Shown here: one piece after another, positions 1 through 64,000 of the stretch | Layout of the letters: each line of letters opens with the position of its first letter | Numbering within the stretch: the stretch's first letter is position 1 | DNA from: Trichoplax sp. H2 | Lineage: Eukaryota | Direction: 5' to 3' | Assembly (NCBI GenBank): GCA_003344405.1 | Contig: NOWV01000164.1 | Span: 1 to 64,000 of the forward strand | Length of the DNA: 64,000 nucleotides | The notes under the pieces: generated by a model | Seen by the model: only the letters and a program-made list of their open reading frames with translations | The model's database searches: none | What the model was told of the DNA's origin: nothing | Translations under genes and position numbers: made by a program

Positions 1-243
1 CCTAACCCTAACCCTAACCCTAACCCTAACCCTAACCCTAACCCTAACCCTAACCCTAACCCTAACCCTAACCCTAACCCTAACCCTAACCCTAACCCTA
101 TCCCTAACCCTAACCCTAACCCTAACCCTAACCCTAACCCTAACCCTAACCCTAACCCTAACCCTAACCCTAACCCTAACCCTAACCCTAACCCTAACCC
201 TAACCCTAACCCTAACCCTAACCCTAACCCTAACCCTAACCCT
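1..243. repeat. Telomeric repeat array (CCCTAA)n = (TTAGGG)n on minus strand; chromosome end
   Basis: About 40 CCCTAA units from base 1, one variant unit (A>T at 101), abrupt junction to unique sequence at 244. Confidence 0.98.
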
Positions 244-1064
244 GACTACAACTGAAAAATTGAGCTAGAAGCTAATATCATGATACCAAACGACGATACT
301 TGCTCAAATTTCGGAAAGAAAAATAAGCATATGTACTTCTCGTATACAGCATCAAGATAATTCTCTTATGTGTGTAATGATATCTCAGCTAGTTGGACAA
401 TGATTATGGAGATAAAGAAAAGATCTTTATTAAGATGCAGATATACCTAACTAGCAGAGATCAGCTTTAGCATGTAGCCAATATAGAAACGCAACAACTG
501 CGTCAATTACATCTAACAGCCACATACTGTAAGCATAACAATCAAGTGATATATCGTGGTACTTTACTGAATTAGACAAGAGTCATTCATTGAACGAACA
601 TGGCAAGGTGTACTGTATTAGAGATACGTCGAAAATAACGTTCAATTGCTAAAATTCACTGTCATTCCATTCAATTTGACGCGTTATTTGTCTAGTTATT
701 ATAAAGCGACTACTTCACACATAGCTTGATTGCATGATAGCACTGAATAATAGCTAATGTTCTATTCTGTATAATAGATGTAGTACTGAACTGAAGTATA
801 TCATATTATAGTTTGTATTGTTTTACTGTATACTCGTACACAAGGTGCATTCTGCAGTAAACTTAAATTATCAAATGAGTACAGTATTGTGATAACAATA
901 TTGTAAAACGTCAATTCTATTCATAGGAACATCCAACGCATTAGCTGTTTATAATCCTAACACTAAAGCGCGTTTCAAGGCACGGCCATCTGCGTACACT
1001 ATCATTATTAAGAATGATAAAGTAAGTACAGTATGTCGTAGATACGGAACTATTTCGGTTGCAG

Positions 1065-1292
1065 GTAATTGAAAATACAGAGAAAATATCCAAAGAATTC
1101 AATTTTAGAGGCATCTACTTCAATAATGACAACTTACGGTCAAACAAGCTTTTCCTCTTGAATGATGGCGATCTTTCCCACTGCTACATTTACGATACTA
1201 AAAAAACACAATTACAATCACATCTACCAGTTTTCCCCTTCAAAACTTACGACATTCAAAGAAATCTTCAGCAATCTGTAGTTTATAGCGAG
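1065..1292 (+). pseudogene. Possible orphan exon from the beta-propeller region of an Apaf-1-like paralogue
   Basis: Open 76-codon phase-0/0 exon (ttgcag|GTA...GAG|gtataa). Its DLSHCYIYDTKK aligns almost in register with DLNSVIIVDHKK of exon 12892-13089 of the intact gene. Similarity is weak. Confidence 0.35.
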
Positions 1293-3739
1293 GTATAAGC
1301 CTGATAGTGAATACCTACTTAACGACTATTGTCTAATAAAACGTATCAAATCTAAATAAAATGCTTCTGATATCGTTGATTGCTATATTAAACGTGTAAT
1401 CGATTTATGTATATCGGATATTATTGCGTTAGTTAATCTTCTATATGATTAATTAAATTATTTTATAGTGGATTTCGTTACGTTGTTAATCTCTTTTTTG
1501 ATGGAACTTATTTAACTACAATGATAGTTGAATTGTAAGTATTCTTGAATAACTGCTGTAAGAGTCTGTGGTATATTTGATTCCAGGATGGTTTTATATT
1601 AAATTTTTCCAAGTGTTGCTATTAAGCCCTTGAAATCTATGCAGGCTGTATGTGGGCGAAATTAATCCAAACTAGGCAAAATAGTAAGATGCTTTTGTAA
1701 TGTCTAAACAGTTAGAATATGCGAATGAGTGAAATACTGTTAATTTACCATCATTAACCAAATAGTGTGCTATTTGTCCTTCCTTCTTTGTTTCGTTCAA
1801 GTTCTACCTTACATTTAGGTCTACACTTTAATTCAATAATTATCCGATTTCTACCTTTTCAAAACACGGAAATAAAGGCCATTAAGTTATTCAGGCTTGG
1901 TGTGGACGAGATTGATTTAGAAAGGATAAAATATTCAACGTAGCAAGACGCATTTTGTATCTAAACGGCTTGAATCAAAGACATCGTTGGTTAGCTATTA
2001 TAAGGAAATAACATACTTTGGCGTACCCTTATTCCCTTCGAAGTTGTACAGTATTTTACATCTAGCTATATACTGTATGTTAAAGGTTTGTATCGAAATT
2101 AGATTTTATATTTATTTAGAAGGCAGTGAAACAACGTCAGTTATTCACTAATAGCCATGACATATTAGTAACTTACTATTAGTGATTTAGTGAACACGTA
2201 ACGACACATTGCATGCATTGCTCGTATTAACTTTATTACTATAGTACTACGTCAGTCGGAATTTGCTACACGCACGGGCTAATTTTGATGACGACTGCAA
2301 TACCGGTTTTAATGATAAAGTCTATCGCACATGATTATTCATTAATGATTCATTGAGTTTGTTTACTTTGCACTTGTAGTTGTTAGAGTAAAAGAGAGCA
2401 GCCTTCCGGATACAAATACTTACTGTACGGTATACCGCTGTTGTAGTGTATATACTTTTAAATACAGTATAGTCTACTTTAAATAAAAGTCATTTTCTGC
2501 TACTGCATAATTTTATATGCGTATAGTCTATATTTAACAATTTACTTCGTAGAAATCTTTCTACACTCTGGTTGAAATATTGTTACATCGTAGAACTCCG
2601 TACCTTAATAGAAAAGTAAGATATTTTTATTAGTCATTCGCGTTTATAAATAATTTCTTCCTGCAAGGTTCTTACATTATAAAAGACATCTTTATGCAAC
2701 TATCACGTTAGTTAGTTCTGCTAGTTACACGATATGCTCGCTTAGTTTACCTATTTTTATTTATTATAGATATTAGATTGATCACGTCTTTACACACGTT
2801 ACAACCTTGAACACAATTATTCTCCTCACATTACTACAAACAAAGACTACTTTTCATCAAGTTATTCTCTTATCATTTCTTGAAATTATGGCGGGTATAG
2901 AATCATGCGTTACATATGGAGAACTAGCTATAATAAAAAGACTCGACATTTGGTAGGTTATTTATGCTCAATTCCTTCGATAAAATTTTTTTCGATGGCA
3001 GTACTACATTAAGACCATATCGACCCTCATACCGCTCTACTACAATCTACTAAAATTAAGTGTTGAAAACTTGATAATTTATTTACGGTAATAGACGCTT
3101 GAACTTCAAATAAATTTGGTTAAAAGAAATCTGTTGAAGTAATGTGGTGCTTCCTATTATTATAAACATAGCGACAACAATACGGCCATGTATGGCCGGG
3201 TTCGGCTAGTTATAAAATAAAATAATTGCAATAGAATATAGGGGCAATCATGATAATAAGATAATTTGGTATAAGGACGAATTAAGGACTGCTAATTGCC
3301 TCTCAACTGAGTTGAATTCACTTTGTTAACATTATAATGTGATAAAGGATACAATTATAGTCAGTTTATAATAAAATTAATTTTTTTGATATCTTTATTT
3401 GACTGATGATGACTAGGGCTCACCGTTATTATATAGTATAAAAGGATTAACTATTACAGAGTTTGATGTAGAATATTAAGGTCTGTAAGATTGCATGGCT
3501 TATATTGGCAATAAAAGAGAAATAAGATCCTCTCAATACCTCTAACTTTCTCTAACACACTAGATGGAAGTATAAGAAAAAAGTGCTCTATAGTTTGGTA
3601 CGGTCGGTTAATCAGAGACCAAATATTGCCAAATGCTCATATTGGCCCTCTATATTGTGGAATACTGCATGTACAGTATAGAACTAAGAACCTAGTGACT
3701 AAATAGCTATCAAACTTAGAACTGGTAGTATCGCCCTAC

Positions 3740-3954
3740 GATAAAATCCAATCTCGGAAATTCAAAGTGGTAGAAAATTAGAACTTTATTAGAACTTATA
3801 CAAAGATTAGCTGCTCACTACACAGAGTCCTTTCTTGAAGCTTTTCAGTAGTTGTATTCGGCTAGAGTAGAGCTGTGTGTCGCTAATTTTTTGTATTATA
3901 TCTAATAACATTCTAATTTTTTATCAACTTGAATTTTTGTGATCGAATTTTATC
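3740..3954. mobile_element. MITE-like imperfect inverted repeat
   Basis: Left arm gataaaatccaatctcggaaattcaaagtggtagaaaattagaac... (~3740-3812) matches the reverse complement of ~3882-3954; no coding capacity. Confidence 0.5.
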
Positions 3955-4316
3955 TAACACCCGCTAAATTAGACCTCTTTTAATGAGTAACACTTTTTTT
4001 TTCACTGCTATTATACATGATATGATAAAACAGGAATAACTAATGATTATAATAACATCAATATTTAAGAGTATGAAATTTCGTGTGCCCTGTATTTTTA
4101 TTCGACTGAAATACCCTGTTTATTTATTTATTCGACCGAAGAGAATTGATAGAGGGTACCCAGTTTGACTACCAGTGGTCTGTGCCACGATAAGAACGCA
4201 ACTTTTATTGATTAAAGAAACCCACAAATCAAATTTATTGTTAATATAAGTAACACAGCAACCGTGTCGACAGTCAAATTGACTGTTTCCAGCGTCGGTA
4301 CACTACACTATACTGA

Positions 4317-4470
4317 CTTACTGTACTGAGTGCTACTGATCAAGGACTCCTATAAAGGTAATCCTTGTACTGATACAACCACTAAACGAGAATCTTACTG
4401 TACTGAGTGCTACTGATCAAGGACTACTAGAAAGGCACTCCTTGTACTGATACAAACACTAAACGAGAAT
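4317..4470. repeat. Tandem duplication, 2 x 77 bp
   Basis: cttactgtactgagtgctactgatcaaggact...cttgtactgatacaa(c/a)cactaaacgagaat occurs twice in tandem with a few mismatches. Confidence 0.9.
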
Positions 4471-4584
4471 GCACTGATTTGTGACGTTGAACTGAGTAGA
4501 CTGGCCTTTACGGTATGGTCATGGATATCTAAAATTTTTACGGGTAAAAATTTTGAAGTTTGTAACATGATATCAGGGCGTTAT

Positions 4585-5160
4585 TATCATCGACTAACAG
4601 TCGAATTTGAGCGACTTCTCATAAGCTAAATAGCCTCATCATGCTTGCTCTGATCAAAATATACTGTACATTTCCCACATTTTGACAAGACGTAATAATA
4701 TCGACATGATTGTCATCAAGGACTAACAATCCTACTTGAATGATTTTTCATAAATAGAAATAGCCTTTTCATCCATGACCTGATTAAAATTAAATTATTC
4801 CTAAATTGTTTTAATATTGAGATGATTTTTCACCGCAGTCTGATAAATGAATTTTAAGTCACTTCTTGTACATAAATAAAGCATCTACATGTTTACCCTG
4901 ATTAATTATTAAATTTTATTCCTGACCGTAATTTAGCACTAAGAATCGAATTTAGAGCTACATTTCATGCATAGAAATAATCTCCCAGGTTTGGTTGATT
5001 ATAATATCTATTTCCAAAATTGTTATATACAGTATGGTATGCTATAACAATACGTTCGGTATCGTGATGACTTTGATCAACGACTAAAAATTTAACTTTA
5101 AGTAAGTTTTCCACAATATAGAAATAGCGTATTCATTCTTGTCTTGATTAATTATTATGC
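4585..5160. repeat. Degenerate tandem array, ~5 copies of ~100-140 bp
   Basis: Recurrent gactaa...gaattt...cata...aaatagc...tcat...ctgattaa skeleton near 4592, 4721, 4841, 4939 and 5082. Confidence 0.6.
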
Positions 5161-5840
5161 GCGCATTTCCTAAGTTGCTTTAGTTTATAGCAATGCCAGG
5201 ATGGTAATGTATTAAGATTGTGCTTGTAGCATATATTTAGACGACTCTATTACTGTAATTTCATTATTTATTTTTGGTGGCCGTGACGTATATTTATAGT
5301 TTAAAATATACAGTACAATAAGTACATTTTAGCTCAATTTCAAAGCTTGATGAGAGACAGGGTGGACCGGGGAGGCTGAAGTTTAGCATCATTTCTTCCT
5401 AAATATTTTGTAAATGTTACAACACATACCTTGAGTTAAAATGGCTTAATAATGCCTTATAAGCAGAAATGACTGCTTAAATGGAAATATTCTGTGGCAT
5501 GTAAAAATAAACAGCACCAAGAAAAATTTTCTGCAAAAAAGTTTAAGTTGGACCACCTGAGTGGATTATTTTCCATTATTGTTATTAAATAGTGCTATTG
5601 ATTGATGGATTTTAAATCTGATAGGAAGCATCGAAATTTTCGATAAGTAAAATTTCACTTATACTAGAGGGTGACGTTGCAAAATTTTCTGAAATGATCT
5701 CAATTAATTAAGTCAAAAGGACTTCCTACTATACGTGGAATCTGTCAAAATCAGTTAATGATTCTCATACATACCGTGATTTCAAGGAATGGCCAATCTT
5801 TTAATGATAGCTATTAATTCTTTTCTCACCTGGTAATATT

Positions 5841-8800
5841 ATGGAGGCCCCAAATTACGATACAGAACAATCTATCTATAATGAAATTGTGGGAAAAAAT
5901 GCTGAAAATTTGAAGCAATTTTTAACTCAATTTATTACAAGATTTTTAGAAAAGTTAGCTGTTTACTCAATGATAGTAACTGGGGATTTATCGTCAAATC
6001 CTGGAAAAAATTTCAAAAGCTTTCAAAAAATTGTCTTTGATATTATTAGGCCAGCAGCCTCATTATTAGGAACTGAAGTGTCCCTACCTATAAACATTGG
6101 GTTAACCTTAGTAGCGTATACGGCCATGGGAATAAAAAAGAAAATCCAAAAGCAAAAAGCAAAAAGAATTTTAAATACATTGCGTCCAAATAGCAATTTA
6201 ACAGTCTTACTAATATCGATACTTGCTTGCGATACATGTAGAATGTATGAACACCAGATAAATTTGCTTGGCAAAGAAGCTTCTTACGGCAATATAAAAA
6301 TCTTGGCAAACACAATAGTTAAACGAGTGTTAAATTTCATTTCATCGAATGCTGTCTCTGCCCAAAAAGAAACTGATGACACTGAAAACTCTTCTACTAA
6401 TTTAGAGGCAATGGCTAAACAATGGATATATGGTGTATTTGATGGAATATCTAAAACATCCTCCAAAGATGTAACTATTACCATAAATGGAAAACGACAA
6501 AAATTTGCTTGCGGGGATTTATTAACTCAGTTAGGAGTCACCCTAGGTGACATGAAACAAACTGCAAAAGTATACTACTTTGAAGATCAATATAAGGATT
6601 ACATTAAGTTCCTGGGACATCGACGATCATCGTTATTGTTAGATCCAAGGAATATTCGTAAGACTAATAGTGCCTATCTTCCGCTGAGCGAATATAGTGA
6701 AGAGAATTCACATTGTTTAAAATCTGATGAATTAAAAAACTTCTTTTACAACAGCAAAATTACTAGCCTGAAGGACTTTATTGAACTCAAACAATATGCT
6801 AAGAAGATACTTAAACTTGTTTTCTGTGACGATCCAACATACTGCATTAAAGAGTCTCTAAAATCCTTAAAAGATATGACTACAGAATTAGTTAGTAAGG
6901 ATGCCCTTCATAAAGAAATCGAGATAACATTAAAGCAAATGGAACAAAAGCTTCCAAAAGCCATTGAAGAAGCGATACAACTATTTCAAACGGAATTTTT
7001 GAGCATGGATAAACTACTTAGTGAGATGAATGAGCGCTTTAAAACTATCGAGTCCGCGACTAGGCAAATTCATAATACGGTGACCGAAAGCTTGGTTCTT
7101 GCGCAGGAACATCTAAGCTTAACTCGTAGTTTGCACGATCTTGTTGCCACTAATGAAACTCTTTCGGTCGCAAAAAATGGTTGGCGTACCAGTACGTAGG
7201 GAACTATAATTGTTAGTTAATGGATAGCAGTAGGAAATTAGAGAGCACACATACTTTCTTGTTACCGCCCATTTATCAATTTTATTACGTTAGATAATGC
7301 TCATCTGAACTACCTCCAAATATGTATTCAAGTATTTACTAACACGTAACGTAATGTAAATCGCACGATCAAACCTGAGTTGGCAAAATTGCTGGCAAAG
7401 ACCGTAGATAGATCAAAAGTTTAGATAATCTGGGTGTAGTAATGTTTATCAGATGCGCAACGGATCAATATTGGTTCACTCTAGAAATATTTGATAAAGC
7501 GCTAGTACTTCATATCTCGTTATCTGGTAACAATGAAGGCAAAGGTATCCTTGAACCAAAACTTTGTGACTGCATAGTTGTCCTTTTCATTGAGTATCTA
7601 GATCATTAATTGCTAGATCGTAACGTTATAAATTAGGTGCAATACAAAGCTCTCCCAGTAACAATTTCATATTTTTAACGTAATTACTTAGAATTACGGT
7701 AGTTCTATTGTAAGTGCGGCGATTTTAATAGAAAATTTATGCAATTTCCTATTCAGACCTTGTAACAAATTCTTTTATTCTACTTTAATAAGTTGTCAGT
7801 TTTTTTGCCCCTGAAGTTGATTCGTTTCTGTAAATGATAGTAATATTATTGATATTATGCTATACTGCTACTAAATGTATGAATTAATCAATTATAATTA
7901 CAGTTCGAACGCCCTACTTGCGATACTCTACTTTGCGAAAAATGTCTACTGTGTATATATTTTTTGAAATTTCTGTTGCTTGCACGACTTCCAAATGTAA
8001 TAATATAATCACAGAACAATATTATTTCTTTAACTTTGTTGTATTATAAGTCGACTTCCTAATTATACTAGCTATATCCATGCCTTTATGAGTACAAAGT
8101 ACTTTATAAGTAACTTATATTAAACTGTGATGCGTTGACTGACGATAAATCTTTACCTAACGGTAAAGGGTAAATTTATTAATAATTACATGTATCAACT
8201 GAGCTAAACCGCTACATTTAGTTACAGTTTCTTATTTTCATTAGTCTCATATTAATTTAACATTTGTATTTTAATAAAATGTAGTGCGACTCCAAGACAT
8301 GTTCAATATACCTGCATATCCCGTTTGCATCGTAAGAAAGGAGTTTATCGATAAGATCGAAAAAGCTTTACAATGTATTAATGAAAAGGATATTAACATA
8401 TTTGTTTATGGACGCGGTGGTAGTGGCAAAACCGTGGCAGTAAGCCAAACAGTCTTACAGTTTTTAAATTCAGGTGGCGATAAGTATGATGTGGTCTGGA
8501 TAAAAATTGGTGAGTGTTACCGTTTTAAAATGCCAGTAATTTTCAATAAATGCATAGCTAGCTGAGTATGCAGGAGTCAACGTAACTTGGAGAACGTACT
8601 TAGCCTCGATTGCCTATGTTTATAATTGCATAAGTTTCCCTTTAGATATCCAGCAATTTTATTACTCTACAACGTTAATACAGTTTCAGAAATAAAAGTG
8701 TGATAATGATCTTACGAAATTTTTATCACATACAATACAGGTGACGTTGATGACATCGAGCTATTTAATATCCTAAAAAAACTGGCCAACAAACTACAGT

Positions 8801-11800
8801 TACCTACAAATGTAAATTCCGAATGGAATCTAGAAGATCTATGCTCGGCGTTAAGAGTGGGTCTGAAGGCTTTTATACAAAGTAATAAGTGTGTATAAAT
8901 ATTTTAGTTGTCAGCAGTATTCGATACCCTTGTTTTAAAATATTCAGAAATGATTTGAATGCGGATTTCTGTACTAAAATGCATACTTGCTTATTCTACT
9001 TTGAATAAAGCGTGATAAATTTTGAAGTTACAGCTATAACTTTTAATTGATTTCAGATTCATCTGCTAGCCTCCTTAAAGTAATCTTCGTATTTGACGAT
9101 GTATGGGATGAACGATACCTTCGCTATTTCAGCTTCGCAGATAATAGCATAGTCACAACACGCTACAATATACAATCAATCATAAGCGTGAATCAAGTGG
9201 CAATAGCAGCGCCGGTCATTAAAAATAGTGCTACTTTCTCTTCGTAATTACTGCCTAATTAGCTAACAAATCAAAATAATACTTTTTCTTATAGAGCGAA
9301 TTTACTTTGGATGAAGCTATGCAAGTTATACAAACATACCAAAAGGATCTCTCACTGGAATTCATTCAAAACCAGAAACATGTTACTCAAGCCATTGAAA
9401 GCTGTCAGAGATTCCCTCTAGCAGTTGCACTAATGGGGGCTCAAAGAATTCATACCGATGAAGAGTGGAAAAATGTCATCAATAAAATACAAGGGAAGAA
9501 CGTAATTCTTAATCAATTTGGTGATTATGATTTTAATCTTTATGAAACTTTCCAACATAGCATTAATAAATTAACATCAAGAAATAGGGATTTATTCAAG
9601 AAATTAGGGGCTTTTAAAAAAGTTGAAATACCCTTAAATATGATAGCAAAAGTGTTTCATTTATCGCTCGATTCTACTATCAACGTTTTGCAGGAATTTC
9701 AAGAAAGAACCTTGATAAACAAGTGTGATATAAGGACTACTAATACTAGCGCGAGGTAATATGTATTTCGATGGTATCATGTTGTACAATTTGTCAATAT
9801 GATTACTGTAACTCTTTACCTTCCAAAATTCACCTATTTCTTGCTCTAGCATAAGTGGAAGTGAAATAATCTGATTTCATTTATAAAGAATTATAAATTT
9901 TTCTTCTCAGCCCTTATAAATTGACCTCAGACTAAAGAATTTGATTCTAAATTTTTAGCAGTTTACGGTATACTATTCATGATTTGTTGATCGATCATTT
10001 GCAAATACCTCCAGAGGAATATGGTGACAAATCAAAAGATAGATATTTAATGGAATTAAACGAACATCTCATAAGTTCCTGTTGTCCTCAAAATGATAAA
10101 AGTTGGTGTTCATTTGAAGATGACGGCTATTTCTACCAAAATATCGTTGATCATGCTATTTTGGCAAATAACTTTACCGTCTTGGAATCATTGTGTACAA
10201 GCATCGAGTGGCTACAAAACAAACTAATAGCTTGTAATTCAATCTCGGAATTTAAGGAAGATATTCGAAAGTGTTACGAGTATTTAAAGAACAATGATAG
10301 GGTTAATAGCATTGAAATATCGTACTTTTAGGATCGTAGTTCTGTCAAACTATTGCTAATTATCAAAATAACGAAATCACATCGTCTCTAAACTGATTTT
10401 ATCTCGTTCTTTAGAATTCTAGGAAACTTACAGAGTTGTATGGTTTACTTCAGAAATACAGCTCTTATTTACCGGCTCATAAAAGCGATTTTATTCAATT
10501 TGTTTTTTCCACTGTCGATGAAGATAATTGGATTTACAAAGCTACTTTAAAACTTGCGAGAAAAAAAATGAAACAAGAAGATAGTTTTTATGCTAAAGTT
10601 AGGTAAGAAAATCAAATTTAATTAAGATCTTTGGGTAGTATACTACAGTATAATACACAAAACTTTGAAATATTTTACAAAGATAATGTTGTGGTTAATT
10701 ATGCCTAACATGCTGATTTTCGTTAATAAATACGGTAGTTATTCGGAGAACCGAAGGTGTGAAGAGTGGGATAGGTCAATAAGGATAAGCTCTGATTTCC
10801 TCGACACTCTACCAAGATGTTCAAATTCGTTGAATGAAACTTTTAAGATCATATCCAGTGCAAATAACGATTCCTCGAATTCAAAAATAAACGTAATATA
10901 CACTATTTTCAATAATTAAAAGAATTTTGATTAAATATAATTATACAATATCAATTTAGCATCTTGTTAACTATATGCAAAATAATATCTGCTAAATTAG
11001 TCTAAATTAAATATCGTTAGGTGATAGATTATAAAAGCGAGGTGGAGGTCTTCAGTATCACGAAAGAAAATATGTTCATCTCTGAAGTTAGAATTTCTGC
11101 TGATGGAGCGATTGTGGCATTTTCTTATTGCAAAATAGCGGTAAATAATACCTAAGGGTAACAATAAATTAAGCAAAGTTTACTAAGACCTGTTACATTC
11201 TCCATCTGAGATACTTTCATTAACCTTTATATTTATAAATATTAAGATTGAGTCTTTGACTATGTTTATTCTGTGATTAAACTGACAAAAAGTGTAAAAG
11301 TTAATCGTCCATCTCAAACAGAGTGATAACCTATCATTGCGAAATGATATACGGTGGGAAGTCTGGAGTGTTAATCCGAAGTATAAAATTTTGTTTGTAA
11401 AAGCCAGCCGGCAAGTTGTAAAACTAGATTTTTTTGATCTAGCGTTTAATTGTACCAATAGTCATTTATTGGTTACTGTGACAGCCGATAGAAAGCAAAT
11501 ACAGGTTAGATATTTCCGTGAAAGATGATTAAAACATAAAATTTTATCGGTGTTATAAGAATATTATCTAATATCTGTATGTCAAGATAAAATCATGCTA
11601 AGTCTTACGATATCTCATAGCTTCCTTATGTGATTATTCTAGCTATGGAAAGTTTTTAAAGATAAATTACTACTATCCAAATCCTCAATAATACACGAAT
11701 ACGAAATCAATGGATGTTCCTTTGCAAATAATGGCCTTCGGTTAATTTCTTGGAGTAAAACATCTGATCATACGTTTTTACCGATGCGGTCGGATTGCTC

Positions 11801-14800
11801 AGCATGTGAAATTAAGGTAAGAAAAATGAAATTGGATGTTAATCGTAAACTGATAAAATGTTGTACATGTATGCTACACTCACATTAATAAAAATACTAT
11901 TGCAGTATTTAAATCAGTATAAGTTTTATTATCGCAGTTGTTAATTATAATTACTATTTGAAATCTTAATTACGGCCACTTTGACGCAATGCATTATTTG
12001 AATAGATTTGGAATGTATCAAACCTCTTGTTACCAAGATCTATTGTAGTTCTAGAAAACATCAAAGTCGAGAAGTACGAAAGTCCAAGCATCGATGCAGC
12101 AGGTTCACTAAGAAGTGTATTAGAGGTTAACGAAAGTATGCTGCTTCTGGACTACAGTATAGCATTGGGACTTCTGCTGGTAGATCTGTATGACAGTGTT
12201 TCTATTCTGAATTTTCGCGAAGTTTATAGAAATATTTTGAAAGCTGTAATTTATTCCGTCACAGTCTCATATGACGGCAAGTATTTCGCTGCGTTAACGT
12301 CACACAACGAAATTATAGTAAGCAATACAATAATAAAATAATAAAATGATCACTTCTCCAATTATGAACACAAATTAGATCTAACACGGTCTCTGAATCG
12401 AAACAATTGTAAAATAGTGTGTGCTGATCTTCACCTGTGTGCTAGCTAAATTTTTCTCATCCTTATAGGTTTTTACTACAGTTGACAACCTTGCCGTTCG
12501 ATATAAAACAATACAGTGTACTGGTCCAAATATTTATGCTACCTTTGTGATGAACCAGGCGCATATTTTAGCTTACAATTGTAATAGGAACAGTATTCAG
12601 CTTTATAAGATTGACACCAATCAAAACACAGAATGTTTTGCTAATAATGAAGATGTTACTATCTCTAATACTTTTGAAGAAGTTCTGCAAGTATCTGCTG
12701 AATTCGTAGCAGGGGTACCGACTTTGATTAAATTGTTGAAATTAAAGGACCAAACCCTTCTTTTAAAGGTGGCACTAGTCTCAGTATTATAAAAAATAAA
12801 TAATTTAAATCCTACCAAATTGAATTAGGACAGTTAAATATCAACATATCAATATGAAGATTCTCATGAAAATATCTTAATTTTAATGCAGGTAATGAAG
12901 GGAAATACTCTAATACCATTATCAGCCATCAATTTGGGAGATTTTTTTGAATATAGGAGATATCAATACTTCTATAAATGCTGCCTTTACTCAGACTTAA
13001 ATTCAGTTATAATTGTTGATCATAAAAAATGCCTCAGTGAATCATGCACTGCGAAGTACAAAGGAATTCATTGGCATTGCACGACTGTGGTAAGATTCAT
13101 ACCCCCAATAGCAGTATCAAAACATCTTTACTTATGCGATTTTTTCCCGACATTAATTTAACATTTTTCTTTTAATATCCAAAGCTATTATATCGGTGGA
13201 TATTAAAAATCTGTTACCTAATGTTTAATATTTGCTGCAACATTTCTGTAATAACTAATCAAAGCATGAATACAGTAATTTTTAAAGTACTATTCACAAG
13301 GCTTGGTTGCAAAGGCTATCATTAGTCTTTCTATCTTATTATTATAGATGTTTTTTTTTTTTTAATATTTATATCATATACGGTATACTGCATCTACTTC
13401 GGTCATTTCTATTTAACTTTGCTGATATGGTCATGTCTTTCAGAACAAAAATTTAGATAACGTAGCAGATACTGTTTGGCGTAACGTTCAAACATTTCCA
13501 GAATGTGTTCACCACTGTTTATCTAAGTATAGACGGTCGGATAAAAAACTGATATTCGTGAAATTGCTCCGAGAATCGGTGAGAGAGATGATCTTCGAAT
13601 TTATGCGTACATTCAATTTTAATACAATTGCACCATTATATTAATAACAATTATAACACTCGGAATAGAGAACATATCATTTAGGGATATTAGACTCTCT
13701 CACTGGTGACAATTTATTTAACTATCAAGATCCATCTGTCAGGATTCAGTATACATTTCTGCTATTCCATGATCAATACAATTTTGTTGCTTATTCTCAA
13801 ACCAAAGAAGATGAACACTTTGTAAAGGTCGGTAAATCAATTGGCATAAATCAATGCTTAATAGTTAAGTAAGCATTATCATAATTATTACATGGTGTGC
13901 GATATTTTTCGCCGAGTAACTCTGATACAAGCATGAAGCCAGTCTTGGCTTTTAGACAATGATTGATTGCTTATAGTAGTAAAACATAGTACGATAAATT
14001 CTAGCACGTTCTTAGGAAGATTTTATTTAATACGTTATTTTAAAACCAACTGATTTGGATATAAAGATTTACCATGTTGGCAGATTCCGTATATCTGTGA
14101 AAGAAAGCAATACTACTAAAATTCAGCAATCTGTAAAGTCTGTGTGCTTGGTTAGCATTTTTCATTCGGAAATTTCTATGACCGATATTGAGGATATAGA
14201 AAATAGATGTCATGACGAAGATCTGTTCGATGATGATTGGAAAGCCATTAAGGTTCTTTATCGTAACGTTAATTATTCTACCTTATTTTAAAGCCATTAG
14301 AGTGAATTTGATCCAGATGGTGGGGCTTAAAAAACAGCCTAACATTATGTATTAAAATTTAAAATATGCTGTTCTCTTTCGAACCAGCAGATAATATAAC
14401 ATCCTAATTTGCTGTGATTAAATATTCTTTCTAACAGTTGAGCTTTATATAATTTGAAAGCTACTATTTATCTTGAGCTATTTATGACTATATATTTCAT
14501 TAGCAGGTGCTTGCTAGTCATATTCACGCTCTAAACAATCTCAGTCCTACATAGCTGATAAAAACTATTTATTGGAAATCAATACAACAGGATCTGATGC
14601 CAAGGAAGAACGGGATTTATTTCATGATAAGAAAGGACCAAGAGTTTGCGGTCAGTAGATTATTTTTAAAAAAATAGTGCAGCTACCAGCCATCAATCTA
14701 CTAATAATCTCATATATGCAGATAATTGATTCAGACAACTACATGTGGGTGAAAGGTTATGGTGAAAGTGTTCTAAATATTGGTATTGGAATGTGGTCCT

Positions 14801-15027
14801 TGGAGAACGTATGGGGAAAAAAGTACATGTCGTACATTTTAGGCGATAGAATACATGTCTATAATAATACTTCACTTAAACTAATGCAAGAACTACAGTT
14901 CCTCTACGTAAGTGCTATAAAAACATTTGTTGCGAATGAAAATATGTCCATATTTATATGCGAAAATGATAAACATGAGTGCTGCATAGTTCAAAGAATT
15001 GGTCGCAGAATTTCTGATGAAACCTAA
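5841..15027 (+). CDS. Apaf-1-like STAND NTPase: unrecognised ~445-aa N-terminal domain + NB-ARC + divergent WD40/beta-propeller; ~19 exons, roughly 1,700 aa
   Basis: Exon 1 5841-~7179/7191 (phase 1) splices to 8285-8509 (Walker A GRGGSGKT), 8741-8881, 9057-9215 (Walker B VIFVFDDVW), 9295-9755 (CQRFPLAVALMG, GxP-like), 9959-10301 (IHDLL, MHD motif; EDDGYFYQNIVDH), then exons with xWxV propeller ends, to TAA at 15027. Frame-consistent GT-AG junctions were found throughout. Linkage of exon 1 is inferred from phase. Confidence 0.8.
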
Positions 15028-16989
15028 AATTGTAAATGTAGAGATCTAATAAATGATTAAAATATTCATTCAATTTATTAACTTCAGCTCGATAAATAGG
15101 TACGGTAGTTACTATCGTAATAAGTAGGCTTATCTAGTATAATTAAGTTTACTTTGAAAATTGCAAAATCGTGCGAAACATTTTGACTTAGGGTCTACAA
15201 GTATACCAGCTTAAGCTTCTAAAAAGTTAAGGATTTGATGTTCTTCATGGAATAAAACTTGCTTACCTTAATCTGACAACGGAAATATCGAAGATTTATA
15301 GCTTTTGTTAATTCTTCCGATCGTGGATCGCTACGCTAATTCTTGAATTGTTTTGAAAACAACAGCTAAAGGATTATCAGGAAAATACAATAATTCACCC
15401 ACAACAGCTTAAAGCCTTTCTTTGTACTCAGTTAAACCTCAATTTCGATGCGCTGATGATTTAAACAGAAAATTCATAAAAACTACAGGATGTTATGCAG
15501 TTAAAATAAGTTGCAGCTCTTTCAAAATAAAGCCAGCTAGGCTAGCAATCCTAAATATCATGTTAACTAAAAAGAAATATGATATATCTGTTATCAGTCA
15601 TAGAATAATAGACTCCTTTAGCTACAGCCTATATCTAAAGCCAAATACAATGAAATCAGAATGTACTCAAATCATTCCTTTACGTTACGACCATTAATCA
15701 GTTGATGAGCTTACTTTTCATGTACTGTACTGCAGGTGACTAGAAATGGTTTCACAGCTAAAGCATACGTTAGCAATTATTGAAATTATTAAAATGTAGA
15801 CATAAGAGCTGCAATATTTATAAATGAGCTGGACATCCGATGTCCAACTAGTATTTATAGAAAATAGGTAATATTTTACGATATGAGTAGAGTACTGCTT
15901 ATAGCGTAATAACAGTTTCTATCTATCTATAATTCAACGTTATTGAACACTGAATAAAAACTTCGCAACGCATGCAAAGTTACTTCGTTTAGTTTATAAT
16001 CTAACGTTTTGAGTATAGAGTTTACCCCGTTACAATTAAAATACAACACGTATTACGTATGACAAAGCCTGCTAGCATAGATATGAAACAACTGTTTTCC
16101 GATCGACTTTTAATTTCCGGGGCTTTTTGATGTAAGGGCAATGTACAGTAAGTAAAGGAAAAGTGAAATCGATTTGATCCGGGAAAAATGAAAGGTTGAC
16201 ATTGCCATTAATTTGTGAGCTTTCTTCTATAATACTGTACAGTACTATACTAGTACAAACTCCCGTCGCTTTGCTGACGGTTTACGATAATGTGCTCATT
16301 TAACAGATAGTATTACCATTTGATAGACCTGTCGGAGTAGAGAACTGAGTGCTTTTGGTAGGTAGTTGTAAACAATATTTCCCGATAAATAGCACTTATA
16401 CTTTCTATAAATTATGCTGCGATGTTAGAATTATAAGAACAGCGTAAATCGGGTTTATAATTTGTGATTGATAAGTCGATGAGTAGCGGTAGTGAGCTTC
16501 GTTACCATTTCAAGAATTATTACGCCATGCTTATAGTATAAAATGGATACTTTATTGCCGATTATAAGATGCGTACTGTGTGGTAGTTACTGCAGAGTAG
16601 CGTGTAAGCTATCGCGAAATAACGTGAGAAATACCGTGCTATCTTGGCTGCTAAAGTAGCTAACTATCTGAGATGTAGCTATTAGTTTTTATCGCCTTAG
16701 CGAGAACACATGCAGAGAACAAGATTGCAGAATTAGATATAACATATACCATGACAGTCTCTACAATAGCAAAGGCCTGCAAGAATGTAGCAAAGACGCG
16801 AGCTGCCTCGAGTATTTAAACATGACAATTACTATTGTGCATATGGGGAAAGGTTGATAAAGTTATCTACATTGCGAACAACTTAGAATGGCTATGAGGA
16901 TATGCTACAAGTACAATAAAATCTTAACCCTATACTAAATCGTTACTTCTAATTCTTTTCTGTCGGTCACTCTGTTAGCTGCCGTAAAC

Positions 16990-18060
16990 AATTTTAATTT
17001 CATCGTAAGCCTAATCTAGTCTTTTAATTTATTAGCTAATTTTGGGAGAATCTTTCGGTCTACCTTGAACGGGATCTGTTCTCTTATCGTGGAGATTTGA
17101 CTCCAATATTTGAAGGGAATAGCAGCGCAAGGATTAGAAATCTTTTATCTCATATAATCGACTTTGGCTTACATAATTTTTATAATTTTTTAGGATATCG
17201 AAATCTAATGTGTTCAATTCGTACTCTTGTGAATTTAATTTAGACTTATTGGATGCTTTGCAGCCATAGCAAGGATCAGCTAGCAATGATGAATTCCGAT
17301 AGCCCTAGATTCTTTCCTAAGCTGTAGAAGTTTCTTTTCCATTGAATGCTCTACCTTCACCTATTAAGCTGTTATTGGTGATAGGCAAATGACTTAACAA
17401 TGTAGTATAACTAATTTCGTGTTTTATTTCACGATATTCGATCAGTAATAGTTTTGACGCCCCTTCGAATACCCTATCGATAAATTTTTTGCCTAAGACT
17501 TCGATACCGATAAGGGAAGTTCCTTGGCCTTTACAGATTTGAATTTTTGATATGTAATTCAGAACTCTATTAATAACGGTATTGGCCAAATTTTGCAAAT
17601 TACTAACTGAATTCGTCTGTCCAAGCTTAATAATCTGGCATTCCAACATTCTGCACGCATCGTATACGATTAAGGTTAAAGACATTATTGGAAAAATTAC
17701 GTCATGATATGGTAGTAAAGTATTAGTAATTTCGCTGCTTTGTCCATTTCAGTTTTGCTTTTGACCTTGTAGGCGGCAGAGGATAACAGGCTTATCCAAT
17801 ATACACCGATGATGCAATTTCTAGTCCAACGAAAGAGACAGTCGGTTTGAGAAAGTCAGAAATAGTCATCTGGAAATGCTGCACAGACTTTTCTGCAGCT
17901 ACGTCTTCATCATCTCTGGAAATTACAGTATACGCGTGTAATGTCTTATTTTTCAATGAATTTTCTCACACGCATAGTCATAAAGTCTTTAAGAGTTTGG
18001 CTATGGATAGTATTAAAATTTTCGAAAGCTGGAACCTTTTTTTAAGTTATGGCCATAATC
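16990..18060 (-). pseudogene. Degraded paralogue of the N-terminal exon of the Apaf-1-like gene
   Basis: ORF 17685-17317 DACRMLECQIIKLG...QNLANTVINRVLNYIS...KFIDRVFEGASK matches DTCRMYEHQINLLG...KILANTIVKRVLNFIS...QWIYGVFDGISK. Flanks give QTLKDFMT..., FLKPTVSFVGLEI and GYRNSSLLADP (vs GHRRSSLLLDP), interrupted by stops and frameshifts. Confidence 0.85.
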
Positions 18061-19134
18061 TTGTTGTTCTGATATAATTACTGTTTCTCTAAATATCTTC
18101 CTACAAAAACAGTATCTTGCGTTACAGGAGGTATTATAACAAGAGTGGTAGGATTGCTCTCAGATTTCACTAAGAAGAATGCACGCTATTAGAAATTGAT
18201 GCGGAAGAAAATTGTCTAGTGAAAGACTAGAGCATTTCCGAAATCTATAGTACATATTCTTTATAACATAAGAAAAGGCATTATTACAAGAATGGTCACT
18301 ATAAGTTGCTTAGGTGTTCTTTATTGCAGTAAATTTTTTCACCATAAGCAGTTTAGGTGCTCATTATTATAGTGTATTTTTAAACTTAAAAATCTTATTT
18401 ACGAAGTAAAGACTTTGATTTGACCTACTGTGATACCAAAAGATTCAACTTGCCGTGCATGGAAGGCACCTGATGGGCAATAAGAAAAATAATTACAAGA
18501 TTCGCGATCGGCTGCTATGCTACATAAGACGACGTCAATACTAAGCATAATAAGCTTAATAAATTCTATATTTTCTTTCATTTAGATCTGTCAGTATAAT
18601 TGTACTTATACGCTTGTTTGTTTCTTTACACAGCAACGATTGATTTTTTCTGATCACAGGTTTATTCATTAATATTAGTATTTCATCGACCTCAGATATG
18701 AAAATGCCGTAAATTGTATTTTTGTTGCTTTAGTCATATTGTAGATCTTATGATAAAGAATTTATTGAACATCGTAGTCTACTGATAGAAAATTTCTCTA
18801 GAGCGAACATCTCGTTGAGAAACCAAAGCTTTTTGGGGGAATGATAATACCTTACGGAAGTATGAAACTTTGCCAACACAGCGCATAGAAGTAGAAAATA
18901 GTACAGAACATCCAGCAATGATTGAGGCTTCAGACAGATGGCAACATTTATTTGGAGAATTGTGAATTCAGTATTTGTACAGTACGCGAGTATTACGAGA
19001 GAGAGATTTGCCAGTATTCACTTAAAGCATTTTGTACAATAACATTTACATCATTGAAAATAATTCAATATTCTGATTATAATTTGAAAACAAGAATGGT
19101 AAATAACATGGTAAATCTATCGTACATGAGTGCC

Positions 19135-20061
19135 TTAACTTGGTAGGCATCCTCTTTTCATAATACCATTCTCGTTCACTGATGCATTTAGGGTTGTTCG
19201 ATACCACGAAAACATCTGTGAGCTTTTAGAAATGCATTCTTATCCTTGAGTTTCGACTGCTCAGCTAATAATAATTTATTACATGATTTCGCCATTATCT
19301 TCCATTAACCACGTCTGCTATAATATCATGATTTAGAATTGTAATTAATAATATATACTGCATGCTTTCTTAACACTTCATGTGGTTTACTGAATTATAT
19401 TTTACCGCAATGGAGCGTATAGTACTGTCATATATGATATTGCATCGAATTTAGTACACAAATTCATCGTTCATATGAATAGCTGCAACTTTAGATTATT
19501 ATTAACTGAGTATGTTACTGAGACATTCTCATGTGCTCGTATATATTATTCAAGAACCACAGAAAAATAAAAGAAATTAAGTTTGTAAGACAGAAAATTG
19601 AATACGTTAACGGGTTGAAAGGAACCGTAGAAGCATATAGTAAGTGCAAACGATCGTAACCATATTACCGCAGAGTTTCTTTTGTCCATTGATAAAGTGA
19701 CAATAAGGCAGCCTTGATATGGTGGAAACTTTAAGCTTTGGGTTTCTAGACCGGAGTTAATCCAATCGCCATTCGTCGGAAAGTTTAGTTTTCGATGATC
19801 TTTAGCGTTCATATCTCCCAAATCCTTTTCACCTTTCCATTGGAATACTTCGTATCGAAAATATTCTATCTTATCTAAGTTTTTAACTGACCATACTTTG
19901 TAAAATGTGATATAGTTACAGATTGATAGTCATTTAGTGAGGCTCCATAAATTACAATTACTCCTAAATATTACCCCAAATTTTCGTGCTCTTTAGTCTA
20001 ACACTGTTTCAACTTATAATTGTAAAAGATTTTGTATACCTACTTATATCTTTTGGTTCCC
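19135..20061 (-). pseudogene. Decayed beta-propeller exons of an Apaf-1-like paralogue
   Basis: ~19897-19665 VWSVKNLDKI...GCLIVTLSMDKRN resembles VWSVNPKYKI...SHLLVTVTADRKQ (exon 11322-11503). The exon starting at 19314, TWLMEDNGEIM**IIIS*AVETQG*ECISKSSQMFSWYRT, is colinear with LWKVF...YEINGCSF...LISWSKT (exon from 11643) but has 4 stops. Confidence 0.65.
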
Positions 20062-20914
20062 TGCAATAAGCTAATTTGTATATGCAGAGAGAACTATTTA
20101 TACCAATAATACGAATTTTCTCTATCTAATATTTGGAATAGTTTTAGCTGATGGATGATAGGACGTAGGTTAGTGACAGTCTACTTGAACATGAAAAATA
20201 AACTTATGTTCATTATCAGCTTACATGTGATTCGCAGTAATAATTTATGGCTTCCTGAGAGGAATAGAAATAGAATTACTCAGGGGATAAATCAGTAGAA
20301 TGAAGTAATTCGTAATAAGCATAAAAATAGTTTTATTAATTTATTCTATACCAGATATTATACAACAAGTCTCTCGCAATATACAATAAAGTATTCCTAA
20401 ATATCGCTGGGTGTTGACGCCATCTCGATTATATCTGAAAGCGTCGCGATAACTACCATCGAGCATCGACTGCTTGAATTAATAACGTATGATTATAATC
20501 TAGCATAATGACTTAATAAAATATAAATAGAATTGGATCCATCAGGCTGTACAGACATGGTACATCAGCGTACAAATCTATTAACTATCACAACGATAGC
20601 TATTCCGACTCAATACAAGGATGCGATAACCTTCTATCTTTAATTAAGTAAATTTCAATTTTAAATAGTGCTGCATTGTCGTATTCAAACTGGTAACGCT
20701 ATAACTATGCATTCGTATGCCAATAATTCGATATCTAGCCTTGAAACTTTTTGGTGTTACATGTCAGCAATGGTATGGGATAACCACAAAGGTAGACTTT
20801 GGAAACAATTTTTCATTGCAATACCAGCCATTGGAATTTTTGTGTCATCCCACGGTTTGGAACAATTGCTCGTGATACCACGATAATTTGATTTAACCTT
20901 TATACTTTTAAGAG

Positions 20915-23900
20915 TTAGGTCGCAATTGTCACAATGTCTCTTAACCAAAACGTGATAGTAATCTCATTAAATCTATTTAGTATCTCAAAGATTTCATCGC
21001 GCGGCAAATTTTCCCAGTACATGATATCTTCGATATGGTGTCTTCCATCGAAATATTTGCATAGCCTACAAATATTTTAAGTAATGAAAATTCTAACAAA
21101 TTATCCAATCGAACGTAAAGATCATGACTGATAGGTTGCGTATGCAACAATACCTGATAAAGAACTGTATTTCTTCCTTTTGCTTCGTGCCCACATATTT
21201 CATGATTGTAGCCTTGTGGCTGTCAGTTAAGTATGCAAGATTTGGTAACTGCCTAGATAACCTTTCCGCATCTTCTTCACTTAATTTGTTTTCGTATAAT
21301 TCGAAATTTAATTCTCTAATCTCAAGTTTACATATCAGCAATATATACCGATGTTGCTACAATATACAAGGATAGATACCAATATATTAAGAATTACAAT
21401 ATTACCTTCTTTCCTTACTTCGCTTATGTTGCAAAATTTTGTAAGAATTACAAATTGTTAGAGCTATTAGCTAACCTGCATTATCACTCGATTCTTTAGC
21501 ATCCAAATAACTATTTTTCCTAACTAAATAATAAATTAACTTTATAACGGGATTGTTTCTATTCTAATTTGAATACATATATATAGCTCATCAAGATCGT
21601 ATTACCATATCTTTACTTAAGTTAAATTTTTCAATATGCTCTTTAAGTGGGCGCAAAGCTGCAGAGAATTCGCTCATGAATACGGGCATGAATAAGCCGA
21701 CAAATTGATTGGAGAATTCCTCCATTAATGGTGATGATCTAGAAAGGGCAAACAGGAAGAATAAATCCGATTAAAACTGCAGATTACTTGGTTGCTAATT
21801 AATGCAAGTACACATATGTATCAGATTGAGTGATAGCGCAATTACATATCTATTGGAGCCTCCGGTGTTAATATATAGACATTTGTTTCGCAGATGGGAT
21901 ATATAATGGATGCTTTACCCCAAAATACAAGGTGACTTGCCAAATGCTTAACCTTAGAACATACATTTTCAAGGCTATAAATTATACTACGGCTGATTTA
22001 CGACAAAAACTATTTGCTAAATACCTGATTTAGTGTTAAGTCTGCATCGAAGGCCAGGGCTAGTAAACTAAATACCGAATACAAAGATTGCGATTCAACT
22101 CATCCTTCAACCTAGCAATGGCGTCCATTTCAAAATCATAAATTAGTTCGAATAATAAATATTTCAATTACCCTCGAAAAGGCGATATGACTTGAATTAG
22201 CCGGACCAAAGCTGGGGAACAATCACCCGGCAACTGTCGTATCAGGTTATCTGGATTGGTTAGCATCATCAACGAATGATAAGGCCTTGAAAGAAATGCA
22301 GCGTCAGTTGAAATAAATTTTCCGTAGTGGTACTTTTAGTACTTTATCAATATAGTACGCAAGCTTAACTTACTGTATTTTCTGGCATATTTCATCCGGA
22401 TCATCAATCTAATAAAGACATTAGATTGAGGAATAAATAACATATTTTGTAAGAATTTAAAAATCAACACTTTAGCACGCACACTAAGTTTCATTTAGTT
22501 GAGTATTTTGCTTCACGAGATAGAATACAGAGACAGTCACTACACTGTCACATTTTAGTTGAATTAAGAAAACTCACGCCAGAAAGGTATTCGTTACCCC
22601 CACGTAACGATGCCGATACGTTGAATGTTATATCTATCCAGTTATTGATTTTAAATTGAATCAATTCATTCTTAGTGACACTACAACAAGTCAAGCGTAA
22701 TAGCTTTAGGCAAGATTGGTCAATGAAACGGAACGTCAGACGTCAGAATAAATACTATATAAAACCAGTGGTAAAACAAAGTCTTTGCGAAATTAATAAT
22801 TAACTTAGCAGATTCCGTAACCCACTATTTATACAGCCTCCTCTAATATGGAAGAGGTTAAATCTACATATGACATGAACCTACTGATCATATAACTGTT
22901 TCAGTTGATGTGCCAATAAGCTTTCATCTATGATCTTCTCATATAATACTGAATAGTTAGTCTCACCTAAGGCATCCGATGCAATTATAATTACGTAAAT
23001 AGAGATCAAAATTCGATAACACTTAACTATGCAGTCAAGATAATTTTTCCATCAAGATTCTTTAATCAAAATAAGGCTACATAAAATATATGAACTCGTA
23101 CGATAAGATTTAAGCAAAATTAACCGGTAATGCATTAATATGGTGCTCCTGCGTTCACTTTACTATATATTTGATGACAGTAATTTTCATATGAAATAAT
23201 TTTTTGCTTTTAAACCAACCTTCTGCATGATCACTGTATTTGTCATATATAAATGATAGTAGATCCACTTCTTTCGACAAGTAACCGCGCCTGCACAATC
23301 AACATGTGATTCCATGTTATTAGCCATAATTTTGTTATTGTGAAGTTTTACAAGTTAATGATTGCTGTATAATATATAGCGTATGCTGATTTATTCATTC
23401 CACCTTAATTGTTCATGTTTGATTGCTGCAGCTATGCGTTGGGACAGCTTATGAAAAGCATCAATAAGTCCAGGCGGAGCACCAACCTTAAAGTGATTAA
23501 CTTTAGTTAGATTGAAGCAGTAGTTTTATCAAGACTAGTTATACGACATACTCAATTAATAGAGAAGTTTTAGATAGGCAGTGAAGAACGCACATTCCAG
23601 TACATCTAGACTGAATTTATGCAAGATACCTGTAGAACAAATGTAATATGGAGTAAATTAGTCGTTGCAGGACCTTTAAATGAAGATGCTGGACTTCCGG
23701 AAGCAGATGACGCCGTTATTGGGTTCTATTAAGAATAATAATGTTCATCTGTTTATAGGCTGTTGTAAAAAGTTATTTGCACAATTTTTTAATGCATACT
23801 CGCCTATCGACTCCACTACATAGCGTATGCAAAAATACCCTATTTAACTATGATACTTGTGCATACAATTTACTGCTGCAATTTTAAATTAATAAAATTT

Positions 23901-24925
23901 TGCATCAACGATGAAATTTTACCTCAGCATCTTTCATGATCGTTGGATAGCCAATAAATAGGATATCGTCAATGGCTAACTCGAAGTTTTTATTGCACAT
24001 GGCTTCTTTAGGAGATAAAATACTTGCCAATAGCGAGTCGGAAAAACTGCAACAAGAAGCAACCGAATCAACATACTGTGTGTAGGATAATTCAATCAAT
24101 CAGTGATAGTTATTCTTTAAGACAGGCTTTGCTTGGCAATTACAAACTTTGGGTAGCATCTATGATCTTTTAGTCACTACTCAAAACTAACTAGGCTCAA
24201 CATACGCCAGATATGTCCTTGTTAATTGAATTTATGCCTACCTCCATAGCGGACAATCTATATAGCTATCTGGGGTGAAGTTGTTACTTGTAAAGCTGAC
24301 ACTAAAAATCAACATGGAAAGAATTAAAGATTATGCATAATCGGTTTCATATTTCATTTCTATTATAGGATAAGCCAGCCATAATGAGCGTCAACTACAT
24401 GATTCAGTTAGGGTTATTGAGAAAATCATTTATTAGACGACGAAATATCAAGTCGAACAGAAGCGAAGACAAAACAAGGCATAACGATGCCCAATTGTAG
24501 CTAACCTTCTTGAGCGGAGTTCCTGCTGGTCCTCTTTGAGAGCAAATAATCCAATTGACCAAGGGCAAAGCACAAAATCATAAAAATGAAATGGATCAAC
24601 AATGTGTTTGTCTGTCAATGAAGTCCCTATCGTAAGGGTAAATTACTTGATTACTAGCTCATGGTTCTTAATTAACAAGCAGCCTAGCTTGAGTTTGCAG
24701 AAGCTGCTAAATGGACATCAACAAACATGTTGCTCACTGAGGTTTGTACGGCCACTATTATAGCTACTTTGTACTATACAAGATGTACCACTTCGTATTA
24801 CCTTGCTTATTGGCTTTCTTCTTGTGAAGAAAAGGAGAATAGGGATACTTGAAATACAATTTTTCACCAGTATTTCCTGCTGTTGCTAAAAGAATACATA
24901 GAAGATCGCAATTTTTTGCAGCCAT
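20915..24925 (-). CDS. NPRL3: GATOR1 complex subunit NPRL3 (multi-exon)
   Basis: Start [29 protein letters not shown]; internal [36 protein letters not shown]-terminal [22 protein letters not shown]...IAT*. All match NPRL3 motifs. Confidence 0.93.
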
Positions 24926-26279
24926 GGCTACCAAATGTCCAATTAGCGACTGTTTTCACTTTATGGACTGCTAGACTCTGAAATTCCTTTGGACGGACAG
25001 ACATTTGGCTTACTTTGGTCAATAAATTGTGTCCAACACTTCACTACGACAGTACTTTAGTATGGAGACAGTCGATTCGGAATGGACTGATTTTTTCTAA
25101 ATTAACAGTAAGTAATATTACAGTGCATTGTATTGCCTATTATTAAGGACTATTACTAAGCTCTGCTTAGTAACAGTCAGTTTAGATCATGAATGTTATT
25201 CAAATGAATGCGAATGATTTAGAGAACAGCCGCGGAAGATCTCAACTGAGTAGAACTATTTTTCGACATTTTCGGCCTTATTCGATATGAAAAGTCCGTC
25301 CATCCGAGGAAAGTTTCAGGTCTAAGTATTTTTTCTAGTAGCCCATAACTGTACTCAATGAACAGTATACTGTTGGAAGATAGAGTAAAGTTGTATAGTA
25401 AGCATTAAAAGTAGCCTGTATCGCTTGCTCGATCGACCTTAGGGAAGGTTTATCTGTCTGTCTGTAATGTCCGTATCGTATTGCGTTTCGTTACCTTGTT
25501 GCATTTCAGCGACTTCAAGACTACAGTACAGTACAGTTAAAAGAAAATTCTCCTCATTGGTGTACAGTTACAGTAGCGTTCAGTACAGTATAGTACAGTA
25601 CAGTAGTTCAAATGATCTACTGTACATTGTACTGTACTGAGTACAGTACACTGTAAAGAATATACTGTAGCACTGTACTGTACTGTACGCTATACAGAGG
25701 ACTGTATAATAACAGTGCTGTCGATGCTTTCAGTGCTATAGTATCCAGGAGAATGACCAGCAAAATGCGAAAGCTGTAACCTTTTTCTACTGGACACAGT
25801 CTTGTCATGGTCTTGTCCTTTACAGAATATAGTATGACAGTAGACACTTTCACTGCTACCGTATACAGTATAGGAGAATGAACAGGAAAATGCAAAACTA
25901 TGTCCTCTTTCTACCGTATTGTACTGGACTAGTCTTGTCGTGGTCTTGTCCTGTACAGATTATACTATAACAGTAGACGCTTTCACTGCTTCAGTACAGT
26001 ATGCAGTTCAGTATAGGAGAATGACCTAACCTGTGACCTGTTCTACTCAACTACTGCTGGCCACTGAAGAGGAAAACACCCACTTCTACAGTACCGTTTA
26101 AGATACCTTATCCTTCATCGTACTGGGTACAGTATTGGCTGATTTGTCTACAGTCTTTACACTGTGCAGGATTGTACTGTACACGGTAAGAAGAAAAGCA
26201 GCGATACTTTGCTGGTTGAAGTTTGTCGCGTGTGAGACTGTAGTGTGGACCTTTCTACCACTAGTACTGGCTGACAAAG
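24926..26279. promoter_or_regulatory. Head-to-head intergenic region (putative bidirectional promoter) NPRL3/MAGOH, with ACAGT/TACTG tracts and a ~130-140-bp duplication
   Basis: Divergent start codons 1.35 kb apart; pentamer tract ~25520-25710; repeated gtcttgtc(a/g)tggtcttgtcc...cagtagac.ctttcactgct...gtataggagaatga at ~25797 and ~25932. Confidence 0.6.
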
Positions 26280-26717
26280 ATGGCGGACTTTTATCTTCGA
26301 TATTATGTAGGCCATAAAGGGAAATTTGGCCATGAATTTCTTGAATTCGAATTTAGACCCAATGGACTGCTACGCTATGCCAACAATTCTAATTATAAGA
26401 ATGATACGATGATTCGTAAAGAAGTGTTTAGTCATCGCTCGGTGATGAACGAGTTGAAACGGATCGTGGAAGATAGCGAAGTCTTGCGCGAAGATGATTC
26501 CCTATGGCCGCCACCAGATCGTATTGGACGTCAAGAATTAGAAATTGTCAGTGGTGATGATCATATATGCTTTACAACCAGCAAAATTGGTTCACTCATT
26601 GATGTAAATAACTGCAAAGATCCTGATGGCTTACGCGGCTTTTACTATTTGGTTCAAGATCTCAAGTGTTTAGTCTTTTCACTCATTGGCCTTCACTTCA
26701 AAATTAAACCCATCTAA
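26280..26717 (+). CDS. MAGOH: Mago nashi, exon junction complex core protein; CDS has no intron
   Basis: 145-aa [30 protein letters not shown]...[13 protein letters not shown], the highly conserved Mago sequence. Confidence 0.99.
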
Positions 26718-28099
26718 TTTGCATCCATTGCCTGTAGTACGACTTTTTCTAACTATCTTATCTTATCGTTTCCTTTCACTTTTACATAGTCCTATTGTTT
26801 GCTAAAAGAGTAAATACCTGTTAAGGATGCCATTGGCGTTATTCATTTTAGATACAAGATGTGCACATTTCAACGCTACAAAAAGCTTGTACTCTTTCAC
26901 CTCATCGTGCTGACTCGACATGAATGATTGATGCTGTACATTGCAAGAGTACATCGTCATCATGATACTCTACTATGCAGTAATGCTGATGGCTTACCTT
27001 TAGATAGCGACTGATTACTCATGTTTGTACATCCACTGTATTTAAATGGATAGTTGTAACGATAGACTTGAGAGGTAACTCACTCAAGTCACTTTTATAA
27101 TGTAACCATGTTGATGGCTTCTGCCTCTTCCGTTGTCATGGTAGATGCTTATTCTATGTATAAAACGGATCGTTCCAACGTTCTACCAGTTATCTAATGT
27201 TTTCATTCCAAGTCAACTTATTAAAGGTTTCCGTTCTACAGTTGTGGTGTTGTTTACTGTCAATAGGATGTTTTGGACGCTTGCAAATAATTGTAATTTA
27301 ATAACATGACTTACTCTCATTTCAAAGCTAAAAGATGAATAAGGGAACAGCCATAGCAGATACTAAATGGAGTACACACTATAGAGACTATACAGTATGT
27401 AGTATGCCATATCTTCTTACCTTTTATCCCAGTTGGATATTGTTGTCAGATTCTGTATTTTTCTAGCTATTTTGATAGCAAAAGAATGCGATATGCTTTT
27501 CAATGATGCTCTGTAGTGTCTGTCTTTACTGCCATGTAATTATCATGCACGTTCGTTTAGATGGTTTTCGATATCTTTTACCATTATCATCAGCTAAGAA
27601 ATTGAAAGTCAGTACAAGTAGTATTTTGACCTATTTTTTGGGATAAGGATCCCTTTGCAAGATTTCGATATTGTTGGTCGATGGGTTTAAAATGAACTTA
27701 CTGCAGTAGTAGTATTGAATGCTTGTGTTCAAAACTTTGGGGCCACTGTGGCAATTGCTTCCTGTAAACTTTTCATCGATTTCAAGTTGCCAAACCTGAC
27801 TGCACAATATATCCAACTACGCACTCTACATAACGTACTACTGTATATGCCAAGGATTTACGCTAGGGATTGTTGGATCTATTCTCACAAGTCGCTAACT
27901 GACTTTTCAAATATGCTTCTAATCAAGCTTGGAGCGCCTAGACTTTATTGCAGTCTTTTTAACTCTACCAATTTGCAATGACAAGAATATGAGCTATTAC
28001 ATACGGTATACTAAAATACCCGTTAAATATGTAGTTGTAGTCTATCTTGCTAGCGATAACCAGCTAAAGACTCAAATGAAAAGACTGCTATGTTATTCA

Positions 28100-29420
28100 T
28101 GCTTACAAGCTCATTTTTACTCACGAGCAAATACTCCGTGAATATCTACCCAAGAGTCCATCTTGCAAGTCATGCATGAAAGACTGGTAGACTATTCATT
28201 CTTGCAGCTTGATTTCACTCATAAGTACGGTAAAATACTCCATCAGATTCTATCAGTAGTCCGCCTTGCAAGTTATGACCGGCTAGTTTCAGTCGATACT
28301 CTAGAGCATCATGAAAGATTGGTACGCTAGTCACTATTGATTTTACTCACAAGTGAAATACTCCACGAGTGTACCATTAATCCAACGTGCAAATTAGAAT
28401 TGGCTGCTATCAGCCAAGACTCCAATCATGAAAGACCGACCTATTGGCTGTTGCAACTTGATTTCACTCACATGTCTATAAGTAAATTACTTTCAGGGTG
28501 GCCGTCTACCAGTAGTCAATCTTGGAAGTAATGACCGGCTGCAAGGACTAATAAGAGAAAAATTCCTTTTTCTAGTAGTTCTCGCCGGCTCATCAATGTC
28601 AAGACTGTATAGGTGTAGTTATGAAGAATGCCACGCTATTGACTTAAAGACTTGTTATTACTCACGAGCATAGTGTAAAATACTCCAATCTACTCGTATG
28701 ACTGCTATCAGTTAAAATTCTAATCATAAAAGCTGGTACACTATGAACTGTGTAGTCACTGCATGCTATCCACTGCTGTAACTTTTACTTTACTCACAAG
28801 TGTCTATCAGCAGTCCATTTTGTAATAATTAAGACTCTAAATTAAAGACTAATGCGTTATTAACAATATGACTTGATTTGACTTACCGAGTAAAATACTC
28901 GCAACCATCAGCTTATCTAGTAAGCTATGACTAGCTGGTATCAGCCAAGGCTCTAAATTAAAAAATTGTAACGCCATCAACTGTTTAGTAACTGGAAGCT
29001 ATCTCCTGTTGTAAATTCATTTCATTTACAATTAAATACGCCACCAGAGTCTTCTACTACTTGTCCAATGTTCATCTTGCCAGCGATGAATGTTTGGTAT
29101 CGGTTAAAAACTGTAAATTAATTGAAAGACTGGTACATCGTGAACTATTTGGTGACCGTAAGCTGTCCCGTCATGACTCATGAGTGATTGGTATCAGCAA
29201 AGACTCCAAATAGATAAAACTAGTACGCTGTTAACTATCGAGTAACCCTGCAGTATTCACCGTTGCGACTTGATTTCACACACAATTGCCACAAATAAAA
29301 TATACCATCAGTATTTACCAGTGCAAGTAATAACCGACTGGTATCAGCCAATAGTCACAAAGAAAAGCCTACTGTACCACTGTAAGAATTGTTCTAACTT
29401 TATTTCACTCACTTTATGGA
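28100..29420. repeat. Degenerate tandem array, ~10 copies of ~110-190 bp
   Basis: Recurrent motifs ttt(c/t)actcac.ag...aaatactcc...ttgcaagt.atgac...tggtatcagc.aagactc...gaaagactggta near 28115, 28210, 28339, 28460, 28653, 28789, 28880, 29020, 29272 and 29401. Confidence 0.75.
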
Positions 29421-29877
29421 GTGTAATATTTCATTATCGCATTCTACTGTAGAATATAGAATAATATATATATACATAAATATAATAATAAACCACTATA
29501 CTCAACAATACTCAATCATGATTATATACAAAATTTGACAGTAGACATAGAAACGCGATACTAACATAACCGTACTTTTCAAATATTCTCATCATGAAGA
29601 ACAAGAAATACAACAAGTTAGGGTTAGTAGAGCTTGATAAAGTTACCAAGTCACGACATTTCCAGGTCATTTCAATTTCGCATAATTGAATCATTCCTTA
29701 GTTGGTTATACAGTAACAAACTGAAATGTTAGTGTTGGCTACTGTTCGCTACATTGTTGCACAGATAAGACTTTCAAGACAACATCTAGTTACACAGTTA
29801 GAAAATATCTTATAGAGACGTGATTTTCGTTAATATAAAAACCATTGACAGATGCGCGCATCATTCTATTGAAGTAG

Positions 29878-29921
29878 TCTATATAAGTGTATATATATCT
29901 ATATATATATATGTATATATA
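29878..29921. repeat. Imperfect (TA)n microsatellite
   Basis: tatatatctatatatatatatgtatatatat tract. Confidence 0.8.
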
Positions 29922-31096
29922 TTATGGATATCTTAAATTGACGTGCGTCTTAGCAATGATGGATAGGTTATATAATAAAATATCTGTTAAGAATTGTCAT
30001 CCATGGATTACATATATGCTTTCATTGACCAACTGATGGACTCAATGCACAACCAAAGTGACACATTGTAATCTTACTCAAGATAGCCTACTATTGAATT
30101 AAAAACATTTCCATTGCTTTGATTAGTAAATTAGACAGCCTGTTGCCAACGGGTGTTGAAGATAGAAATACCTTCGTTTTCATTCTATTCCATCTTCCAA
30201 AGTTGGAACAGATATGTAACATACAAGTCACGAAAGCTCAAGGCTGTAATGAATTATATAACTAATATACGATCAAGATGTAGAAGTTGATGTCGGATAA
30301 TCCGGTAGAAGTGTAGTTAATGCGACCGCAGACCAGGAATGATGACATGAAAGCCGGATAGCATGAAATGCCACACCATTCCTGTAGATTATTTTAAAAC
30401 TGCAAGTTGATGCATAAAGCACAGTATCAGGAACAATCATGCCTCCTGTACAACTTCATTGTATTATGCAAATGTTTGAGGTCAAAGTGAACTTATAAAA
30501 AAAGAGTAATGTACACTATACAGTATAAGGCATAAACGATTAGACGTTTTGTCGATTTGAAATATCAATCTGAATACCATCCTGTTCAATTCTGAATGTA
30601 ACCGAGTTCGTTCCTATTGTACAGGTCTACCAAATTGGTCAATCGTGATAATAATCATCGTAATAATAATAAAGTACAGTATATTAACAAAGACAGACCT
30701 ATTTTTCTATGCTACTACTTCATTTTGTAAAATATCAATAAAAAAGATGTAATCGATTGAAGGTCTTGCAGGAAAGAAGCTTGCATAGAGTAGACCAAAA
30801 TCAATCATAAGTAATGTTGGATTCTGTATATCCATACATGCTATTCTAAAGAGTGATGATCATCTCCTATCCATCAACATGTCCATGTCAATGAAGTCAT
30901 TGATTTTTCATGGTGTAGAAGCAATTCCAATGCTCCCCGTAGTCTTTTACAATCATTTTCTTACCTTGACATCCACACGATGTACCAATGCCGTTCCATT
31001 GGTCAGTAAAACTATGGCAAGAAAGGGCTACGACTGGGATTATGAAGCTTACATGACCCAATAGACATGAAGATGGATTGTCGTTCTTGGTATTGG

Positions 31097-34000
31097 TTAC
31101 AAAGCTACTGCTGTGAAGCTATTCCGATTGGGTTTAGCCATTTGTTTTCGATTTTTCTTCCGTGTCAATTCACATAACTGATGCATCCCTTCCTGAATGC
31201 CATTGCCATTTCGAGCACAAGTTGGTTGGACATGCCAAGGCCGATTGCTTGTCAATTCTTTCAAGGATAGCATTCTCGCTACGGTCATGGGTGATAACGC
31301 TCCAGGAATATCTTGCTTATTGGCTAAGATTAATATGGGTACATGTGCCATACCTGGACTTTTGCCAATGGCTAACAGTTCATGCTTGGCTTCTTCCATT
31401 CTTAATTCATCAGAGCTATCCACAACAAAGACGATGCCATCACAGTCGCGTAGGTAGGATTTCCAAAGTGGTCGTTGTTTGTCATTGCCACCAACATCCC
31501 AAATTTTCATTTTCTTTTTGCTGATGGTGACATTTTCAACATTAAAGCTGAGAGTCGGCTTTGTTTCGAAAAATTCGCCATATTTTAAACGATATAAAAT
31601 GGCCGTTTTGCCGGAGTTATCGAGTCCTATAGACATCAATGATTATCCAGTTAGATATACGACAAGTGACAATGGGCATCGCATCAATTGACAGTGCTGT
31701 ACCACTCTCTCTCCTACGGTCAATGTCGGGCATGAGATTGAAAATTTCATTTGGAAACAGAGACGGTACATTATATTGTCGTTTATCGACAAAACTTTCT
31801 ATCTACCTACTTACAGATGTAACGACAAGAGGTTTGCATGGGTTTAAACTCGTATAACCGGCTGTAGAAAAAAAATCTAGTACAAGTGTTGTAACAAGGC
31901 GATAATGGCTATGGATATTGCCAAGAGCATTTTTTCTTTTTTCAGCGACATTATTGCTCGACGAAAGCAATACAGTACTTTACCCTAGAATATGGCAGTC
32001 GATTTTCAGCCTTTTGTATTATCTCTCGCATGGACTATTGAGTCATCCATGCCTGTAGCAAAAGAAGAAGAAAACTAGCTGCCTAAAAGGATAGTCAGGA
32101 AGCATACTATAGTGGAATACAACGTATAGCCTCCGCAGTTCCTGGATACTGTCCTCCACTACGATGCAGTCCCTGGTACCACCAAGAAGAGCAAAGAATT
32201 TATTTGCCATGGAGTGGTACCCTCATTTTTCTGGCTAAACACTCATAGAATAAGGAGTTTCTCATAAAGTGACTCGATTGCTCTACAATCTCTTCTTGAC
32301 TCATATCGATGAATAGCAAAATTTTGCTCAAGCCATTGATCTATTTCATGCCCACTATCAAAGGGTTTATTAAAATTAAGTTAATTAAGATTCGAAAGTA
32401 ATTCAAAGCATGTTGTAAGAAATACACTAGACATGGAGAGTACTGTATTATACGAGGCGGACCTTCGACTGCAGCTAAAATTTTTTATTTCAATACATTG
32501 ATTACAATTAAGCCATTAAATTAACACAAAAGGAAAATAATAATGTCAGTCTTGTATGATTTTTACATAACTGTCAAGGTAATAACAAGAACTTGAATAC
32601 AGTAACATATTTTCACTTGTTTTGGCTACTGTTAGCGGGAGGGAGGGTAAATGGGGAATGAGTATTTTATGTTCTATTCGTATCAGAGAAATGCCATGGA
32701 AAACAAAAGCTTCTTTCACATCCTCTCTTACAGTAGAATCCATTCTTCCATTCCTTTACGGTATCAGCAGTTCAAGTCGCTTAATCCAGCTTGTAGCTGA
32801 TGGCACTACTAAGGCATAAAGTTTGGCAGAATGAGCAGGATTGGTAGTGAATCTCGACCTATTTCCTTTTTCATTCCCTTCTAACTATCCTTTGAGCACT
32901 TGTGAAACGCTGATAAATCGGTAATCGTTTCGTTGAAAGCGATTGCAATCAAGCAAGACAAAACTGTTTTGCCAAAACATGTATCCACATTTCTTGACGG
33001 TCAAGCAATCCCGTACGTCAAAGAAAAAGGGCAAAAAAAGGCAACTTGTAGTAAATTGCTATCCGTAGTGGACTACGGTAGTGATTCTCATGATTGAGAT
33101 TTGAGAATACCCTCTTTGTCCATCGCCACTAAAGTGATCGATGAGTCGATAATATTAATCGCTATAGAGTAATTAAAATTATCCGCGCTTTAACGCAATC
33201 CCTCCCCATTTATTGACAACTTTTTCCCTATATTGATATAAAATAATATTACCTTGTTTGACTATAAATCCATGCCTATTCTAAGATGGTTTTGATCGGT
33301 TGGCTCTCGATTCTACATACGCGTATCAACTATAAACAACCATAAAAGACTAGGGTTCAAGATCCAGGCTATTCAAGTCCAGTTTGACCAAAACATAAAG
33401 CGATTGCTGTACAAAATAAATTTGTATTTCCTTGCCACTGGAGAAGTGATGATTACATGATTCTATTCAGGGCAATAATGATTTTTTTTGCTCTTTGGAT
33501 CGTGTCCAACCTATAATTTAATGATAGTCTAGGGTAATTTCGCATGTCCTTTAACTACTTTCAGTCTTTTTAATCCATTTCCTACATACTTTATGACTCT
33601 TGTCATCTATGCTCCAAATGTATCAATGTACTGTCATGGTGCTGTATACGTGTACTCGTTTGAACAGTAACAAACTTCTTGAATACTACGCCGTGGAGAA
33701 CATTACAACTTTTCTTCCAAAATGGAAAATAAATGGGGGAGAGTAAGGTACATTTGTTCTCAAGTAGGAGAGGAGAGGTGGGAAGTTTAGCGATTCTTTG
33801 CTCTTTAAATTTGTTTTTCTCCAAGATAAACTACTGTCCATTTTTGGGCCATGAATCCACGGCAATGTTATTACCGGCGCATCGCTATAGAACGCCGGTA
33901 TGTCCCATGGAAATGTTGATCCATTTCCTTCGCCTCCATCATCAGTTATTCAACAGACATCAAGTTTATTGATGTCCTCGACACACAGTTTGAATCAAAT

Positions 34001-34556
34001 TCATGTTGTCAAGCGTTGTTTACTCACCCTCCATTTCTTCGTCCATCGACTACAATCGATTAACTGAAGGAAAAATGCAATACTAGCCTAGTCCACTTTG
34101 ACCCTATCGGCCATTGCTGTGCATGGGCACCAGGGCCCATAGAAAGAATCTATCGTGATCCAAAAATGGGGTCAAGATCGGATCGGCTCTTTCCCTTTTA
34201 ACAAGGAAAAAGAATGAAGGAAACAATCTGTCTGCCTCTAGCAAGGAAAGAATTGGGTCAAGGAGAAGAAAGATGCAATCGGTATTTCTATCGATGTTGA
34301 CAGTCGTGTTGACTCCAAGTTGTCATCAAGATGTTAACATCAACATTTGAAAATGCGATGGCTCTACCCCTTTGCGATCAAACCGTCTCGACTAGCGTAG
34401 AACAAGTGAAAAAAACAATAAAAAATATTCATCCTATAACAAGAATGATGGTTTGTTTTCCTTACCAATTATAACGATATGGGCAGGCTTTCCAGGCAAA
34501 ATAGCCGTGAATCTTCCATTACCTCCCGACGACATACAAGAAAGGTAGCTTCCCAT
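31097..34556 (-). CDS. ARL4: ARL4-like Arf-family small GTPase, 2 exons, 206 aa
   Basis: Exon 1 34556-34466 MGSYLSCMSSGGNGRFTAILPGKPAHIVII-G|gtaag joins tatag|GA at 31626, giving HIVIIGLDNSGKT. Also WDVGG, RPLWKSY, ANKQD, CA motif, basic C-tail RKKNRK and MGxxxS myristoylation motif. 91+530 nt = 207 codons. Subfamily assignment is from motifs. Confidence 0.85.
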
Positions 34557-34989
34557 GTTGTCCTCATTTCTTGCTCGCCAACCCTGCCTACGTGTGACTA
34601 GTCCCTTACTATTTTCTCAACTGCTTCGTCTTGCTTTCCACACCGTTAATAGCACCACCACGGGCAGAGAATATCAATGAATTGCTTGCTTCAAGGCCAA
34701 TGGTGATAGAATCTGATCTATTTACTTAACTAGCAAAGGTGATGAAAATAATCTTCCAATGCTAGGCGATGATCAGCGCAACCTTGTCCACCTCTAGTCC
34801 TCAATCGTCGGCGAGCGACTACGCCTGCTGTATCATTAAGTATGACTCATGAGTACTGAATGGCCGTCCGTCCTGTCCACAGCCTACCGTAGTGCACACA
34901 ATCGCTTGCTAAACGGTACTGTACACTGTAGTCGTGATGTACAGTACTGTACTGCACTATTGGACCACTAGTCCACTACACTCTATGGA

Positions 34990-35572
34990 GATTTCATTTT
35001 TCTTGTTTTTGTCGTCCATGACCAGGCCGGCCATTAGCATGGACTACTCAAGCAGTAAACTGCTGAAAAATACATTATCATTTCGGACAAGAAGTCCCTA
35101 GGGTGGTCGATGGTGGGGATTTGCAAACAGCCCAAGTGAAAATTTGAGACTGGAGCGACTAAGTCGGTTGGTAGACTATGCTCAATGAAGATTTTCTTCT
35201 GCTTTTTGTCGTCTATGACCAGGCCGGCCATTAGCATGGACTACTCAAGCAGTAAACTGCTGAAAAATACATTATCATTTCGGACAAGAAGTCCTTAGGG
35301 TGGTCGATGGTGGGGATTTGCAAACAGCCCAAGTGAAAATTTGAGACTGGAGCGACTAAGTCGGTTGGTAGACTATGCTCAATGAAGATTTTCTTCTGCT
35401 TTTTGTCGTCTATGACCAGGCCGGCCATTAGCATGGACTACTCAAGCTGTAAACTACCGAAAAATACTGTACACTATCATATCTGACAATAAGCCCCTAG
35501 GGTGATCTATGGTGGGGATTTGCAAACAACACAAGTGAAAATGTGGGACTGGAGCGACCAAGTGCATTGGTA
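34990..35572. repeat. Tandem repeat, ~3 x 197 bp
   Basis: tgaccaggccggccattagcatggactactcaagc... at ~35019, 35216 and 35413. First two copies are near identical, third diverged. Produces twin spurious ORFs 197 bp apart. Confidence 0.95.
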
Positions 35573-37510
35573 AAAAGTTCCCGGTATAGTAAAGTGACCA
35601 CAAAAAAGTCGACCCTTGCATTTTTTACCGATAAATGGTCGGTTGCTGTCCCTCCCTTTTTAACTTAGCGTAAGAAAAGAGAGATACTACTGTACGCTAG
35701 ACATAGAGATACATCATTTATCTCCGATCTCTTTCTTCAAATGCCTTTCAGAATAGGGAGTAGTAAATAGGACAAGAAAGAGATACAGCATGACAGTCTG
35801 CAATGAAAGCGTCGACGTAGTACTGTAGTCTGTTAGTCTGCATCTACGCGTATCTTATCTCTTTCTTAAATGGCTTTCAAAATAGGGAGTATGAAAACAA
35901 GACGAGAAAGAGAGAGAGACTGCCACCGACTCTCCTTTGGCAAAAAAGACGACCTGGCTGACAGATTGAGTTGGTCATGCCTACTGAACATTGTACAGTG
36001 TTGTAGTCTGTACTGTATCGTAGAATATTAAGAACTTGAAATGGTGTATTCTCATACTAAAACCAGGCAAGAAGAGAGAGACGGGTAGCAACTTTCTTGG
36101 CCAAAAATGGGCAGCCTGACTCTTGAGCTGGCCATTTCAGTTGTACACTACATCAGTACTCTAGATGCCTACAACTACTCAATGAGTAGTGGCCGGTGTA
36201 CTGCACCATGAAACAAAACATTAGCTACAGTTGACGATTAAATATACAGTAGAAGGAGCCACCAAGTTGGTTATGCTTCTAGGCTACTACTGCAACTGCA
36301 ATCACTTTCATATTGTAGTGGAAGTTATCGAGATAGAAGAAAACTTTCTTCCTGTATATCTGTCACAACACTAGCGTAGTTCCGTGCAAGATTGCAGAAA
36401 TAAACTGGACCCCGCATCGTTTCGTATATCCATCATCGATCTCACTCATCAATTCACCATGACCCTCCATAACAGATATTAATACAAGTCAGTACCTAGG
36501 TTAATTGCTAACCTCGTCTATGACTTACTGACATGAAAGCAACTGTATTACTATTGATTATATTATGCTGTACAAGTAATCACTTACTTCAGAAATTCGC
36601 TTTAACTGCAGATTGCCGTTTGAAACGCAAGTCTTCAATCAACTTACAATTTGATTGGAAAGAGTGATGCAAGTGCACAATCAATAGGATCAGTTGTTAT
36701 GACAGATCAAAAAAAGCGATAAAATCGGCCCATTAGCATCAACCATAACGCTATAATCAAACTTCAAACGTGACCTAGTTCACTTTCACAATCGACGATA
36801 TAGAACAAATCGACCATGCCAATTCGTATTTCACAATGCAATAATATCACTTTATTTTCCTAAAATACAGTCGATGCGGATAGGTAGGATGAAATGATTT
36901 TAGTTAATTATATCCAGTGGCCTAATAAAGCATACTTTCAGTACTATAGAACTGGCCCATTCAATAGCGGATTAATATTAGATTCAAAAATAGCAAAAGT
37001 TGTCATAGTAAATGGTCAATTGCATAAAATACTGTTAAATTAGAGCAAAAAAATTTCTCGATAATAATGACCATCTATCAAACAAGTGATAATTGTGTAA
37101 ATGGTTATATTATATCATTATATAACGCTAACAACAGCCTAGACTGCTTCTTCGGACTGCAATATTCCATGGCAAATGGTGATCAATTCAGTGATTCCAT
37201 TATAATTAGTTATCAAAAGACAACGTCATAACCATAAAAACACTATTAATTACAGAAAGAAAATTTCATAGCAAAAAGCACAAAAAGAGAGATAACGATG
37301 TGAAAAGTCATGTTGTTAAGCATATTAAATGCTTACAACCGCCAAGCTTATTCAATGCATTTCCGAAAATGACCTATTCAAAATATTGTAATATTTCAGA
37401 GTCAACAATAATCATTGCATTAGAATGCTTTGACTTGCCATAATACAGTCAACTTTTTCAATCATTATCATCTACGGTGCTCGTATTACAATGCAAAAAT
37501 GCGTCTAATT

Positions 37511-41971
<4,461 letters not shown>

Positions 41972-43064
41972 AACCCAATTGCAAAGCGCTCTACTGCAAA
42001 GTTATATTAAATCAACAGAGACGTGGATCGATTCAACTTGTACACTTTGCCATTCCTTAATGAAAGTCGAATAACGTAACACCAATACAGTCTGTGCAAT
42101 CCTGCAATCCAAATAGAGTGATGAAGCAAGCCTAGAATATTTACATGGATGGCATGAACATGGTTGTCTAATCCAGGTCCAACTCTAGTGGGTTGCTACA
42201 TTGATTCAAAACAGTAAGACTGGATCAACATCACCCACGAAATATCCTATTGACTAAAATGGTTCCGCTAACTTGTATCGATTGTCCAGTAGTAGCAAGG
42301 ACCAAAAACCTTGTTTCTGTTTCTTTTTGGCCACAGTGGAAGACTGAGAGAATGGTAAATTCACTTTTGCGTTTTTGTTTGTTTGGCTTTGATGATGGAG
42401 AGTTTAAATCAGGTTGAAGACGATGACTAGACTGGATCATCAGCGACTTTAAGCGTTCTACTAAAGACTCTCGACAAGGTTCTGGAGCCTTGCAAGGAAG
42501 GTTGTCCAGGTCTCCAGAAGGGCGAAATCTGCAAGCGGTGCATACCATACAGTGGTATAGAGTCTTCAGTCGTGTACGATACAGTAGAGTTTATGGTTGT
42601 TCAAAATAAATGGAGGATCTATGGCCTCAGGGTAATATTGTTGCACCATTTGAAGTAGGATTATTAATTGGGGTTATGGTTGTGCTCTCCCAAATTAAAC
42701 GATAGTTTATACTGAAATTTCTAATTTTGTGGACTGGATTCAACATCATGTTGAATAAAAGGCATCTGTACAGAATCGCACAAACAGAATTAAAACGATA
42801 TCACCCTCTTCAATAATTCAATCCGTTTGTGCGATTCTATATAAATTTATTGAAGAGGATGATATCTTTTTAACCCTATTTCTTCTTGGCCAATTGATTG
42901 CTGAAGTATCAATTTAAAGATTGAATCTTTGATTACCTTGGAGTAGAGACTACTCAACTCAAAATTTTCTCCTTTTCCTCACTGCTCGTTGTCGAAACTG
43001 CGGTTTTTCCATGATGTTCCTTGGGGAAATTTTGGGTGAAGTAGCTTACCTCCTTCGAGTAAGC

Positions 43065-43582
43065 TTTCAATACATTTTAAAGTGTTTGAGAATGAGTAGA
43101 ATAAATAAATCGTTTTTGAAAATAGAACCCATGATAATATTGTTTCAGTCCTGTCTCTTTAGGCACTAGATTGCTACAGTATAAATTAGAAGATGGAATC
43201 CATGATAGCTATCGAATAACCTTTTAATGCATTTTTAAAATGTTTGTGAATGAGTATAGTACAAGTATAGAATAAATAAATTGTTTTAAGTATAGAACCC
43301 ATGATCATATCGTTTAGCGCTGTTTCTTTGGGTAATTGATTGCCATCGAATAAACTTTTAATGCATTTTTAAAGTGTTTGAGAATGAGTAGAACAAATAA
43401 TTCGTTTTTAAAATAGAACCCATGATGATATTGTTTTAGCCCTGTCTCTTTGGGCTATTGATTGCTAAAGTATGAATTTGAAGATGGAATCCATGATTGC
43501 TATCGAATAACCTTTTAATGCATTTTTAAAGTCGTTGGGAATGAATAAAACAAATAAATCGTTTAAAACTAGAACCCATGAC
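43065..43582. repeat. Imperfect tandem array, ~4 copies of ~135-160 bp
   Basis: catttt(t)aaagtgtttgagaatgagta...aaataaatcgttttt...tagaacccatga recurs near 43073, 43229, 43363 and 43521. Confidence 0.9.
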
Positions 43583-44723
43583 TTTGATTCTAATCTGACC
43601 GTCAATGGTAGCTAAATAGGCTAAGATGGACTAACAAATCATAGCCATGAAAATTAAAGCTAACCAAGATGAATCACAATTGAATTCATTTTGTCATCGT
43701 CTACATGCTAAGAATTATTTCAAAGTCATGGTTGATTGTCCAAAATTTCTCACATCGAAATGGTTCAATGGATCATCCTATCTGATTTTAGAATGATAAT
43801 CCTATCATAGCGCATTAAATGCAGAGTGAATACTATCCAGATCAAATTTTATTGTTAAGAAACCACAAGTTACTCTATCACCATTGAAATTATAATTTCT
43901 TGCTAGTACACGTTCAAAAACAAAACATTATATCGGAGAGATATCCAAGAATTTATTATCATTCACTCCGTAGTAATTCCATTTCCCAAGCTAAGTAACA
44001 CAACGTGTAATATTCTACGCGTAATAAATGCACTGACAGCATAGGAGCTTCTAACGTTCATTGGACCTAATTGCAGGTAATATCTAATCTAGTTTTGATC
44101 GATCTCCTCGTAAGAATGATCAAGATTACTATATTTCTCTGTATCTTGTCATAGCAGTGATGCCATGACAAGTTTCTTGTGGTCTACTTTAAAGTCTTAT
44201 GCGATGAAATTTAGCTTGTATCCCGCTGGAAGCTTTCAAACTGCAATACTAACTAGTCCTAAATTAAGCACCAAAATAAGATGATTATCTTGATGACATT
44301 GTAAAACATTCAACTAGAAAGCGTAGTCAGAAATCGGATTCTTGCACTAGTTCATCATTCGTATAATATTAAGTTACACTATATCCAAAATTTCACTGAT
44401 AAAAACTTGAAGAACGAGTTGATAAAATGTTATTCTAAAAGTAAAGAGTAAAAGACCTTATAACTTGCATGAGTTTGTTCATTTTAAGGTATACCAATGC
44501 CAATGTCTATGCATACTAGTATATCATTTGCTGTTTGTCAATTTCTTTATTAAAGGCAGCACTACGTACAGTATATTAAATTCGACGCATGGATTATAAA
44601 ATCCCCTCCTGTTGGTGTCAAAAATCATACATAGATTTAAATAAGATCAATTGAAACAATAAATAAAACAACCTTTAAAAGTTATGAGTGAAACAGGATC
44701 GTTAATTAATATTAACAATAAGA

Positions 44724-44779
44724 AAACCAAGATTGGATGAAATGCTTACTTAAACCAAGATTGGATGAAATGCTTACTT
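44724..44779. repeat. Exact tandem duplication, 2 x 28 bp
   Basis: aaaccaagattggatgaaatgcttactt twice. Confidence 0.9.
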
Positions 44780-45939
44780 ACAGTAAAGAAATTTTATCTA
44801 CGGAAATCACATTTGCTTTTAAGAGTTGATATAAAAATATTTACTATAGGATCTTTTATTACACAGGGACAACAGAACATTACTGTAGCATGAACAATTG
44901 CTGCTGTACATCTAGATATTCATGAATATTGACCAAATCAATTCAATTATACTTTCGACCATCGAGAGGTAAAAATTCTATGATATAGACCGATTTTCGT
45001 CATCATGACCTCGAGAATGTGCAACAACAGGGCCGCAGATACTCAACGGAGATGGTATAATTGTTTGTAAGAAGTGCTCCTCCGTTTAAGTATTTCTAGA
45101 ACTTTTGTCAAATTGTTCAATTTATATCAAAATTCGACGATTGAGCACTGTTAGAGTGATCCAAATAGTAACACAATAATCCATATTCGAGGGAGATACA
45201 ATCATTTATTCTATTCGGCATCCTAAAAGCTTTGTTGATGGGATGTATTCTATTCAGTTCGGATTATAATTCTACTTTACCTTAACGAAATGGAATAAAA
45301 TAACACAGCTATTAGTTTAAACTAAACTTCAGAGGATGCAAAGCATGAAGTAATGGATTAATCGATTTGGCTACAGCAGTTTATCCAGATATATAGAGTT
45401 AGCAACCGGTATATGAAGGTCTAAGATGGCTCATGAACAGTAACTTGTACTGATATAGCTGTTTGCTAGCGACTGTAGTAATGGAGTATGCCATTCCATT
45501 GCATGACAATTTCAGTACCAAATAGCACGAGTTGTAGTGTATTAACGACTATATCATTCGCCAATGATATTTTAAAATTCTATTGGCAGTTTATAAAGAG
45601 TTTAATTCAAATATTGGCCAGTCGCAATACACCATTTCATTCAGCTGAGGATTAAAGGTTGTTTGTTGTAGACTATCTATTACTGGGAAATCTTTGTAAC
45701 TGAACTTGGAACAGATTGATTTAATCTAGAAGTTACTTGAGTCTGTCGGTTTTGGAGGCTTTCATGACGGTATATCTTTCGCTAGGTGTGGCAAATCAGG
45801 TAAAGATAGTTACAGTACGTGCTCTAGAGACCATTAAGACTCTCTAAGGGTCTCTAATGTGCTCTGGTTCTGATTAGTAAAGTACAGTCATTAATGATTG
45901 AATTTTAGTCTTAAAAGCTATTAAAGCAATGACTGTAAT

Positions 45940-46430
45940 TACCAAATAGTAATTCTATTTGTTTGGCAGAGAGTAAAATTAATTTGAAAGTTTTCTACTT
46001 TGGTAAAAAGTAGACGAGAAAATATTGGTAACTACAGTCTTTACTACAAAAACTTTTCCGATCCAAATTTATCCAAATTTGCATACTGTTCATTTGGCTG
46101 ATAATAAAATTAATTAACTTGAAAGCTGTCTACTTTGCGAGAAAACATTGCGTTATTCATTATTGGTAACTACACTGATTATTACAATCACTTTTCAGAG
46201 CAAAATTTATCCAAATCGGCATATTATTCATTTGGTTGAGAATAAAAGTAACTTGAAAGCTGTCTACTTGACAGGAAAATATTGCGCTATTCTTTCTAGC
46301 TATGGTGATTTATTACAATCACTTTTCAGACCAAAATTTATCCAAATTGGAATACTATTCCTTTGGCTGAGGATGAAATTAACTGGAAGGTTGTCTACTT
46401 TGGTAAAAAGTAGAAGACAAAACATAGCGC
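45940..46430. repeat. Degenerate tandem array, ~4 copies of ~130 bp
   Basis: ccaaat...tttgg...aa(c/t)ttgaaagctgtctactt...aaaa(t/c)attg repeated four times. Confidence 0.75.
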
Positions 46431-48422
46431 TATGCTTAAAGAAGAACAAACAGGAAGGTGTTAACTCCAGTTGAATCTATCGCTGTCAAATCTAATTCTA
46501 AATTAGGGGTATTGCCAAGTGTCGTTGAGAGATTGCTTGGTTTTACAGTAAGTTTTACTAGCACACTATGCAACTATCTTTTATTTACATTTTCTGCTAG
46601 AAATTATCGCTATGCAACAAATATCATAGATTAGGAACGCTTAGTTTTATAAGAAATAATTATTGATAAGGTGATGTTGAGTAAGGCTTCTTGATTTTAA
46701 ACAAATGTATTAAAGTCAAGTGGAAATCATAATTAGCTGGTGAACGACTAAAAAAAACTAGATCATTCTTTTATAAACCAAAATATTTGTACTGTAGTCG
46801 GCTGGAATTGCATTTCAAGAATTTATGGTAGATGGTTATCATGTACAAGCATTCTAGCCAATTTAATGATAGACACAAGCGTAGATGCAGTGAAGCTAAT
46901 TATACGCTTTTGCAACACTTCTGAAATCGATGGATTACTTTCCTTACTTCATCAAACTTGATGAACCTTGTTTTAACGCTACTCGTACATTGTAACATAA
47001 CCCAAAGTGATCTACATTAGCATTTTATTCAAACTAAAACCTAGACACAAAGTGTAGAGATGCATCTCATATTGGATTACATTGATAGCTATATTTGATA
47101 TCATTCGATTTCAAAGATTTGATACTCGTATTATTAGCCAGTTTGCTATCGCATGATAATAGATCGATGCGACTTGATATCCTGTCATTGTGAAGACACC
47201 GGATACCTTCAAATGATGATGTTGGACATCAATAGAAGATTAACGATATATTTTAGGTAGATTGAATTATACGGTAAAACATAGTGATGGTCTAAGGAAG
47301 CATCTTCTGTTTCATAACTTAAGTTTGATATTAGGCAACTTAGTTACAGTAAATAGATTAAACGAATTGTACAAGAACTGATGAGATGAGCTTAGAGGAT
47401 ATTAAAATTCACTTCTTTTGATCTCAGGATACATTAGATTAGGCTCTTCCCCTGATTCATTTTTTGCCCTACTATCCTTAAAGTCTGCTGAAAAAGCCTT
47501 TTTTTTTCCAAATTCTATCAGCTAGAGACAATTACTATGTGTGATAATTAGATTTAGATTAGATATACTTTTATAACAATGAATCCATTTCTAGACAATT
47601 GTTGCCTTTCTATTAAATAAGCAATCAAGCCATTAACGATAATGATTTAGCGATCAATCCTTGGACCAAGGATTATTTCAAAGGTTAAGGATAACTAAAA
47701 CCAAGGACGAACGCTAGTTTGATCTACGTGCAATCAGTACTGTACTATGCAATCGCGATATTTCTGTCCTTAACTACGTAACCAATATCGTCGACGACTT
47801 CAACTTAAAATGAAAGATGAATGCTAGTGAATGTTTGATAGTATATTAAGAGGAAATATCACCGAAACATCAGTTTAATAATATAAACTGTGGATGATAA
47901 CATAAATAAGTATGATGGTAACGTAAAGTAAGAGTTGCTCCAATTTTAAACGCAGGCAGCCTTCCCTTGAAGCAATCCGTGACAATTAGCAATCAACTTA
48001 GGGACTTGTCTAATCAAAACCAAAAGCAAAATATCATTTTAAAGCTTCAAGACAGTATAAAACTAAGCCTCAATGGACGATTTATTCACTCATTTATTGC
48101 GGTAATAGATTGTATGTTAATCATTTGTCACGTAACAGTGCAATATAGATTATTGATTCCGGCTTTGTGACGATTAATTTATTGATTTGATAGATTAGAT
48201 CTTGTCTTGCTCTTATTCTTCCTACTAGGCACGTGATTTTTTTTCACGCTATGGTTCAAATGGCGCTATAAGGCAATGATTGTTGTTTAATTGTCTTGTA
48301 AATTAGAATTGGGCTCATTGAGTTGGCAAAAAGGACGATTGGATCCGACTACAAATAAAAATTATTTGTCAACAATTTTCATAGCACTCTCTTGCCTCAT
48401 CTTACAGGAGGGCCTGAAAGCG

Positions 48423-51291
48423 ATGTTTAAAAGTAAATATTTACCGACAACTTCATCCAATTCATCCCGTGGTGGTATTTCTACAGCAATGGAGCAAAGG
48501 GATGAAATTGATGAAATGGAGGAATCAACCATGTACCGCTATGGGCTGGGTCCATTTCAACCTCAATGCCTTCAAATTCTTAATCATCGATGGTGGCTAA
48601 TTACAGTCATTTGCTTGTATATCATCTTTGCCGGAATGCTAATGACTGGATTTTCTGCGGTAACAGTAACATCATTAGAGAAACGCTATGAGTTGAGAAG
48701 CACTGAAACAGGAGCGCTGCCTTCCGCTGGCGAAATTGCCAGCGCCATCATTGGTATATTAGCAAGTTATTTCGCTGGTCGACATCATAAAGGAAGATAT
48801 TTAAGTGTAGGTGCGATCGTTTTGGCGTTAGGGGCTTTGATGTATTCATTGCCTCATTTCGTCACGGATCCATACACCGTGGTCAGTTCTTCCACCAATT
48901 ATAGCGATTTATGTCTAGAAACGCAATCCACACCATCCAATCTATGCGATAAAGAATTTCATCATGGCGGACAATCAAACATTCGCTATTTCTTTTACAT
49001 GTTTCTAGTAGCACAATTACTGATGGGAGCAGGGAATAATTTAATCTGGAATGTTGGTACGGCTTATATCGATGAAAATGTTCATCCCGTTTCTTCGCCG
49101 TTATACATCGCCGTTACTTATACCGTTAGTGTTGTCGGACCTGCTGCGGGTTATATTTTAGGAGGGATCTTTTTAAATCGGTACATTAATTGGCCAGAAG
49201 CACCACCACCAGGTACAGTTTCTTGCCTCATTGAATTGTTAAATGATCTGTTTAAGCCATCATTTATTTTATTACTTCATTATTAAGTTCAAAGACAATT
49301 TGCAATGATATTATGGAACTCTTTAAATCCCTATTGCTATATTAAGGTTTAACACCCTATGATGCACGATGGATTGGTGCTTGGTGGCTTTGTTTTATCG
49401 TCTCTGCTGCTTCTTTAGGATTCATTGCCGTACCTCTTTTTGGATTTCCACGAAAATTGCCGGGATATGAAAAGCACAAGCGGCTTCGCGAAGAGATGGC
49501 CAATAGTAATGGCCATCGTGATTATGGCATTAACCTGAAAGATTTTATTAAAGCTAGCCAAGAATTATTTCGAAATAAAGCGTTTGTCTTCCTAACATGC
49601 GCTGGAATATTAGAGTATCTCGCTACTATAGGAATCAGTTGGTTTTTTCCTAAAATTTTAGAGACACAATTTCGTTTACCTTCTTATGTAGCTAGCTTTA
49701 CTGTAGGCCTCATCACTGTACCAGGAGGGTGCGTCGGTATGATTTTGGTAAGCTAGATCAATTGTAATACTCCCCATAGAGATGCTCGAAAGATGAAATT
49801 GAGTGTAGTTCATTCAGTTTCGATAGCCACAATTATTTCAAATTAATTCGTGCTATTTTCACTTTTCCTTAGGGTGGTATGCTTGTAAGAATTTTTAGAA
49901 TGAATGGTCGTAAAGCAGCTAAGTTGGCTTGTATTCTTGGTTTTGTTGATTGTGCTCTATCAGCAGTTTTCTTACTTGGCTGTGATAGTCTTCCATTTGC
50001 TGGAGTTAATGCTCCATATACTAGTCATTCATTAACATCGTAAGTAAAAACTTGACTCTATCTTATGATCTATATTTCAATTTTTGATATTAACTTGTGT
50101 TAATAGAGTTCTCTTGACCGTAAATTAGGAATATTAGCTTCAATGAAGTCAATTTAACTGCGATTTGTAATTCAGGCTGTATGTGCAATAAGGTCGAGTA
50201 TAATGCTATTTGTGGATCAGATGGAAAAACTTATTACTCTCCATGTCATGCTGGTTGCAAGACAAGTTATTTTGATGCGGAAAATTTAACCTATGTAAGA
50301 CTTACTTACATAGAATTCTAGACGTGCAATAGTCTGTTCTCTAATCAGTATTACTAATATTGCAATAATTCATGAAATGGATATAAAGTTTAAATTGCTT
50401 TTTAGTTTCACATATAATTTTGCTAAATCAGGCTAGGTGTACGATAATTTCTATTTATGATATACGTACAGACTATTTCTCTTATCAGTGTCACTATCGT
50501 GCAATAATTTATTGAAAGGAAGCGGCATTAAAACTGCTTTTTAGTTCACTTGTGAATGACTAAATCGGAATAGGTTTATAATTTTTCATAAGTGAAAGCT
50601 ACTTATATCTGCTTCTTTTCACTCTATTAAAGGTTTATAGTAACTGTAGCTGTATCCCAAAGGCAAGCGATACCTATTCCGATTATGATGCTATTCAAGG
50701 ATCGTGCACATCAGATTGCCAAGAATTTAAACCTTTCGTTATAGGTATCAGCATTGCAATAGTTGCCGTTATGTCGAAAACTGTTCCCTCTACCGAAGCT
50801 TTACTACGGTATGTCAGGAAGACTGGAGTATGCTTATATTATTCAATGCTCTTGAAATGATTTGATAAAAAAAATAAGTGCGCACTGCGTCAAAGATACA
50901 ATTGATGTGCTAAATTAATAACATAATAATTGATGATAGATCTGTACCTGAAAATCAACGAGTTTATGCTTTGGGCGTCAGTTCAGCTATGATTCGTTTG
51001 GCTGGAAATTTACCCGGACCAATCTTAATTGGAGCATTTATCGATTATTCATGTTTACTCTGGGGCAACGAATGCGATTCCTCGTCGACTTGTTGGTTTT
51101 ATGACAGTAGAAAGATGGGAATGTACCTTTATATATCCCTAATTATGATCAAGCTTCTGTCTACTTTCTTATTTATTCTAAGTTGGAGGTATTATAGAAA
51201 AGATCAAGGTCTTTCTTCTACAGGAAGTACCCATTTACTCGATTTTAGCCATAAGAGTGAAGATATCACTCGAGGTAAGGATGCCATTTAA
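48423..51291 (+). CDS. Organic anion transporting polypeptide (SLCO/OATP family, SLCO4/5-like), ~6 coding exons
   Basis: SLEKRYELRSTETG; AYIDENV; OATP signature DARWIGAWWL (~49361); Kazal-like CNSGCMC...ICGSDGKTYYSPCHAGC; PGPILIGAFIDYSCLLW. Exons ~48423-49212, 49347-49747, 49873-50040, 50129-50293, 50633-50808, 50940-51291. Start codon uncertain (alternative 48489). Confidence 0.93.
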
Positions 51292-52769
51292 ATCTCGAAA
51301 GTATTAGACATTGAAATACTGACTTCCATTGCCGAAAGCATAAAATACTTCTAAAGAGTTAAATTTTGACTTGATGTACCGTGATATCATGAATACTTTT
51401 GATTGTGATATGACTGTAATTCGATTTTTATAACCGCATTTTCGCCGTATTGGATCATGGACTACCTTTAGTAGTCTAGAATTTGATTAGCGCTGGTTGG
51501 TTACTGAATGAAATACTGTATTAAGATTTAAAATCTTAATTAACTTAATCATGAGCAATTTTGTCTTTCTTTCTGGCGTATCTCATCTACAATCGTATTG
51601 ACAATATTTTACTTGCTACATACTTTGCAATTATAATTTATTCCATCTGTCTTTTTTAAAGCTGATGCCCAGCAATAGAAGGTTTCATTGATAGGCCTTG
51701 AGAGTGGCCGCTTTTCAATCATGATAAAATTAATGTCCATTATTCCTTAGCTAATGGATATGCTACCGGAGTAGCTAAGTTGTTATACTTTAAAACTTTC
51801 TCTCAATATTGACTCGTAAAATTTTGCTTGAAAAATTTAATAAAATGGAATCCGTTCATACTCCATTTCGGATTGTGATTGCAATATCGACGCAAAATAG
51901 ATCCTATCCATAAGTAATTATATAATAATAATTATCCTAACGTATGGTATATTATACATTTCAGAAATCTTAAATTAACGATAACAGCTAGCTTAGCGAT
52001 GTTTAATTCATTTTTTTTTTTATATTAAGATTGATCTAACTGTTGCCCTTACCCATAGATATTATCGACTTTATGGGTAGTTTAATAAGAGGTTATTGTA
52101 AACGAAGTTATTCGGTTTCGGTAAAGGATTTTATAATAATCGTTTATTAGTGTCTATACTGAGAAAGAGATAGTATACAATGCTATAGATCTCCGGATTC
52201 AGGACTAGCTTTAGAAACTAGAGAATTATCTTTTATACTCTACTTGTTTACATCGCGAGGATCGTAAACAACAACAATTGTAACAGATCATAATTCTAGA
52301 ATATGTTAGTAATTGTGAAGGTCATTGATTACAGTCTACTTTATACGCGAACGCGTGTGCGTGGTTGATCTAGCTGAATTTTTAGGGTTTCTAACAATGT
52401 ATCAAGTAGCTCAGTAGGGCTAGTAGCAACTACTGGAACTATCCAACAAGATCCATGAACTAACCGTAGTTTTTTAATTACTTTATGAAGCTGCGTCGTT
52501 GATACAGACTTCATTTCAGACCATACATTCCAGGGTTAGCGTTCAGATATGGATTGATCGTACTAAAATTAGATTTTACCCTAGAATGTGCTATATGCCA
52601 TCTTGTTGTTTCGTCCATTTCATTTTATCCAGATAGATCTGAGTGCTTGATGAATTTCAACCTCTTTAACCCTTTATTCAGTATAGACGCAAATTTACAC
52701 AAATGCTTAAGATCGTCTGATTCAGTAACTCGATACAAGTGGTAGCGTTTATCTTGATTGTTAATATAA

Positions 52770-53050
52770 TAAAATTGGAGGGCTGAAGAGTCTACTTTGG
52801 AAATGATCAAGCAGCTACGTATACGTACTAGCGCCTATCTTAACAGTTAATAGGATGAAATTGGAGACCTAAGCAGCTGCATCCAAACAGTAGCGCCATT
52901 TCGATAGAATGAAATTGAAGACCTGAAGGACCTGTTTAGGATATGATCAAGCAGCTCCGTACCAGTACCCATACCAGTAGTAGCGCCAATCTTGATAAAA
53001 TGAAATTGGGACTTTCAGAGTCTGCTGTTCAATTGATCAAGCAACTCCAT
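52770..53050. repeat. Short degenerate tandem array, ~4 copies
   Basis: aaattg(g/a)agacct.aag...tgatcaagcagct...tagcgcc repeated near 52772, 52857, 52911 and 53002. Confidence 0.6.
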
Positions 53051-53592
53051 GCAAGCACTTAAACTTAGATATTACCTGACTAATACCTATACTGTCATCC
53101 TAAAATGGAACACATTTTCTATATATCTAAAGTCAGAAGGATACTATTTCGAATTGATCCCTGACTACGAACCAGCGACTCGCCGTCACTTTTTAATGAC
53201 CTAAAATAGTATGTTACTGTTGTACAGTATATTCTCCGTAGCTCATCTGAGCGCAGGCCAAATTACATGCGTACTGTACTTGCCCTAGTACAAGCCTTCC
53301 AAAAAACTTTTATTTCTTGTCAACAATCAAAAGTTGACCAAGATTTCGAGCTTGGAATGAAATTTTACCGTTGCCTTTTAATGCTCAGATTACCTCAAAT
53401 CACTCCCTTCCAAGCTATTCTGCTCACTTGATCTAACCGAGATCAGATCCACGCGCCAACTGGAATCATTTTAGCGACGTCCAGAAGGCAGGGCCAGTGA
53501 TGCTCATGCATAGGTACAGTGTCAAATGCAGGTAACTTTATGGAATTTGGCCCTAGCCTTTCATGCATGGATACCTCCAGCTCTGATTAACG

Positions 53593-53697
53593 TGGATATC
53601 TGATCCCAACCATATGAAATGACTTTTGCCTCTAGATCCATGACCCTAACCATGCATCTAGAGGCAAAATACTTCCAATTGTAGGGCCAGATATCCA
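53593..53697. repeat. ~105-bp hairpin / inverted repeat
   Basis: Perfect 14-bp arms ttttgcctctagat/atctagaggcaaaa, inner catg/catg, outer tggatatctg/cagatatcca; loop accctaac. Confidence 0.75.
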
Positions 53698-54067
53698 TTT
53701 TGATCCAATACCTCCAATTGCTCCTTTCAAAGTTATTTTGGCAACGTTATCCCACGACTATCATTCCAGTCACGGTGATAATTGGCGTAGCACCAGCAAC
53801 GCTTAAACAGAGGTTCCTTCTCTCGAGAACCCATAGCAGAATAGAGAAATTTACAGATACCAAAGACTGCTAAAGAGAAATCATCGACTTTTGAGGTATC
53901 TAGCAGTCCAAGACGATACGAAACTGACAGTAAAAATAATAAGGGGAAAATCAACTTCAAGTGTCTTTAACACAAGGTATGCCAAGGTGTTTGAAACAGT
54001 ACACTACTGGTTGTATCATAGTAATCAGTCAATCACTTCGGTAGGAGGAAAGTGTGGAACAAAACTT

Positions 54068-54192
54068 TTTACAGTATCACAGTACAGTACGTACTGTACT
54101 TATGGTACTACTTGTACTGTACACTGTACAGTACAGTACAAGTGTACAGGACTCAATACAGTATAGTACAGTATACGCTACAGTACAGTATA
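54068..54192. repeat. ACAGT/TACTG pentamer low-complexity tract upstream of TMEM94
   Basis: tacagtatcacagtacagtacgtactgtac...cactgtacagtacagtacaagtgtacag...tacagtacagta. Confidence 0.8.
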
Positions 54193-54621
54193 GGGGTATT
54201 GCTTTGATTCTAGTACTAAAGCATACCAAAAACCGACCGGTCCGGTAGGCTCATTCACTCCAACGTTGCCATAGACATTGACGAAGGATTTTCGCCATTT
54301 TGGCTACCTTGGACAAATTATTGACTGCAAGGCCATTTTACTCACTAATTAAAGCGTTGAATTTCACCTACTGTCGCCAAGATTGGCTGCCAACGCTTGA
54401 AATTGTATCATGACGACAAAGTAATGGTACTATTGGATCTAGGGTGATACGTGCTATCTTGCAATCGTCTGTTTCTTATTGTTGATGGACATAAAACCTA
54501 ATCGAAACGGATGTTCAATTAACTCGGGATTATCGTGCAAGTCCAAGGCATAGAATCGACGTAGTGGCCAATTTTGCTGGTTTTATCTCGCCTTAGTCAA
54601 TGAGAGAAGGCAGTGACGACG

Positions 54622-57600
54622 ATGGCAAACGTCAGCTGGAAAAGGAAAGAATGTACGGTAAGGAAGCCATAGATCCTAGTCGATGATGAGACTTTGCCGA
54701 TGATCATCTTGGAGAGGAAAGAGGGAATACCTCAACCCTCTCAGCATAATTATTATACTACAGTTTTATTCAGCGATAATTACACTAAATAGGTATCAAT
54801 TCGGTGAAATGATCACTTCGATCCATGCTAGTATATCTTGAACTTCTACATTGCAAAAGGACTTACTAGCGATGATGCACTTCAATTCACAAATGAGTAT
54901 ATCCAATTGAGATTGGATTTTAGTTTATTGACAGTGCCCACAAATAATGGCAAAATCCGGCATACATAAGTGATTTTGCTATTGTGTCTGTTGTACTGTG
55001 TCCTATCCTTAACGACTAGTGAACTCAATAATGACTGCTAAATCAATCAGTTGCACCAATGATTGAGAAAGTCAATAAAATATTCAACTTACCGATAATG
55101 GAAGTACTTAGGTATGAATAAACCTGTATCTAGGCGAGAGAGTGTTTGAAATCATGACTCACAGTACATCATGCCTTGGATGACATTCAACTCCATGGCA
55201 AAGCAGTCAGTCGTAATGGTCAGACTAAATCCGATAAAGAATAAGACCATTGATTTGATTTTAATTCAAATTTCACTTCTCTCTGCCTATTTCCAAATAT
55301 TTTACCTTCACCTAACATCATAAATCATAATAGTTCTAATTAATAGAGTGCTTGCCCCGGATGACTGCACGACAAGTTAATTACGTAGATCGTCATTCTT
55401 GACTTTGTCTTATTATAATTACAATTTCAATACCATTATATAATACCGACCGAGTCATCTATAATTAATAAAAGGAATGGGCTTCATTAAATGAAGGCTA
55501 TAAAGAATACCCTAGCATCGGTCTTCTTTGCTTTTCGGCTATAGTACTGTAGGCCTGTATAATTGGATTCAATTCCACAACTACTGTAGTTTGGCGTAAC
55601 GCAAATGCATTAATTAGATTGATGTTACTGTGCATTTATTATTGGAAGTATATCTTAAAGAGTTTAAATAAGAGTATGAAATGCATGATATTAACTAATT
55701 CTCAAATACCATCTGTAATGCCTAATTCTTCATCCTTCGATGGAGTAGTTATTTTAATCATCTTATAACGCGAATGGTGTAGAAGGTATGACTCATATAT
55801 TCATATACGTTAGACTCTATATCCTGACTTAGCAAAAGGAATGTTGTGCATACAACTAGAAGATCTGGAGACATTGTTAAACATTCCACGATCTGCTTTC
55901 AATAAATAGACTATTCAATCAAACAAAATAATTAAAAAATCGTCATGCACTTTTTTGTGCCTACAGATTTTGTTATAGAGTATTAAAATCAAGTGGATAA
56001 TGTTTATTTCGTTTTTACCATTTCTTATCTACAAGGATAAAGAAGATGTACATCTAATAAATATCGACAAGTTTATCAAGGAAAAGGTAAGAATCTGTCT
56101 GATTGACCAAATTGTTCGGTTTTTGTATTAATGACTAGCAAGTCAATTTTCATGACATAACATGTGTCGTGAATTGACCTACTTGTGCTCAATAACATCT
56201 AGATAGATACACTTAGATTGACCATTTTAAGTTCCGCTCATAAATATGAGACTGATAATATTTTATTCCTTAGTGCCTAGTTGAAATATAAAAGTTACAT
56301 TGCATTCTTTTTTCTGTTATTTTAGAATAAGGTGTATAGGGGCTTAGATAGCCGTACCGCATTTGAAAAGCTTTATAATGAATTACAGCTACAATGCAAA
56401 TTGTATATAACAAAGTTGGATTCCCAAAGCTGGCGCAGTTTAATCTTAAGTCTGAGTAGAAATCGACATTCATCTTTGTCGATAATATCTGTTGGACTTC
56501 TTATCGTTGCCATTTGCATGCTCGTCTTAGCGTCTATATTCGGTAGTACTGGGTAAGTACTGAATAGCTTGTTAACTGTGAACGCGATAACGCCATAACA
56601 TAACTGTAAGATGTTTGTGTTAGACGGATAAATTGTAAATGCCCACTAGTAAATGTTCATGAATACAGTTCCTTTCTTCAAAATTTTTCAAATGTCAATG
56701 AATATAGTTCTCTTATTGATCGCAAATGTAGCCTATGCAGGAATGAGATTAGTTTCAAACTCATTTAAACTTTCTGTTTGTATATTGCAGGAACCATGTC
56801 GTAGAAATACTTATTTTGACCATGTTTGGTGTTGTCAATGTTTATATTGCTATTAAAGAGGAAAAATTACGAAGAACTGAAAGAGCTCGGCGCATGCTAG
56901 ATATTCTTAGTGAAAACTTCGGTATTTTACCCCACTACAAAAAATACTACAAATTAGTTTACTGTATCCAAATTAGAGAACGGCTTGATTATACGAAAAT
57001 GCATTTCCCAACACTTTTACTTTCGATGTATATTAAGTTACTGACTTAACAAGCCTGCAATATCATACTTATTTAGGGCGTTAAAGTAGTGTTCGTTACA
57101 TAAAAGATATAAGCCTTCAACTTAACATTGTTAATTGGAATTTGTTGTATGCGCTATAAACCAAACGATGCTATTGGTTTCTAGTTTAGTCGTATTTGTG
57201 TCAATGTATCTTATTATTGTGTCTACCCGTAGTAAAACGTTTGTCATTGCTATTTGTTAGGTGACGAGGGCAAATCATTCCGTGGAGACATCTCATATAT
57301 CAGTAAAGACCGCCCTATTAATCATTCTTTCAAAATGGTTTGGGCTTATCGTGATGGAAATATTGTTAATTTACCCCAAAATTTGCTCGTAGAAGAGGAC
57401 GTAATCTTATTGGCGCCTGGACAAACAGCCCCAATCAAAGTTTGTAAGGTATTTAAACACGATCCATTCTTACATGTTGTATACTTACTTTATCATGAAT
57501 CGAAATGATTTTAAAAAATCAGCCATTCAAAAATTTTCCTAGCTTGATTCATCCTGGAAGAAATCTGCATGTGTTCTCGATGCAGACCAAACGTTTACTT

Positions 57601-60600
57601 TATTGGAAAATGCACCTGATATAGGTGGTGAATGTCTAGACTTTCGTGGAAATTTCCTAGTTCTGGAATCGTTTCTTACAAATCTCTCAAGGTAAATAGT
57701 ACTATGAGCTCAACAGGACTAATGCAAGTACATTTTATTCCTTTAATTTTATTAATACTACTATTATATTGTACCCATGTGGCCATTAGAGATGAATTAC
57801 TTGATGTCGACAAGAAACCTGTTTCTCCCGTGGAAAATGGTCAATATTGGATTATACAAGAAGCTATGTTTAAATATATTGTACCTCTACTGTCGGTAAT
57901 GAGATAGCTTATGTTTTTTGCAGTTGTCAATATCCTGTTGAGCACCGTTATTGATTGAAACTCTGTAATCCATAGTGCGCTTCAATATTATGCAATGCTC
58001 TAAGATTGATCTTAATTCCTGATGATGTCGGTCCGTGGTGGCATGTAATGTTAACATTGCAGGTGACAAAATGGAATCAATGTGATAGATGATCATGCTA
58101 ATTAAGCATTCTCGCTATACTGCGTCTGACTAGAATGCATGCAATAATGTGAAGAAATGACTTGTAACTTCGTTGTAGGTGTACGTAATCATACCATACT
58201 TGCCATTATTTTATCCCATCTTTTGGACTGTGGGTAATATATACGGCGTTGCTAAAGTATTGAATACATTAAACAATCCGGAGGATGTAGAGGTAAGAGA
58301 ACATTTGTTAAATGTTGTTAGAAGAGTATGCACGTATTAAGAGTAATCGGTATATTTTTATTAATTTGCTGTTTACAGTGGAAAGTGGTATTTCGTACGT
58401 TTTGGGAAATAGTTCAAGGATCGAGTCAATTTCTGCCTAGATCATGCAATATTGTTCATCTCTTGGGAAGAGTCACAGTTAGTAAAAAAATACATCAAGT
58501 TGTAATAGCTGTTCACACCAGTTTTCTGTATTAATCACTAGTATTAACTTTCTGATATTCTATTTTAGTCCTTCTGTTGCATGGATCAACAGTCGCTTTT
58601 ATCACCTCCCAATCCTTCTGTTAGTAAAGTTGTATTTCCTGATCCTGACAACGACCGTCAAATAGAAGAGCGAATTTCAGTTAATACTTTCAATTCAGGT
58701 TAGAATTGGAATTATTTGATCTTAAACTTAATTTCTTTGTGAAGTGCAAACTTACACAAACTACCGTAATTCTTTAGATGGAAGTAAAGTTTCTTCACAA
58801 TATTCGGAATCGGCTACAAATGAAAACCCAGATATCGAAATGAAAGGTTACAAAGTTTAAATTGATATTTCCTTTAACTAGTAACTAATTTTGGGATTAA
58901 TTTCTCCTTTTATACTATTCTAGATGCCAATGTTATAAGTCATGTAAAAGTGCTAGATTTATCCATAGATTCACAGGTACGAGTCTAGTTACCCTTGCAT
59001 ACTCAATGTAAACAAAGGATCCTTTATTGGTTCACTACTGTTTATAAGTGCAATTCTTACGTTAAACTATAAACTTATTTCCATACTAGATGATAGCATG
59101 TTTAGGTTTGGCAGCACTCATCCTGAACCTGACTTGTAAACTGTGCTACTTATTTTTATAGGATAATTTAAGATTTGACGATTATCAATGGCAGAATTAT
59201 TTAAAGAACTTAAAACCAATCGTGCGTATCGTACCGTATTTTTATATTGATTACAACTATTGTGATTCGCATCCTGCTAGTTAATACATTTAGTTTCTGC
59301 TATGATCCTATTGTGTACGCAATTAAAATTACAATTGACAATTTTGGGTACATCAATTTCAGTCGAGATAAATTTTGTTCCTTGTATGAATTGCGACATG
59401 AAATAGGGATTAAATGCCTTGGTCACAATATCCAATCTATCAAATCATAATAAATTGAACATTCCTGATAAGGCTTTTGGCATCAAAACTTCACTGCCTA
59501 TCACGATTTATGAATGGTCAGCTACGCTATAATATCTATAATTTTCTTAAACGCAGTAGTTTAAATTTAATAAATTTCTTTACTAGTCTTATACGAGTAA
59601 TTCTTCCCTGAAATTTATAATAATTTCAGGAGCTTAAGGCAGCTAAGTTTGGCAATAGGATTCTCTGAGGGTGCCAAGAAGGCGTTTAAGCAATATGTAG
59701 AAATTTACTATATTGATAAAGTGCAAAAGGTTTAGATGTTTCTTAATTAATTGAAAATTAATATAGCATTATCAATAATGATCTAGTGATAGATGTTCTG
59801 GCTATCTATCGTTAATAGTTAAAATATACTGATATCGTAAATTGTTGTTATTACTGTTTCCTTTATTTATCAATACGGTGGATTACATGCAGTATGTTAA
59901 ACCTTTAAAACGATGTCGAGTGCCGTATATGTTGTCCGCATGTTTAATAGAAGAAAGCATTGGTAATTATATTGTTTATTACTTTAAAAACTAATTTTAA
60001 CCATTTTACTTTTTATATTTTGCTAAGTTATTTATACTTTACAGGAAATGTACAAATGTTCAGTCAGGGTGGTGCTACCATCACTCTTGATCGGTGCTCC
60101 GAATATTGGACAGGCAGTGGTATCTGTAAATTGCCTGTAAATAGTGGGTTAGTCAGATATTTACGAGATCTTGAGTGGAAATTAGAGTATTGACGAAACC
60201 TTTAACATTTTCGGATCAAGGCTTCGAAAAGCAATTCTGGATGTTTTCAGACGTAATAATTCTACGGGATATTGCCTAATTCTTGCTTACAAGCCAATTG
60301 TCGAAGTTAGTCCATGAAATTTGGGATATGATAATTACGTAACATCAAGTTGGGGTATCTCGCCTAGATTCTAATAACTTGATGTTTTATGATTCAATCT
60401 AATCAGAAAATTTCAAATTTCAAAAATCGCTGCTTAGTAAGTCGACGAGTATCATTAGTCGAATCTAATCTTCCCCCACAGTATGAAACGTAAGTAAAGT
60501 AAATACATAATATAACCTCTAATAGCAGCGCATAACTCGTTTGGGATTTGCACGTTAGGTATGCGATGATTAATAGCCAAACAGACAGTAGCCACAGGAA

Positions 60601-63546
60601 GCAGGTATCCGTTAATAATTAATAATTATATGTATAAGTTGTGAACATGATTGTAATCATATTAATTAATCTTATAATATTTACAATATACAGTCTAGCA
60701 GTGATGCATCTACCGATCATCTGAGTAATAAGAAATTAGTAGGTTCTGATGAAGAGGCAGTTCTGAGGTTCGTTTCAGATTCGCTGTTCTATAGTAGTAT
60801 ATTTTTGATTTTCATTTGTTCATTATTGTTTAGGTTGTTAGAATCGCAAATTTTTATTGGTATGCTATGCTTTGAGCACGAAGTGAGACAGGTATAATAC
60901 TCAACACACGATAGAATTAAGCATCTGCAGTAAATAGCTTTTCCACAAAGGCTACTAACATCGTATTGCGATTATTGTAAACCCATTTCAATTAATTATT
61001 TTAACCCATTTACTTGCATTTTTGTAATAGAATGTGGTTTCGTTGATTGAGCACCTTGATCATGCTGGTATAAGATTTGTATTATTTTCATCCGAGAATG
61101 AAATAAAGAGTAGGGTTAGTTAAAAAGTTGTAATAACCAGTTGCTTTTATACATTAATTTTAGTTTTAATGAGTATTTATAAAATCCATTGTCTGTTTAC
61201 CATTTCAGGCATTTTCGAAAAAGCTTGGTCTCGAAACGGGATGGAATTGCCATATTTCACTTATGGAGCCGGAAAATAATCTTCGTAAAAGGACTGATAC
61301 AAACTGTGGCATTGACTTAGATGATAGTAATTTAGATAACGATGAATTTGAAGCTACACATGAATATCACACTTCTACGGCGGTACGTAGTAATTGGTTT
61401 CTATTTGTGTTTATCATGAATTGAAAGAATGATTTGTAAATTATAGGCCAAATTACCTTGTGGTACTACTGCAATTCGACCACATCTGGAAACCGTCGAC
61501 GATGTACCGTTATTGGTGCCACTATTTACGGATTGCACTCATGAAGGTACCTTTGCATTGTTGAAATATTCATATTTTATGTTCATCACAAAACTTTGGT
61601 AGTTATACATCCCGTTGTGATTCATGTCATCTTGAAATGTAGCTTCATTAGAAATGATCACGATCATGCAAGAATACAATGAAATAACGTGTTGTGTAGG
61701 AAGTTCCATGAACTGTGAAAATTCCAAATTATTTTCCAGATCTGATATTAGGTAAAAGCGAATAATACCGTAATACCAAATTGTGCACTGTAGATAGTTA
61801 TTAGCATATTCCAATTTTCATTGTTTTGATTACCATTTTACAAAAATCGCAAACCTCAATTCCTGCATCGCAGCATAGCTGTAAATCCTGAATTTCCGAA
61901 GCATTGCGAGAATATATCTGACGAAGATCGAGATCATTCCGTTAGCTATGAAGGTAGTTACAAGTGCAATAAATTTAAGATAGGCACTTTTATTGTGGCA
62001 AGTTACTAATGCTTATTGGGTGTTTACCTAGGCAAAACACCCTTGGTGATAAGCTCTTTACTGAATACTTTTTGCTGTCCATTGTTGTATGATTGTAATA
62101 ATTATGTGGAAGTGATTGAAGTCATGAAGGAGGTAAATTACATTTTTCCCTTTCCATTTATAATAAATGAAAAATTAAATACCATATCATACCAACTTTG
62201 TTATTAGGCCAGAATTTTGTGTTATGGTCTCCATTCTTGCTGTCTGTTTCTGGTTTCTTGCCAAATCTCTTTATCGCTATTGTTGTTGCTAAGCTCATTC
62301 TTACTAATGCCACCCCCATTAGCCGGATATCACATTTTATGGTTTACTTGCGCTATCATCCCACTTATCGGAACTCCGTTGATATTATCACGCAGCTCCC
62401 ATGATATGATGTCGCTAATGACCGGAAAAAATAACCAGCATCGCAAGGTATGCCGACTTGTAAGAATTAATGGACAATTCTTTCTTACAGGAAATTTGAG
62501 ATAACTTTGCTGCACCAATAATTATCAACTGTGCGAGCAATCATTGTACCTGAGACAATTAATTCATTTGCAGAATAAGAAGATGAAAGCTATGTACCTG
62601 CTATTGAGATTTGTCCCATCGGTGATTGTCTCCCTTATATGCTATTATCTCACATTAAATTTTAATTGTAATAAAAACAGTGGTGGTGAGTGCCACTTTT
62701 TGTTAGGGAATAGGTGAGTTGGGTGTTGATTCGAACATAAAATCAACCGCAGCTATGTACTATGTACTAGAATTTATAACATAATTATCAATGATTTAAT
62801 ACTAATTTATTGCTTAATCTGTGCTGCGATTTGGTTTAGAAATAAATCTGGTAATGGTTCATGGAATGGATGGTTGACGACCAATCATCGGGAGCTTACT
62901 ATTGCTCAAAATCAAACGTTTGCACTCATGTGTATCTATTTCGGTAGGTCTTATATTCTGAAATAGAATAATATTATTGAATGGCTGACAATGAAATACT
63001 CTTGGATATATTTATTGCAGTGGAGATATCGATAGGTTTTGTAGATACATTTAATCTAAGAATTTGGCGATCTCCCTTTTCCAATCGCACTTGGCTAATT
63101 TCATGCACCATCTCGTAAGGAATCTTTGTCCTTTCAGTTTATTGAGTTAGCAGTGAAGTTTTGTATAGTTGATTATTACTACCATCAAATGTGTTAACGC
63201 TATCGAATTATAATTAAAACCAGGATTCTGTTGGGACTGTTAATAGTCGTTGTAAATACTGCAGCGAACATGGTCGAATTTGATTTGTTTAGAATAGTTC
63301 CGACCTCTGTCTTTATTATATCAACGTCTTGGTCGTTGGTTGTTTTAGTTTTAAACGAAATTGTAAAATATTATGATATCAGGTATCAAGGGCAAATTAA
63401 TAGTTTTTTGTGCATTAAATCATAATGTTTTTATGTCATTAATATTCATAATGGAATGGTTTCTTGTTTAAAGGCTTCAAGTACGATTCCAGAAACGAGA
63501 GAGACTAAAATTTGATACGAAACTTGGCATGAATTCTCCTTTTTAA
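54622..63546 (+). CDS. TMEM94: Transmembrane protein 94 (KIAA0195; P-type ATPase-related), many small exons
   Basis: GLDSRTAFEKL; WAYRDGNIVNLPQNLLVEEDVILLAPGQ; KLGLETGWNCHISL; AKLPCG...IRPHLETVDDVPLLVPLFTDCT; C-terminus QKRERLKFDTKLGMNSPF* (TAA 63544-63546). The 5' exons (54622-54657, 56037-56087) and the start codon are tentative. Confidence 0.92.
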
Positions 63547-64000
63547 AATTTAATTCATGAATTTTACTATTGTGATTATTAACATTGATTGATGAAACTT
63601 TTAACAAATTTCGGTGATTTAATCTGATTTGGAACCTTAATTTTGTACATAGGAATAATGATAACGTAAATTAGATTTATTATCTCAATTGTATGTAAGA
63701 GAACAGCGACCAGATAAATTTTTATTACCATTCCATTGTTGATAACTGAATAGACAAACTTTATTCAAAATCACCTTCCGAATGAGAAATAAAGAATCTG
63801 TTTCCAAACTGTAAAATTATATCGTCGTCATTGATAATGATATGATCCGTAAGCTACCGCTGATATTATTACTTACCTAATCATTAGCTTTCAGCACGTA
63901 GATGATACGATGAAATTATACATACCGTCATAGATAACGGTATTATCAACAAATACCAGAGTTTGTTATCTAATGAAAATTAAGATAAGCATTAGTTTAC

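What the first reader, a model, noticed from the sequence alone, without database searches (positions are those of the whole stretch)
244..20100. Subtelomeric birth-and-death cluster of Apaf-1-like genes
Seen: between the telomere and the first conserved gene (NPRL3), the only coding-like material I can assign belongs to one family. There is one intact gene plus relics at ~1.1-1.3 kb (+), 17-18 kb (-) and 19-20 kb (-). The relics are highly diverged, so they are not recent duplicates. Inference: chromosome ends act as a diversification zone for NB-ARC receptors, analogous to subtelomeric contingency loci and plant NLR clusters.
Basis: partly seen in the sequence, partly recalled or inferred. 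Interest (0 to 1): 0.7.

Follow-up and report, generated by a model that had tools for sequence, protein, structure and literature searches.

The report
Apaf-1-like gene beside a telomere
The last gene before a placozoan chromosome end is one working Apaf-1-like cell-death sensor with an unusual front domain, followed by a single dead fragment of an old relative, not a cluster of relics.

Summary
The window starts with a true-looking telomere: 40.5 CCTAAC units at 1-243. The first gene, 5.6 kb in, is an intact Apaf-1-like gene on the + strand (CDS 5841-15027). It is 100% identical over exon 1 to a protein named Apaf-1 of Trichoplax sp. H2.

Contigs of run X1 join its exons across GT..AG introns. 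They add two 3' exons that the database model lacks.

Only 1 of the 3 claimed relics is real. Window 17050-18041 (-) matches the family at E 6e-31, with 4 in-frame stops and at least one frameshift. It matches only the N-terminal domain, not NB-ARC.

The ORFs at 1.1-1.3 kb and 19-20 kb match nothing above chance.

The N-terminal domain (about 350 residues plus a long helix) replaces the CARD. It has no Pfam family and no similar solved fold. Only 16 of 1.84 billion representatives match it, and every named one is placozoan.

The Apaf-1 expansion in placozoans is already published (PMC6321704). Enrichment near telomeres could not be tested because no genome is held.

Verdict: observation partly confirmed, "cluster" overstated, modest interest.

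The parts
1..243 (.). Telomeric repeat (CCCTAA)n, which is TTAGGG on the other strand, running to the window's first base
   Evidence: Sequence. TRF gives period 6, 40.5 copies, 99% matches.
5641..15293 (+). Transcribed span of the intact Apaf-1-like gene (CDS 5841-15027, 19 exons)
   Evidence: X1 contigs cover 5641-7191, 8285-9753 and on to 15293. One search lists 14 GT..AG joints within the gene, with 8 further joints not shown. P0001 maps exactly as 17 exons.
5841..7190 (+). Exon 1: placozoan-specific N-terminal domain (core residues about 15-350) plus a long helix (about 353-447)
   Evidence: 16 of 1.84 billion representatives match it. No Pfam family at E up to 1 beyond noise. Models. No similar solved fold.
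8287..9753 (+). Exons 2-5: NB-ARC ATPase module (P0001 residues 470-696), with the P-loop in exon 2
   Evidence: Pfam NB-ARC E 1.8e-18. CED-4 E 4.9e-10. With the family profile, Apaf-1 E 2.1e-25.
9957..10600 (+). Exons 6-7: winged-helix region and APAF-1 helical domain (P0001 residues 831-944)
   Evidence: Pfam APAF1_C 39 bits against a cut-off of 22.8. Exon-level hit E 2.6e-06.
10737..14252 (+). Exons 8-17: C-terminal repeat region, probably a beta-propeller
   Evidence: Only sub-threshold Pfam propeller matches: EML_2 E 7.6e-4 and THOC3 E 1e-3. Aligns with P0004 and P0005 at 26-27% identity.
14591..15027 (+). Two further coding exons (14591-14650 and 14722-15027, stop included) that the database model P0001 lacks
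   Evidence: Joint listed as 14250>14589, GT..AG, cut +2, so 14252>14591. X1 contig over 14721-15293. Open translations. The last exon aligns with the C-terminus of P0005, E 3e-08.
17050..18041 (-). Pseudogene fragment of an N-terminal-domain paralogue of the P0005 clade
   Evidence: tblastn with P0005 E 6e-31, 35% identity. HMM pieces in three reading frames. 4 in-frame stops along the P0005-guided path. Sister to P0005 at 100/98, on a long branch of 1.29. Held in unspliced contigs of X1, X3 and X5.
16249..16337 (.). Fragment of a high-copy repeat, probably a transposon end
   Evidence: Word depth of 246-1172 in the bin 16132-16793 in four runs, with many contigs ending at 16248/16249. No tRNA and no Rfam family.
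1026..1298 (+).
   Evidence: No Pfam family. hhalign E 0.094, probability 0.6%. HMM 0.6 bits, within the decoy range. No homologue found.
19546..19929 (-).
   Evidence: No Pfam family. hhalign E 0.19 over 14 columns. No homologue found.
20918..24099 (-). NPRL3, the first conserved gene
   Evidence: Pfam NPR3 E 1.5e-11 and 3.5e-08, HTH_NPRL3 E 3.6e-15.

Best explanation
This is the end of a placozoan chromosome, from Trichoplax sp. H2 or a near-identical strain.

Anatomy:
- The gene closest to the telomere is a single, intact, expressed member of the placozoan Apaf-1-like expansion.
- Its 19 exons encode about 1,717 residues.
- The order of parts is: a placozoan-specific N-terminal domain of about 350 residues, a helix of about 100 residues, an NB-ARC ATPase, a winged-helix and APAF-1 helical region, and a C-terminal repeat region that is probably a propeller.

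How it most likely works (inferred from what is known of STAND ATPases such as Apaf-1 and CED-4):
- The C-terminal repeats hold the protein off until a ligand binds.
- Nucleotide exchange in NB-ARC then drives oligomerisation.
- Oligomerisation clusters the N-terminal domains, which are the output.
- The same N-terminal domain also occurs alone and fused to a Death domain. I therefore think it works as a homotypic recruitment module that stands in for the CARD and links these sensors to death-fold signalling. Odds: about 0.5 that it is the output module, about 0.3 that it acts by homotypic recruitment.

The relic:
- Downstream and convergent lies a dead fragment of exon 1 of an old paralogue. 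It has stops and frameshifts and is probably still transcribed.
- It most likely comes from a P0005-type sensor gene that lost the rest of its body (about 0.55). The alternative is a domain-only partner gene (about 0.3).

The other two 'relics' are chance ORFs. The position beside the telomere is real, but a single case does not show a rule.
For: - Telomere.
- Identity: exon 1 is 100% identical to P0001, which the source names Apaf-1 of Trichoplax sp. H2.
- Domains: NB-ARC 67.2 bits and APAF1_C 39 bits, both above their cut-offs. The only solved match of P0001 is CED-4. With the family profile the six best rows are Apaf-1, E 2e-25 to 7e-24.
- ATPase motifs, read in P0001 (motif names recalled): GRGGSGKT, FVFDDVWD, TTR, FPLA, IHD.
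- Expression and splicing: X1 contigs join the exons at GT..AG sites with only 2 base differences across the gene. One search lists 14 such joints within the gene, and they agree with the 17-exon map of P0001.
- 3' extension.
- Architectures of the N-terminal domain: with NB-ARC in P0001, P0004, P0005 and P0014; with Death in P0015 (22.6 bits, at the cut-off) and P0018 (E 6e-11); alone in P0002, P0006 and P0007.
- In T. adhaerens, consecutive locus tags suggest that members lie side by side: 62114 and 62115, and 61448 and 61449.
- Relic.
- Differences between the two relic versions fall 4/7/9 on codon positions 1/2/3. That is 20 of the listed differences, and 134 more were not shown. There is no third-position excess.
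Against: - Nothing shows activation, oligomerisation or any partner. The complex prediction never ran.
- The propeller is not confirmed: only sub-threshold Pfam matches and no model was made of it.
- The domain-only proteins P0002, P0006 and P0007 come from short unnamed contigs of 1.9-6.5 kb and may be truncated sensors.
- P0003 and P0005 look like faulty gene models, because the P-loop region is cut short in the alignment.
- The library kind of run X1 is only guessed to be RNA. RNA libraries can contain DNA, so transcription of the relic is probable rather than shown.
- The relic's 3' continuation could have decayed beyond detection, so its origin remains open.
Confidence: 0.75

Rival explanations
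1. The subtelomere is a birth-and-death nursery for Apaf-1-like/NB-ARC receptors, holding one live gene and several decayed copies, as part of a genome-wide concentration of the family at chromosome ends.
For: - One live gene and one dead fragment of the same family lie within 18 kb of the telomere.
- The relic belongs to another, older clade, which fits long-term turnover.
- The published list of 42 NACHT/NB-ARC genes has 12 with locus tags of 011350 or higher. That is 29% of the genes in the last 7% or so of 12,200 gene models. It would mean small, hard-to-assemble scaffolds, but only if tags run from large to small scaffolds, which I did not verify.
- The paper states that several Apaf-1 genes lie in clusters.
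Against: - 2 of the 3 claimed relics are at chance level.
- The one real relic has no NB-ARC part.
- There is only one intact gene, so this is not a cluster.
- Most of the 42 published genes have isolated locus tags.
- Rough odds, given 39 NB-ARC genes among 12,200 models: about 0.3% that such a gene is last at a given end, and a few per cent that it is last at one of 12 ends (2n = 12 is recalled). The finding was also picked after the fact.
Confidence: 0.15
2. The relic is what is left of a separate, domain-only partner gene (an adaptor or effector paired with the sensor), not of a second Apaf-1-like gene.
For: - Only the N-terminal domain is detectable. The 1.7 kb between the relic's end and the gene's 3' end holds no NB-ARC trace.
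- Proteins with the domain alone or with Death exist.
- In T. adhaerens such proteins carry locus tags next to those of sensors: 61448 and 61449, and 62114 and 62115.
Against: - Its nearest relative, P0005, is a sensor with NB-ARC and C-terminal repeats.
- A deletion or a repeat insertion could have removed the rest. A high-copy repeat fragment lies at 16249-16337.
- The domain-only proteins may be truncated models.
Confidence: 0.3
3. The two unsupported ORFs (1026-1298 + and 19546-19929 -) are true relics of propeller exons that have decayed beyond statistical detection.
For: - Both weak hhalign alignments fall in propeller-type blades of the family: columns 1121-1182 and 1058-1071 of P0001.
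- BLASTP of the first ORF against P0004 gives E 0.31 on the matching blade.
Against: - hhalign E 0.094 and 0.19, with probabilities of 0.6% and 0.3%.
- The neighbouring weak HMM hits are not in colinear order, and 19 of 30 decoys do as well or better.
- Pfam finds nothing in them.
Confidence: 0.1

Closest known systems
Apaf-1 / CED-4 / Dark apoptosome scaffolds (NB-ARC STAND ATPases of animals)
   Same: NB-ARC with intact nucleotide-binding motifs, the APAF-1 helical domain and long C-terminal repeats. The closest solved sequences are CED-4 and Apaf-1.
   Different: No CARD was detected. In its place stands a placozoan-only domain of about 350 residues plus a helix of about 100. NB-ARC is only 33% identical even to its nearest paralogues. 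The ligand and the downstream caspase link are unknown.
The published placozoan Apaf-1/NB-ARC expansion (Kamm et al. 2019, PMC6321704; passages and supplementary file 1 read)
   Same: Same organism and same family. The paper lists 42 NACHT/NB-ARC genes (39 NB-ARC) and at least 12 Apaf-1 homologues, some in clusters and several without a recognised effector domain.
   Different: In the passages and the table I read, the paper does not describe this N-terminal domain, the telomere-adjacent position or the pseudogene. I could not map P0001 to one of its locus tags. Its PDF supplements were not readable here.
Plant NLR clusters and subtelomeric contingency families such as var, VSG and yeast subtelomeric families (recalled, not tested)
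   Same: A fast-evolving defence-type gene next to a telomere, with a pseudogene of the same family beside it.
   Different: Those systems have many paralogues per end and show exchange among ends. Here there is one gene and one fragment, from different old clades, and no evidence yet of exchange.
Fungal NLRs with interchangeable N-terminal effector domains that also occur as separate proteins (PMC9815663; search listing and start of abstract only)
   Same: One N-terminal module occurs fused to the NTPase, fused to another signalling domain (Death) or alone, with family members as genomic neighbours.
   Different: No sequence or fold relation to any fungal effector domain was found. No amyloid motif was looked for.

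Membership tests
Apaf-1/CED-4-type NB-ARC STAND ATPases | NB-ARC domain above Pfam's curated cut-off | tested here: met
   P0001 residues 470-696: 67.2 bits against 23.5, E 1.8e-18. Exon-level hits.
Apaf-1/CED-4-type NB-ARC STAND ATPases | Intact Walker A and Walker B motifs and the further NB-ARC motifs | tested here: met
   GRGGSGKT, FVFDDVWD, TTR, FPLA and IHD were read in P0001. The motif definitions are recalled, not computed.
Apaf-1/CED-4-type NB-ARC STAND ATPases | APAF-1 helical domain after the NTPase | tested here: met
   PF17908: 39 bits against 22.8, residues 831-944.
Apaf-1/CED-4-type NB-ARC STAND ATPases | Closest solved relatives are Apaf-1 or CED-4 rather than other STAND clades | tested here: met
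   CED-4 is the only match of P0001, E 4.9e-10. With the family profile the six best rows are Apaf-1 at E 2e-25 to 7e-24, followed by plant NLRs at E 3e-11 or weaker.
Apaf-1/CED-4-type NB-ARC STAND ATPases | C-terminal WD40 beta-propellers | tested here: inconclusive
   Only sub-threshold propeller matches: EML_2 19.4 bits against 90, THOC3 18.6 against 305. No model of this part was made.
Apaf-1/CED-4-type NB-ARC STAND ATPases | N-terminal CARD | tested here: inconclusive
   Pfam finds no CARD or Death in exon 1 at E up to 1. No death-fold chain appears among the listed fold matches. The space is filled by a different conserved domain, but a hidden death-like bundle is not excluded.
Apaf-1/CED-4-type NB-ARC STAND ATPases | Ligand-triggered oligomerisation that activates a caspase | not testable with these tools
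   Needs biochemistry.
Subtelomeric multigene (birth-and-death) family | Lies beside a terminal telomere repeat | tested here: met
   The array lies at 1-243 in the orientation expected of a left end. The gene's ATG is 5,597 bases further in.
Subtelomeric multigene (birth-and-death) family | Several paralogues of the family at that end | tested here: not met
   1 intact gene and 1 fragment. 2 of 3 claimed relics are at chance level.
Subtelomeric multigene (birth-and-death) family | Pseudogenes next to live members | tested here: met
   The relic at 17050-18041 (-) has 4 stops and at least 1 frameshift.
Subtelomeric multigene (birth-and-death) family | Family enriched near telomeres genome-wide | not testable with these tools
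   No genome is held for this window. The collections hold no placozoan assembly.
Subtelomeric multigene (birth-and-death) family | Copies shared or exchanged among chromosome ends | tested here: inconclusive
   Run X1 holds two versions of the relic region: the window's own and a divergent one that carries most of the same differences as run X3's contig. That contig is about 94% identical (87 differences over 1,528 bases, plus 28 gaps). These could be two haplotypes or two ends.
Placozoan N-terminal-domain family (unnamed) | Significant match to the conserved core, including the block around A-C-D-x-C-R-M-x-E-H-Q-I | tested here: met
   Intact gene. Relic.

The most novel reading that the evidence does not exclude
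The domain of about 350 residues at the front of this protein is a new, placozoan-born signalling module that took over the CARD's role in a subset of Apaf-1-like sensors. It would connect them to Death-domain adaptors carrying the same module. In addition, the telomere-adjacent sensor gene would be present on only one of two divergent haplotypes, making this a presence/absence polymorphism at a chromosome end. In that case chromosome ends would be where placozoans, which reproduce mainly clonally, gain and lose such sensors.
Probability: 0.2. Interest if true: 0.6.

Novelty: new variant of a known kind. Interest (0 to 1): 0.35.

Why it matters
- Placozoans are among the simplest animals, yet they have an unusually large Apaf-1-like repertoire whose outputs are unknown.
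- A family-specific N-terminal module occurs on sensors, on Death-domain proteins and alone. This is a concrete candidate for how some of these sensors signal without a CARD, and it is directly testable by expression and pull-down.
- The telomere-adjacent position and the dead neighbour give one data point for the idea that animal NLR-like genes turn over at chromosome ends. That idea becomes testable once telomere-to-telomere placozoan assemblies are searched.
- On its own, the locus is an ordinary member of a published expansion.
- The database gene model also needs correcting at its 3' end.

Tried and rejected
- Whole-genome test of telomere enrichment: no genome is held.
- Earlier findings of this scan: nothing by place, words or sequence.
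- ESM Atlas: closed for the window's own sequence. The stored homologue P0002 gave no usable hit.
- PADLOC and NCBIfam: nothing for the N-terminal domain. P0001 gave only sub-threshold NTPase and TPR rows.
- Fold searches, full exon-1 model: only coiled-coil look-alikes of the long helix, Z up to 6.5, and no Foldseek match at E up to 0.001.
- Fold searches, core model: best Z 4.3, with 0 of 48,161 chains at Z 5 or more, and no Foldseek match at E up to 0.001. A missing match does not prove a new fold.
- Membrane-insertion idea: a hydrophobic stretch at residues 80-98 has mean hydropathy 1.55 in P0001. It is weaker or absent in the distant members P0009 and P0014, so I did not build on it.
- Spliced-leader idea for 16249-16337: rejected. 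Contigs break at any repeat, there is no fitting splice donor, and other copies run on with their own consensus.
- tRNA and Rfam scans of 1-25000: 0 tRNA genes, and 2 Rfam rows far below their gathering scores.
- RNA runs: no holder is on record as RNA.
- Uncovered parts: window 906-2229 is covered by no contig in any of the 4 runs laid. Runs X2, X3 and X5 (organism B) have no contig of 90% identity or more on 5540-15469, while they do cover 16.1-19.4 kb. This is not evidence of absence.
- Complex prediction (two copies of the core domain): the queue was full at every attempt, so the job never ran.
- Word-indexed homologue search of the NB-ARC region: only P0004 and one distant protein.
- Literature: no paper holds the locus tags or the accession. 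None links Trichoplax, subtelomeres and NLR genes: 9 papers hold both search terms, 8 were listed, and none is relevant by title.

Full report
**What is there**

The window opens with 40.5 units of CCTAAC (99% matches) at 1-243. This is the orientation expected of a left chromosome end. G+C is 0.31-0.36 over the first 24 kb.

Stop-to-stop ORFs on the + strand between 5.8 and 15.0 kb form a multi-exon gene. Pfam finds NB-ARC on the ORFs 8278-8565 (E 1.1e-05) and 9295-9759 (E 3.5e-04), and the APAF-1 helical domain on 9951-10331 (E 2.6e-06).

A search of 1.84 billion protein representatives with exon 1 returned a 1,608-residue protein, P0001, identical over residues 1-450. Its source names it "Apoptotic protease-activating factor 1 [Trichoplax sp. 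H2]". The window therefore comes from that placozoan or a near-identical strain.

On P0001, NB-ARC scores 67.2 bits (cut-off 23.5) and APAF1_C 39 bits (cut-off 22.8). Propeller families match only below their cut-offs. The only solved sequence that P0001 matches is CED-4 (E 4.9e-10). A profile that includes the paralogues puts Apaf-1 first (E 2.1e-25), well ahead of plant NLRs. The nucleotide-binding motifs are all present in the sequence (motif names recalled).

NPRL3 follows on the - strand at 24099..20918. Further in lie an intronless Mago nashi, an Arf-like GTPase and an OATP transporter.

**Expression and gene model**

P0001 maps exactly onto 17 exons. One public run, X1 (organism A; library kind only guessed as RNA), holds contigs nearly identical to the window, with 2 base differences across the gene. 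They join the exons at GT..AG sites. One search lists 14 such joints within the gene, and 8 further joints were not shown. That is the signature of spliced mRNA.

One joint is listed as 14250>14589 with a cut of +2, which places it at 14252>14591. It leaves the last annotated exon before P0001's stop codon. A contig then covers 14721-15293.

The two added exons are open. The last one aligns with the C-terminus of the paralogue P0005 (E 3e-08; tblastn E 5e-06). The database model is therefore truncated. The gene has 19 exons and encodes about 1,717 residues. Contigs start at 5641, about 5.4 kb from the telomere repeat.

**The claimed relics**

I ran four tests:
- tblastn of 17 exon ORFs against the window.
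- tblastn of all 16 family proteins.
- A family HMM against all six-frame ORFs of 15 aa or more.
- Pfam on 10 chosen ORFs and on 150 of 163 flank ORFs of 35 aa or more.

Only one place outside the gene scores: 17050-18041 on the - strand.
- It matches exon 1 of the intact gene at 30% identity over 233 aa (E 2e-17).
- It matches T. adhaerens P0005 at 35% identity (E 6e-31).
- The HMM pieces lie in three reading frames and cover profile positions 18-316, all within the N-terminal domain.
- Along the P0005-guided path there are 4 in-frame stops and a frameshift near 17732-17742.
- Nothing downstream of it (17050 to 15300) matches NB-ARC or the repeats.

So it is a real, old pseudogene fragment, but of the N-terminal domain only.

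The ORFs at 1026-1298 (+) and 19546-19929 (-) fail every test.
- Pfam finds no family in them.
- hhalign against the family alignment gives E 0.094 (probability 0.6%) and E 0.19 (14 columns).
- In an HMM scan of the flanks (580 ORFs), the best score was 0.7 bits, and the 1026-1295 ORF scored 0.6. In 19 of 30 decoys (29 shuffles, 1 reversal) the best score was 0.7 or more.
- The two word-indexed searches among longer proteins found nothing at E up to 10, which is weak evidence by the tool's own note.

**The relic's history**

In a maximum-likelihood tree of the N-terminal domains (11 rows, with the relic read through with X), the relic is sister to P0005 (support 100/98) on a branch twice as long (1.29 against 0.62). 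The intact gene groups with P0002, P0006 and P0007 (96/96). The two neighbours thus belong to different old clades and are not a recent local duplication.

The relic region is held in unspliced contigs of X1 and of two libraries on record as RNA, X3 and X5 (organism B). One X3 contig of 1,536 nt covers 16600-18127 with 87 differences and 28 gaps.

X1 holds two versions there: the window's own, and a divergent one that shares most of its differences with the X3 contig. These could be two haplotypes or two chromosome ends. Divergent alleles shared between placozoan lineages have been described (PMC6057997, passages).

Twenty of the listed differences fall 4/7/9 on codon positions 1/2/3, with 134 more not shown. 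I see no sign of purifying selection.

**The N-terminal domain**

Only 16 of 1,835,955,588 representatives match it at E up to 0.001. All ten that I looked up are Trichoplax or unnamed records.

It occurs in three settings:
- In front of NB-ARC: P0001, P0004, P0005, P0014.
- In front of a Death domain: P0015 at 22.6 bits, and P0018 of Trichoplax sp. H2 at E 6e-11.
- Alone: P0002, P0006, P0007, all from short contigs, so possibly truncated.

In T. adhaerens, consecutive locus tags on one scaffold suggest that members are neighbours.

It has no Pfam, PADLOC or NCBIfam family. AlphaFold2 with the 16-row alignment gives a core model of pLDDT 75.7 and pTM 0.81. The model is helices plus small sheets, followed in the full exon by a helix of about 95 residues.

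Neither Foldseek nor VIA-align finds a convincing solved counterpart: best Z 4.3, and 0 of 48,161 chains at Z 5 or more. That does not prove a new fold. No CARD or death fold was seen, but this is inconclusive.

Against the paralogues P0004 and P0005, the N-terminal core and NB-ARC are equally conserved (33-34% identity). The C-terminal repeats (26-27%) and the helix (17-21%) are less so.

**How it most likely works**

Shown: the domain order, intact ATPase motifs, splicing and expression.

Inferred from the established behaviour of Apaf-1 and CED-4-type STAND ATPases:
- The C-terminal repeats sense a ligand.
- NB-ARC exchanges nucleotide and oligomerises.
- The clustered N-terminal domains pass the signal on.

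Because the same module sits on Death-domain proteins and on small proteins, homotypic recruitment in the manner of a CARD is my preferred reading (about 0.3). The broader claim that the domain is the output module I put at about 0.5. I could not test self-association because the complex tool's queue stayed full.

**Comparison with what is known**

The expansion of Apaf-1-like genes in Trichoplax sp. H2 is published: 42 NACHT/NB-ARC genes, at least 12 Apaf-1 homologues, some in clusters and several without a recognised effector domain (PMC6321704, passages and supplementary file 1). That paper never mentions telomeres.

In its table most locus tags are isolated. Twelve of the 42 have tags of 011350 or higher, which would mean small scaffolds only if tags follow scaffold size; I did not verify that. 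I could not map P0001 to a tag, and the paper's PDF supplements were not readable here.

Searches found no paper holding the family's locus tags and none linking Trichoplax, subtelomeres and NLR genes (titles only).

**Verdict**

- The interpretation as a cluster is overstated, and the general rule is untested.
- The gene is a new variant of a known kind: an Apaf-1-like sensor with a placozoan-only N-terminal module.
- Interest is modest at 0.35. It would rise if the module proves to be a CARD substitute, or if chromosome ends prove to be where these sensors turn over.

Noticed in passing
window 14252-15027 (+): The database protein model for this gene (P0001, 1,608 aa) ends 12 residues after a splice donor that the transcripts use. 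Contigs splice 14252>14591 and the reading frame runs on through 14591-14650 and 14722-15024, adding 121 residues that align with the C-termini of the paralogues.
   Followed up: yes
window 16249-16337 and 3830-3891: Short stretches with very high word depth in all four runs: 246-1172 in the bin around 16.2-16.8 kb, and 30-127 in the bin around 3.6-4.2 kb. Many contigs end there. They are probably fragments of high-copy repeats or transposon ends. No tRNA or Rfam match.
   Followed up: partly
window 16600-18350: Run X1 holds two versions of the relic region: the window's own and a divergent one. The divergent one shares most of its differences with a contig of run X3 (organism B), which differs from the window at 87 of 1,528 bases and has 28 gaps. 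Indels of 12 and 6 bases and single-base differences lie near the window's frameshifts. These are either two haplotypes or two chromosome ends.
   Followed up: partly
window 4317-4470: A 77-base unit repeated twice in tandem (93-94% identity) in the gene-free stretch between the telomere and the gene.
   Followed up: no
window 18100-19410: Contigs of X1 and X2 cover parts of 17843-19409, between the relic and NPRL3. No ORF there has a Pfam family. This could be the relic's upstream transcript or another non-coding RNA.
   Followed up: no
window 26265-26714 (+), 31100-31642 (-), 38270-42001 (-), 48291-51288 (+): An intronless Mago nashi ORF (E 2.5e-73), an Arf-family GTPase exon (E 1.1e-54), ORFs with one sub-threshold AI-2E-transporter match, and four OATP transporter exons. 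These are ordinary conserved genes starting about 26 kb from the telomere.
   Followed up: no
proteins P0003 and P0005 (T. adhaerens), alignment A4 columns 655-700: Both models jump from the start of the P-loop (G-I-G-G-C-G) straight to a later segment, where P0004 and P0014 have about 30 more residues. A missed exon or a faulty gene model is likely, so P0003 (555 aa) may be a truncated sensor rather than a short protein.
   Followed up: no
protein P0019 (unnamed source): A distant NB-ARC relative of 1,883 aa carries a C-terminal caspase domain (Peptidase_C14, E 2.2e-16) and a TCAD9 domain. It is a sensor and protease in one chain.
   Followed up: no

What the first reader, a model, noticed from the sequence alone, without database searches (positions are those of the whole stretch)
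5841..7191. Apaf-1-like STAND receptor with an unrecognised ~445-aa N-terminal effector in place of CARD
Seen: a 1.35-kb single exon, versus ~100-460-nt exons in the rest of the gene, is phase-compatible with the NB-ARC exon at 8285. It encodes a helical protein with a hydrophobic hairpin-like stretch followed by a basic patch (IIRPAASLLGTEVSLPINIGLTLVAYTAMGIKKKIQKQKAKR) and ends in a coiled-coil-like segment. I recognise no CARD/DD/DED/TIR. Established: NB-ARC STAND proteins oligomerise and cluster their N-terminal effector (Apaf-1 CARD, plant CC resistosomes, fungal HeLo-type). Inference: this may be a caspase-independent, possibly membrane-targeting or pore-forming immune/cell-death receptor in an early-branching animal.
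Basis: partly seen in the sequence, partly recalled or inferred. Interest (0 to 1): 0.85.

Follow-up and report, generated by a model that had tools for sequence, protein, structure and literature searches.

The report
Placozoan Apaf-1-like receptor, unknown N-terminal domain
The large exon really is the front end of a Trichoplax Apaf-1-like cell-death/immune receptor and carries a placozoan-only domain of unknown fold where the caspase-recruiting CARD normally sits, but nothing yet shows what that domain does.

Summary
The ORF 5811-7199 (ATG 5841, 452 codons) is the longest in the window. Spliced contigs of run X1 join 7191 to 8285, the NB-ARC exon. [quoted passage not shown] H2 (1608 aa), and that model uses the same junction.

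Exon 1 encodes a mostly helical domain of about 315 aa followed by a heptad-periodic helix of about 115 aa. Pfam, PADLOC, PDB sequence and profile searches, Foldseek, VIA-align and the ESM Atlas recognise nothing in it.

An exhaustive phmmer search of 1.84 billion representatives found 16 relatives. All are either Trichoplax-labelled or unnamed. In them the domain is fused to NB-ARC or to a Death domain. A pseudogenised copy lies at 17101-18005 (-).

The membrane/pore idea gets no support. The hydrophobic stretch is sub-threshold and is not conserved in the second subfamily. The residues conserved across the whole family are polar.

My best reading, at low confidence, is an induced-proximity output module. 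This is a new variant of a known kind, and the interest is moderate.

The parts
5641..5840 (+). 5' untranslated leader of the transcript
   Evidence: X1 contig record 1 (1551 nt) lies on 5641-7191 from its first letter. An in-frame stop lies just before 5811.
5841..7191 (+). Exon 1 coding part: residues 1-450 plus the first base of codon 451
   Evidence: It is 100% identical to residues 1-450 of P0002 (RDD38720.1). The contig ends at 7191.
5883..6830 (+). Globular N-domain core (residues ~15-330). Helices span 9-208, a small beta-meander 210-245, a low-confidence loop 259-294, and helices 295-329.
   Evidence: AF2 with an 18-sequence alignment gave pLDDT 64.3 and pTM 0.60. The region is conserved in 16 relatives.
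6042..6167 (+).
   Evidence: The Kyte-Doolittle peak is 1.55 at residue 89. The hydrophobic character is not shared by subfamily B. AF2 pLDDT is about 50 here.
6228..6257 (+). Most conserved motif, C130-D131-x2-R134-x2-E137-x-Q139-I140, on one helix
   Evidence: Column counts on A2: C 13/14, D 12/14, R 13/14, E 13/14, Q 14/14. pLDDT is 87-90.
6615..6632 (+). Conserved G259-x-R261-x2-S264 loop motif
   Evidence: G 11/12, R 11/12, S 12/12.
6834..7178 (+). Heptad-periodic long helix / coiled-coil-like linker (residues 332-446)
7192..8284 (+). Intron 1 (1093 nt, GT..AG). If it is retained, the frame stops at TAG 7197-7199.
   Evidence: The joint 7191->8285 skips 1093 nt. The 6 ORFs of 30-65 aa tested in the intron have no Pfam hit at E<=0.1.
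8285..9755 (+). Exons 2-5: NB-ARC (residues 470-696 = 8341-9507). Walker A lies at 8410-8433, Walker B at 9083-9109, TTR at 9155-9163 and FPLA at 9412-9423.
   Evidence: Pfam NB-ARC E 1.8e-18. Motifs, coordinates, introns seen in X1. The motif names are recalled.
9959..10602 (+). Exons 6-7: IHD (MHD-like) at 9975-9983 and the APAF1_C helical domain (residues 831-944 = 10113-10567)
   Evidence: Pfam APAF1_C E 9.5e-10, 39 bits against 22.8.
10739..15027 (+). Exons 8 onwards: C-terminal region of about 770 aa, probably diverged beta-propellers. The true 3' end is probably 14067-14252 / 14591-14650 / 14722-15027, not the public model's 14067-14291.
   Evidence: Weak beta-propeller Pfam hits at E 7.6e-4 and 1e-3, below their cut-offs. 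The joint 14252->14591 and contig record 4 come. The segment 14569-15000 is homologous to the C-terminus of P0006.
17101..18005 (-). Pseudogenised copy of the N-domain exon, tail to tail with the gene
   Evidence: tblastn with P0001: 30% identity over residues 103-325, plus two upstream pieces in other frames, with 4 in-frame stops. The best match is P0006 at 35%.

Best explanation
Exon 1 encodes the N-terminal ~450 residues of a placozoan Apaf-1-like NB-ARC STAND protein. The architecture is N-domain (~315 aa, mostly helical) - coiled-coil-like stalk (~115 aa) - NB-ARC - APAF1_C - beta-propeller-like C-terminus.

The N-domain belongs to a family seen so far only in Trichoplax-labelled and unnamed records, and it sits where CARD sits in Apaf-1.

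Inferred mechanism: the C-terminal region senses a signal, the NB-ARC module exchanges nucleotide and oligomerises, and the stalks bundle the N-domains together. The N-domain is then a proximity-activated output module. The same domain-plus-stalk unit is also fused to Death domains, which fits this reading, because NB-ARC and Death domains are both oligomerising input scaffolds.

I place its activity in the conserved polar cluster (C130, D131, R134, E137, Q139; G259, R261, S264; S305). That would make it a catalytic or partner/ligand-binding site rather than a membrane-inserting hairpin.

Shown: the splice, the architecture, the family and the conservation. Inferred: activation by clustering and the nature of the output. 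The confidence of 0.35 is for the mechanism; that exon 1 is part of the STAND protein I hold at about 0.9.
For: Splice evidence:
- X1 has a 7191->8285 GT..AG joint.
- Contigs end at 7191 and start at 8285.
- 13 of the 16 introns of the public model are among the 15 listed joints.
- P0002 (RDD38720.1) uses the same junction.

Architecture evidence:
- Paralogues P0005, P0006 and P0015 have the same order, N-domain then NB-ARC.
- NB-ARC and APAF1_C score above their Pfam cut-offs, and Walker A, Walker B, TTR, FPLA and IHD are intact.
- The domain is fused to a Death domain in P0019 (E 6.1e-11) and in P0016 and P0023 (E 1.2e-4, at the cut-off).
- The NB-ARC-fused P0015 is 46-53% identical in the N-domain to the Death-fused P0016 and to P0010. 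P0010 shares a 90% cluster with the Death-fused P0019.

Conservation and fold:
- Polar residues are conserved across subfamilies that share only 12-23% identity.
- AF2 is confident on the motif helix (pLDDT 87-92 for residues 120-170).
- The tail is heptad-periodic.
Against: There is no functional evidence of any kind.

No family or fold match gives a hint of activity.

I had no model coordinates, so I could not check that the conserved polar residues lie together in space.

No column is invariant across all rows of the alignment, which is weak for a catalytic site.

The junction contig has 30 letters on its shorter side, one fewer than the 31 that the tool asks for before a record counts as bridging.

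X1 is only guessed to be RNA by its record, although its many GT..AG joints show spliced molecules.

The public gene model may rest on the same RNA data, so it may not be independent support.
Confidence: 0.35

Rival explanations
1. Homotypic adaptor. The N-domain is a new interaction module that, once clustered on the STAND oligomer, recruits N-domain-Death-domain proteins (RDD36911.1-like, TrispH2_003548-like). Those proteins pass the signal into death-fold networks and caspases, as PYD does between NLRP3 and ASC.
For: The same domain occurs on NB-ARC proteins and on Death-domain proteins. TRIADDRAFT_61448 (Death) and TRIADDRAFT_61449 (NB-ARC) have consecutive tags on one 894,902-bp scaffold and share 46% identity in the N-domain. 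Two-domain adaptors are the rule in animal death signalling (established knowledge, recalled).
Against: Death-domain fusions were seen only in subfamily B, which is 17-23% identical to this gene's subfamily A domain. A 315-aa domain with conserved polar residues is much larger than known homotypic adaptors, which are about 90-150 aa (recalled).
Confidence: 0.25
2. Direct executioner. Clustered N-domains insert the residue 68-97 helical hairpin into a membrane, helped by the basic patch, and permeabilise it, like plant CC resistosomes, fungal HeLo or MLKL.
For: A moderately hydrophobic helix-break-helix stretch (residues 68-97) is followed by KKKIQKQKAKR. AF2 gives two helices there, 55-75 and 78-113. 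A basic cluster at this place is present in both subfamilies. The N-terminal position on an NB-ARC protein matches that of pore-forming CC and HeLo domains (recalled).
Confidence: 0.15
3. Exon 1 is, wholly or partly, a separate gene product. Unspliced transcripts stop at TAG 7197-7199 and give a 452-aa N-domain-only protein.
For: The ORF closes 6 nt after the donor. X1 has some depth in the intron, 3.2 in bin 7570-8003. ORF-only relatives P0003 (445 aa) and P0018 (447 aa) end near the same aligned place.
Against: The spliced joint has depth 42.4, and exon 1 and exons 2-5 lie on contigs that stop and start exactly at the splice sites. Intron signal may be pre-mRNA or DNA. P0003 and P0018 come from short unnamed contigs of 6.5 and 6.2 kb, where an ORF caller would stop in the intron anyway. 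Four gene models join the domain to NB-ARC.
Confidence: 0.05
4. Regulatory or localising N-terminus. The domain tethers the receptor to an organelle or partner, or keeps it auto-inhibited, and the output goes through another protein.
For: The basic patch and the conserved R261-x-x-S264 look like a basophilic-kinase site (pattern recalled). No effector-type family was recognised.
Against: In STAND proteins the N-terminal position is typically the output (established knowledge, recalled). Reuse of the module on Death-domain proteins argues for an autonomous function.
Confidence: 0.15

Closest known systems
Apaf-1 / CED-4 / Dark apoptosome proteins
   Same: NB-ARC with intact nucleotide-binding motifs, the APAF1_C helical domain and a beta-propeller-like C-terminus. 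The public annotation names it Apaf-1.
   Different: It has no CARD. A ~450-aa unrelated domain plus stalk takes its place, so direct CARD-CARD recruitment of a caspase is not expected.
CARD-less 'Apaf-1-like' genes of non-bilaterians and the placozoan NB-ARC expansion (PMC10959488, passages; PMC6321704, sections 10-11 passages and section 11; PMC8635375, passages)
   Same: It is one of many placozoan NB-ARC paralogues: 39 in Trichoplax sp. H2 and 68 in T. adhaerens according to those papers. Some models are reported to lack a CARD or death-like domain.
   Different: In the text I read, those papers do not describe this N-domain or its family.
Plant CC-NLR resistosomes, fungal HeLo/HeLo-like NLRs, MLKL
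   Same: A helical N-terminal module on, or downstream of, an oligomerising scaffold, separated from it by helices.
   Different: There is no sequence-family match. The domain is about twice as large. The hydrophobic segment is not conserved. Fold comparison was inconclusive.
Two-domain death-fold adaptors (ASC, FADD, MyD88, CRADD)
   Same: Relatives P0016, P0019 and P0023 join the N-domain to a Death domain. That is the layout of an adaptor that bridges two homotypic modules.
   Different: The N-domain is not a death fold by Pfam, and no binding has been shown.

Membership tests
Apaf-1-type NB-ARC STAND protein (whole gene) | NB-ARC domain above Pfam's gathering score | tested here: met
   PF00931 scores 67.2 bits against 23.5, residues 470-696 of P0002.
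Apaf-1-type NB-ARC STAND protein (whole gene) | Intact Walker A, Walker B, TTR, GxP-like and MHD-like motifs (motif list recalled) | tested here: met
   GRGGSGKT at 493, VIFVFDDVW at 582, TTR at 606, FPLA at 665, IHD at 785.
Apaf-1-type NB-ARC STAND protein (whole gene) | APAF-1 helical domain (HD2) after the winged helix | tested here: met
   PF17908 scores 39 bits against 22.8, residues 831-944.
Apaf-1-type NB-ARC STAND protein (whole gene) | C-terminal WD40 beta-propellers | tested here: inconclusive
   Only sub-threshold beta-propeller hits were found, at E 7.6e-4 and 1e-3. The region was not folded.
Apaf-1 proper (orthologue-level) | N-terminal CARD | tested here: not met
   No CARD appears at E<=1 in P0001. 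The splice 7191->8285 leaves no room for another exon in that transcript. There is no Pfam hit in 6 intron ORFs or in the 15 + strand ORFs of >=40 aa tested of the 16 upstream of 5841, at E<=0.1; the 16th, 1-252, had only a sub-threshold Trypan_PARP hit.
Death-fold superfamily (CARD/DD/DED/PYD) for the N-domain | Match to a death-fold sequence family | tested here: not met
   There is none for P0001 at E<=1. No family was hit by more than 1 of the 17 members (25 of 31 families listed).
Death-fold superfamily (CARD/DD/DED/PYD) for the N-domain | Six-helix death fold | tested here: inconclusive
   Foldseek against PDB gave 0 hits at E<=0.001. The VIA lists were filled by the long helix, so the core was barely tested.
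TIR domain | Match to a TIR sequence family | tested here: not met
Pore-forming helical effectors (Rx_N/CC, RPW8, HeLo, MLKL N-terminal) | Sequence-family match | tested here: not met
   PADLOC also gave nothing recurrent.
Pore-forming helical effectors (Rx_N/CC, RPW8, HeLo, MLKL N-terminal) | Four-helix-bundle fold / membrane-inserting element | tested here: inconclusive
   There was no fold match. The hydropathy peak is 1.55 and is not conserved in subfamily B.
Pore-forming helical effectors (Rx_N/CC, RPW8, HeLo, MLKL N-terminal) | Membrane permeabilisation on oligomerisation | not testable with these tools
   This needs cell or liposome assays.
Placozoan N-domain family (defined here) | Significant sequence similarity over residues ~20-330, including the C-D-x2-R-x2-E-x-Q helix and the G-x-R-x2-S loop | tested here: met
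   16 proteins at E<=1e-3, 8 at <=1e-10; motifs.

The most novel reading that the evidence does not exclude
The N-domain is a previously unknown animal cell-death executioner. It would be clustered by an Apaf-1-like oligomer, or by Death-domain complexes in its paralogues, and would kill without caspases, by membrane attack or by an enzymatic activity of its conserved polar cluster. Placozoans would then have a resistosome-like, CARD-free death pathway built by shuffling a single 1.35-kb exon between NB-ARC and Death-domain scaffolds.
Probability: 0.12. Interest if true: 0.85.

Novelty: new variant of a known kind. Interest (0 to 1): 0.5.

Why it matters
STAND receptors across life swap N-terminal output domains. 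Each newly understood one (CARD, PYD, TIR, plant CC, HeLo) has revealed a signalling or killing mechanism.

Here one domain-plus-stalk unit, encoded by a single exon in this gene, is attached either to an Apaf-1-like NB-ARC engine or to a Death domain, in one of the earliest-branching animal lineages. That lineage has dozens of Apaf-1-like genes and no clear caspase-9 (PMC6321704, section 11).

Working out its activity would show what these expanded placozoan receptors actually trigger, and whether animal Apaf-1 relatives once used outputs other than caspase recruitment. As it stands, this is an annotated gene carrying an uncharacterised lineage-specific domain.

Tried and rejected
- **AF2 on the single sequence.** pLDDT was 39.6, which is unusable.
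- **ESM Atlas.** The whole protein gave no usable hit. Residues 15-335 gave a best score of 0.78 to a potyvirus P3 cluster, in the noise range.
- **PDB sequence searches.** The best single-sequence hit was Borealin at E 0.12 on the coiled tail. The best profile hit was FliS at E 0.025.
- **Foldseek.** Against PDB the best E was 0.5. Against BFVD the best E was 0.036.
- **PADLOC.** It gave 3 single-member hits at E>=0.022.
- **Complex prediction with two copies of the 452-aa product.** No verdict, score 0.01, controls not run, and my alignment was not used. This is no evidence either way.
- **Word-indexed profile searches.** They recovered only known members plus two plant NB-ARC proteins. Alignment A1 carried NB-ARC columns. 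A2 found P0016 and P0023 only.
- **The search for related loci with A2, in genome and viral contigs.** The alignment was not conserved enough to search with.
- No whole genome is held for the window.
- **The look-up of sequencing runs.** No RNA holder was listed.
- **Rfam on 15000-19000.** No match at E<=0.01.
- **HEPN-type R-x4-6-H reading of the conserved helix (motif recalled).** I considered and dropped it. The spacing is R-x3-H, and the H is Q in subfamily B.
- **'Stand-alone' relatives (P0003, P0007, P0008, P0018).** I do not count them as a third architecture. They come from short unnamed contigs and may be exon ORFs called without splicing.
- **Paper searches for a description of this domain.** Searches found none. 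Searching six accession numbers returned 0 papers. Supplementary tables were not open.
Full report
**What is there.** The + strand has an open frame from 5811 to the TAG at 7197-7199. Its first ATG is at 5841, giving 452 codons. It is the longest ORF of the 64-kb window, 462 aa stop to stop against 331 for the next. At 35% G+C, an ORF of that length has a chance probability of about 1e-15. GT donors follow 7179 and 7191, and an AG acceptor precedes 8285. Both donors leave one base, as the downstream frame requires. The frame at 8285 encodes a P-loop, and later exons encode the rest of NB-ARC and the APAF-1 helical domain.

**Whose gene it is.** An exhaustive phmmer search of 1.84 billion representative proteins returned 16 proteins at E<=1e-3. 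The top one, P0002, is 1608 aa long and 100% identical to residues 1-450. [quoted passage not shown] H2]". Threading P0002 on the window gives 17 exons. Exon 1 is 5841-7191 (1351 nt) and the others are 120-461 nt. The fused gene model is therefore already public, and it uses the 7191 donor.

**RNA evidence.** I laid the contigs of four coded runs on 5400-18400.
- X1 is guessed, not recorded, as RNA. It nevertheless carries GT..AG joints that only spliced molecules give.
- Of the 15 joints listed (5 more were not shown), 13 coincide with 13 of the 16 introns of the public model.
- The joint 7191->8285 is present in one contig at depth 42.4, with 30 letters on its shorter side. That is one fewer than the 31 the tool asks for before a record counts as bridging.
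- One 1551-nt contig lies on 5641-7191 and ends exactly at the donor. A 3251-nt contig starts exactly at 8285 and runs on through the following introns.
- The intron bin 7570-8003 has depth 3.2.
- X2, from a second study, holds a 233-nt piece of exon 1 and a spliced piece of exons 3-5, but no junction to exon 1.

I take the fusion as shown at about 0.9. A minor unspliced form, which would stop 6 nt into the intron and give the N-domain alone, is not excluded.

**Nothing replaces exon 1 as a CARD.** No Pfam hit at E<=0.1 was found in 6 ORFs of the intron or in the 15 + strand ORFs of at least 40 aa tested of the 16 upstream of 5841. The 16th, at 1-252, was scanned at E<=0.001 and gave only a sub-threshold Trypan_PARP hit.

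**The STAND part is intact.** NB-ARC scores 67.2 bits against a cut-off of 23.5, and APAF1_C scores 39 bits against 22.8. Walker A (GRGGSGKT), Walker B (VIFVFDDVW), TTR, FPLA and IHD are present (the motif names are recalled). The C-terminal ~770 aa give only sub-threshold beta-propeller hits.

**The public 3' end is probably wrong.** X1 shows a joint 14252->14591 that is not in the model. A contig whose first 61 letters precede 14721 fits exons 14591-14650 and 14722-15027. This gives a 1717-aa protein whose end resembles the C-terminus of P0006. The joint at 14650->14722 is inferred, not listed.

**The N-terminal 450 residues.** Pfam gives nothing at E<=1 except sub-threshold hits on the coiled tail. 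Across 17 family members, no Pfam family is hit by more than one member, and PADLOC gives nothing recurrent. PDB sequence and profile searches give nothing below E 0.025.

AF2 with an 18-sequence alignment gave pLDDT 64.3 and pTM 0.60. The predicted layout is:
- helices over residues 9-208;
- a small beta-meander at 210-245;
- a low-confidence loop at 259-294;
- helices at 295-369;
- one long helix at 373-446.

**The family.** The named relatives are all Trichoplax adhaerens or Trichoplax sp. H2. The rest are unnamed ENA/Logan records. Two subfamilies share 12-23% identity with each other.
- *Subfamily A.* This gene belongs here, together with P0004, P0005 and P0006. P0005 and P0006 join the domain to NB-ARC.
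- *Subfamily B.* P0015 is fused to NB-ARC. P0016, P0023 and P0019 are fused to a Death domain (E 1.2e-4, 1.2e-4 and 6.1e-11).
- P0015 and P0016 carry consecutive locus tags on one scaffold and are 46% identical in the domain.
- The short "stand-alone" members come from small unnamed contigs and may be exon ORFs called without splicing, so I do not count them as an architecture.

**A dead copy nearby.** A dead copy of the exon lies at 17101-18005 on the - strand. It is spread over three frames and has four in-frame stops.

**What is conserved.** Besides hydrophobic helix positions, the best-kept columns are polar:

| Residue | Count |
|---|---|
| C130 | 13/14 |
| D131 | 12/14 |
| R134 | 13/14 |
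| E137 | 13/14 |
| Q139 | 14/14 |
| G259 | 11/12 |
| R261 | 11/12 |
| S264 | 12/12 |
| S305 | 11/12 |

By contrast, the hydrophobic stretch at 68-97 peaks at Kyte-Doolittle 1.55. In subfamily B the maxima are 1.0-1.3. Only the basic cluster after it recurs.

**How it most likely works.** Shown: a CARD-less Apaf-1-like STAND whose N-terminus is a lineage-restricted domain on a coiled stalk, with the same unit reused on Death-domain proteins. Inferred from what is established for STAND proteins: oligomerisation of NB-ARC clusters the N-domains. NB-ARC and Death domains are both oligomerising inputs, so the shared unit is most simply a proximity-activated output.

I place its function in the conserved polar cluster, as a catalytic or binding site, at about 0.35. 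The rivals are:
- a homotypic adaptor that recruits the Death-domain paralogues (0.25);
- a regulatory or localising N-terminus (0.15);
- a separate gene (0.05).

None of these was tested functionally.

**What is known.** PMC6321704 (passages of section 10 and the whole of section 11 read) reports 39 NB-ARC genes in Trichoplax sp. H2. It lists CARD, death-like or Death effector domains, and says that some models lack a CARD/DLD or WD40. PMC10959488 (passages) separates Apaf-1 from "Apaf-1-like" genes that lack CARD and have "unconventional domains". PMC8635375 (passages) counts 68 NB-ARC genes in T. adhaerens. I saw no description of this domain in those texts. Five searches found none. Supplements were closed and may list the gene.

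**Verdict.** This is a real feature and it was correctly read as a STAND receptor with an unrecognised N-terminal module. The gene model and the gene-family expansion are already known. The domain family and its NB-ARC/Death-domain shuffling appear undescribed. The pore-forming idea remains a guess.

Noticed in passing
window 17101-18005 (-): A pseudogenised copy of the N-domain exon lies tail to tail with the gene. It is spread over three frames and has four in-frame stops. X1 covers the region both with a form identical to the window and with a variant form. A 1536-nt RNA contig of X4 (organism C) covers 16600-18127 with 87 differences and 28 gaps, some of them multiples of three. A related copy may therefore be intact and expressed elsewhere.
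   Followed up: partly
window 14067-15027 (+): The public model RDD38720.1 ends at 14291. X1 shows a splice 14252->14591, and a contig fits a further exon at 14722-15027. This gives 1717 aa, with a C-terminus like that of TRIADDRAFT_62115.
   Followed up: yes
window 16250-16683: This stretch has very high contig depth in three runs (954, 1746, 536). Many contigs break at 16247-16249 and 16337, which suggests a repeated, probably mobile, element. It has no Rfam match.
   Followed up: partly
window 6883 and 8424: RNA contigs read G instead of C at 6883 in both X1 and X2, which changes T348 to R. X1 reads C instead of T at 8424, which is synonymous. These are either strain or allele differences or assembly errors.
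   Followed up: partly
window 7192-7199: If intron 1 is retained, the frame stops after two more codons and gives a 452-aa N-domain-only product. Intron depth in X1 is low but not zero.
   Followed up: partly
window 26265-26714 (+), 31100-31642 (-), 48291-51288 (+), 38270-38677 (-): The neighbours are ordinary genes: a Mago nashi frame (E 2.5e-73), an Arf-family GTPase exon (E 1.1e-54), four OATP transporter exons, and a weak AI-2E-transporter-like exon. The receptor gene does not sit in an NB-ARC cluster within this window.
   Followed up: no
P0010 / P0019 (relatives, not in the window): The T. adhaerens model TRIADDRAFT_59578 (551 aa) lacks the Death domain that its H2 counterpart RDD36911.1 has. 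RDD36911.1 is 656 aa and is named 'Ankyrin-3'. The two sit in the same 90% cluster, so the shorter model is probably truncated and the H2 name is misleading.
   Followed up: partly
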